The notes beneath the pieces are model-generated. The model made no database searches and had not been told where the DNA came from. It worked only from the letters and a program-made list of their open reading frames with translations. Below, one piece after another: positions 1-64,000 of a stretch of DNA of 64,000 nt. Position numbers and translations under genes: made by a program. The stretch comes from Paragordius varius (taxonomy: Eukaryota; Animalia; Nematomorpha), in assembly GCA_964247055.1 (NCBI GenBank), contig OZ176054.1, positions 5,704,001-5,768,000 of the forward strand, in the 5' to 3' direction. Numbering within the stretch: position 1 is the stretch's first letter; each line of letters opens with the position of its first letter.

Positions 1-1315
1 ATAGGAAAAAAAGAAAAAAATATAGTTTTAAACCATTATTAATGTGATTGATACCGTGTTTATTACAAAATAAAAAATATAGAAGATATAAACTGCACAC
101 ATGTGTACGTAAATGCCAAAAATGGTGTATGACTTGGATTTCAGCCATTTATTGGGGCAGATAATTTTGAAATGAAAGAAAAAATAATTATTAATGGTTA
201 AAAGTGTGACATACTACATATATTAATATTGTTTCAGGTGTTTTTTCGTGAATATTCTCATTCATTCTATTCATATATTTATTATATTAAAAAATATTAT
301 TTTACAGGTTAAATATAAAACAGAGAGAAGTTTACCCATTTTTTGCATTACACATTTTCCAATAATGAAATATCATAATAATTTTTAGGGTGTAATGCTA
401 CTTTATACAGTCGGTTTTTTGACCCATTTATAAATTTAAAATAATAAATGATAGAGTATTCCGAATCTTGTGAAACTGAGATCGTCGCCTTTTTAAAATA
501 AAATTAGGGAAAACGAAATATGTATTGTTTTTTAATAATTTAAGAGCAGTTTCAAATATTAAAGTTTAAAATAATTTTTTGGTGCTTTAAATTAAATTAG
601 GTTTTAGCACCTTTCAAGGTTATGTTTAACTTTAATGTGAAAACAAAATTAAAACCATTCAAAAAAATTACAAAAAAAGTGTAACAAAATTTTTTCCCCA
701 GTTATAAAAACGACAGCGACCGCATTTCAACAGTGTGTCAATTAAGGTCACATTCTATTATTACTTAAAATAATTTAATTAAATTCAAAAAAAAACTATA
801 TTAGGCGGTAAGGTAACACTTGAGTAACGAAGTCCTATTATATATTTTTTAGGATAATTTTAAATATGTTAAAAAAACAGGAAATGATTGTAAAATTTAC
901 TCATCGGAAAGTATGAAAGTTAAAAAATGACGTTTATATTGCCTGTTTGTAAAAGGTCTCTCTCTATATTATGTCAAAATAAAATACCTTTCTCTACATT
1001 AATATTTGTCAAAGAGGCCACTTATTAGGATAGACTTTTTTAAAGATTAACTTTGTAACGCCAAGACAACAGAGTCGCAAAACATCCTTAAGTCAATCCG
1101 CATTATACAATTTATAAAAAAATTACCGATTTTATATAATGTTGTTGGGTACAGTAATAATATCGATTTATATGGAAACGCTATTTAACTATTAAAACTA
1201 GCATAAATATCGCCCAAATATTTAGACATAAACACCATTTTAACAAAAAACATTACTTTATTTAAAATAGTTTTTTTATAACCTAGTATATATCATAAAA
1301 AGTAGTGAAATATAC

Positions 1316-4300
1316 CTCTAAATCATTCTCCAATGTGTAATCTTCTTTGGGTAGCACAATGTTTAGCGTACAGATAGGTGTAAGAGGACCATAGGCCTCC
1401 GATAAAAACACTAACCTTCCCATAGCTTCCTGATTACCATCTTTGATACGGACTTTGAATGGGATACGGTTAAGGTGAAAAGGCATAAATGTAATGGCAA
1501 AATTGGGTGGGACCTTTTCATTATCATTACTATAGTGGGTGGTAAGGCCTGTATTGGTAGGTGGTCCAATGGATTTAGTGATAGTTACCAGATTACCAAA
1601 CAATTCCATGAATAAGGGTTTGTTTTCAATAATCTAACGATGAATAGACAGGATACATATAATTTGCTATGAAAAATAGTTGAAAAACCCTGTTAAATAT
1701 TGGAAATAATTATATTATTTCTCAATCAATAAAATTGATTATTGAGTAAAATGTTGATTCATACCTCAATGTCTTTGCTATGTGCGATTTCTGTGTAACC
1801 TTCTCTTTTCTCCAAACTTCTTTGTCCGGGTCTGTCATCATCAGTAAGGATGAAAGTTCTAACATTTGCTTCCAAGGGATTATCAACCGATCTTTTGGCA
1901 TAAACAACCATTTTCCCCATGTAAGGGACCTATAAAATTTGGGATTAATGTATAAAAAAATATTATGATTGAAGAATGAAAGATTATAAGCCCATACCTT
2001 ATTAACTTCATGATAAACATCTGTAGCATATTTCGCTGCTTCGCTAATGTTTCGACAGTCCATTAACCAAAATCTTATGGATAAATAAAACAAAAGTATT
2101 TGTAAAGAAAATAGATTAGAATATATATGCAAGAGCTACTTAAACGGCATATATTTGTTTTGGTTAATTTATCAAACCATTTTTTTCGACACAGTATTAA
2201 AAAATTAGAATTATTTGTCCTAAAATCATACCACAAACATTTTAATTGGAAAATATTAGAGTTATAATTAATGGAATAATTATAAATATATACCGGGCAG
2301 AAACTGTAGTAGTGAATGACACGTAATCATTAACAAATGTTAGCGGAGTAGATCCAGTGATATCTTCCCATAGAGCTGGCGTTGTACCACCTTTTTAAAT
2401 AATTTCAAAAAATTTCTCATTATAAAATTTCATTCTCTTAACTAATTGAAATATAACCAACTAAAATTTAATAGGGCAATAATCATAATAATTATATAAG
2501 GTGACTAACGAACCTGTTATACTACACAAGAGGCGTAAAGTAGATGCTGCATTGTCATTCCGATCCTCAGTATTAGGATTATTGCCAGTAGTCAATTCAC
2601 CATTCATGCTATTGTAAGTGCTTCCATACGAATTTATCATACCTACAGAATTAAATTTCAAATATATTTAAGCATACATAAATTAAAAGATTGATAAATT
2701 CAATTTTTAGGAGATAATATAACTTAACATATACAAAAATTGTGTAAACATTATATTAAATAATTTTTAGCCATTGAAACAATACCATAGGTCTTTATTT
2801 AAATCAATATATGTTTAAATTAAAAAATACTTGCAAATGCATTTAATTTTAAGTTTAAAGTATATTTTCAAACCAAACATAATATTTATAGCATTTACCT
2901 TTATTAAGAGCTTCTGGTATTGGTATGGTAAGTGTTATTGGCTTATGAAATTTCCTTCTCCTCGGTTCAATTGTGACGATAGGACTTACAGCCACACGAT
3001 TGCTACCCACTATGTTAGCTACCAATTCTGGTGAAACACTTTGAGACTGTTTATGAAAAACATTTATTATTACATATATAAATTTAAATTGTGACGCAAA
3101 AACGCGTTAAATATTTAACTATTTCAATAGCTTTCTTCAAGTGATAAAATTATAAATAAGGAAATAAAATTAATTTTATTTATGTATGATCTGTAAAATC
3201 CTTAGTTGTACACAAGGGCATGTGTTACGTAAAAAATGCCTCAGAATATTACGAGGTATAAATATTATGAATATGAATTACTTCGTGGTACGAAAATTAC
3301 GAATTAGGAGTCCTACCCTTTATGATATGTCAAAGGGATATTTAGGAATGGTAAAAAACAGTATTCATAAAAATATTTGAAATATTTATTGATACACGCT
3401 ATATATTTCTTTGGAAATTTTAAATTTATAACTCAGCATTCTGCAGAAATCTATACATTAATAGCTAAAAATTAATAAATTCCTTATACGCTTTAAAGCC
3501 ATAATTTACATATTTATATATTCGCCCATTTTTTAATACTATTTGCGATTCTTCTGTAATAGAATAAAATGTAAACTTGTAGCCCAATGCGAATTCGTTT
3601 TGTAAGTGCGCCTTCCGGGAATAAAGCTCTAACAGTCGGAGTTGTATTCGTAGAAGTTATTATCCCGCCTTCAGGTCCAATAGTATGTAATTCCTGTCTC
3701 ATGCGACTTATGATGGCAAAATACATGGGGAAATCGGCCGTCAATATACGGGTTATGCGATTCGTATGCAATAAATTATCGTCAGACTCTGTAAAATAAC
3801 GGTTATAAAAACGAAATATTCCATATGCGTTTTTATGGAAAAACATATTGCGGCATTAAACCAATTATGAAGTTTAGGTAAAATAACAAATTCTAGGTAA
3901 CATTTTTTGTATAAGCATTTTTTCTCAATTATTACTTATTTCTCGTTAGTTATAAAGCAAACATTTTTGAAATTGGTGCATTTTGTGATAATCTTAAATT
4001 ATATAAATACCGTCTCCATTATAACTTTGGTTTAAGACTTCTTGCACCGCACTTTCAGAGGCCTCCAACACATGTTCTCTCCACACTTCTCCGTCATCAC
4101 TTCGAAGTATAATGATTTCACGCTCATTGTTTCTCAGTGAAGCAAAATGCGGTATCTCAATAATGACCGGTCTTTAAAATATTATTACATAATAAATTTA
4201 TATATTTTTCTCTATTTACAAAAGTTAAAATATATAGGCGTTAAAAAATATTTGACTAAAAAAAATATGGATATTAGATTAAATCAACTTTCATAATTTA

Positions 4301-7300
4301 AATCTATTTTAATGATATTTAAAATTGTAGTATACTATGATCACATCAATCAGGTTATTTGTACATTTAATCCAAAAATTATATATCTATGGACATGTTA
4401 TAAAATAAATCTCCCAATTTTGTTCAACACCAATCTCCATCATTTATTTATTCATGCATAAAAACCAATATATTTATTGTTAAAAAAACCATGATAATAA
4501 AAAACTATTAGTCAAGTACACATACCCAAGGAATTTTGTTCCGACCGGTCCTAACTCAAGGATTCGACAAGCCAGTCCCTCACCCTCCATTAGAGGTGGT
4601 TGATGGGATAACTTTTCTCTTGTGATAAATTTACACGTAACTCTCAGAGGGCCACAAGCCTTACGCGGAGGTATGATAACACGAACGCCTGAATGACGGC
4701 ATCCTCGCATTGAACCTCCTCGGGCATCAACCATAAAACTCACTAAAAATCTAACATTGTATTAAAAAATGTTATGAAAAAAAAGATGTATAAATATGAG
4801 TCAAACAAAAACGGATTGTATTAATGAAAAATTTTAACCAAAAACCGGATATTCTATAATGGTGTACCATCAAGAATAAAAGAACAACAATATTTATATG
4901 TAAAAAGATAATAGGTAATGTATATGAACAGCTTTAATCATTTTCTTTGGTAATATAAAAAATATGTTCAACTAAGCCCAGACAAAATGGAGCAAATAAA
5001 ATAAATGTGAGCCAGTATTTGCGATACAGGTCATCCAATATGCTACAACTGGATTTCGCAGATAAATCACTATTCAACCAAGCTTTTATTTTAGAAAAGG
5101 ATCCTAATAAAGGCTACTTACTGAAATATGTAAGCATTTACAACTTTCTGCTGCGTCATATTACTTAATTTGTTTAAACGAGTAATCAATAACACGATTG
5201 TAAATTAGTCTTTGAATAAAAAACTTAAAGTTGCATAATCTCTTCATTTCAACCAAGTGAAAATCTAGATTTCATTAAACTTAATTAAATCATATCTGTA
5301 AGGTAAATATTAATAAGAAGTATATGCGAGGGAATCGAAACGGACCATATTATTTTTGGTAACTTAAATCAGGGGTGTTTAACACATATAGTTTCGCGGG
5401 CCTCATTAGAAATATATATGGGCATTTAATAATTTATTAGATTTCAAACATAAGACTGTAAAATATTGAATAAAGCAATTTTTTCTAGTTCCTGTCAATT
5501 GGATTAATTTAAATTTTTTTTAGAAAGTATTAATTTATAGGGATATTTTTGCGAAAACTAATGAATCCCTTTCGATCAGTCCAAAAAATGTTAATTTATA
5601 CAATATATACCTTATTTTTATATAGTTTGCCATATGATATTAATTACTTATTTATAGTGAAATAATTTTATATTTATCTATATATGGCTATATAAAAAAA
5701 TAATAGAAACGATCAAAACTATCTGACCAAATAAAAAGAATGAAAAGACTATTTCGTACGGAATAATTTAATGAAATCTGAGCTAGAGAAAAAATGGTCT
5801 TCAAACCTTAACCAATGACCCTAAAATATACTATATAATTTTTATATGGATATCCATTGTTGAATCTTGGAAACGAAAATACTGTATATAATCAATAAAT
5901 TAGGAAACTCAAAAAGTGGCACGTCACTGCATTGTATCCCATTCCATTTACAAAGATTCAGCAAATGAATCGTGGTTGTGTTGTTGAGGAAATCTGGAAC
6001 GGAATCATTTTTGTCATTTGTTTTGGATATATCCCTGTGTATATTTTGGAGATCATGATTGGAAGGTAAAATATTTTGGACCTCATCTTTTCCCTTTAAA
6101 CATAATGATAATGGGTACACATTCGTATACGTTTCAAAAAATGTATTTGAAGTGCATGGATTTGTTTTATCTGATAATGTATTGTCTGGCAATGTATTAC
6201 ATGAGCTATTCGGCGAATTCAATGCTAAACAAGATATAGAATCAGGGTGATATGTTATGCCGGAATCATATTTGTTAAAACAGATGGGAAACCGTATATT
6301 TGAAGAATCCGGAGAAGATAGAGAACTATTAATATTTATACTATTTTGACTATTTGTAGCATTACAAAACGGGGATAAAGAATAACTGAAATTATTACTG
6401 CACCAGGTTGTAAATAATATGGGATCTATGACTAGCCAATCATACGGAATGTTTATTGAATTTAATGAATTCGATGATGATGATGATAATATTGATATAT
6501 TAACATAATTATTTTTATTTAATATTACACCGGTATTTGAAATTTCGCTATATGGTATGGACTCGGGTAAACTCGTATAATAAGAATAATAATCTGATAG
6601 TTGTGGGTTAATATGGTCCATTTTTGATTTACCATTTGCATTTTTATCAAACGATGTGGTCGTTTTAATTCTAGCTTTACGTTTATACTTGGAGAGGACT
6701 AAATTACGGTCTACACATATAACGTATTCACACTTTACCGGTTTGAAAGTTTGGATTGAAAGAAGGTTAGTAGAACCATTTTTTTGGTTGATTGAGCAAA
6801 CATTGGTCATGATGGCATACAAATACAAATAAATACGAGATTTAAAATCAATCAATCGATTATATTGTTAAATTTAAAAACAACTGTAAAACATGAACTT
6901 TGACTGTATCTGAATACAAACATAAGTGATTTTCATCTCTTTTAATTATTTATGTAATGTTCCCCTTTGGAATATATATACTAAGCACACACCACATCAT
7001 TTATCTATTGCTTAGAAATATGTAGCGAGTGATAAATCAATACGCATATATAAAAATTGAAAGTAATAAAATCTAGGATGTTCAGCGGCACCAGAATTAA
7101 TGGAAAAAATATATGGTTCTCCTAGAAAAAAAATAGGTTGAGAGAGGCTTGGATATAAGATAAAAAAACAATTAATGATTTCGTTTTTTTGTTAAAAAAA
7201 CAACTAGTAATTTCTCTGATATATATACATATAATTTCATAAAAGACCTAACATAAAAAATCTACTTTACATATTATATAAAAAAAATTAATTATGTAAT

Positions 7301-10300
7301 GTATGTATCGAAGATGAAAGGAAGGTAGGTAGGTTGAGTTTAAAGTTAGTTGGCTGTTTAAGTTAAATAAATAAATAAATTATATAGGCTAATAAAATTC
7401 TAATATATAATTATTATGCGTACTTTATGAAAATGGTATCTATCAATAAAATGTAAGAAATCAAAATCAATTACCAAATAAAAATAGCAAATAAAATAAA
7501 AAATTAAATGTAAATTGTTTGTTTTAGTTAATCATAAATTATGTATTGATGTATTTCCAAAAATTATAGTATTGTTTTTATATTTTTAATTTTAATATAT
7601 TATCCAAATTAAAATTGGTGTTGTGAGCTGCACGTTTTTATTAAATAATAAAATTTTTATCAGCATGTGTGTGTTAATGTTAGGAAACCTTGAGATTTTA
7701 TATGAATTAATAATATACATTTAGATTAAAAAAACTTACTTTCTAGTTGGTATTTCGCTGCATAATAATATAGTAAATATAAAATGAATTCTTGAGTGAT
7801 AAAAATTCATATCAAAAAATAAATGTTCAATAATACAAAATTTGAATTGAATATAATTTAACAAGATATATTATTTCGTACCAAAATATTTGTTGAGCGA
7901 CAAACCTATAAAATTCAAATTACCTAATTAAACAATCGAACAATAATGGAAATTTTAATTAGATTTATAATTATTAAAGACTACACAGGTTTAACACTAA
8001 GTCTAACCATAATATAATGGAGGGTCGCAATTTGAATTTTTTTAATTTGATATTGATAAAATCTGTCATTACCAATAACTAACGCGAATTTCAAGAGTTA
8101 GATTTTTAATAACAACAAAAAGTTAAAAAGATACAAAAGGATCTTAATTATCAATAAAACGAACAATAATTTTTCGTTCATTTTAATCACAAGATTTTGA
8201 CTAGTTATTTTAAACGGCGCCCTCACATTCAAGGCATGAATGCATTTCATAACCAATCGAACCCAACTAGACATTTCATTCATTTAGCCACAATAAATAT
8301 AACTCTAGTTTATTTCGCTTTACCTTGATCCAACCATTTATAGATTTTTCATGTAAGGCTTTAAAATTTGGCAGAAAAATTTAATTTTTTACCCCATTTT
8401 TATGGGCGGTTTCTGTACAAGCTCAATGTTATCAATGGTAAGAGTGGATGGATCAATCATTGATTCTCTAACTCTAGCTTCTTCCCTTTTTATTAATTGA
8501 GTAGGTGAGATAACCTCCTCTTGGTAATGTTCTATTTAAAATAAACATATTTTTATTTTAATCATAAATAACTAAGAATAATAGCAATTAATTGTATCTA
8601 CCAAACAAATCGGGGCTGAATTCTGATCGTAAGCCTTGCGATGTTTCCATCAGAGAAAGACGGCCAGACGGCTCCTAAAAATAATAATATTATAGGTGTG
8701 TCAAATCCAACAAAGTTATAACAAAACAGTTTGATAAATTACATTTTCAATTAAAACAGAATTTTTAATTACGTTTTCAGGAAAATAATGAACATTAATA
8801 AAATGTTAATACATCTAAACGGATCGAATCATCTCCCAATGATTTCATTTGTTCCGTCGTAAGATATCGATAGGATTGATCACCCAGAAGAGTATCGTCA
8901 ACTATATTTTTTAAAAAAGAATCGTTTATGTAAGAAGTGATAAAAAAAGAAAGATCAAAATTGCATGCACAAGCTATTAAAATATAAATTACCACTAATA
9001 TCTTTTAGAGCACCCTCATAATGACACAAATAAGCGGGTAAATATTCAGCTTTGAATGACTTTTCCACATCTAAAGCACACATTAACATATATTTAAGCA
9101 TGCAAAAATAATTATTTAACATGTTTGCAAAAATGTAATTTTTAAGACTATGGGTAACAGACAAATACAACAAACACAACCATCAGACATATTTAATATG
9201 GAATAAATCATCAAACAGGTGATAAAATAAAAATAACATTTTTTAAATATAAGCCATAACAAGATGTTATAATTTTAAGCTAAAATTAATAGAACATACA
9301 AGTTTTTATTATAATATTGTAAATAACAATTAAAATTAACATAAAAAATACAATAAAATTTGGTAAAAATGCCAATTAGCCGGGGACAACCTTGATAAAT
9401 CAGTATATACTATGTATTTTAAATAAATATATTGTATTGCACTCTTGTTTCTAATAAATATTTCCACATAGAAAATACTAGATAAGATTAGAAAAGAATT
9501 TTATTTAATCGACATCTATAGTAATTTCTTATATAGTATATACTAATTCGTAAATGCAATAATATTTTATTAAATCAAAACTAGGCAAATACTATTTGGT
9601 ATTAGCATTTACTCGACAAAGACATGGCCATATTAATGATTTTTAGCCCATTTAAAAAAATTAAACATTATATATTTTTTTTTCTTTTTCAATTTTTTTT
9701 TATTTAAAAATTAAAAGAAAACCCAACCTTGTTCATCTTCGTCATCGGAATCGCTAAGGTTTGCAGCTTCCTGCATAGTTTCGGGCGCATTCACTTTATA
9801 CTTTTCTTCGATGGTGGTTGTGGTTGTGGTCGTAGTCATTATAGTTTCCGTCACAACTTTCAACGTTTCAATCAACGAAACGTATCCCAATTTCTGGGCA
9901 ATCGATAGCGCAGTTTGTCCTTGCTAAAACATTGCAATGAAAAAAAAAATAGTCATTTAAATTAGTATCTGATAGATTAATATCAGACGGAACAATTGTA
10001 ACCATTGTATATATATTTTATATTTTTTACCTTTTTTATAAATAATTAACCAATACAATATATTGAAATTATTTCGCACTTAAGGATGGAATCAAAATTT
10101 AACCTCAAAACAGTTAAAACTATTACTTCAAAATTATTACGTAAAACAAATGAACAAAGTATGTATGAAATTTACATTTAAAAAACTAAAAAAACTTAAT
10201 ACTTTTATTCGATTATAAATTAATTTAAATAATGAAAATTTATGATTTATAAAATTTACATTGGTAAGTGTGTTGGGGGATGCATTGTGTTGCAATAATA

Positions 10301-13300
10301 AATTAACGACAGCTGAATGTCCTTGCTGAGCCGCTTGATGTAATGGCGTATATCCCGAATTAACCTAATTCATTTATGGTATAAATTTTAATAGATTAAC
10401 ATATTTAAATGATAAAAAACTAAAATGTGAGATTGGATTGACTTATGAATGCAATAATGACGATAACTGTGAACAGTAGTCATTTACAACAATTTTTAAT
10501 AAATAGTATGTTAAAATAGTTAATTTATGGAATATTTTTTGGATATGAAAAAAGTAAGAGATATTGAAATTAAAACATTTATTTAACATAAATTGCTTTA
10601 TAATTAACACATTTGAAAGAAATAAATTGTTTTATTACAAGACTTTTTTTCGATTATTTTTATCTTTGAACGTTTAAAACTTTACCCTTACTTAAAGATT
10701 ATCATTTAAATATAAAAATAATTAAATGTACTGTTTTTAACGTAGTATCCGCTCCACAATCAAGCAAATAACGGACCGTATTAAGTCGACCAAAATGACA
10801 GGCAGTATGTAAAGGAGTATAACCAGCAACCGTTGCTTTATTAACTAGGGCATGTAATTTGCTACGTTTTTCAACGGGATCGTCTTCGTACGATTGACTC
10901 ACGAAATCAATCAGTAATTTTATACAATCTAATCGATCGTTTTGTGCGGCCAAATGTAATGGAGTTAATCCATTCTAATGCAAACGATAAATAATTTGTT
11001 TAAACAAATTGACTACTTATAATGAATTTGATGCATATATATTGACATAATCTATGGAGGTAAAGAGATATAAAAACATAAATTTTTTATGTAACTAAAG
11101 GAAACACATGATTTTAGGCTGTAAGCCCTAACCAAATTCAATTTTCGCTTAAAATTTCAAAACAAATATAATCATTGAAACGCATAATACATTAATAAAA
11201 AATTTGTTAACTACCAATATCGCAAGTAATTAGAATGTAACGTAACACATTCATAAGTGTGAATTTGGATTGGATAATATGTGTGTGCTATTAACCCAAT
11301 GATATAATTTGGTTGGTTTAATTCCCAAATTTTATCGTATAAACAAAATCATTGATAACGAAAGTAACCTTAGTTTATATAAAAACGACCTAAATCCCTT
11401 ATCAACTTTAAAATTAGATCATGCAGATCGCCGTTTTTTATGAAAAGCGCAGAGTTCCCTTTAAAAATAGTTTTATATTTACAGATAATAAAAAATCTAA
11501 TCAATCCCAAATCAGAATTTATAATGAAATAATCGGATAATGACATACATTAGAGGCAGCAAACGGGTCAGCACCACATTGCAATAAAAAGTTAATCATT
11601 TCAACATTTCCACTCTGAGCGGCTAAATGTAAGGGGGTAAAACCAGATCGTGATTTCGAATTCACGCCTTGAGTGCGCATCTCTGGATTAAGGGCACTCA
11701 CCAACATTCGTGCAATCTTTATCTCATTATTCTTCTTTGCCGCAATGTGGAGTGGTGTGTAACCTGTCAAATATCCCAAAAATTATTATCATTTAGATTA
11801 AATTAAGAACAAACATGAATTGGAACCGAAACCAATATTATTATTAACTTCTTTACAAAAAACCTTTAAACCAGAAAGCGGTTCGTAAGAATTATTGTTT
11901 ATGTTAGAACTATTAAATATCTAAAATGATTTACCTATTTAAAACATTCCCAAAAACAACTCAAACCTAAAACTATTTCCCCACAAAAGAATAAGTAAAT
12001 TTTACAAATTTTTTCAATCGAAACAGCGATGTGAAACAAAAACACGGTTAAAAGTGATTTATAACCCATAACCGAATTCTTGCTATAAACTAAAGTTAAG
12101 CAAATTACAAAGGGCCAAAAAAATATTTTTTTGTTTATACCGATAAAATTATAATGCTGTTTGAGAAATAAAAATTTCAAAATAATAAAAAGATGATATA
12201 CCATTGTTAGCATGTGCCAATGGGTTGGCACCTCTTTCTAATAACAAATTGACGAGTGCGGGTCTATCGTAATGAACTGCCACATGAAGTGGTGTAACAT
12301 CGTTCTACAATATTAATTAAAATAATGCAAATTAAAGATTTGACAAAATGCGATTATTATATGTTATAACTTTTTCTATTTTGTTTCATTAGTTTAACGT
12401 ATAAACTTGTTATTATTACTAATAAAAAAAATGGTTTATAATTAAACTATAAACCTTTACCTTTCCTTTGATATCGACAAATGCGCCCTTATCCAATAAA
12501 AGTTTTGAGACAAGAACTGCTTTGTCTGTTGAATTTTGGTGATCCATGGGACATTTTGCAGCCAAATGTAAAGGTGTGAATCCTTTTTTGGAAAAGCATC
12601 TGAGAAAAAATTTTATATTAATGGTTAGACAAAAAACAATTAATACAGCATGAGTTAAAATATACTCATAGTTTTTCAATTACAATTGCCAGTTATAATT
12701 TGGAGAAAGAAAAGATTTATTAACTATAAATTCGCAAAAAAAACATTTTTATAAACACGAACTTTAGCAATAAATAGTATTTTATGTAAATACTGCCTGT
12801 AGCAATGCATTTACATAGTGTATAGAGACAGAATATCTGTAATTATTTAAACCTTAACCCAAAAATTTAGTAAGTAGTACATATCCTATACAAAAATATA
12901 TAAGTGTCTAAAACTTGCTATTTTGACAATAGTTCAAAATAATTTACAAAAACATAGTAAATCAACTATATTTGGAATTAAGACCCCTATACTTTAAGAG
13001 ACACATACATAAAAACTAAACCAAACAAAAAATGTTCAAAATGCATCTTTGAAAAAGCTAATCACGTCAAATCATGTAAAATTAATAATTTATATACATT
13101 TGGTCATTCAACACGCTTCCATCTTCCACAAAATCTAAGAGGCAAGCCAATGTTTCTGGGTGACCTTCCTTAACAGCCAAATGCAGAGGTGTGTAATGAT
13201 CTGTCGTTAGTGATAAGGGTGATGCCTTATGTTGCAAAAGGAGTAAGGCCGTATCCGTATTACCCAAACGTGATGCAATGTGTAATGGAGTTTGATTCTC

Positions 13301-16300
13301 CTAAAATATGTATTTATTTTACAATTTAAATAGTATTATGTTAAAAATTCAACATATGAAAATTCAAGGGGTAAAATATTTTTAGTTGCCTCGAAAAATA
13401 AAAAAAAATACATATAAATTATAATGGGTAATAAGTTGAGAAAAAAATATATCCAAGTTTTTGCATTTTTTATTATCTATGTCATTTCTACGTCATAGAA
13501 CCCAGAAATTATTGAAACTTGTCATAATGATATTCCCAACACTACAAAAATGTCAAAACTTATTGTTTGTCATAAATATAAAAAAATGTAAAATTAAATT
13601 TTTTACACATGTTATCAGATTAAATTTTAATTTGTCAATATATAATTGTCATTAAATTCATATTTGTTATAAATTTTAGGCTGTGCATGTATTAACCAAA
13701 GCCCATTAATTATATTATAACTATTGAGTTATCAACCTGTTGGTGGTAAAATTGAAAATATTAAAAAAGTTATTTAAGCTTTTCCCGATCTGTGGCACAA
13801 AACATCTTTAAAAAAAACTTTATAAAAATTTTTTATAATCACAATATAAAAAAACCGATAAATTAGTTTTACTCTTTTAAAACTTTTATTCTGTGAAACA
13901 TAATTAAAGACTTATTAAAATGATATATTAAATTCCCAAAAATAGAAACATCTTTTGCAAAAAAAATATTGTTATACAAATTTTAATCATAAATTATCCC
14001 ATTTGTAAATATAATTTCAATAAAAAAACCCCAAATAGAAAAAAATGGTTAATTACCTTTGCTCTAGCATCGACCTGAGCCCCGTTTCGTAATAAAAGGC
14101 GCATAATATCAGTTTGATTGGCTCTTGCAGCTAAATGCAAAGGTGTTTCCCCGCGAATAGTACAAGCATTGATATCCATAATTTCTTTACCATTTTCTTT
14201 AAGGGTTTTCGCACACAAAAATATATACGTATTTTGTGAATTTTTTAAACAAAATTAATATAATAGAATTTATTTAATTTTCATAAAAAAATGCAGAACA
14301 AATACCATTTACAGTTAAATTTCACCCTTAAATAATTCAAATTCACCCTTGAACAATTCAAATTCACACCTGAACAATACAAATTCACCCTAGTATAAAT
14401 TAATCCTATATTATTTTATATTTTTAAAAAATGGAATTACGTTTAAAATTAATATAATACTGAAAAAATAATAAACTATGCTATAAGAATATTAATGAGA
14501 GTTATATTAACCCACAACATAATTTATTGTTAGGGCGAATTTGAATTGTTCAACGGTGAATTTGAGTTGTTTAAGGGTTTGAATTGCAAATGGTATATAT
14601 AGCATACGAAGGTTTTTTTTATAAAAAATAACCAATTATCTACTAAAAAATATGGATAATATAAAGCTAAAATTAAGAAAAAAATGTTTGTCCACAAATC
14701 CCAAAGAAAGATTTTAATCTGAGTAGTTCAAATAATTTATTTTATAAAATTTAATCCTATAAATCTTAAAATATCAATACAATATAATTCGTGCAGAAAT
14801 ATTAAATTTCAATGGCTATTAATTAGCATAATTCAATTCTCAAAAAATGTAAAAATAATTTTAATTATTTAATTACCTGGCTTCCCAAAATTAATGAGAT
14901 AAGCTACGACATTCATATGACCCATGAATGCCGCTACATGTAATGGCGTTAATCCTGATTCAGTCGTACACATAATACTGGCTTTATTATTTAATAAAAG
15001 CTCGACAATTTTGGTACGATTCTTCTTACAAGCAATGTGTAAAGGTGTGAAACCATTCTGTTAAAAAACGAAATATTTTTATTTTGGAATATGTGTTGAT
15101 AGGATAATTGGCAAATAACTATTCAATTAATCATGGTCACTGTATTGACAAAAATTTTAATTAAAAAATATTTCAAGCAAAAAATAGCAGCTCTAAAATC
15201 TATTATATGGGTATAAAAATGGATTTTGTAAAAAATAAAATAGATTACCATTGCTCTAGCATTGACATCAGCCCCGTGTTGTATCAATAGTTTTGCGGTA
15301 TTTAAGTTACCATAATGTGAACATATGTGTAGTGATGTTAAATAATCCTGTTCATTTGAAAAATGAAATAAGTTTGGTGTCAAACTAATGAAAGCGTTCG
15401 TTATTTTGTCAATTTTTATAACTTATATAAATATATATTAATACCCTATTTAAATAATAAGAACGTGAGGTAACGATAGGATCAATGTACCTAATTGCTA
15501 CATAAGTAAAAAATAAAAAATACAGCTTTCAAAAGAATTTCCCATATTTCAAAAATACTTATTTGCCTTAAACGATGTAAAATTATTAAATTTATTTGTT
15601 GAATATCGCATTTGTTTAAAACTAATCTCTTTACAGTATCATATGCATACCACTGTAATTTCGTCCACTAAACTTCCCCCTTCAGTTATAAGGGTTTCAG
15701 CACAAGTTACATGATCACCCTGACTGGCCATGTGTAAAGGTGTCAATCCATTTTTAGTTTTAGCCATAACAAGTGATTTTAACCAGGCATCCCTATCAAT
15801 TTTTCTAGAGCTCTTTTTTAGACCCTTTTTTTCTGGAGAATAATTCGGATTCCAACGAACCAAAAATCTTACAACATCTTCGTGTCCAGAACGTGCGGCA
15901 CAATGTAAAGGTGTTAATCCATCCTTTAAAGTTTGTAATATAGAGTTGCATAAAATTTTAACATTGTTAAATTAAAATGCATTTTGAATTTTAATATGCT
16001 AAAAACTTTAAACACGAGTATGTTTGCGCCAAGATGGAGAAACAACAATATTAGATATATGCATTATTTCTTATCTTACAATATTAGATATATACATTAT
16101 TTCTAATCTTACATGGATGCCTAAAATATTATTATGCTTAAACATAAAAAAGTAAAAATCATTTCATAAGCATAAATTTAAAATAAAAAATCCTTAAAAT
16201 TTTTTGATTTTTATCCAAACAGATGGATAAGTATAATTTTTGGAACAAAAGACGAAAAATATCTTAAAAAGCAAAAAAATTACTCTTGTTCTCGCTTCGA

Positions 16301-19300
16301 TATCAGCATTGTTTTGTAAAAGAAGTTCAACCATATTAACTTTTCCCCATCTCGAAGCCACATGAAGTGGTGTGATATCATGCTGTGTTTATAAAAAATA
16401 ATGATTATAATCAAAAAATAAAATTTTAATAAAAATATTTTTTTGCATAATAAAATTGAAAACAAAAATAGGTTTACTCTTGCATGGAAATTAACATCAG
16501 CTTCATATTCGATAAGTAATTGTCCAATTTCTTTATTGCCATAATGACAGGCTATATGTAAAGGGGTGAATCCACTCTAAATACCAAAAATATCCACATA
16601 AATTTATAAAAAAAAGCTTACTACACCACTAAAAAGTATATTGTTATAAAAAATTTAAATTATTTTTATAATATATGTTAAATTATTATATTGTCATCTT
16701 TTGAAATATATATTAATTTAGCATATCAGGAACATTAATGAAAAACGTTGCTGATATTTTCATTATCAAAATATAGTTGTTTTTTGATTATATCACATAA
16801 AATATTTTATACCTTTTTTACTTCAAAAATTTAAAATGTTTAATATTTTTGAATAAAAAGAGATCTTTGCATTAATCATCCTCATATAATTTATATACCC
16901 CTTTATTTCATTCATTTAACACTTTTATATTTAAAATTAATGTATTTATTACTATCCATTTACATTAAATATGTGAAACTTTTTAGCGACACACCTTTTA
17001 AAATGAGTAGTTATATAGCAAATCAATCATCGTACCTTAGATGTAACATTGGCATTGTTTCGATCTTGTTGCAAAAGCATTTCAGCCACTTTACAATCGT
17101 TTTTCTTAGCAGCCACGTGGAGGGCAGGGAGTTTCGTGGAAATTTGTTGAGACGATGGTTTATCTATACATACGCATAAAATTCATAAATTTTTGATATT
17201 ATATGTAAAAATTTATTTTAAAAACATCATATGATTGGAATGATAATAGTGTACATTAATTTCTTTACTAAAAAATATCAACTAAAGTTACTTATAAAAC
17301 TTAATAGATATTTAAAAAAATCAGCTTGTAAAATATATTAATCTAATATAATAATGTCCAATGTATTCTTTATATTCAAAAAATGCATTGTTTAACATGT
17401 GACCTCATGTATTTATATTGTTGAAAAATATTTTAGCAAAACGCACAATGACTAAAAATTAGCCTTGATTAAAAATAAAATAAAAAAGGTTTTTATAATT
17501 AAAAAATACCGTTCAAGAGATTCGTTGCATTAGTTGGATATTTCATAACACCATTTTGGGAGCCAGTTATGGGTAATTGCTTGGGTAAGCCTTCATTTTG
17601 ACGCATTAAATTCTCATTTTCAAGGAGAATAGCAACGACCTTTTTGTGACCCTGTTGTAATGCAACTGCCAATGGTGTAAATCCATCCTATAAAATTTAT
17701 ACAATAAAAAATCAGTTCCTAAGAATAAGAATACTATTAAACGATAATAGTTAAATTAAATCATGTCGATTATCAAAATTTTTAGATAATTAATTAAAAT
17801 TAACCACTATTTAATGGACTTTTTTAGAAACTAATTAGTTTATATTTGAGGCATACATATTTAACAAAAACAAAACTAATATTAAATCAGGTTTTAACTC
17901 TTTAATAATATAAGTTTCTGATTAAATATTAAACAATATTATATAATAAAAAGAGACCATAAACTTAAAAATCAATTTTTGTTTTTAAAAAGGCTATTTA
18001 TAAAAAAGGGTCTAGTCAACAATTACATGTATCAGTGAATACATTATTGTTATCGTAATCAATTCGGCTAAGATGAGATAAATTTATTATTATTATAAAC
18101 TTTCAATCATCAATTTGGCCAAAAAAAATTTATATAATAAATATTAAATTATATGCAATAATTTAGGTTTGACCCATAGCCCTATGTTACAAAAAAGGGG
18201 AAATCAAATTTTTGAAAGATATTTAACAAACAAACAAACAAACAAACAAACTTCCGTAGTGATAGATTGTTTAGCTCCATGATCCACCAAATACCTGACA
18301 ACATTATCATGATTTTCTTGAGCTGCCATATACAATGGGGTGAATCCATTCTGAGATTGGGCATTCACATCAGCCCCATAATCAATCAAAGTTTTAACAA
18401 TGTCAAATTGACCGGCCAACGAAGCTATGTGGAGAGCGGTATTGCCTTTCTATTATTAAATTTTTGGGTGAAGAGAATTAATTTTAAGTATGGAGTAGGG
18501 AAGTAAAATTTAAAAGTCGATTAGGCAAGAACAGACGAAAAAAATCATACATGCTCACACACACACATACGCCGACATTAAATATTAAGCCTAGTTAGTA
18601 AAAATAGTCATATAACCATTAATATGGTTGTTTAATGCACAAAAATAGGAATAATATGTAAAACAGCGATGTCCAACACGCTTTTTTAAAAATGAAGAAC
18701 TCAAAAATTTACGATTACATAGAAGATTTATCATTCTGAATTGGGCTCAAAATATATAAAAAACACCAAAAATTATCAAAGAAGCCGCCAAGATATTTGT
18801 GTTGGACACCCCTGAGGTAAAATGTATTAGGGACATAAACTAATTGGCTAAAACAATGTGCGCTAAATAAGGGCAATCGAAAAATAATGTAAATGTATTA
18901 ATATAGAGTTATAAGGGCAAATATAATGCCTAAAATAAATGTGGGAATACTAGGAAAAAAAAGTAATTTTAATTTATCGCCAATTAAATATAATCAAATA
19001 AATTGCATTTTCGCACATATCAATGTCGAAATTTATTGTGGCAAAATCTGCATTATTCACACACACACACACACACACACAAGATGTATAAGACAATAAA
19101 AGAATTCAATAGATTTTAGGTAATTAACCTTATATATAAATGCTGAAAACAAAAATTATATTATTAACACCCCTATAATATCCTAGTATTTATTGATACA
19201 AACTAAAGCTATTTCTTATAAAAAATATAAAACTTAGTAAAATTCCTACACTATTGTATTTGTTTCGAATATAACAAAAATTATATAATTTAAAATAATA

Positions 19301-19810
19301 CATATTTTATACAAACATGGAAATATGGTCAAAAATAATTTCCCAAATTTAATTTTATGAAAATATCTTAGTATATATTTATATTCCGTAGTAAAAAAGG
19401 TCAATGCATTATATCATGAGGAATTCGAATTTTTTCGAGAAATTTTTTTTTCAACCCCTAATAACCTAAAAAAACAGAAATCTCTTTATGGTGGAAAATT
19501 AATTTTAAAAAAATAAATTTCTTGGATATAATCAATAAAAGGATTATATACCTTAGTCGCAGCATTAACATTTGCACCTAATTTAAGGAGTTCTTCCACT
19601 AAATCCGAATGTCCTTCTTTCGAAGCCAAATGTAATGCATTTAATCCATTCTATAAGGAAAATAAGTGAAATAAAAAATGTAAATTATACCGTATTGCTT
19701 ATATCAATATCAACGGGTGGATTGGAATCTGACCCTTTTAGAAATTCCAATACTTTCTCGATATTTCCGGCACGTGCAGATCTCAAGAAATTGGAAGCAT
19801 TATTTTCCAT
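1316..19810 (-). CDS. Ank: Ankyrin (ANK1/2/3, Ank2/unc-44 family), multi-exon; 24 ANK repeats + ZU5-ZU5-UPA; 3' exons not identified in the window
   Basis: Hand-spliced GT-AG exons give [16 protein letters not shown]..., 24 ANK repeats (e.g. exon 19552-19650 = 99 nt, [14 protein letters not shown]), the linker [16 protein letters not shown]5-[30 protein letters not shown] (exon starts 4750), ZU5-[20 protein letters not shown] and [25 protein letters not shown], and [16 protein letters not shown] / [19 protein letters not shown] (last exon found 1316-1633). The splice phases I checked are consistent. Confidence 0.96.
5122..5163 (-). CDS. Candidate alternative (first or cassette) exon of ankyrin just upstream of the ZU5 exon
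   Basis: ATG at 5159 gives [14 protein letters not shown]|GTAAGT, a perfect phase-2 donor that joins in frame to the ZU5 exon ([13 protein letters not shown]). A weak AAG acceptor before 5163 would make it a 42-nt phase 2/2 cassette. Confidence 0.55.
5370..5410. mobile_element. Solo hAT-like transposon end (CAGGGGTGTTTAAC...CGCGGGCC)
   Basis: Resembles the CAGGGGTGTCCAAC terminus at 18799-18814; no matching opposite end found. Confidence 0.35.
5842..6810 (-). CDS. Uncharacterised 322-aa Ser/Asn/Cys-rich ORF nested in ankyrin intron 4751-8392
   Basis: Frame open from 6867 to a TAA at 5844-5842; first ATG at 6810. An open frame this long is very unlikely by chance in DNA this AT-rich. No domain recognised. 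Confidence 0.6.
   Translation of the reverse strand: MTNVCSINQKNGSTNLLSIQTFKPVKCEYVICVDRNLVLSKYKRKARIKTTTSFDKNANGKSKMDHINPQLSDYYSYYTSLPESIPYSEISNTGVILNKNNYVNISILSSSSSNSLNSINIPYDWLVIDPILFTTWCSNNFSYSLSPFCNATNSQNSININSSLSSPDSSNIRFPICFNKYDSGITYHPDSISCLALNSPNSSCNTLPDNTLSDKTNPCTSNTFFETYTNVYPLSLCLKGKDEVQNILPSNHDLQNIHRDISKTNDKNDSVPDFLNNTTTIHLLNLCKWNGIQCSDVPLFEFPNLLIIYSIFVSKIQQWISI
8993..9070 (-). CDS. Candidate 78-nt symmetric (phase 1/1) ankyrin linker exon
   Basis: tgctttAG|AT GTG GAA AAG...ATT AGT G|GTAATT; stop-free ([26 protein letters not shown]) and in phase with the flanking exons ending EQ-G| and starting |TT GAC (8901). Confidence 0.6.
14303..14595. mobile_element. TA-flanked MITE with subterminal 21-bp tandem repeats, in an ankyrin intron
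   Basis: Termini TACCATTTACA ... TGCAAATGGTA (10/11 inverted match); unit CAAATTCACCCTTGAACAATT about x4 on the left and inverted about x2.5 on the right. Confidence 0.75.
16046..16111. repeat. 33-bp direct tandem duplication (intronic)
   Basis: CAATATTAGATATAT(G/A)CATTATTTCT(T/A)ATCTTA twice in tandem. Confidence 0.85.
18664..18814. mobile_element. 151-bp hAT-family MITE
   Basis: TIRs CAGCGATGTCCAACAC / GTGTTGGACACCCCTG; 8-bp TSD ATGTAAAA / AGGTAAAA (7/8). Confidence 0.8.
19058..19081. repeat. (CA)12 microsatellite
   Basis: Direct reading. Confidence 0.95.
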
Positions 19811-20136
19811 GAAGCAATTCTGAAAAATAAAATTATACTACAATTTATGGTATATATTATTAAGGACAAATAATATCTATTTATCGATTTTTATGTCAGC
19901 GTCCATCAGAAAAATGAACTCTTGCATAGATAAGAATAAGTAAATAGGATAAAAAATTTATTGATCCAATTTTTTTTATTATCAAAAAATTTAATGAATA
20001 TATATATTAAAATACTATAAAAGAAAAATTCATGGTTTTAAAATAAAATAAGAATTACTTTTATAAAATGAATTAAGGGATAATGATGCTTTCCGAAACA
20101 GGTGGAAAGTATTGATATTTATGATTGCATGGGAAA
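19811..20136. promoter_or_regulatory. Probable shared bidirectional promoter for ankyrin and RBM22 (326 bp between ATGs)
   Basis: Divergent start codons at 19810 (-) and 20137 (+); regulatory role inferred from geometry only. Confidence 0.55.
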
Positions 20137-23028
20137 ATGGCTCTTTCTAAAACAAATACGTACAATCGTTTAAATTGGGAAGATGCCGAATTTCCTATCT
20201 TATGCCAAACTTGTTTGGGTGATAACCCTTATCTACGCATGATGAAAGATAAATATGGTCAAGAATGTAAAATTTGTGAACGGCCATTCACTGTATTTAG
20301 GTGGTGTCCAGGTACTCACATGAGATACAAGAAAACTGAGATATGTCAAACTTGTTGCAAGATTAAGAATATCTGTCAAACCTGTTTATTGGATCTGGAA
20401 TACGGTTTATTTTATAGTTTTATTTTTTAGGTCTGCCCGTGCAAGTTAGAGATGAAGCCTTAAATGTCAAAGATGACCTACCACGCTTCTCTGTAAACAA
20501 AGAATACTATGTACAGAATAAAGAAAAGGAGGTAATATATATATAAATTAATTATATTTGAAATTTGTTTTTACATTAACTATTTTTTTATTTCCAATAG
20601 CTTTCTGATGCGGTAAATCCATCTGCTAAACTCCAACAATCGAATGAAATGCTTATGAAACTTGCAAGGACAGCTCCTTACTATAAGAGAAATTTGCCCC
20701 ATATATGTTCGTTTTGGGTAAAAGGCGAATGTAAACGTGGGGAAGAATGTCCTTACAGGTAACCAAATATGTTACCAAATCTAAAAAAACGGAATATACA
20801 TTTATATTTTTCTTTTTTTATTATAAAAATTAAATAAGCCATGTAATATACGAAATTTATTTAACTTGTTAATCATTGTATTTGTTAATTATTAAGAATA
20901 TATAATGGAATTTTTAGCCCCTTTTGATTATTTTGAGGATATAATTTTTTGGAAATTATAGAGTAGATAGTTTTTAAATTATAGGTCGTTTTTTTACTTA
21001 ATGTTATATTTTCAATTTTTTTATCATATTAAATCTTATATTAAATTTTCTTGATAAACCGCTATTTATTAAAATAATTAAAAAAAAATTTGTTTGTAAA
21101 AACTGTTTGACTTTATATTTGGCAGTTTTTTTAATGCTGTTTATAACTTTTTTAATTATTTTTTGTTAGTTAGTAGACAAGTCTCTAAGTACAACTCTTA
21201 CATTTATACATCGGCAAAGTAGAATGATTAAAAATATATTTTTACCTTTAATCAAAAAATTAATTTTTTAAAGACATGAAAAACCATCAGATCCAGACGA
21301 TCCCTTGACTGATCAAAATATCCGGGATCGTTATTATGGCGTCAATGATCCAGTCGCTGAGAAATTATTGAGACGAGCATCAGAAATGCCGAAATTGGAA
21401 CCACCGGATGATAGAACAATCACAACATTGTACGTTGGTAATTTAGGTGAAGGACGCATAACGGAAAAAGATTTGAGGTATATTTCCAGTTTCATCGACA
21501 CACAAAATTTTTGGTCTTTTTTATTTAAACTTATTTAGTTTTGCGCATATTTGGACATACATGCTAATAATTTAGTTTTTTTCGGACAAATTGAATTACA
21601 GCTAGGTAAAAGCTTTTTGAAGCCAAAAAAGGTTTACAGCTAATTTTGCATTTTTTGCCGATTTGATGGTTGCGCTTTTTTACAAAAACTACCTTGCTAT
21701 TATAAAAAAACCGGTTTTTGGAAATATGTATATAGTGTATGTTTTGTTATGATCCATTATAACGATTAAGATTAAAGTTACGTTTTATTTAATATAAAAT
21801 GTGATTACACATTTTTTTTCTATTTGTTAGAAATTATTTTTATCAATTTGGTGAAATTCGTTCCGTTTCAATTGTGTCTAAACAACAATGCGCATTCATA
21901 CAATACACTACACGGGCAGCTGCGGAAAATGCTGCAAATCAGTGTTACAATAAGGTTATTCTTGGTGGACGTCGGTATGATTATAAAAATTACATTAAAA
22001 ATTTTAAACTTTTTATACCCTTGAAATTATTTTATTTTGCTGTTTGATAACTTTTATATGCATTGAAAAAATAATAATTTTGATTATCTATGAAAGTATC
22101 AAATAATTTTTTAACATATATGTATTAGCTCGTTAATATAAAAAAATACTCATATTTCTTAAGGTTGGTGCTAAGATGGGGAAAATCACAAGGTCAAATT
22201 GGTAAAAGTGTCAGCCAAGATTACAATTCTCTTCCACCTGTTCCGGGATTACCACCTTGTATTATAATTATTATTTTACTTTTGTTTTTAAAATTAATTT
22301 ATAATTTTTATTGGTCATTTATATTTAAGGCTATAAGTATCTAAGTATCTTTAAAATATTAAAACTCTGTAACTCAATAATTGCAACGCTAGAAAACATA
22401 TATGTTTTATTATAATTTGTTTAAGTAATGATAAAATAATTTTTAGATGTTTTCGTTTATTTATTTAAAAAACATGTTAAACGGTTTCATATTCTTGGGT
22501 AAATTAAAAAAAGACTAAGGAATAAAAGGAACAAATAATTATTATTATTTGAAATTCTATCCTAAAGGTCTGAAAAAATTTTTATCCATTAAAACACATT
22601 TTGGATTTATCTTGTAACTTAATTAATTTAAGCCATATGTATTTATATATTCAACCAATTTTCATAACCTGAAAAAATTTTGATATAATGTTTTGCAAAT
22701 ATAGGCAGTCAGTACATAAAAATTGATTATTGGCAAAGACCACGATTTCTTATCATAGTGTTTAATTTAAAAGAATTTTAGAACAGATAATGCAAATTCC
22801 CTTATAAATTTAACAAAAAACATGTATAAACTATATATATATATTATTATTAATGATTTAGCTTTAAATGATCCAAATATGTTTTTACCGCCTCCCCCGA
22901 TGTTTGTATCTACGGGAAAACGTGAAAGTGACCAAATTGGAGATCAGAATAAAAAACCAAAAGTTATTCATTATCCATCCCAGGATCCCGCAAGAGAAGG
23001 GAGCACTTACTCTTTATCTGAAAAATGA
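20137..23028 (+). CDS. RBM22: Pre-mRNA splicing factor RBM22 (Slt11/Cwc2 family; zinc-binding N-terminus, CCCH finger, RRM)
   Basis: Exons 20137-20404, 20431-20531, 20601-20758, 21274-21477, 21831-21974, 22164-22258, 22862-23028. [35 protein letters not shown]; [29 protein letters not shown]; [12 protein letters not shown]; C-terminal IHYPSQDP. Confidence 0.96.
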
Positions 23029-24682
23029 CAACTTTAAATTTGACGTTTTCATACATTTATTGTAAATACTAAATCTATAATAAATATATATCTTTCATAC
23101 GTTATAAAACTGATTACAACGGTAAATATTAAGAATTAGTTTATATAAATCTGTAAATATTTGTTCATGGCGATTGTCCCTTTGTTAAGCAAGGCACCAT
23201 TGGATCTTATGTTAGATATTTTGTAATGGCAAAACGTGTTCTATATGTTTTGGATACAACCAATTCGATTCAATCCTCCGATTCGAATTGAGATCTTTGG
23301 AACCCCAAGCTTGTTTAAAATCAAATATATCTAAAAATATGGAACAAATTGAAAATATTACAAAAGTTTGCACCTATATAACATTGATCACCGAAATAAA
23401 AAAAATTCATTAGTAGTTTAATAGCGAACATTTTTAATCAAAACTAAATTTTTTAATACTTTAGCGTATTTATATAATTTTTATTAGGATAGATGCGTAA
23501 ATTTTAAAAAAAATATCAACAATAGGGGATACCTAGATACCCCAATTTGAATAGTTATTTACTGCAGATACCAAACTTGAAAAACTGTAACTTAAATGTG
23601 TTTATTGATAAAAAAAGAATATAAAATTTTCTTTATTAATATTTATCATCATAATTAATTGTAAAAAAAACTCTAGTGTTAAGTAAATTTTTCCAGTCTT
23701 TAAAATTAGATGTTAGTAACGCGACTGATGTAATGCAAGCTTGATTTATATTTAGTTCGATTAAGGTATAAATTTGTTATCTTGCTCCTTTAATTTTTCT
23801 GACATTAATGCGTATTCGTGCATTAAAATCCCAATAAAGTGTCGGATTTTATTATCAAAAAAATATTGTTGGTTTCAAAAGCGGTGTGCTTTGGTGTTCT
23901 ATATAAATTGGCGAGTTCGTGACCCCAGGCCTGTTAAAATTTAATATTTTACATTTTAAATGATTTGACTAAATATTTTTATATTTTATGGATTACCTCG
24001 AATGCCATAATTTAGGTTACAAAAATGAGTGCAAGATGTTCCCAATTATGCTCGAGCAATCATTTAACCCAATTAATAGGCTATCATAATTTCAAAAAGA
24101 TACTTAAGGCATATACAGGAAAACTAATGATGATTAGTTGAATTTTGGTTTAAGTAAGTTTAATATGGTGTGATGACCATTAGTCAAAACTTGGATCGTT
24201 TCGATTATATCAGTATCATGGCTTTTAACGGCGTGATTTAAAACTTTCACCGGCGCGTCTATTAAACCGTAAAGCCGATAGATTTAATTGTAACTGTATT
24301 TTTTAGAATCCTCCAGTTTAAAAGACACTAGCATTTTTGGAAACCGTCTAATATACCGACCATTATAATCCGGATCAGATTATATTAATAATCTATGGCT
24401 CGTGAATATTTATTAATATTGTAAAATATATTAAGCAGAATAATACCTTAGTTTTAACAAAACATATTAATTGCCTTAGTAGTTTTAATTGTGTAAAAGG
24501 CTTTCGAACCCTCTTAAGGTTGGCCTGCCGGACCGATAGATCAAAATCACGCGCAGACCTCATTTGATCCTTTGGTACCTTAACCACCCCAAATCTGGCG
24601 TATTTTATACTGAAACATCAGAGTTCTACAAAAAGAATTTGGATGTGAATGTATATCTGAAAAACATTAACATTGTTGTAAC

Positions 24683-25358
24683 TATGGCTGTGCTGACCAA
24701 GTCATGACCATGTCAGTGACTATTTATTTTTTGACCATGGTCATTTAAAAAACAGCTGTTTTTGAAAAATTTCTGATAATTTTTTTTGGAAGAGATATAG
24801 TAAGATTTCAGTGTTTTTTAATATATTTTTTAAAATATAATTAAATATTTTATTATGCTTATTTAACAATATAAAAATTTTAAACAAGCATCTTTATAAC
24901 ATTAGCATTTAAGCATATCCAGTTACTTCGAAAAACAAAACAATGCACTTTGCAAAACATGCAATAACTCCATAACCAATAAAATGAGAAAACATCTTAT
25001 ATTTGGATAATTCATTGATGAAAGAAAGTGTAAAATAAACTAGGTAAAATTTAATATGAAATATCCAGTATTAAAAGCTATGTATTTAAAGATTCAGAAG
25101 GCCACAAACATGTGGCAAAATTTGAAAATTAAATTCTTGGTTTGATTATAAATATTTGTAAATAATAAATATCAATAAAATGTATAATAAAAACATGATA
25201 TTATTAGTGAAACGCTAGTGTCGTACGAACATTATTTTCACAATCCAATATCGCATGATATTTACTTAGGTAAAAAGTGGTCATGACAGTGGTCATGACC
25301 ATGGTCTGACTGGGTCTGACCGGACTTTTTTGAAAAAGCAGTCAAATGCACAACCCTA
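24683..25358. mobile_element. 676-bp non-autonomous hAT element
   Basis: Perfect 8-bp TSD GTTGTAAC (24675-24682, 25359-25366); TIRs TATGGCTGTGC / GCACAACCCTA; subterminal GACCATG/CATGAC repeats at both ends. Confidence 0.85.
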
Positions 25359-25936
25359 GTTGTAACACATAAAAAAACATCGATCTAATAATCGGGTCTA
25401 TGATCCCTATCAAATGATATACCAAACAATGTAAGTGCAAAACGATCATATATTAAAAGAGTTTCATTAACAAAAATAATTATATTGCATACATTGACAA
25501 AACAAAGGCACATAGTGTTCTTGGCATTAATTAAATTATAGGTTGTCTGTATAAAACATCCAATGTTTCTTTTTTAGAAAATGATTTAAGAGCGATTAGA
25601 AGGTGTTCCATTTAATAAAATTAATATATTATTAGCAAACGCTCACATTATTTAAATCTATTAGGTTTTATATCTGTATTGAAGATATTAATTGTGAGAG
25701 ACAAAATATTCAAGATATGTTAATTATCAGACAGAGAATGAAAGGGAAAGTTGACCAATAAGTTTTAAACGCTGGAATTATACTACCAATTTTTATTTGG
25801 GTACCAATATTACAGTAACGAGCATAATTATCACCATACCTGTATTTTAAATAGCTACATGTGTATTTACAGTACCAATTTTTTGTTGGCCAATTCGCAA
25901 TCTCATAAATAAATAAACAACTTTAATATTGTATGA

Positions 25937-27546
25937 CACAGTGCGCACAAAAAAAACAAAACATGATTTTATCTAGAATAATAAGAACTACCTAGGAAAA
26001 TGGGATACCAAAAATTTAGAAACAAAAATGCGCCCCAAAATAGAAACCTTCCTTTTTTGACTAGAAATAGATTTTTGTCCATATTTTTTAAACTTATTGA
26101 GCAAACACCATTAAACTTTTATATATTATATAAAACCTAATATATTGTTAAGAAAAACATATCAAATTATTTTAAAACTTCGATTCAAATTGGGGTATCT
26201 AAATACACCAGACTAAATTTAAATTAGGATTTTTACAAAACTACTGAATGAAACGGTCCCAATTTAAATTTATGCTTCTATCCTTATAAAAATTACATAA
26301 ATATGCCAAAATATGTAAATAAAATTTTGTTTTGAAAAAAAAGTTCCATCTCAAACTACTTCGACGCCATTTTTATTTTAAATTTTTTTTGCAAAATATC
26401 GTCTTCATTTAATATTAAGGGTAAAATTAAAGCTATTAATATACCCTGATTTAGAATCGGCCAAGCGGCCCAAAAAAATATCAAAGATAGTTCCCAAGCC
26501 TCCCATGAAAGAGATTTTAATGGACTTAATAGAAGATTCCCAAGACGATGGTAACATATAATTTAATCATAGACTTTATTCCGATCGAAGATGAAATGAA
26601 TCTAGATGCTCTGCTGAGCTGAGTAATACAGCCAGGTCCACAAGGCTAAGTATTAGGACCGGAATACTGACAGGAAAAAATAATTAATATGAACGTGAAT
26701 ATTGTAAAAAAAGCTAAAAATTCTATTGAATAAAAATTAAATCCATTTATTATCTGTTTTTCAATATATATGCCATTAATATTATTTTTACAAATAGAAT
26801 TTTCTTTAATAAGCTAGATATAGTGTATAGCAGGTAATTATTTGATTGGCAAATAAAGCTATTTATATTTCCGATGCTGCCTTCTGCATAAGGTGTTTAA
26901 TTAAATTTATTATCTATAGATTTAATAGTATATAAACATTTATCCAAAGTAATGTAATGGGAATTTCATAATTTTGGAGTTTTGCTGGTTTTTTCTGTAT
27001 TCGCATTTGAAAATTTCGGCTTTATGCTGTTATGAAACAATGAGAAGCATTTGAGGAAAATGAAATAAAAATAACGAAATTATTCCAAAAAATACAATTT
27101 TTTGAGGGACTTCAAAAGATACATAGCCTTTATTAGACATACCAACTCTTTGGTAAGTTTAACATAAGTCATAAACAAATAATAATAACAATATGGAGTT
27201 TTTACAAATAATTTTTTTAAAGATATTTCAACAATGTCATAAAATTTACGATTTTGTGGAATTAAAACATTTATTGATACTTTAAAATAATTTTATGTAT
27301 TATTCTTAAGAATATGTTAGGTTTTATATAATATATAAAAGTTTTATAGTGTTTGCTCAATAAGTTTAAAAAATATGGACAAAAATCTATTTCTATTCAA
27401 AAATGAAAAAAGGAAGATTTCTATTTTGGGGCGCATTTTGCCCCTAAATTTTTGGGGTCCCATTTTCCAAGAGATTTTTTATTATTCTAGATAAAACTCA
27501 TGTTCGTTTATTTTTTTACCCCCCCCCCCCCTTTACGCACACTGTG
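25937..27546. mobile_element. 1.6-kb long-TIR (foldback) element with CACAGTG termini (Transib/RAG-like end)
   Basis: Inverted arms of about 240-265 bp (25937-~26177 and ~27281-27546); CACAGTG at 25937-25943 and CACTGTG at 27540-27546; no clean TSD and no ORF. Confidence 0.7.
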
Positions 27547-27804
27547 ATAGAAAAAATGTTTAGTTTTACACATTTATTGTTTTTATCTATACGCTACTGT
27601 ATTGACAATTTGCCAAAAATAATGTCAAGTGATCAACGATAAGGAATTGTAAATGTCTGTTGCCATGTATGAGATTAAATTTACTAGTTACATATGAATT
27701 TTGTATTTTTTCTCCCAATTTTCAAAAATTTAACTGCGATAAAAACGAAAAATCTTATACATGGCTAATGACATGTAAATTAAACCATTTAAAATACAGA
27801 TATG

Positions 27805-30800
27805 CAGTGGCGTACCGAGCATTTGCAACGCTATGGCGCCCCTTCCCCTCCTTCTCTTTTTAAAAGCTAAAACAATTTAGTAAAAAAATTACAAACGTCT
27901 TGCTTCATTAAAATTAATTTAAGGATCTTGCAATCTATTACTTTTATGTTTTGGCCTGATTACACTGCTCAACAAGGTTTTGCACCACCCTCTTATTTTT
28001 GCATTTTCTGATACCTAATGACATGGAAAGGCCAAAACAAAAAAGAAAATTGAGGCCACCAATAGGATTATTCCAAACTTTAATTTTTAAATTTGTATTT
28101 AATTCAAAAATAACAATCATTCCTCGTGTACATATGTTTAAATATTCAAACAAGCAAGTCGATACAAGTAATATACCATGCATGGATAACAAATTCTAGG
28201 CATTAAATAAGATACTAAACAAGCTAAGAGCCAAAGTATTTAAAATCTAAAAGGGGCTTATGTATAGTGTGATAGATATGGGCGGCTGCACAAGCTCTGC
28301 ATATTCCCCAAGCGATCCTATAATTATGCCAGATATGACAAAGATAACAATAAGTAATCGTAAAGCCCGATAAGAGAGACTTGCAAGCAAAATCGTGGCA
28401 AATTGACATGTCAAATTAATCAATTTACAGAATAAAGTTAGATAAATTCTACAATTAAATTGAATATAAATTAGGTAAATACAAATGGTCCAATAAATTA
28501 TACTAAAAGTGGCTACACAACATCCATCTGAAATTCAAAATACAAAACAACCAATAATATTAAAAAAATAAGGTATATCTACTAGGTATAAATAAAGGAT
28601 TTTTTATAAGAACCAACTCAAGAGAAAAAGTCTAATAAGTACTCGAAAGAACGAAAACTAACAAAAAAAATATAGCCTATCTGAAAGCCAAAGGTTTAAA
28701 CCATAGAATGCCTTTTTTAGTATTTTTTTAAAAAAATTTTATATGTGTTAAAAATTAACTTGAAAAAAAAGACTAAATTTTGACGTTTAAGTCCGTACTA
28801 TTTTTTTCTCTCTGATATTTAAATGACATATTTATATTTAAAAGATAGAGTTTAAAACGCTTTATTAAATGATATTAAGTTTATAATATAATAACATTTT
28901 ATTATAAAGTTATATTTAATTTTCTCTCGATTTTCTCTTGTTTTTGAAAAATTGAAAAACCTATAAAATTTCAAAATTCTGATTGGCGGGATCAAAATTT
29001 TTTTCATATTCGGTTTTAAAACACTAAAATTAGTCATAATTTAAAAGTTTGAGTGGTGTTGCTTAAAAATGTCCAAATTTGTCGACTAGTGTTATGCATG
29101 CTTTGTATTAAGTTAGAGTTTTTGATCGTTCAAAACCGGTCTGATTGTTTTCAAATGCAGTCACGATTCTTCTAAGTATTTGGCCAGAAAAAAATTAATG
29201 TTAAAATTGAAATTTAAAACACCCTGAAGTAAAGCGGATGCCTTACTTCTTGTTTCATTGGTATGAATTATTTTTACTTAAATCTTTTAATAGCTCTATC
29301 AAATCATCTATTCCCTCAACAATGGCATTAACTGCTTATATTTTAACATTCCATCGGGTTTCAGACTCACGCTTAACAGTTTTTTTTAGTTTATTTTTTA
29401 ATATCATTTAATAGTTTAACGTGAAAAAAAAGATAGATATTTTCAATTATTCCGAAACAGGTGCCAACAACATCTTGTTTTGCCTACTAAATTCAAGGAA
29501 TGATTGTCACAGTTGACATATGTTGCTCTTTCATTTTTTTTCCAGAATTATTTGTTGAACGCCTGAAATGTGACCCGACGTCACAGCTGCATTATCATAG
29601 CATTGAGATCTACAATTCGATAACTGAATTATATCCATATTTAGATTTTCTAAAATTACCTTTTCAATTCACATTGCATCTTTGTTGAATAAGTGAAAAA
29701 AACCCAAGAAAGATCTTTTATGACAACTTTTTTTTCTCATAAATAAACACATACCATCTTGAGAAATTTGTTCTCGGTATCTGGCCTTGAATCAAATATA
29801 AGTCCATAATATTTACTTTTTTTATGTCATCGATCAATTTAGCTTTAATTCTTGAAGCTAAAAGATGTATAAACTCTTTGGGATTTTGGGTAAAACAAGG
29901 ATAAAGTATTAGGAGATTCAATGTTTCTTATGTGTTCTACAATTATTGGGTCAAACTGAGCTACAAGTTATAGTAAAGATAAGAGGTTTCCAGGATTTGG
30001 TGCTGAGCCATCTAGAGACATTATACTTTGAACATGTCCTCGAAAAGAGAGATTTTGGGTGATTAGAAATTTCATGCAGCCAATATTCGATGTAACATAT
30101 TTCGCCATCGATCCTTTTCCAATTGTATGTGAGGTTCTAGAGCAGAATCGATTTCTGTTTGATTTAACAATCTTCTTTCTGCCTCTTTCCTAGTAGTCCT
30201 TTCCGACAATTGAGGCTATTTTTATCGTGGATTAATTATCTTTTTTCCTCCATTTATTAAAACCATGCGTAGTTATGAAAGATGATGGTAAAGAGTTAGA
30301 TTTATCAAAAAGTAAGCGACAAAAATACGCAGATTTGTTCTTTGGTGATATAATAGCCAAGATCTCTCAACTTCAAATCCTTCTTTTTTACCGACACGTC
30401 GAAAAAACCAAGATTGGAGCATTGAACGATGATTTTTTGTTTCAAAAGGATTGCATTTTTGAAAATCCTTGAGATCCAAGAACAATCATTTCTGTGCGAA
30501 ATGGATTAGATATTACGGGAACATTATTATTAGTAAATTCTAAAAAGGCGACATCATTAAACTGTATAGGTGTAGCGCTTGTAATTACTAATAGTATATT
30601 TGTAGTTTTCTCATTTCTATTTATTAATTGAATAACTAGGGTTTCAGGTGTATTTAAGTTATAATTATTAAGAGGTACTGTTATATTTGTGTCGCAACTT
30701 TTATCAATGTTATGGTCAGATATTTTTGTTAAAGATTTCATACTCATTCGCAATTTATTTGTTTTATTTTTTCTGGAATTTTTCCCATTTGCGTACCGCT

Positions 30801-31297
30801 AAGTTTAGGCATTGATATCTGATGAAAATCAAAGTAATTATATACTATATTATAATAAAAACCTACCTTGTCAGAGATGGAATGATCTTGTGAAATTAAA
30901 TAAATAAATTTGCGTTTTGAAATTGAATAGGATTAAAATAAATATGCAATTTTAAAAAATAATAGATAAGGTTTTGAACAAAGAGAGAAATTAAAATAAT
31001 TCAATTAAAGGCAAAAGAATTAACATACGTGATAAAGAAACGTTTTTTAAGCGAAAAAATAAATTGCACATGTAGAAGTACTTACATAGTTTTTTTTGCA
31101 TAATGTTTGCTCTTGATCTCATTTAGATAGTTTCATATTATTTTAGGGATTATTACGTAAATTGTTGAAACATCTTACTCGAAAGTTGTTATTATTTTTG
31201 CATATTTAAATTTAATTAAAAAAATTATTTAGGCGATCCTAAATAACGGCGCCCGGGGCATGATGCACCCCGTTGCCCTCTCCTCGGTACGCCAATG
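27805..31297 (-). mobile_element. Full-length but decayed hAT transposon (ZMYM1-like/DUF4371-type transposase pseudogene)
   Basis: TIRs CAGTGGCGTACCGAG / CTCGGTACGCCAATG; perfect 8-bp TSD CAGATATG (27797-27804, 31298-31305); minus-strand fragments with FLITQNLSFRGH (~30040-30075), LIFDSRPD and SETRWNVK (~29345-29370), broken by stops and frameshifts. Confidence 0.92.
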
Positions 31298-32032
31298 CAG
31301 ATATGGCTTATATAATAGAGCTTGTACTATATTTTGAAGCAAACAGATGCAAGAGGTAGTAATATTTATAACATATTGTTTAATAGATAAAATATATTAT
31401 TGTTAAAGTTTAAGGAAAGGTTGAGGAAAACAAACACATAACACTAGGTTATCATAGTGCGGATCAAGCGGGACACAATAAAACTAGACAACAAATTTTG
31501 ACTTTTAAGTGCCATTTTTGTAAACTTAAAATTAATTTTAATCAAGTATATAAATAATATATTTGAAAAAAAATGGTCTAACACAATTTTTTATCAGGGT
31601 TTATCGAAAACTTTTGGCCCCGATTTAACATAAACTCGAAATTAAAATTAAAAGTTTTGGCTATATAGACAAATTTTTACAGACCAACTAATGTAAATAT
31701 TTTATAATTATTAGAATTACATGAATATAAAATTTAAAAAATGAAAAGGCTTTTGGTTTAATTTTTTAATAAAAATCATTATTATCAAAATTATATTACC
31801 TAGTGGATACTATGCATAGTTTTAATTAAATTCATAATGAAAAAGATCACGAATACCTAAAACTTTATGTCTAATATGTGGAATTTTATAATAAGCATTT
31901 ATAAAGAAAATAATTAATATTTATAGGATGATTCTAACAACAAAAAATCAAAAATGGCTGTTTTGAATGACATAAAGAAAAGAATTATATTTATTGTTAA
32001 ATGATTTTTTTTGTCTAATATAATAAAAACAA

Positions 32033-35028
32033 TGCTTTTAATCGAGTGGGAAAGGTACGGTATACCTACCCATCTCTTATCGATCTTTTTTACCAAAAAC
32101 ATTGATTTTATACCTTCTCCGAATATTAGAAATAGTTAGATTCTATTCCTTACATATCCATAACATATTTCCTATTCACATTCTCCCATTCTAAGCACAT
32201 TCTGCTAATGTTGAAATCACGTAATCTCAGCACCGCATCGCCACATGGAACTTACGTGGAGCCTACAACAATCACAAACTAGATATTGTCGTTAACGAAA
32301 TGACTAAGCATAAAATTGACATACTAGGAATTTCAGAATCACACATTCCCTCTACCGGAACTTTAGAATTTGACAATCATATTTTGTATTATTCCGCCAC
32401 GACTCGTCAAAATACAACGGTGTCGGCATAATAATGAACAAAAAACTAGCTAACTTATCGGACATTTTTAATCCAATCAATGATCGTATTATCGCAATCC
32501 GCATACAAACAACCCCTCAACCCATTACTATCCTCCAAATTTACGCACCTACATCCTCTTACAGCGATGACGACTGTGAAAAATTTTATAGCGATCTCGA
32601 CTTGGCGATTTTCCAAATTTCAAAAAAGGATATCATATTTATCTTAGGCGACTTCAACTCAATCATCGGAATAGACAAAACACCTCCTATGACGGGCGTC
32701 ATGGGCTTGGGCATAAAAAATGAGAGAGGAGACAGATTGATTGAATTTTGTGCTAACCATCGTTTCTTAGTCGCAAACAGCTTTTTTAAACAGCCCAAAC
32801 GACGTCTATACACATGGCGTTCCCCGTGTCAAAGATACCGTAACCAAATTGACTTCATATTAGGTATGGTAAAATACAAAAGTTCATTTCATAATGTCAA
32901 ATGCCTACCAGGATCGGATTGCTACAGCGACCACAACCTATTGATCGCTAAACTCCGCATTAAATTACAACTTCCTAAAACATCCAAACCCACAAGAACA
33001 AGATTAGATTATAATACAATCGACGACAAGTTTAGCACCGCTTTATCAAATCGTTTCGATTGTCTTGATCATAATTCCGAAAACTATCAAGATATAAACT
33101 TCTTTTGGAACGATACATATACAATCTGCCGAGACACAGCTGACGAATTCATTCGGCCTCTCAAACGCAATAAACAAAAAATAAAATTGTCAACCAAAAG
33201 TCTCGAGATCGCAGAAAAACGTAAAGAATCCAAAATCAAATGCAAATGGGATGAATACAAACAACTAAACAGTGAATTTCAGAAGAGTGCAAGAGAGGAC
33301 ACAAATAAGTATTATGACCAACTATGTGAAAAATTAGAAACAGACGCCAAAAATAACCAAAACCTTTTTGCCCATGCAAACAATATTATTCCACACAAAA
33401 AAGTTTTTTATAAGGGACCTATGAGAAACGACAACAACTCAATCGTCACTGAAAAAGACGAAATTCACAAACTATGGCATAAACACATAAACAAACTATA
33501 CAATGTAAATAACCCCCCGACTATTAACGAACTTACTCAACAAAAAGAACCACCTATTATGAAAGAAGAAGTGGAACTCGCGATAAAACACTCTAGCACC
33601 AGCATATCAGAGAGCCACAGAGACATCCCTACTAAAATAATAAAATATATTCCAATCGATATACTCACCAAATTATTTCGAACCATATTTGAGATGGAAA
33701 AAATTCCTGAGGATTGGTGCACATCCATTATGATTCCGATTTTAAAAAAGGTAATCCAGAACTGTGCGACAACTATCGCACCATAGCGCTCATAAACCAG
33801 GTGTCCAAAGTTTTTCTAAAAATAATACAGTTTCGTCTAAATTCCATTCTTGACCCCGAGATAATCACGATTCAGGCTGGTTTACGAAAAGGTAGAGGAT
33901 GCCGAGATATGATATGTAATATGAGGTGGATAATCGAGAAACACATCGAATTTAACAAAGAATTGCATATGTGCTTTGTCGATTTTTCCAAAGATTTGAT
34001 TCCATCCATCATAATAAACTACGGAAAGCTCTAACATCCTATTTTCAATTTATTCAAATTCCACGGCTGTAATATCTACACCTCACGGTATATCTGACTC
34101 ATGTAAGGTACAAGTCGGCCTCCGTCAAGGATGCGTTTTATCACCAATTCTTTTTAACGCATACCTGGAGTGCATTATAAGAAATATCCCACAAACTTAC
34201 GGCATCAACGTAGGTGGGAACCTACTTACTACCGTTCACTACGCGGATGATACAGTCTTATTCGCAGACAGTGTAGACACATTATCGCAAGCTTTGCAAG
34301 TGTTTACAACTGAATGCATTAAATTTGGATTATACATCAATTTCAAAAAAACAAAAGTCATGCAAATAAATCTGGCTCAAACCAATCCAATAATCCTCAA
34401 CGGCAACCAGATCGAAACAGTTAGCAGTTACACGTACTTAGGTAACATTATTAATAATGAGAACAACTCTACGCCTGAAATAAAGCGAAGAATTGCTATT
34501 GCTAAAGCAGTAACTTTTAAATATAACAGGATTTGGATGTCACATGACATTAAACTACAAACCAAAATCAGATTAATCAAAGCTACAGTTTTCCCCACAT
34601 TCATGTATGGGGGGGGGGGGGGGGGGGGGGAAAGCTGGACACTGAAAAAATATGACGAACGTCTAAAAAACTCTTTCGAATTATAAGTTTGGAGGAAACT
34701 TCTTCAAAGAAAATGGATAACAAAGTTTCAAACACCATCATTCTAAATAAAATTAACCCAGAAATGTCACTTCTAGGCAGCTTAACACGGCAAAAACTCT
34801 CCTTCTTCGGGCACATTATGAGATCCAACTCACTTGAAAAATCAGTGAGCTGGGGAAAGTGAGTGGTGCCCGAAAAAGAGGGAGAAGACGAACTCGTTGG
34901 ATGGATAACATCCTCAAAGAAACCAACCAATCATTATCCGAACTAAACACCAAAACCGGAAATCGCAGTGAATGGAGAAGCTTTATTTTCAATGTTGCAG
35001 TTTGGAATCGACCTTAGCAAACAACAAC
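32033..35028 (+). mobile_element. RTE-type non-LTR retrotransposon (APE endonuclease + reverse transcriptase), near full length with frameshifts
   Basis: IATWNLRG, ILGDFN, NQIDFIL and SDHN (APE); NYRTIAL, QAGLRKGRG, GLRQG and YADD (RT); (CAA)n tail; possible 11-bp TSD AATAAAAACAA (32022-32032, 35029-35039). ORF pieces 32434-33786, 33714-34034, 34294-34686. Confidence 0.93.
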
Positions 35029-35048
35029 AATAAAAACAAATATAATTA

Positions 35049-35077
35049 AACTGTCGCCAGAAAAAAATATCCTGACG

Positions 35078-35115
<38 letters not shown>

Positions 35116-35676
35116 GTATCAAGATCCTCATTTAGCTTTTGGTTTTCGGTCTTACGAATAATATAGAAAGTTACTAACACTTCTATGGTAACTACTCCAT
35201 ATGTCCATATCAAAAATAGCAAAATTTGCGCACATTATGCTAAAAAAATTTTGTTAAGCCAAATGCTTCAATCCAAAAAATATCTTAAAATATATAATAA
35301 ACTATATTATAAAAACAAAAAAATATTTTTATATAATTTTTTAGATGTGGGCGCCTAAATCTAAAATGGGCTAGCTCTTTGAAAATAAGTAACCAAGATT
35401 TTGCTATAAAATAAAAATATATTTGCTACTTGAAATATCGTTTTGATTTACTATATAATATATATTAATGATATTTTTTGGAAAGCATTTAACTTTCACA
35501 AAAAAAATATTCTGTTCACTAATTTTGCGATATTACAATATCGGACATCTTTATATGTGCTTATAACTTTCTTATATTACTGGTAAGCCCTAAAAAGCTC
35601 CATGAAAACACTGATGCACAGAATATATATTCTAGATCAGGATATAATTTTATACCCTACGATTTTGTGCGCAGTG
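35049..35676. mobile_element. Long-TIR MITE copy A (same family as copies B and C; Tc1/mariner-like ends, unclassified)
   Basis: Palindromic arms share AAAAAATATCCTGA...GCTTTTGGTTTT...AGAAAG blocks with 35907-36300 and 42698-43823; includes a (TA)n at ~35080-35112. Boundaries approximate. Confidence 0.6.
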
Positions 35677-36938
35677 TTTTATATGGTGCAAAATTAACAT
35701 ATAAAGCTGGGCCTTTCAGAAAGACAACAGTTAAAGTTTTTACTTTTATAAGGTATTTATATATATATATATATATATATCTAAGCTCCATAACTAAATG
35801 GTTTATAAAATTCAAAGTCACGTTATTTTTGTATGGCGGCGTATTTAATACAGTACGGAATATTACTCAGCTAATTAGTTTAAAAAGCCTTCTGGTAATC
35901 GCTATACATTGCGTCCAAAATCGGGGGTACTAACCTGATGAAATATATATATTCTGATAGGAAAATGTATCAAGATTATCATGGTGCTTTTGGTTTTGGG
36001 GTTTACGAGTAATATAAGAAAGTTTTCCATTTTGTGGTAAGTGCTCTATATCAATAAAATTTGAACACATTTTTTGTGTTGAAATTTTTTGGTGAAAGCT
36101 AAATGCTCCATTATATCACTAAAATATATCATAAACTACTTATAAAAAGCAAAACAACATTTTTATAATCTAATTTTTAGATGTGGGCTCCGAAGTCCCA
36201 AATTTGCTTTAAAACGGGCTAGTTCTTTTAAAATAAACAAAATGCCAAAATTTTTAATTATATTATTAATATTGAGATAAAAAAAATTTTTTTAAAAATC
36301 CAATTTTTAGCAAAAATTTGTTGTAGCTACTTTCTATTATTTTTAGGGATAATGAAAACGGTATAGAAGCGCTTTTAGATTTTGTAAAAATACTTTCCTA
36401 TATAATTTAATGATGCTGAATATTTCTGCTTTATAAATATATTTCAAAGGTTCGTTTACTTTCAAATTTTGATGAATTTTTATTAAAAAATACATTTTAT
36501 ATCTGACATAAATTTGAAGACGAACGAATAATTTCTGAGGTGATATACATGTTCAGCATCTACAAATTATGTAGAAAAAGTGTTTTTATACCGTTTTAAT
36601 GATTCCTAATACTATAAAGTACGCCTCAACAAAATTTTGCTAAAAATTAAATTTTTGTAAAAAGTATGTATTTTGATGTCAAAATATAGTATATATTTAA
36701 ATTAAAATGTTATCGTGCAATCTTGGCATTTTTGCGTTTATTTTAAGAAAACTAGCCCATTTTAAAGCAGCATATAAATTTAAGACTTTGAGCCCACATA
36801 TAAAAATTAAGATCTTAAAATTTTGCTTTGCTTTTTCTAGATAGTTTATACTATATATTTAGGGATATTTTTTGGAAAGCATTTAGCTTCCGCAAAAAAA
36901 TAAAAATATGCAAAATTATTGTCATTTTCTGATATGGA

Positions 36939-37280
36939 TAGGGTGACCAGACGTCCCGCTTTTTCACACTATGTCCCGCGTCCCTCTACGTTTTTGAAAT
37001 GTCCCGCTTTTTCACGATTATATAAAAATCTGTCAAATTTTGACAAATTCTTGTAAAGATTTCTGCAATATTTAGAAAAATGATGACAATCTGCTAAAAC
37101 GCATTCCCTCAAATAAAAAATATACCAAAAAATAAAATATTTTTTTATATTTATAATGTATTTGTAAAAATAAATAAATATTACAATAAATTTTTTGTAT
37201 AAAAATTTTTGGTCGTACCCCCCATGCCCCCCTTTCTCAGATTTGTCCCGCTTTTTCCTTCAAAAATTCTGGTGACACTA
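36939..37280. mobile_element. 342-bp hAT MITE (TAGGGTGACCAG type)
   Basis: TIRs TAGGGTGACCAG / CTGGTGACACTA; perfect 8-bp TSD GATATGGA (36931-36938, 37281-37288); internal GTCCCGC repeats. Confidence 0.9.
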
Positions 37281-38150
37281 GATATGGACCACCTACGTGT
37301 ATATAACTTGCTTACATAACTCGTTAGGGTCAACACTAAAAGCACCATAATAATCCTGTTACATTTTACTATCACACAATGCGCAGCAAAAAAATGTTAA
37401 TGAATCGTATATCATTCGATAGCTAAATTCTTCAGCATAAATAATATAGTAATTATATATATGCAGTTAAAATACTAGAAAAAAAGTTATTTTCATTTAT
37501 CTGATATTAGCCAAAATCAAGCATTTTTATCGCATATTAGGTCAAATAAAATTAAATATAATAGATGAAATCGTGTCAACGAAATTTTATTTGTGTTAAT
37601 ATGCATAAGGATATTCTAAACGCAAAATATTATCAACAAGATTTTACACTTTTTCGGAGGGTCCCAGAAAGAATTTTAAGAATATTAACTAAAAATTACA
37701 CTTTATTGATGCAGTAAAAGATTTTTTTATTAATTCAACTATAGATTAAATCTATATATAGAAATTTTTCAATATATCACTTTCAAAAATAGATTTAAGC
37801 CTTATATAAAAATAAATTTTTTTTGATAATTTGCACCAAAGCGGAAGTTACGTAGAATTTTACAAAACATTTAATATATATATTAAAAATATGTTTTCCG
37901 TACAATTCGATGCAGAAAAAAGATCTACCATCTCAGATTTTTATGGAATTTTTATGGCCTAAAACCGGTATTAAAAGCCAAAATGGCGCCAAAAATATAT
38001 AATTAAGTTTTTCGGGTTAATAAATAGGACCACAAGTAATGTCAAATACGGTTAAAGGACAAATTTATATGTTCGTTGGTATATAATGATCTATATATAT
38101 ATATATATATATATCGGATATAATTAGGTATAAATGTACACATATATCAA

Positions 38151-38355
38151 TGTGAATTACTTGCGTTTCTACAATTTATTCAAAGTATAATAATAATAAT
38201 TTAAAACGTGGTGGTGAGGTTAATCTAATATAATAATACTATAAACGTAAGTTACGAGGTCAATTTATTTATATATAACGAATGTTGTTTGAGCGGTTAA
38301 TCTAATAGTTAATATAAGGTTCATTCAAATTAGCCTGTCAGTTACCACAATAACA
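38151..38355 (-). repeat. 3' LTR of the Gypsy element
   Basis: Direct repeat of ~41670-41871; adjacent to the polypurine tract. Confidence 0.88.
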
Positions 38356-41300
38356 TCACTACCCCCTTCTAACGAAAGCGGGCAGGTTTCTGACGACTTC
38401 TTGTCGGGTACCGTCGTTCCTGTATTTTTATGGGGGAGCTGGTTGTAGCATATTCCTGGGTATTATCATTATTTGAACTTTTGGCTGTCGGGGTAATCGG
38501 TTCGGTTTCGTCACTTGGGTTAATCGTGCTGTTTGGTTGCGTTTCGGCAATTGTTCCATCGTCCTTTGCCGTGGTTACATCATCCTCACTTGTGTTGCTG
38601 GAAGTGGTGGTTTGTTGTTGTGGCTGGTGTACTATTTGATCGGCGTGCTTTCTCACGAGTATCTCCCGGTCTTTGTCCCATACCTTGTATGACAATAAAC
38701 CTGTACGGTCCGTGATCTCTCCGGCGTGCCACCCTGGACTTAGTTCATTTTTCATTACCGGGTCATTAATGGTAAACTGCCGGCGGGGGGCCGGTGCAAA
38801 CAATCTTGCCCTACTATTTAACCAGGTTAAGGGGGTATGGGGTGTACGCTTGTACATTAATTGGGCCGGGATCTCTTTAGTTGTCTAGTATATAAAGTTT
38901 CTATACGCCCATAATCTAGTGTTAAACGCGTCGTGGGTGGATATTGCATTATATTTAATTCTTTTGTATTTATTTTTTATTGTACCTACTAACCTTTCTA
39001 CCATCCCATTTCTCTTAGGATGATAGGGGGTAACCTTAATAGGTTTCACCCCTAACGTACTTAAGGTTGACGTGAAGTACCCATTGTTGAAATACGAAGC
39101 GTTATCGCTAACGATATCTCTTGCAAAGCCAGATCTTGCAAACGTGTCTTCTACTTTATGGATTATATTCGCTGCGGTTACCTTTTTCAAAATAAGCCCT
39201 TTTGCCCATTTTGAGGCATTATCAATGCTCAACAACCAATAATAACCGTCTAACGGTCCGGCTATATCAGTATGCAAACGCTCCCACACAGCAACATTAT
39301 GACCCCACTGATACGTGAAATTCTGAATAACATTCGGCCTACTACGTTGGCACGATTCGCACTGGCTACTGGCTTTTACCAGGTCATTTTTTAATTTGGC
39401 CAATAACACGTAAATCTGGCCATCGCTTTCATGGTTACGTTGTTATGACCGCTGTGTAGATATCTGACCACCTCTTTTTGAAAGGGCTTCGGAATTATAA
39501 TCCGATCATTTAAACTTAATAAGCCATATTGATATGCCAACTCATCTTTACGGTTTACAAACTCTAATTCTGGAGAACTCCAGTCATGGTTGTTTAACGC
39601 TTTTATTACTTTTTGTAATACTGGATCTAATGCGGTTTCTTTTCGAATTTTATCTCTGCTTAACCGCACGTTATGACAATTCAAAAATGATATCTGGTAA
39701 CCGCATAATCTTCATCATAGGCAACGATCTCGTCAATCGACCATCTCGATAAATAATCAGCTCTATTTTGAGCCCCCTTTTGATGACTTATTTCAAAGTG
39801 GTATTTATTTATCATATTAATCCATCTTAGTACTTTAGCATTATGTATTTCTTTTAAATTTCGATCTCTAACTATTAACTTTACTAAGGGTAAATGGTCA
39901 GTTAATATTATAAATTTTCTACCAGAAACTGCGAAACTTTTTTAACGCAATCAATATTGCTTTTAATTCCTTCTCGATAGTGGAATAATTCCTTTCGGCG
40001 TTGATACACATTGTGAGGCACACGCTATCGGTATCCTTTTTCTATTAACCTCATGACTTAAAATACACCCGAATCCTAAATCAGACGCATCAGTTTCTAT
40101 TATCAATTTCCTATTCGGATTATATGATGTTAAAAACACTTTAAATTCTTAGCTGCCAACCAGCTTTTCTCATGTTTCTCGGTCCAAGACAATCTCGTAT
40201 TTTTACTAGTTAATTCATGTAAGGGACCGACTATCATTTGTAATTTTGGTATAAAGCGTTCATGAAACGTCAAAAAACCTAACCGGCCTTTTTGGCTCCT
40301 TAATTGCCTTGATTTTGCTTTTACATGGGCTTATACCCTTTTTTGATATTTCAAACCCTAAATATTTTACTGATTCTGCACCTATCATTATTTTGCCAAT
40401 TTGAATCCGGCTTTATCAAAACGACTTAATACGTTATTTTAAAGGTTAATATGCTCATTTTCCGTCCTACCAGTCACTAGGACCTCATCTAAATATACGC
40501 AAGTTCCCGGACTTTCAGCCAGCACCTGTTCCATCACCCGTTGAAAGATGATGGGTGCGATGGCCAGTCCAAACGGCATGCGTTTGTATCTAAAAAAACC
40601 TTTATGTGTTGATATAGTTAACAAATCTTGACACTCCTCTGCCACTGGCATTTGGAGGTAAGCATCTTTTAAATCAATTTTTCTGAATGTGATACCTTCG
40701 CCTATTTTGGACACCAACTCATGAAACGTGGGGATTATATGAGAGTCTTCTTGCAACCACTTATTAATCGTTATCCGAAAATCACTGCATATTCTTAATT
40801 CGCCATTAGGTTTAAGTACATTAACCGTTGGCGTGGCCCATGTCACAGGTGTAATGTTAGGATCAACCGGTTCTAGGATGCCTAACTTTTCTAGCCTCGT
40901 CAGCTCCTTCTCCACCTTTTCTCTTAATAGAAAAGGCACCCTGCGACATGGCCATGCTTTCGGGATCGAATTCTCTGCAATGCGAATTTTTACAGGGTCT
41001 TTATAACACCCTAACTTATTTTCGAATAAGTTTTTAAAATTTTCGCAAATCTTATTTAATTTAATTAATTAATTTCTGTGGCATTTCAATCTGGAATTTA
41101 GCCATTCAGTCCAGTCCAGTCCACACAGTGGTGCCATCCCCATCGTTTTGCTCAGGACACATATGTCCCCGATCATTTATTTGCCTTTTATCTGGACGTT
41201 GACGCTTGCTGTTCCCATCATTGGCACTGTGTTATTGTATGATTCTGGTGGTGTCGTTGATATCAGAACTGGTATCAATAAAGTCTTTTTTCAAACCGTT

Positions 41301-41665
41301 TATTATTAATGTTATCAGTAAGGGTGTTTGCGCATTTCGATTTTCCTATACATCCTTCAATAGTTTCCTATTAAATTTAGGTCTTTGTCCCTTGGCCACA
41401 CACGTCCTAGCAAAATGGTTCAGTTTTCCGCATTTGTAGCACGATCGTCTCCAGGCTGAACACTTGTTGGGTGGGTGTGTGAAGCCGCAATGTTGTAGTA
41501 GATGATTTTATTATTGTTTGTCGGTAGGGTTTATTATGTTGTTACCGATTGATATTATTATTGCTGTAACTATATCATCGATTGCTATTATTATTGTATT
41601 TTTTTTATGGTTAAATTGGCAATGCTAACGTGAGGAATTGTTGTATTCATTGGATCGTCTGCCAT

Positions 41666-41871
41666 TGCAGGTGAATTGCTTGCGTTTCCACAATTTATTT
41701 AAAGATAATGATAATAATAGTCAAACGTGGTGATGAGGTTAATCTAATAATATAATAATACTACAAACGTAAGTATTAATCTATTAATATATAACGAATG
41801 TTGTTTGTGTGGTTAATCTAATAGTTAATATAAGGTTCATTCAAATTAGCCTGTCAGTTACCACTATAACA
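41666..41871 (-). repeat. 5' LTR of the Gypsy element
   Basis: Direct repeat of 38151-38355 with several substitutions and indels; followed on the minus strand by TGGCAGACGA. Inner boundary uncertain by about 4 bp. Confidence 0.85.
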
Positions 41872-42697
41872 CGGGTAAAAAAACTCTCTCAAAAATCTTA
41901 GATGATGGATCTATTTCTGCATCAAATTGTATGGAAAACATATTTATAATATATATTGAATGTTTTGTAAAATTTGTAGGCAACTTATGCTTTGGTCCAA
42001 ATTATCGAAAAAATTTCTTTTTTATATAAGGCTTAAATTTATTTTTGAAAGTCATACATTGAATTCCTATATATAGAGTTAATATATAATTGTGTTAATA
42101 AAGCTTAAAATATTTTCCCGCATATTAATGAGTTTTTGTGATTCAAATTTGATTAGCTAATATTCTTAAAAATCTTTCTGAGACCCTCCGAAAAAGTGCA
42201 TAATTTTGTTGATAATATTTTGCGTTTAGAATTATCCTTATGCTATATTAACACAAATAAATTTTTGTTGACACGATTTCATCTATTGTATTCAATCTTA
42301 TTTGACTGGCTAAAATCAGATAAATTAAGATAACTTTATTTCTAGTTTTACTTATATCATTTCGATATTCATTATACTGAAGCTTTTGATTATCGAACGA
42401 TATAATTCATTAACCTTTATTTTTTGATCCCAATTTTTGCTGCACAGACTCAGAATATATCTGTATCTACAGGTTATTTTTTTGGGGACACTGTATATAT
42501 ATCAAAATTTGGCCAAATTAGCGCACCTTATGCTATTTCTTTGAAAAGAAATGCCTTATTCCCAAAAATATTATTAAAAATATTTTTAAAAACCTTTAAA
42601 ACGAAAAACCATATTTTTTTAAAGAATTTAAGCTCCAAATGTCTTAGATTTTGGACCCTTCCAAATTAGGCTAGTTTTGTTACTTTGCGAATAATAT

Positions 42698-43823
42698 CAG
42701 GGAAAAAAATATCTTGACAGAATATCTGATAAAAAATGCATCAGGATTGTTATGGCGCTTTTGGCTTTCGTTTACCAGTGATGTAAGAAAGCTATTTACA
42801 CTTTTGTGGTAACTGCCATATCTTATAATGGCAAAATTTAATTTGGATAAATACATTGTTGAAAAATCTTCATTTCAAATATCACTAAAATATAACATAC
42901 ACTTCCTGTAAAAAACATAACAAAATTTTTATAAAGTTTTTAATATTAGATATGGGCTCCTAGAGTTAGACATTTTTGCGTTTCTAAAATGGGCCAGTTT
43001 TTCCTCGCAAAAATGCCAAAAGGCGAGATAAAAATTATAAAAATGCTTAATTTGACATCAAATTATGTGTTACCAAAAAATGATTGTTTTGCTTAAAAAT
43101 ATAATTTCAGGAAAATTTTTGTAGCTAGCTTTATGGTCTTTTGAAGGATGCTGGAAACATTATAAAAGCGCGTTAAGATATTAAGAGAATTTTCTATATA
43201 ATTCGATCAAACTGAACATTTCTATCACTTCACGATTTTAAATGTTGTGTGCTCTTATTTGGTCAATTTTGTAAAAAATACATATATACTTAACTTAAAT
43301 TATGAAGATAAACGAATATTTTAATCAAAATTCTGAGGTAGTAGAGATGTTCTGCCAACTTTTGATAAAGTTTTTTTATAATATGTAAAGCGTTTTATGC
43401 AGTTCATGCCTTAAAATAGTATGAATACGCTTCAATTTAGCAAATTTTTTAAAAATATTTTAGTTGATTTTTAAATTTACCATTTATTAAAAATTATCTT
43501 GCACTTTTAACATTTTGGGTTATTTTAAGACCGACTTTTTTAGAAAGAGCAAAATAATTGGGGCTTTCGGATCCCGAATCTAAAAAATTCAATTTATAAA
43601 ACTATTGTTTTCCTTTCTATATGTAATCTTTGAAAATGAGTTACATTTCACCAAAAAAATTTTATAAAACTAATTGCCCGCAAATTTTGCTATTTTTTGA
43701 TATGGAGGATTTACCACAAAAGTGAATTTTTCCTAAATCACTCGTAAGGACCAACACCAAAAGCGCCATCTTATTTTCCTGTCACAATTCATATATTCAT
43801 CAGGATATTTTTTGTGAACACTG
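42698..43823. mobile_element. Long-TIR MITE copy C
   Basis: CAGGGAAAAAAATATCTTGA... on the left and ...CAGGATATTTTTTGTGAACACTG|TA on the right; internally palindromic; the terminus read inward (CAGTGTTCACAAAAAATATCC) resembles Tc1-type TIRs. Confidence 0.7.
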
Positions 43824-44431
43824 TATTATACAGAAATATCAAAACTTGCCTAAAATTTTTTAATATAGATTATGAGTAATAACGTATTTTTAATATAATA
43901 TATACTTTGTTGAAAAAAGTTTTTAGTCTGTGGTCACAACGCTATAATTATTAAAGATATTTAATTTTGAATAAATTAATTATGCTTAACATTTCCATCA
44001 CCTGTTTTTATATCAGCATAAAATATAAATTTTGGTAGATTTTTTGCACAAAACACAAATTATTTTTAACTAAAATATTTTCAAAAATTTTATATTTCAT
44101 TAATAATATATGAAATACAAAAAAGTTAAAAAATACAATTTGGTATCAAGGATATTTTGAAAAACATTTTTTTTAGTTTAGAAAGCCTCCCCGGCCTATC
44201 CATACCAAAAAATATATTTATACAAATAGTTTAAAATTTATAGGTTTTTACGAATAATTAGACTCGATATAAATACAAAAGCTATTTCGATTTTTTGTAA
44301 TCATCTGCAGATAAAAACCATTTTTAAAACCTTTCGATACCTGTCTCAAGCGATAGATTTTGGCTATGGTAATTTTTTATTAATTATTTTTAATTTTCGA
44401 TCTCAATATATAAATACTCATTTAAAATTTT

Positions 44432-46471
44432 ATGCTTGAATCTCATCGGAATTCTATTGCTTCTAAATCTGACTATATTGGTTTTGATGGCAAAAAAACT
44501 ATTCGATTTTCCAATCACGATGAAAAAATATCCAAAGAAACCGATTCTATATCCACATCTTCGTCATCATCCGATTCAACTATTCCTCCTGCACCAGATG
44601 GAGGTTGGGGTTGGGTAATTGTATTTTCCTCATTTATGATCCATTTTATAGTGGATGGAATCGGTTTTGCATTCGGTGTTATATATGTATCATTTTTGGA
44701 TTATTTCCAAACGAGCAAAAGTAAAACTGCGTTCATTGTATCTCTCTACTATGCCATGCCTTTGCTTGCGGGACCAATGGCTAGCATATTAGTTGATAAT
44801 TATGGATGTCGTAAAATGACTATGATTGGTGGCTTTATATCATTTCTCGGCTTTTTTACCAGCATTTTTATTCACCGCATTGAAGCTTTATATGTTACCA
44901 TGGGTATAATTACCGGACTTGGATTATCTTTAGTCAATGTTGCATCGATTGTCATAGTCGCGTTTTATTTTGATTCAAAGCGAGCCTTTGCCACAGGAAT
45001 TTCCACATCGGGATCAGGTGTTGGTGCAACAGTCATCGGAGCTTGTGTCGAATTATTACTGCAGCGATATGGTTGGCGTGGAACAATACTTTTGTTTTCA
45101 GGGTTATTTCTAAATATTATTGCTCTTGGTGCTCTTATGAGGCCTGTCGAATGGCCAGAAAGTTTAGCCACGGCTCGTCGAAGTCGAAAATACATGGAAA
45201 AACTAGTCAATTTTCAACAACTTAGCTCTAAACATCCTGGTAGAAAAGTTGCTTTACTTACGGGAGATGTTATTAACTTAGACGAATCTAGACTCAATGT
45301 TGACAATAAATCTTTAAATTTATCTTATGATGGTCATAATGAAACATCTGATTCTGACACGGAAAAGAAAGCTCATTCAACTTTAGATATTCCTACCTAT
45401 CTTACGAAAAATCCTATGTTGAGCACAGAAGCTTATGAAGCCCTCCACAAAGATTACAATGTCGATAATTTAGTTCAATTATTACCCCTTATTCAAAACG
45501 GTGTTTTACTCAATGATATGATATGTAACAATTATGAATTTCAAACCAAAGCTACATGTTTCAAAGATCATCCGCATTTCCATGATATTTGGACTGAACA
45601 TGTTGATAAAATGAGAAAAGCGGAACGATATCGGTTTTTAAGGCTCAATCGCTCAAATATTACTAGCAAAGGGTGTATGCTTAATACTCCAAAATATGCC
45701 ATAAAAGCTTCAAGTTGTCCAGACGTGTACACTAGTACACTTCAACGTGACGAAGATGCGTACACTTTCAACGAGCTAATGAAAGAATTATGGGATACAA
45801 TTAAATCTATGTGTGACTTCGATTTATTAAAAGATATTACATATTTACTCTTTTTCCTATCCAATTTTATGTTGTGTCTGTGTGATGATATCCCACACTT
45901 GTATGTTGTCGACCTTGCTATCAATACTGGAATAGATCCGGTTAAAGCTGGTTTCCTTCTTTCCATAATGGGCTTCCTCAGTACAATCGGTCAAATTATA
46001 TTTGGTTATTTGGCTGACAGGCCTAATATGAACACTATATACCTTTACACCATAGCTACGGCCGGGTGTGGACTTAGTTGTTTTGGTTTTACATTCATTC
46101 AAAGCTACATTGGTTTGATGTTTTTGTGTGCCACCTATGGGTTACTCATAAGTGCCAATTATAGTTTAACGTCCATCATACTCGTCGATCTTATGGGTTT
46201 GGAAGAATTTACTTCGAGTTATGGATTAATTTTAACAGCACAAGGGGTAGGGAGTTTAGCTGGGCCTGCCATAGGTGGTTTTCTTGGAGATTTAACTCAT
46301 TCTTACAATTACACTTTTTATTTTGCTGGTGTGCTAATTTTAACATCCGGGCTGATTATGTTAATTGAACCGTTAGTAAAACGTTGGCGAAAACAAAGAA
46401 AACGTCATCCTATATTCACAAAATTAACGATATCCGACAATATCCCAAAAACTAATTTACCTATGTTATAA
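44432..46471 (+). CDS. Monocarboxylate transporter-like protein (SLC16/MFS), 679 aa, intronless
   Basis: Single ORF; SLC16 signature PPAPDGGWGW, GPMASILVDNYGCR, multiple hydrophobic TM segments around a large central loop, GQIIFGYLAD. Confidence 0.93.
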   Translation: MLESHRNSIASKSDYIGFDGKKTIRFSNHDEKISKETDSISTSSSSSDSTIPPAPDGGWGWVIVFSSFMIHFIVDGIGFAFGVIYVSFLDYFQTSKSKTAFIVSLYYAMPLLAGPMASILVDNYGCRKMTMIGGFISFLGFFTSIFIHRIEALYVTMGIITGLGLSLVNVASIVIVAFYFDSKRAFATGISTSGSGVGATVIGACVELLLQRYGWRGTILLFSGLFLNIIALGALMRPVEWPESLATARRSRKYMEKLVNFQQLSSKHPGRKVALLTGDVINLDESRLNVDNKSLNLSYDGHNETSDSDTEKKAHSTLDIPTYLTKNPMLSTEAYEALHKDYNVDNLVQLLPLIQNGVLLNDMICNNYEFQTKATCFKDHPHFHDIWTEHVDKMRKAERYRFLRLNRSNITSKGCMLNTPKYAIKASSCPDVYTSTLQRDEDAYTFNELMKELWDTIKSMCDFDLLKDITYLLFFLSNFMLCLCDDIPHLYVVDLAINTGIDPVKAGFLLSIMGFLSTIGQIIFGYLADRPNMNTIYLYTIATAGCGLSCFGFTFIQSYIGLMFLCATYGLLISANYSLTSIILVDLMGLEEFTSSYGLILTAQGVGSLAGPAIGGFLGDLTHSYNYTFYFAGVLILTSGLIMLIEPLVKRWRKQRKRHPIFTKLTISDNIPKTNLPML

Positions 46472-46719
46472 TGAAATAATTTTTTATTTTTTTAATCTTG
46501 TCTCCTACCTGTATAGTTAATATACAAAATTATACGTTCCAACCGATGTGATATTACATTTTTTGCACATATATATTTACGCATAAAAAATAATAAATAT
46601 TTTTATAGCCGTGAGTTATATCATTTTACAAAAAAATTCATATCATATTATATAGATGCAATGACAATTCTTACGACCAATGTGCGAAATTAAATCTATC
46701 AACAATTCTAACATTACAC

Positions 46720-48075
46720 ATGAGAAACAAGGTTCAATCAACGTATGACAAGATCATTAAACATTGGATACTTATTCTGTTATGTTTTTTCAGCTTTTTG
46801 ATTGTGGATGGGATTGGATTTTCCCTAAGTCTGTTTTTTGTCGCTTTTACATCCACGTTTGACACATCGTCGAAAAGTTTAATATCTTGGATATTTTCTA
46901 TTCATTTTGCTATGACTCTGATCTCAGGTCCGATGGCCAGTTTACTAGTCAACAAATACGGGTGTGGAAGATCTAATATGATTGGTGGATTACTTACATT
47001 TCTGGGGTTTTTTATTGGATCATTTGCCCGTGCAATATGGTTATTAATCTTGAGTGTGGGAATGTTATCAGGGTTTGGTGTTGCAATCGTTTATGTTACT
47101 TGCTACACCATAATTATGAATCAATATGTGGATACGAAAGAATTAGTTACTGGTATATTTTCGTGTGGCTCTGGTATTGGAGCCCTAATCATTGGACCTC
47201 TAACTGAATTTTTAATCAATAGATATAACTGGCCTGGTGCCTTATTAATACTATCGGGTCTTTTTATGCAAATTTTATTTTTCGGATTAGCAATGCAAAT
47301 TTATGCAAAATTACATGGAATTAAACCCGTGCTCAAGTGTGAACATCCAACTTTGACATCGTGCACATCTCTACCACAACTTAATGGTGTCAAAAATTTT
47401 GGTCCGATAATGTACACATCTTTACCATATCTAAATCGCTCCTCTAAAACACCGGGTAATCCATCATTGAAACAGACTTACTGGAAAAATTTAAATTATC
47501 AAATATTTTTGCTATCAAATTTTCTTTTGTATGCGAGCGGAGACACTCCATGTATATTTACGATAGAACGTTCTATCAAGCTCAATATTATACAAGATAA
47601 TGGATTCGTTGTTTCTTTGTTAGGAATTTCCAACACCGTTGGGCACATATTTTTTGGATTTTTAGCACATGTCATGGTACGAAAGTTAGGAACTAAGGGA
47701 AATTTTGTTATATATGGAACGGGTATAATCATTGCTGGTATTGCTACCGTATTCGTCCCTCATATGTACAATGCATACCAAATTTATTTTTTCATTATCG
47801 TTTTGGGATTTTTTATCAGTGCCAATTATACCCTGACACCAATTATTACAGCAGATATAGTTGATTCCGATTGCTTTTCCTACGCCCTGGGTTATGTATT
47901 TACAGCCCAGGGATTAGGAGCTTTGATCGGAGCTCCTATCGGGGGTTTGTTCATTGATCATTTCAAAAACTACTACCTTTGCTTTTATTTAGCGGGAATA
48001 TTCATTTGCATATCGGGTCTTATGTTATTTCTCAATATTATCACTTTTACAAAAACTAATCGTGGCAAAAAGTAA
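46720..48075 (+). CDS. Second SLC16/MCT-like protein, 451 aa, intronless tandem paralog
   Basis: Single ORF; LIVDGIGF, GPMASLLVNKYGCGR, ISANYTLTPII and AQGLGALIGAPIGG all align with the upstream paralog. Confidence 0.9.
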   Translation: MRNKVQSTYDKIIKHWILILLCFFSFLIVDGIGFSLSLFFVAFTSTFDTSSKSLISWIFSIHFAMTLISGPMASLLVNKYGCGRSNMIGGLLTFLGFFIGSFARAIWLLILSVGMLSGFGVAIVYVTCYTIIMNQYVDTKELVTGIFSCGSGIGALIIGPLTEFLINRYNWPGALLILSGLFMQILFFGLAMQIYAKLHGIKPVLKCEHPTLTSCTSLPQLNGVKNFGPIMYTSLPYLNRSSKTPGNPSLKQTYWKNLNYQIFLLSNFLLYASGDTPCIFTIERSIKLNIIQDNGFVVSLLGISNTVGHIFFGFLAHVMVRKLGTKGNFVIYGTGIIIAGIATVFVPHMYNAYQIYFFIIVLGFFISANYTLTPIITADIVDSDCFSYALGYVFTAQGLGALIGAPIGGLFIDHFKNYYLCFYLAGIFICISGLMLFLNIITFTKTNRGKK

Positions 48076-48289
48076 TGTTGCTCATTTTTATATTTTATCC
48101 TTTATTATATATAAAAATATACTATTGTATATTCTTTCGACTTCGATCCAATTATTTATGAATGGCCAAATATATGCATATGAGATGATTTTATTATATG
48201 GTCTCTCTCAAAAGTATTTCTCTTTACATACACAAAATATATAAAAATAAATTATGATATATATATATATATATATATTAAAAATTGAT

Positions 48290-48350
48290 CAGTGGCCCAT
48301 ATCGATCATTTGCTGCTCCTGAGGAAATGCTCAATGGCGCCTGCCCTAGT
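48290..48350. mobile_element. Fragmentary hAT left end related to the 27805 element
   Basis: CAGTGGC...GATCATTTGC...ATGGCGCC..CCCT resembles 27805-27850; no partner end found. Confidence 0.35.
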
Positions 48351-48726
48351 TAAAGAAAATATCAAGTCTCAAAACCGAACAACATGGAATCTTAACCTAA
48401 TTCATAAAATTAGACCGAAAACCCGTCCTAGGTTGGAAGTTGTCTAATTTTGGCTTTATTTTCATTATTAACACCCTTGATTTTTAACTTAATATTTCGT
48501 TACCGTAGTTCATTGTAAATTTTGTATAAACCGACCCGGTTTAGTTTCAATCTTCAGAAACCACCCCGGTTTCTAAGTTTCCTACCTTAAAATAGATTAC
48601 TAGGGTATTTGTTCCCCATTGATCTCAGGTTAAATATAAAATCAGAAATTATTAGTTAATTAATTAAACACGATATTTTTATTTAATTACCAGAAATTGA
48701 TCCACTTTTAATTTTATAATATATAC

Positions 48727-48775
48727 CAGTGCTTCTTAAAATATGGGTCGCGACCCCATTTGGGGTCGCGACTGA
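48727..48775. mobile_element. Charlie-type hAT end fragment
   Basis: CAGTGCTTCTTAAA...GGGTCGCGACCCC...GGGGTCGCGAC, a motif typical of hAT-Charlie MITE ends; no partner end found. Confidence 0.45.
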
Positions 48776-48939
48776 TAAAATTAAAATTTAACAAAAAATG
48801 TTGTTTATGTAAAATCTATATATTTATAAAAATGGAAAGTGGTGGCTTTGTGATCTGTTTCAGAAAAACCGGTAGACCCATTCAAATCCAAATGAATAGA
48901 ATCATTAATGATTACCCCGACAATAGCTTCGCCCTTTTT

Positions 48940-49590
48940 TGAATTAGGCCTTTAGTTCGGGCCCACCCCGTGTAAAAAACGGGTTTTTTCAGGCCATATG
49001 AGTTCAATAAGGGCTTGAAATATTACCCGTAAAAAGGCAAAAATTTGAGTAGAGCGGTTTTATTAAATTACCCCTTAATTAGGCTTTTGTCCTGAAAAAT
49101 GTGCCACAATAGAATGACTTTTTGGTTTTGGAGCACCACGAGAGCAGATGGAATCAATCATGACTCCAGGTATTACCCGAATTAAAAGAAAAAATTAATC
49201 GAGCGTTTTTTTGTTTTCCCCCTGGCTAGAGGCTACCCGCGTAAAACTGCGCCACCATCTCGATACAGCATGCCTTTGGAGCCAAATTTCAGAAAACCTA
49301 TGAGTTTAATAGGAACATATGGATTTCATGATAATTCCAGATATTCCCCATATGAGGGCAAAAATTTTAACCAGCGCTTTTTTATACCTGCCCTGGGTTA
49401 GGAGCTACCAGCCAAAAACTGCGCCGATATATAGAAATTGCTTTGTTTTGGAGCTAATTTAAAGAAAATTTATGAAGCCATATGAGCTGATTAAAAGCTT
49501 GAATATTATCCGTAACTAGGTGAAAAAAATCAGGCGTTTTTTATTAGCCGTTAATTTGGGGCCTTTATGCCCGAAAAATATGCCATCATA
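48940..49590. repeat. Degenerate tandem array, about 4 units of 150-171 bp
   Basis: Anchor TATTACCCG-like motif at 49021, 49171, 49342 and 49504; CATATGAG, GCG(C/T)TTTTT and TTTGGAGC recur in register. Confidence 0.75.
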
Positions 49591-50083
49591 TAACAATAAT
49601 TTAGTGTTGAGGTTTTTTTCGAATAACACATACTGTAATAACAATAGAATTCGCCACGAAAAATTATTTTTTGAAAACATTGATGATAACAGATTTTAAA
49701 TATTTGATCCACAAAATATTTAATAAAATGATTAAAATTTTATTTTTTACAAAAAAATAGCAATTAAGATGGAATAATTTTAAACTTTAAATTTCAACCT
49801 CTTTCTGGTTCCAACTTTATCAGAAAATGCTCTTGACTTTCTGAACCATATTATGTTGCCCAAACCTTGAAAAATATTCGCAAGATCATAATCAAATTCT
49901 AACACATGGGGCTTAAACTAATTTAATCCTGCACATTGATTGCTGGAATATAATAATTTTTCACAAAATTAATAGATACTTTTGATTTGTAAGATTTGTT
50001 GAGAATAAGCTACCTAGTCATTATCGATTTAAAAAAGAACAGCCATTTTGTTCATCTGACATTAAATCTATCGTTCAATAATG

Positions 50084-50790
50084 ATGTCGATTTTTCCACC
50101 CGAAAAAGAACATTCGTGGCACACATTACCAAAATTTGGTGATTGTGATCGTTTTGACAGATGGTGACAATGAACATGAGTGTGGGTGCTTTGGCATACC
50201 ATACAACTGCGAAGACACTATAATGCAAAAGCTATTGAATGATGACTCACTCAAACTTAAAAAAATTAGCAGAAGCATTACATATATCACAAAAACTATC
50301 AATAAATGTCTACGAGCGATGGGAAGGACCAATAAACTAAGTAAATGGGTCCCAGACAATTTAAATGAACTTAATATCGAAAATGTCATTTGGAAATTCT
50401 GTTTTAACATCATGAAAGAAATCATTTTCCATATAATTAAGGCGTGTGATGAGAAGTGGCTATATTTTGTAAATCTAAAGCGGAAAAAATTATGGATTAC
50501 CCTGCGCCGGTCCATAAACACCAAAGCCAATGGTTTGGCAAGAAAACCATGTTTAGTGTCTCCAGAGCATGGTGTATTATGAACTTTATGAGTTCATTGA
50601 AGCGGAAGCTGTTCATTGCGCAACGCTATTGCCAACAAATGATTAATTTAAATCATATATTAATCGATAAAGGACCAATATTTGCCTGAAGACATGGAAT
50701 AGTGATTTTGCTACTTGACAATGAGGCTTCTCACACAGCAAAACCAGTAAAAAGGGAAAGGTTTGGCATGCCTATCCTTTTAATTTTGCC
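50084..50790 (+). pseudogene. Mariner (Mos1-like) transposase relic
   Basis: MSIFPPEKEH start; KWVPDNL (WVPHEL motif); CDEKWLYFVN (TGDEKW); RYCQQMINLN; VILLLDNEASHTAKPVK (HDNA); multiple stops and frameshifts. Confidence 0.88.
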
Positions 50791-50989
50791 TTGACAATTT
50801 TGTGGACAAATGAAAAACGAATTTTTCTTAACTTCTTAAGGATGAACATCCTCATTTTAATCTATCACACTAAAGTTAGTTTTCACACTAAAAATCTCCA
50901 TCTGGAAAGTTTTATCCTAAATATTTATCGTATAACATCACATCCTATATCCCACACTTCCTATTACATCTCTCTGATTTAACCTTACA

Positions 50990-53520
50990 ATATTATTCCA
51001 CGAAACCAAGAAACAATGCCTTAACAAATCTAGCAAGTAATTATAGCAATTAGCTACACTAAATGTCCGTGGTTTAAATGATATAAAGCCAACCTTCTAA
51101 CAAATTCCATGGCAATAGATATATCTCAATACTTAAACTTAGTAAGACCCATTGGAAAGATCAAGGTACCTATGAACATAATAACTTTGTTCTTCACCAT
51201 TCAGGTAACGCGGACGCCAAGAAAAATCGCACAGGTTTCTTAATGACCCAGGAATTTGCCAAAAACGCGGTATACAAACCGCATTCCGCCCAAATTTTAT
51301 TAATCCGCCTCCCTACAAAACCAATCGATATCACTATCATACAGGCCCACGCCCCTACAAGCACATCAGACGAAGATACTATATTAAAATTTTACTCAAG
51401 TCAAAAAAAAGACTTTCTGATTATATTGGGAGATGTCAAATTGGGATATCCACAATACCAAGGGTATGGGGTGGTAAAAAACTGGGCGAGCTTAACGCTA
51501 GGGGAAATATTAAACTCCTACTTTTCTCAACAAACTCTATACCTGGATTAGCCCAGATCAAAAGACAAGAAACCACATCGATTATATTATTGGTGAACAT
51601 AAATGGAAAAGTTCGTTTGCAAATTTCAAAACATTTCAAGGTGCTGATTGCGGCTCGAATCACAACCTCCTGAATGCCAAAACTAAACTAATTAACAATA
51701 ATAACTATGATTCCAAAATGCCTGAACCCTTTATAATTACAAATAGTTTTGCACACCGGAATCTATAAACGAATAGAACACCAATGACTGCTGGAATTAT
51801 ATAAAAACTAAAATTGACACTATTTCACGAAAACATCTAATTAAGAAATCAAAGAAAAAGAGACTTATCTTTCATCAGCTGCGCTCGATATTGCCGAAAA
51901 AAGACGTATAGCCAAAAACAATCCCAATCAAAAGGAGGTTTTATAACAAATTAAATAAATTTGCTAACCAACAAAAAAATTGATATAAACGCATATTACG
52001 ATAATCTTTGCGATGAAATTGAATATAATGAAAAAGATATAAACATTTTCACCTCAGTCAAACCAACGGCAACAAAAAAATATATTTGTAAAGGCCCTAT
52101 ACTTGATTCCAATGGATAGAAATTACTGAAAAGGATAATATAATTAACAGATGAAAACAATATTCCACAGATCTGTACATGGACTCATACGCATTCTCCC
52201 CAAAACCTCCCCATAGATAAACCACCCATCCTAGAAAGTAAGGCCCTAAATGCAATCAAATCCCTTCCTCGCAACAAAGCCTATACTACATTACTATCCA
52301 AATAAAACTTGCAATAGCTTACGAAAAAAATTTTCAATCAGACATCTGGCCAAACAATTGGTCTAAATCTCTATTTATACCGATTCACAAAAAAGGCAAC
52401 CCTAAAATATGCAACACCTACCGAACAATAGCGCTTATATTGCAAGCTTCAAAAATATTATTTATTATATTTTATTATAGATTATTATCACAAAATCCGT
52501 TTTCGGAAGCGAAGAGGCTGCAGAGACCATATCTACAACCGCAGGGTTATCATGGAAAAATATATTGAACACAGCAAACCAATTTATCTCTTTTTTATTG
52601 ATTAAACAAAAGCCTTTGAAAAGCTTATTCACAACACACTATCGGAAGCCTTGGAAAAAATTGGCAAACACCTGGTTTCATTTAAATAATCTTTATACAG
52701 CAACAGTGAGGCATATATTCGCACACGGTACCTCTGATTCGTTTCGCCCGTCAAGGGTGCATCCTTTCACCACCATTATATAATATATACACCGAACATA
52801 TCTGGTCCATGTTGGATACTCATAATCATATCGGTGTAAAACTAGGCGGAGAAATAATTAATAACCTTGCTGATACACAATACGTTTAATAACAGCTCCT
52901 GGAAAAATCACATCTTGAGAGCCAATCTCATAGCCTCGAATTAACTTGGTAAAAACCAAAGTCATATCAAAAGACGCCACATGCCTAATCAAAATGGGCG
53001 AACACTGTTTAGAAACACTAGACAATTATATATATTTAGGAGTGGAAATATAATACAACACCTGAAATTAAAGGAAGACTAGCCATAGCCAGAGAGAAAA
53101 TGAAATCATATCGCAAGATATGATCTTTATGAAAAATAAGAAAAACTACCAAAATTATATTAAATACCATAATACCCAATCGCAACCTATGGCTGTGAAA
53201 GGGTTTGCAAAAACTTTGACCAAAAAGTTATACAAGCTTTTGAGCAAACCTGTTGGAGAATACTTGGTAAAAAATGGATGGTAAAACTTAATGAATGGAT
53301 CTGCACAATCAACCCTGAGACCACATCACTTCAAATGATAACAAAACGGAGATTAGGCTACTTTGGCCACGTCATCCGCAACAACAAATTGGAGAAAACA
53401 ATGCTGGGCCTAATTAAAGGTAAATGTAAAAGAGGCAGACCCAGAAAAATATTGTCAAAACAATTAACAGATGATACCCACCTTACAATCCCTAACCTGA
53501 TCAATTTATCCTCAGACTGA
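50990..53520 (+). mobile_element. Second, more decayed RTE-type LINE
   Basis: ATLNVRG, IIQAHAPTSTSDE, YRTIALI and RRLGYFGHVIR...KRGRPRK fragments; many stops and deletions. Boundaries approximate. Confidence 0.85.
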
Positions 53521-53751
53521 CTTAGAAAATAAATTCTATTTTCAGGCGGTGGTTACGGTTAAAAGCATATATCACATATCCGTTTTAATAAATCCTGTTA
53601 GGAGGTGAAATAAATGGCGAGAATGGCCCAGAATGGGATTTGGTTTTAACCTCTTCTTTCATTGCATAAATGACAATGAAAATATATAACATCTTTATTC
53701 ATAAATAACAATATTCGTAAATTTTTCTTGTGATTGTTAAAAAAGAGGGCA

Positions 53752-54905
53752 TCATATATCTGGTATTTCAAATATTAAAATATTTTCATAATAATTTAAT
53801 AATTTATCTAAAAGAATGATTGGAACATTGGCTAAATGTGATATTTCTTGCAAACAATAGGTACCCTCCATGTATTTCAACAAATTATTAAGGCGTTTGT
53901 CTATTTTATTGTATTGTTTCTGACTCTGAGTTAAATCACTGTTAATAATAATAGGAATTTTTGATAGAGGAACAATAAAATCTTCATATAGCAAATGATT
54001 TATTATAATTTCATCGAGATCCTATAATTTGAGAGAAATTAAACTTTTAAAGTCTGTGACTTATTGAACAATAATGAATGATCTGAAAGCCACTTTTGAA
54101 TAAACTTATTAAGGGATATACGGGGGTTGATGATAAAAGTTTTATCCCCTGTTGAGACGAGTTTACAGTCAAGTAAATGATTATAGCAGAAATTGGCTTG
54201 TACCTAAGCATAATTTAAATTTTACTTGAAAAAGGGGAATGTCGCATATCTTACCCCATTGTGAAAATGTATCCAAATTAATAGCAGATATTTGATTGGA
54301 ATTCTCTTTAAATAATAGAGTATGAAATGGTTTCATCTTTATTTTAACTTAATTTACTTTCAATGTTGGTTGAGAATCGAAAATAATATTATATTTGTTT
54401 ATGATAATTTCAAACTTATCTTTGAAAACGTTTGCAAATAACTGCAATAAACTACCAATAATATCAGCTACTTCAAGATTGTTTGTGTTATTTATAAAAT
54501 TTATGTAATGGTCAATTTTATATTTTATTTTGGATGGACATATATGCTAATATATATTTAATTAATACCCAAAAACCAAAAATTATTCGATAAGTGGTAT
54601 TAGAATTTAATTTTTTGTTTATCAGTTTGGAGAGCAAATATGCTTTGTTAATTTGTAATATGAATTCATTGTCAAAATTATTTGTGAACAGGGATAATAA
54701 ATAATCATCTGGGGATTCATTAGTTATACTAATTAAAATATTTTATGTTATAAACTTGGAATTCGGTTCCAAATTTTGAGATATTTTGCTAAAATTAAAC
54801 ACTTTAAATTAGGATCATAAAACCTAAATCAAAAGAATTTGGGGGATATTTGAAAACAATCTTATCGCCCGTGCTCCCCGAACAGGTTAGAAGCAGGCCA
54901 AACAT
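53752..54905 (-). CDS. NPRL3: GATOR1 subunit NPRL3-like protein, about 338 aa, 7 exons
   Basis: Model exons 54905-54824, 54801-54756, 54728-54569, 54546-54358, 54336-54226, 54203-54045, 54021-53752 (1017 nt, open to TGA). MFGLLLTCSGSTGDKIVFKYP, MKPFHTLLF and LKYMEGTYCLQEI match the NPRL3 N-terminus, the RPYHALLL motif and the C-terminal FxGxHHLEEI region. Introns 1-2 have alternative solutions. Confidence 0.75.
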
Positions 54906-54958
54906 AAAAACAAACTCACATGTAACTATAATTTGATACACCTGGGATATTTGTATAT
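54906..54958. promoter_or_regulatory. 53-bp interval between divergent start codons (NPRL3-like / RhoGAP)
   Basis: ATG at 54905 (-) and ATG at 54959 (+). Confidence 0.55.
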
Positions 54959-57900
54959 ATGGATCTACAAAACAAAGGAGATATCGACGAACCATTGCAA
55001 TCATGGACCGACACTATAAAAGAACCACAATTAGAATATGATGATAATGAATTTAATTTACTAGACTTAAGTGGGGAAAGTAATCTTTTTTAAATTATAT
55101 GCAAATTTTTATTTTAGATATTGATTCTCTGGTCATTGAAGATGAAGTATTAGATAAAGGGTCTGACGTTGCTTTTTTCGGCGAAAATTATGACGAATTG
55201 TTAGATCAGATTATACAACCAAATGATGAAGCGTCTCTTTTTAGTGATATAAAAAAATACAACATTGTTACTGTTTCAGGTACACATGTTTAATAAATTA
55301 AGGTGATGATGCATACGGCCGCAAAATTATATCTATAAATGCGTGCAATCTCCCGGACAAACAGAAAATTAATTACAATACTTTTTTACAGTATTTTTTA
55401 TTTTATATTTGTTTAATACTATAGAAAAATTAGTTTATTTAGTTTGTTTACGTTTGATTCACGTATTAGCCTTTTGATATATCAATAACTATTAGAAGCT
55501 GCTTATTTTTTATTTTGTTGATTACGAGTCATTTTATAATCTGTTTTAATCGAACCGTAAAATTTTGATCGAACCATAAATATAGATATAAAAATTGTAA
55601 AAAAATCCGCATCTCAAACTCTTTACGCCACCATTTTATATCTATCCATTTTATAAAATGGCCAATGCAACAGTCAAACAAATTATGTATGGTAGGAAAA
55701 TGTAAATAATTAACTTTAAAAAGCTTTCAGGCTGCATTTTATCACCAAAAACATGATAGATTTTGATAATAGCTGTTTTTTTATCGTGTTTTGGAGCTGT
55801 CCCAATTTATACTCCAGAAGTCACAAAACTGTAAATAACCTTTTTTATTTAATACAACAATGTTTGATAATTAAATTTTAACTAAACTTTTATAAACAGT
55901 AGTTTATTTTCAAAATTGAGCTCTGGTACATAAAACTACCCCAATATGCACACTAGGACAAAAATGTGAATAGTTCATGCAGTGTCAAATACATTTTTAT
56001 TAGTAATATAAAAAAATTTAATTGGTTTAAAATTTTTATACAAATAAAAACTTGAATTAATGCATAAACGCAAAATCGCCGCCGCGATAAAAATGATAAA
56101 TGTTACCGATCCAAATAAATTGCTTTATATTAAAATTAAGTTAACTATACTTAGGCCCAAAATATAAATGTTTTTTTACGTTAAAGTATTGTAAAACACT
56201 CCATATAAATCGATGCTTAAATATTTCTGAAATACTTTATACTAAACAATTTTTTTAACATCGCTTTTTTAGATAAAATTATAGGTTTTTTTCAACGCAA
56301 ATTGGTCCTAATTATACTTATAATTCTATTTGGGTTATTTTATTATGTGCTTTAAAACCCGTTAATCTCTTTCGAATATAATCAATATTTAATTTATACC
56401 TCTTGAACATTGGTATGGTATAATTACGGATACTTTCTAGCGAATATGGCTTGAATAAAATTTTATACCTATCTAAATGCTAAAAAACCAATATTATAAA
56501 TATTTTAAACAAACAGGTACATACTACATACCCTGGACGCTTTTGTTGAATTAGATTATGTCATAGTATATTTTCATCATGGCCTAACTTCCAAAAATAA
56601 ACCCAGTATTGCATGGCTTTGGCAAGCTTATAAGATATTTGATCGCAAGTTTACATTGAAATTTTTTAAATAACCCTCCTACTATAGATATAAGAAAAAT
56701 TTGAAACAGATATATTTAGTCCATCCCACAAACTTGATCAAAGCTATATACCAAATATTTAAATCAACTCTAAGGTATCCACATGGATTTGTATTATAAT
56801 TTATAGTCATAAATTTGGAAACAAAATTACATACGTCAATTATCTAATCGAATTGCAAAAGCACATGTCATTGGACCAAATATACATTCCTCAATTTGTT
56901 TTAGAGTATTTCCACAAATAATTTACAATTTTAAATATTGCCAAACTTTTATTACATATACAATGCACTTCAATTGTTATATCCAATGAAAAAAACTCTC
57001 TATGCTATATAGTTAATAATTACAGATAATCCATATTTTTTTTAGATATGATAACAAATTATACTTAAGGGACAAAGAGAAGCTAACATCCATTATTCCT
57101 AATTTACCTTCCTTAGAAAAAAATGCAACTCCTATATTTGGTATTCCTCTCGATAAGTAGGACCCATTTTTAAATTACCCTTTAGTTATGATAAAATACC
57201 ACCCATTTTAGAAGATATCATTGAAAAACTCTTGAGAAACGATAAAAGTAACAATTTTGCATATACATACCTAACTTTTTAAAGCTTTACAAATTCCAGG
57301 ATTATTTCGGAGATGCCCAAACGCGCAAAAGCTACATTCCGTCAAACAAGCATTAAATTTAGGTTTTATAAAACATTTAACCATCTAAAGGACACACTTT
57401 ACAGAATGATCCTGATATCGATGCTCATACTTGGGCAACCCTTTTAAAATTTTATTTTAAAAGTCTTCCGGTTTGCATTATGGGTTCCGAAAACTACGAT
57501 ATCATAGTACAAAAGGGTATACTAGTTTGTTTGAATAAAACTTTGAAACCAAGTTGATATAGCTTTTTACCTGATTATGTTATAAAGTTTATGGATAAGC
57601 GCATAAAAGATTATTGTAGGGGCTTTCTGACTAAATATAAATAGCTGTAGTAAGAAAATATTGGGGTAATAAATTTTTTTTGGAAAACAAAAGATTACAC
57701 ATTAATGCATGGTCCCCAATTTTCAACAAAATTTTATTTAAGACTGATTAATTTAAAATATTGTAACATTCAACTATGATTAAATGTTTGATAATCAAAT
57801 ATTTTTTATATAGACATTGACGACCAATCAAGCACGTTTTGCCGGCAAATAGTGAATGAACTTCCAAACATTAATTATCAAACCTTGAAATATTTAATTA

Positions 57901-58272
57901 GTTTTCTCAAAGAGGTATGTATTTGATATCCAAAATACTATAATGTCTATCTAATTTTTTAGTCATAATTTATGGCGGAATCATTAAGATCACATTATTT
58001 TTTATCACCTTAAATTTTATAAATTACTTACCGTAATATCAAAATCGTATTTTTTAAAAATTTGTGTTTTTCCACTAAAATATTTTTTTTCATAGGTAAC
58101 CAACCATGAAACACATAATCACATGAATGCAAAAAATTTATCTATTGTATTCGGTCCCAATCTGATTTGGTCTAATTCACAGCAAAATACAATTGAATCC
58201 ATACATCGAATAAATAACTTTGTTGAGATATTAATTACTGATTATGACGTTATATTTGAAAATGATTCATAA
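54959..58272 (+). CDS. ARHGAP1: Rho GTPase-activating protein of the ARHGAP1/ARHGAP8 (RhoGAP68F) family; BCH/CRAL-TRIO + RhoGAP domains
   Basis: Exons 54959-55079, 55118-55279, 55303-55390, 56517-56648, 56688-56774, 56807-56905, 57046-57156, 57186-57247, 57285-57362, 57391-57516, 57814-57914, 58096-58272. [39 protein letters not shown] (arginine finger), [18 protein letters not shown]1 versus ARHGAP8 not resolvable. Confidence 0.92.
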
Positions 58273-58408
58273 CATTTATATATATATTATTATAAACATA
58301 TCCATCTAATCAATCAAAAACTTTATAATTCTAAATTATATTTATATACATATATATATATATATATTTCTCCAGACCAACAATAAATAATATATTTATA
58401 TAATTATA

Positions 58409-61400
58409 CTATAATATTTGGTTTACTATAAAAGATAAATTGCCCAAGTATCTATCATACAAAAAATATTTTTTGTCAACATATAAATATGTTATAGGTT
58501 CTGGTAATTTCTCAACAAAACATTCAGCCGTTTTAACGCAGTAGATGGGTAGTTTTTCATAATGATTTTCTGTTTCTATCTTCTAAGTATCATATATAAA
58601 ATAATTGTGGGTAACAAACCTCCAATCGTAACGTAATTGTAGGCGTTTTTGCAAAAATCTTTCTCTTCGTTTTTGGATGCTCAATCGTATAATTTGCAGT
58701 GTTTTTATCTATTTTCAATTCAAAATTCCATGTGTATATGTGTTCTAAAATAAGTATGTCATCTCTCTGGTCAATGTTTGTCTCGAAATATTTCAAAACA
58801 AAATTATAATCATTCAATTCATAACCATATTTTCTAACATTAAAAAATTATAAAATACTTGCACACATCTAATTTAAATAATTTCAAAAATGCTTCGGAG
58901 TTATTAAAAATTGACAAATCCACAGCTGTATTGTATAAATTTGGTTTTTCTATTAAATTGTAGATTTTTTCGGAATTCATTAATTGCTTCCAAATTCTTT
59001 TTTTGTCACTACATATCTGCAATAAATATAATTATTTATATTAAATTTTAATAAAAAAATATATTTCTAACCAATTACACAAAGCAATTCTCGATGTTTA
59101 ATTATTACCCATTCTCATATCATATTGTAATTGTCAAGTTTTATATGGATTGAGTCAAAAACTTATTTGAGATTAAAGAAAATATTAAAATATAAATATA
59201 ACGTGGTATCTAATGGGTAGCAAAATTAATGCTATTCATTGAATTACCTGTGATAGTTTTTTCATAAATAATATGTCAAAACAGATATGCCAAACGGGCA
59301 TATATTTTAAATTTATGATCAAATCGTATGATCCTATCTTACAAACTTTAAATGGTCATTTACGAATGTAGTTAATGTATTTGGAAAAACTTTATAAATA
59401 TGCTAGGATTAAAACAAGCAATTATAACATTAATAAGTAACGGTATTATTTCACATTATTTTTAAAGCCAGTTTGATCTCTCAAAAGGTCATTCTGATTT
59501 AATTTTATGAGCCAAAAAGCGAAGATATTTTAGGATCACATATTGACAAAAACAATTAAATGAGCTTAAGACCCGGAGAATTCAGCGGCTATGCAATAAA
59601 GTTTTATCCGCAAAATATATAAATTTTGGGTTTTAAACAAAACGAACTGGAAGCAAATATAATCTTTTCCCACTAATTATAAAATTAATTTGCATTTGTC
59701 AGGTTTAAAATAAAATTAATTAAATAATTATTTAATTATATATTACTTTTTCATCCGTATTCAATGTAGGTATAATTTCGCCATAAATTCTATCATATTC
59801 TCTTTTAAGATAATTATTGCTTAAAGAACATTCTTTATTTTCATTTTTGTCCAGTTTTTCTTTGTTTTGTATATAAGACTAAATAAATTAGGTTTAAGTA
59901 ACAACTTGACATGATTTATGAAATGTATCATCACCATCTTTTTCAGTTAATGATTGTGACGATGGTAATTGAGAGAAGATATCCAAAAACGATAATGTTT
60001 CATTCACTGATAACAAAAGGGAAGAATTATCAGGAATGCGTAGCTCTTTAGGATCCCAGGTCTGCTTTTTTAGCCAAACACCCAATTCATCACAATTTTT
60101 TATTTCATTCAACACTTTATGGTATTTCTTAGTATTGACAAAATTATCATTTACTATACATCTTAAAATCTATAAAAAAATAATAATCATATAATAACTT
60201 TGAGATCTAATTGATCTTCTATATCATTCGAATATGTTAGAGTTAAAGATTCAATTAGATTATTACTTTTTTCGTAAGTATCATTATTATTTAGTAAATT
60301 GAGTGAACATTCATAATGATCCACTGTAAAAAGATATTTATCGGTCCATGACTAAAGTTTAACATTGTAATATAAATGTATTTACGTTGAGATATTGAGA
60401 TCGCAAGACCAACTGCACATGAAATAATGTTAATTTTTTCTGCAAATCAAATATCTTGGCATTAATTAAAGGACGTTTTCCCAAAATATTTAACAATTTA
60501 TTACAAAGAGTATTGTAAACACCGTTTATCTCATTTACATTCAACATCATAATTTTAGTGTCCAGTAAAGGGATTATGAATTCAGTTTCTTTTATGCTTT
60601 CATAAGAATTGACAATTATGAATAGTTTTGTACCAACGTTTTTTAACTTTTTAAACTATAAATGGTCCTATAAATTACATTTATATACCGAATTAATGAG
60701 ATGTGTAACCATTATAGAGTCAAATTTGTGAATAAGCAATACCATCCATACATCCATAGACGAGTTATCATTAAGAAATATAAGCAAAGATTCAAATGTA
60801 CTCAATATTTCAAAATTTTCATCACTTATCCATATTGTACTTTTATCCTTCATGGTATTATATGGTAGGGTGAGATCAAAATTTTCACGGTCCTCATAAT
60901 TGAGCCATGTTTTTTCAATATTTACGCACAAAGGGTTAAATATAATGCATATCTTTTCAGCAAAAGATATAATAGTTGGCGGCACTGTAACTGGTTGTGG
61001 GATTGAAAAATGTTTTTCAAAATTTTTAATAATTTCGTCATGATAAAATGCCGTTGAATGATTTAAAAGGGAAAATTTATCAATCGTTTCCTGGCATAGT
61101 TTATTAACAAATTTCTATAAATATATGGTTATTTAAATACAAATTCATCGGGCAATTCCATATATTTATTGGACAACAAAAGAATCACCATAATGATACC
61201 AAATATATCATAATCAAATAAATTTGATTTTAACGTAGTGTACAATGAACAAATTAAATTCTTCAAGATTAAATAATCTTCAATGGTTTGCTAAATTTTT
61301 TTATCAAACAAAAAAATTACCTGGGAAAAATATTCCATAAAAAATTTGATGAAAAATGATTTGTCAAACTGGTAAAATGGGTTAGATAATCGTTGCAGAA

Positions 61401-64000
61401 TGGATATGATCTCCAAAGTAAATTGACAAAACTTTTCCAATTTACCAGAAAAATTTTTTATGGCAATCGGATTTTGAATTTGTTCCCTCAAAACTACCAG
61501 ATCCTTTTCAACTTTTCGAAAATCATCGAAAATTAAATTGATATTTTGCGGAGCGCAAGATTTAATAAGTGAAATAAATAACGTTTTTTGTCGATTTAAT
61601 TTGGCATTTAGCACATTTGGATTTTGTGGAAATAATATATACTGTAAAATATAAAATTAAGCAAACTTCTTTAATAAGGTATGTGAGGGTATCTTCAATC
61701 TTAAAATTAAGGTTTAGAATAAGAGAATTTTGGCGCATGTTAGAATTGTTGTTAGATTTAAGTATTATAAGATTTGTAGATTGTTTAATACTTTGGCTAT
61801 AATTCAGCTCTTTTATAATTGACACTAAACATTATACTAAATTAGGTAAACCTTTTTGTTCGTAAACATCTTGGATGAGATCCATTATCCATGGGGTTAG
61901 TTCTGTCACATTATACAATACTAAACATTTATTTTGTTGCAAGCAACAATTCGCAATATGTCTGTTGAAATTCTTTATATAAATAAATATAAAAAAATTA
62001 AAAAATTCTGGTTCAACGCAAAATATAAGAAAGAAGCCCGTCACATATAACTCTAGCAGGTTAAAGAATGTCATTTCATTAAATTGGAATAATTTTCGAT
62101 CCTTAATGTTTATTTGATATTTTAATCCGGCATTACTGTTCCTTATTTATTAATTACATAATTTTTATGCGGAAACAGTATATATGGCTTACTACTGACC
62201 CACGTTGTATTTGATTTCCCTAATATACCTACTTTTTGACCTAGGATTAACCAAAACCGTTTGGATACGGTTCTGCAAAATTAATGCGGCACCATAAAGT
62301 TCTAATAACAAAAAATTATTTTTGCGAAAAATTTTTTTGATTCCGTCCCTATTTCAGTGTTTTTGGAAAAATAATAATTGCGCTTTTCATTTTTTTTTGA
62401 AATGATACTTATTTAATTTTAAAGGTATATATTTTGATAAATTATGAATAAATAACTTCAAAAATATTACATTTAAGCTACCCATATTTATAAGTATGCT
62501 ACTTTTCACTGTAAATACTTAAATATATGAGCAATATAAATATAAAGTTAACGTTGCAATTAAAATTCAAAAATGTTGAAGAATCACAAAATTACTTTTA
62601 ACCGTTTTCGGATTTTTTATCACAAAACAGGTGGTTCCGAACCCAGTTCGAATCCCTGTTTTATTTATTTTTATTTAAAACCGGATTTTTAGACGTGTAA
62701 AAAATTACCAATTTTCGTTACATTTTTCTTTTAAAAAATGTAAAAACATACTTGATGATCAAGCAATGCATATGCATTTGGATCGGAAGCAAAAAAGTTG
62801 AACCATACATAATTGTAATCCTCAAAAGTTAAAATATGTGGGACAGTTTTAATCAAAAATAAATAAATCATATTTATGGGGTTAATGCTTATTAATTTTT
62901 CTATTTGGCCCATATCATCTTGTTCTATCAACATGTATCGATATAAATCAATCATTCCTGCCAAATTAAAAAGTCACAATACCAAATTTCTCAAGATTCA
63001 CATTTTTTTCTGACAACAAATCCGCTATAATAGTTATCAAATCTTTAATGGTATCATAGGGGACTACAGTTTCTGTTGTTTCCAAACTTTCTTCCTAAAA
63101 TATAAAATAAATTTCAAAACTTTTTTCCATTTATCTAATTCATTGTTAAATACGGGTATGAGCTCATTCAAAAGTGAAGAGTACGATTCCATATCCTTCA
63201 TAGACGTGTCTAATTGTGTTGTATCCTTTTCCAGTTCAATAATTTTTTCCAACAGTTCATCTCGTTTTGCTAACGTATCATTTAGTTCGGATTCACATTG
63301 TTTTATACTTTCATCCGTTTTATTCTTTTTTCTATTTGGAAATAAAAATTTGATAAAAGAATATGATTATTTAAAGATAAATAAATGACTTACGTATTTA
63401 AGGTGTCTAGCTTATTTGTAAGTGGGGCCATTTCTTGACGCATTTTAGCATACGTATGAATAGTTTTAACCCAAAAAGCCAATGAAGTCACCACAGATGA
63501 AGCATGATGAGCAACCTATATGATAATACATTTTTTCATCTTACGTTTTCTTGAAATGATTTACCATGTTCTTTCAAATGTTTTTCAAAATCTTCTATAT
63601 TTTTTCGTCTTATTTTGAGGACATCAAAATTAAGAATATCCTGTTTAAAGGCCTTTTTCGTTAGCCACCTAGAATAATAGCGTATTATCGGATAAAGTTA
63701 GGTCACACGCAATTTTAATTCAAATTTCGTATATAATAAAACAAACTTTCGCATGTTAATCCATGAAGTATCCTTTACACCAAGCAATTTAGCGATCCCT
63801 TCAATAATATCCCGCACCACTTCAGGCGGATTTTTTAGACTCTTAATTTCATTTAAGTCGTCCTCTTTCAAATTGACAATTTTGCGCTTGGCTTCTTCAA
63901 TTAAGGGTAAAACCTTTTCTAACTCTACATTTAGTAACTGCGTTTGTTCATCCAATATTTTTATGAAATCGTTTTGTTGAGATTTTAATGTTTCTAAATG
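58409..64000 (-). CDS. DYNC2H1: Cytoplasmic dynein-2 heavy chain (IFT dynein), C-terminal part from the stalk/MTBD to the stop; 5' part outside the window
   Basis: LNEIKSLKNPPEVVRDIIEGIAKLLGVKDTSW and ASSVVTSLAFWVK match the dynein-2 microtubule-binding stalk; LSNPFYQFDKSFFIKFF matches the NNMYRFSL region; putative TAG at 58411-58409 after LPIY...GNLSFIV. Exons 3' of the stalk only partly resolved. Confidence 0.82.

Follow-up and report, generated by a model that had tools for sequence, protein, structure and literature searches.

A candidate NPRL3 gene of a probable horsehair-worm lineage, probably interrupted by six major-class introns of 21–27 nt

NPRL3 is a nutrient-sensing gene whose product is a subunit of GATOR1. 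At the locus described here, an NPRL3-like reading frame becomes continuous when six segments of 21–27 nt are removed, which raises the question of whether these are real introns and, if so, how a spliceosome could recognise them. Introns shorter than about 30 nt were formerly considered to be missing from animals. The locus lies on the minus strand of a 64,000-nt window, which is the whole stretch of DNA that was analysed. An earlier note on this DNA had proposed six GT-AG segments, and rechecking in the letters reproduced their coordinates, lengths and donor hexamers, with GT and AG ends in all six. Exon 1 (54824–54905, 82 nt) starts with the ATG at 54905 and is followed by intron 1 (54802–54823, 22 nt, phase 1), which contains a CTAAT branch-like motif with its A at −8. 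Exon 2 (54756–54801, 46 nt) is without homology support of its own, and intron 2 (54729–54755, 27 nt, phase 2) introduces an in-frame stop when retained. The model continues with exon 3 (54569–54728, 160 nt), intron 3 (54547–54568, 22 nt), exon 4 (54358–54546, 189 nt), intron 4 (54337–54357, 21 nt, with an in-frame stop), exon 5 (54226–54336, 111 nt), intron 5 (54204–54225, 22 nt), exon 6 (54045–54203, 159 nt), intron 6 (54022–54044, 23 nt) and exon 7 (53752–54021, 270 nt), which carries the putative NPRL3 C-terminal HTH and the stop codon. Removal of the six segments joins seven frames into a stop-free coding sequence of 1017 nt, that is, 338 aa and TGA. The phases of introns 1–6 are 1, 2, 0, 0, 0 and 0, so introns 3–6 are all in phase 0, as had been claimed. 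Reading through introns 3–6 meets stops, again as claimed, and the same holds for introns 1–2, so that the frame ends early, at aa 34, 47, 113, 162, 211 or 251, respectively, whenever one intron is retained. The GC content of the intron interiors is 9% vs 27.5% in the exons. RNA coverage of the gene was zero in the RNA-like runs X6 and X8, and the runs that contain the stretch (X3 and X4) are DNA.

The joined frame was compared with two shuffled nulls. When up to six GT-AG introns of 20–28 nt were allowed per shuffle, the longest coding sequence in 1000 dinucleotide shuffles had a mean of 155 nt and a maximum of 444 nt, compared with the 1017 nt observed. With exons 1 and 7 fixed and the middle 802 nt shuffled, bridging was possible in none of 3000 trials. 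Moreover, a purpose-written gene finder, which started from a flat intron-length prior, was trained on about 270 kb with the NPRL3-like gene masked; the training DNA was 200 kb taken from contig C1, what remained of the window, and four loci. It learnt an intron-length peak at 21–29 nt, a dip at 30–39 nt and many long introns, and once the short-length peak had been learnt it reproduced all seven exons exactly. Under a flat length prior, or with a floor of at least 24 nt, it gave a four-exon parse with longer introns, and most of the gene was lost at the 24-nt floor.

The DNA of a second individual bears on the same frames. A contig of run X4 spans 54054–54817 with 13 substitutions and zero gaps. 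Introns 2–5 are contained in gap-free contigs of runs X3 and X4, which come from two studies, and adjoining X4 pieces cover intron 1; intron 6 has read depth in its bins and is shown by none of the listed pieces. Of the 13 coding differences listed, 8 are synonymous when read in the model frames, the stop-codon change included (P = 0.001–0.009 for 8 or more), as are 5 of 9 in exons 3–6 alone (P = 0.02–0.06), and the five listed replacements (I>N, L>I, I>T, Y>F and T>S) create no stop. Two silent differences fall in exon 1, exon 3 has two silent and two conservative ones, and silent differences occur in each of exons 3, 4, 5 and 6. The stop codon is TGA in the assembly and TAA in run X4. All AG ends are kept among the three intronic differences listed, and in intron 2, where two bases differ near the 3′ end, the TAG is kept. 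The ungapped segments in the second individual, together with the 8 silent differences among the 13, thus argue that the locus is neither an assembly error nor a pseudogene.

Regarding the identity of the gene, exon 7 matches Pfam PF24064 (HTH_NPRL3) with E = 8.6e-5 and 22.8 bits, under the cut-off of 27.2, and it is the genome's best match to this family, with no other match of note. Exon 1 has a weak match to residues 10–27 of human NPRL3 in PDB (E = 1.6). The N-terminal motif and the C-terminal HTH stand in the order expected for NPRL3, both end-domain matches being weak, and the Atlas neighbours of exon 7, which serve as a lead only, belong to NPRL2/NPRL3 clusters (0.83–0.86). NPRL2 was found as a separate gene (G000:C6:8467252, E = 1.2e-14), so the candidate is distinct from it. 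This NPRL2 gene (L028) opens with predicted introns of 29 nt (1472–1500) and 26 nt (1756–1781), for the second of which a 20-nt intron that keeps the frame is a possible alternative. PF03666, which covers the longin and central domains of NPRL3, did not match the locus, exon-wise searches included; exon-wise searches with exons 2–6 gave no database matches, with exons 3 and 5 blank in PDB, Pfam and Atlas. For exon 7, zero homologues were found among 1.84 billion representatives and zero in a word-index search, and no orthologue was retrieved; the gene adjoining the MFS (monocarboxylate transporter-like) pair of Gordionus, where an NPRL3 orthologue was sought by synteny, is a different gene. 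Exons 3, 5 and 6 presumably resemble motifs of human NPRL3, exon 5 in its first residues, and these resemblances, which for exon 5 were not seen in the exon-wise database searches, were not counted as evidence. Compared with the GATOR1 subunit NPRL3 (PF03666, PF24064; PDB 6CES chain M), the order of motif and HTH is the same and NPRL2 is likewise a separate gene, but the human chain has 569 aa vs 338 aa here, and the matches here remain below Pfam cut-offs. On these sequence comparisons, the gene is the best NPRL3 candidate in the genome.

Introns of this size appear elsewhere in the genome (110.6 Mb in 44 contigs). In the same window, RBM22 provides a homology-fixed control: its intron 1 (20405–20430, plus strand) has 26 nt, exon 1 ends at human residue 90, codon 91 is split and exon 2 resumes at residue 92. 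The RBM22 gene occupies 20137–23028 (plus strand), and its later introns measure 69–603 nt. A 22-nt intron in a ferredoxin gene (L051:4646–4667) is flanked by residues 85 and 87 with exactly one split codon relative to the solved human protein. By homology, RBM22 and ferredoxin thus fix the size class outside NPRL3. Furthermore, in five pairs of Ras-family exons (C3 and C5) the implied gap is about 19–26 nt. In an ab initio sample (200 kb of C1 and the window), about 10% of the predicted introns were shorter than 30 nt, a rough figure because the gene finder joins genes into chains and predicts spurious introns in antisense and transposon frames. Introns of 46–140 nt are common in the predictions for this genome, and others reach more than 1000 nt. 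Micro-introns therefore appear in these predictions as a minority class, roughly a tenth, beside long introns. At the level of sequence, the earlier proposal is supported in these respects: the gene is NPRL3-like, its ultra-short GT-AG introns are genuine, their donors are weak and they leave no space for a pyrimidine tract.

The surroundings of the gene were also inspected. An ARHGAP1-like gene with CRAL-TRIO and RhoGAP domains (54959–58272, plus strand, 447-aa model) stands head-to-head with the NPRL3 candidate, its model introns measuring 38, 23, 1126, 39, 32, 140, 29, 37, 28, 297 and 181 nt. Because only 53 nt separate the two ATGs (54905, minus, and 54959, plus), the two promoters or 5′ UTRs must share sequence with one another or extend into the opposite gene. 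Within the ARHGAP1-like model, the 1126-nt third intron holds a high-copy repeat (about 55600–56000; X4 depth about 100 times that of the flanks), and such an insertion would be one route from a short to a long intron. Beyond it, the minus strand at about 58600–64000 carries the 3′ portion of a dynein heavy chain gene, which is highly divergent, matches a PDB dynein only weakly (E = 0.54) and has ten predicted introns of 25–30 nt. We take its stalk to be dynein-2-like, and it is of interest because cilia genes were reportedly lost in hairworms. Two tandem, intronless MFS genes (monocarboxylate transporter-like; 44432–48075, plus strand) are ordered as in Gordionus. The best match of an MFS gene in the window is to Gordionus sp. 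(315 bits vs 221 for the next), which shares the tandem pair at 69% identity. By this comparison of a single gene pair the nearest relatives are hairworm genes, and the source is probably a nematomorph; a myxozoan or dicyemid source was rejected on this match. An ankyrin gene at about 1280–19810 (minus strand) has introns that are almost all long (68–1102 nt), with a first intron of 40 nt, and within it lies an intronless 337-aa ORF without a Pfam match (5842–6855). The window also contains a broken LTR-type retroelement with RT and integrase pieces (38369–41050, minus strand) and two broken LINE-like elements (32374–35017 and 51087–53517, both plus strand).

By comparing 36 introns of 21–30 nt, mostly predictions, with 24 long introns in the window, the splice signals of the short class could be described. 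In the micro-introns the base at +3 is always A or T, and G at +5 occurs in 3 of 36; the exon base at −2 is A in 27, and that at −1 is A in 16 and G in 15. At the 3′ side, A peaks at −8/−9 and T at −5 and −3. A branch-like YTNA was present in 31 of the 36 compared with 24.4 expected (p = 0.007, weak as it is the best of four patterns tried). On the other hand, the long introns in the window carry stronger donors than the micro-introns, with G at +5 in 9 of 24 vs 3 of 36 (p = 0.009) and A at +3 in 21 of 24 (p = 0.02). The difference in exon −1 A (16/36 vs 5/24) was not significant (p = 0.10). A 'first AG' rule is unsupported, as internal AGs occur no less often downstream of position 20 than upstream of it. 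U12-type identity was considered for the six introns and rejected, since neither a GTATCCTT/ATATCCTT donor nor a TCCTTAAC branch site occurs in any of them. In the splicing machinery, the U2 GUAGUA and U6 ACAGAGA sequences are canonical, and the four best U1 genes divide into two with a canonical 5′ end and two, both full-length (L007 at G000:C6:606254 and L009 at G000:C6:3718553), that carry C9U in the end which reads the donor. The 5′ end is missing from many other copies of U1 and U2; among the U2 variants, L020 and L021 keep GUAGUA but are altered in stem I, and L022 has GUAGAA in the branch-reading region. An SF1 gene is present, as is a U2AF2-like gene in three collinear sub-threshold pieces on C8. 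With these canonical U2 and U6 sequences, two canonical U1 genes, SF1 and U2AF2-like gene, the compensatory change in the machinery for which the earlier note had proposed to look was not borne out. Its suggestion of a specialised, length-defined splicing mode survives in part: length-guided recognition across the intron fits the weaker donors of the micro-introns relative to the long introns; altered machinery is not supported.

The reading that we regard as highly probable from these sequence data is a working NPRL3 gene of a horsehair-worm lineage, of about 338 aa, with six major-class (U2) introns of 21–27 nt. We hypothesize that these introns have shrunk to their present size and that the ordinary U2 spliceosome would recognise each of them as one unit, across the intron, near the size floor. 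The minimal donor with which U1 would pair has A at exon position −2, either A or G at −1, and GT followed by A or T. U2 would use the A that lies about 8–9 nt ahead of the AG within a loosely matching YTNA, with no real pyrimidine tract. The intron may be marked by its very low GC (9% vs 28% in exons) together with a length floor near 21 nt; in the model, AGs that end 18 nt or less from the donor are skipped. The donor-to-branch distance, about 13–15 nt here, exceeds that of Stentor, whose introns have 15–16 nt with 10–11 nt from donor to branch (PMC9505925), so that new chemistry would be unnecessary. As any retained intron leads to a premature stop, nonsense-mediated decay would presumably clear failed splicing.

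It is conceivable, though we consider it unlikely, that, in an otherwise real gene, some of the six segments belong to longer introns of 54–181 nt, which would give a shorter protein and fewer micro-introns. The earlier note had limited longer alternatives to introns 1–2, which was wrong, as introns 3–6 too have stop-free GT-AG alternatives of 54–359 nt. Its statement that the coding sequence needs the six introns was too strong for the same reason, a longer stop-free solution being available at every position; the open coding sequence itself stands. By gene-finder score, intron 4 is tied between 21 nt and a 54-nt alternative ending at 54304 (0.1 nat apart), and the best alternatives of introns 3 (109 nt) and 5 (106 nt) are close, at 2.5 and 1.4 nats worse. 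The flat-prior parse also skips exons, and introns of 46–140 nt are frequent in this genome. On the other hand, what that parse skips consists of long open frames whose GC is exon-like (23–33% vs 9%) and which tile the region far beyond chance in both nulls, and exons 3, 4, 5 and 6 all have silent differences, while a protein of 338 aa is already far below the human chain. For intron 1, an 82-nt intron or a single 115-nt intron in place of introns 1 and 2 scores 6–7 nats worse, and the best alternative of intron 6 is 7.8 nats worse, which makes introns 1+2 and 6 the most clearly separated by score (6–8 nats). It is very likely that most of the six are real micro-introns, and we also favour, with less assurance, all six exactly as modelled.

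A decayed pseudogene, in which frameshifts and stops would fall by chance inside GT-AG segments, could be suspected from a very divergent protein whose homologues were not found and from the decayed LINE just downstream. It is highly improbable in view of the shuffle nulls (0/1000 and 0/3000), the silent-biased differences with a stop-to-stop change (TGA/TAA) and the lack of another PF24064 match of note in the genome. Still less credible are six assembly insertions: the gap-free X4 contig with the segments excludes them for introns 2–5, which X3 also contains, and with intron 1 in X4 pieces the assembly indels that the earlier note had named as a refutation are ruled out for introns 1–5. A specialised mode with variant snRNPs or altered branching factors, for example a C9U U1 that reads donors with A as the last exon base, is doubtful, but deserves more weight than these two. 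C9U occurs in two of the four best U1 genes (L007 and L009), exon −1 A tends in the appropriate direction without reaching significance (16/36 vs 5/24, p = 0.10), and altered Cwc25 and ISY1 ends have been proposed in Stentor (PMC9505925). Against it, neither U2 GUAGUA nor U6 ACAGAGA is changed, the genome has canonical U1 genes as well as SF1 and a U2AF2-like gene, and the 22-nt introns of myxobolids are spliced with conserved U2 and U2AF (PMC13644364). A C9U U1 dedicated to micro-introns is possible but unsupported, and recognition by the ordinary U2 spliceosome remains the preferred reading.

A 2026 survey of 51 genomes reports sub-30-nt animal introns in myxobolids and Dicyema only and predicts more (PMC13644364). 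The precedents named in the earlier note (Paramecium, the chlorarachniophyte nucleomorph and dicyemids) were incomplete, as they did not include the myxobolid myxozoans (PMC13644364). A literature search of incomplete coverage found no published report of sub-30-nt introns in Nematomorpha, and, measured against that survey, the hairworm is probably the third animal lineage with such introns. We lean towards a third independent animal origin, the first in Ecdysozoa, in which one spliceosome would serve two classes: introns of 21–30 nt, marked by how short and AU-rich they are, and ordinary long introns, whose donors are stronger. The C9U U1 may serve the short class. This locus contributes a whole gene with micro-introns only, support for its frames from variation between individuals, and a difference in donor strength between short and long introns. 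If the hairworm case is true, this third origin lies in a repeat-rich genome that keeps long introns, a single spliceosome would allow short introns to be set against long ones, and the close relative Gordionus could serve for testing the minimum length. Gene finders with a minimum of 30–40 nt would break or miss such genes, and thus gene-loss counts for this lineage may be inflated.

Among known systems, the myxobolids (Henneguya, Thelohanellus and Myxobolus) likewise have GT-AG introns of 20–27 nt in a parasitic animal, and share with the present case a donor of about GTa, a weak A stretch before the AG, a conserved U2 branch region and U2AF, here a U2AF2-like gene (PMC13644364). However, the short class is the genome median in myxobolids (22–27 nt; PMC13644364), whereas here it is about 10% of the predicted introns. 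Myxobolid long introns are reported to be without extra signals (PMC13644364), in contrast to the stronger donors of the long introns here, and myxobolids are cnidarians, whereas the lineage here is probably ecdysozoan. Dicyema japonicum resembles the present case as a parasitic animal with sub-30-nt introns and reduced signals, but belongs to another phylum, and its introns are similarly short genome-wide (PMC13644364). Among ciliates, Paramecium has introns of about 25 nt (PMC8997360). The tiny introns of ciliates (PMC8997360, PMC9505925) share with those described here AU-richness, canonical U1, U2 and U6 recognition sequences and a branch A, here a candidate one, a few bases before the AG. 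Ciliates have almost exclusively tiny introns (PMC8997360, PMC9505925), and the branch position is fixed in Stentor (PMC9505925), whereas here lengths run from 21 nt into the 30s and on to kilobases.
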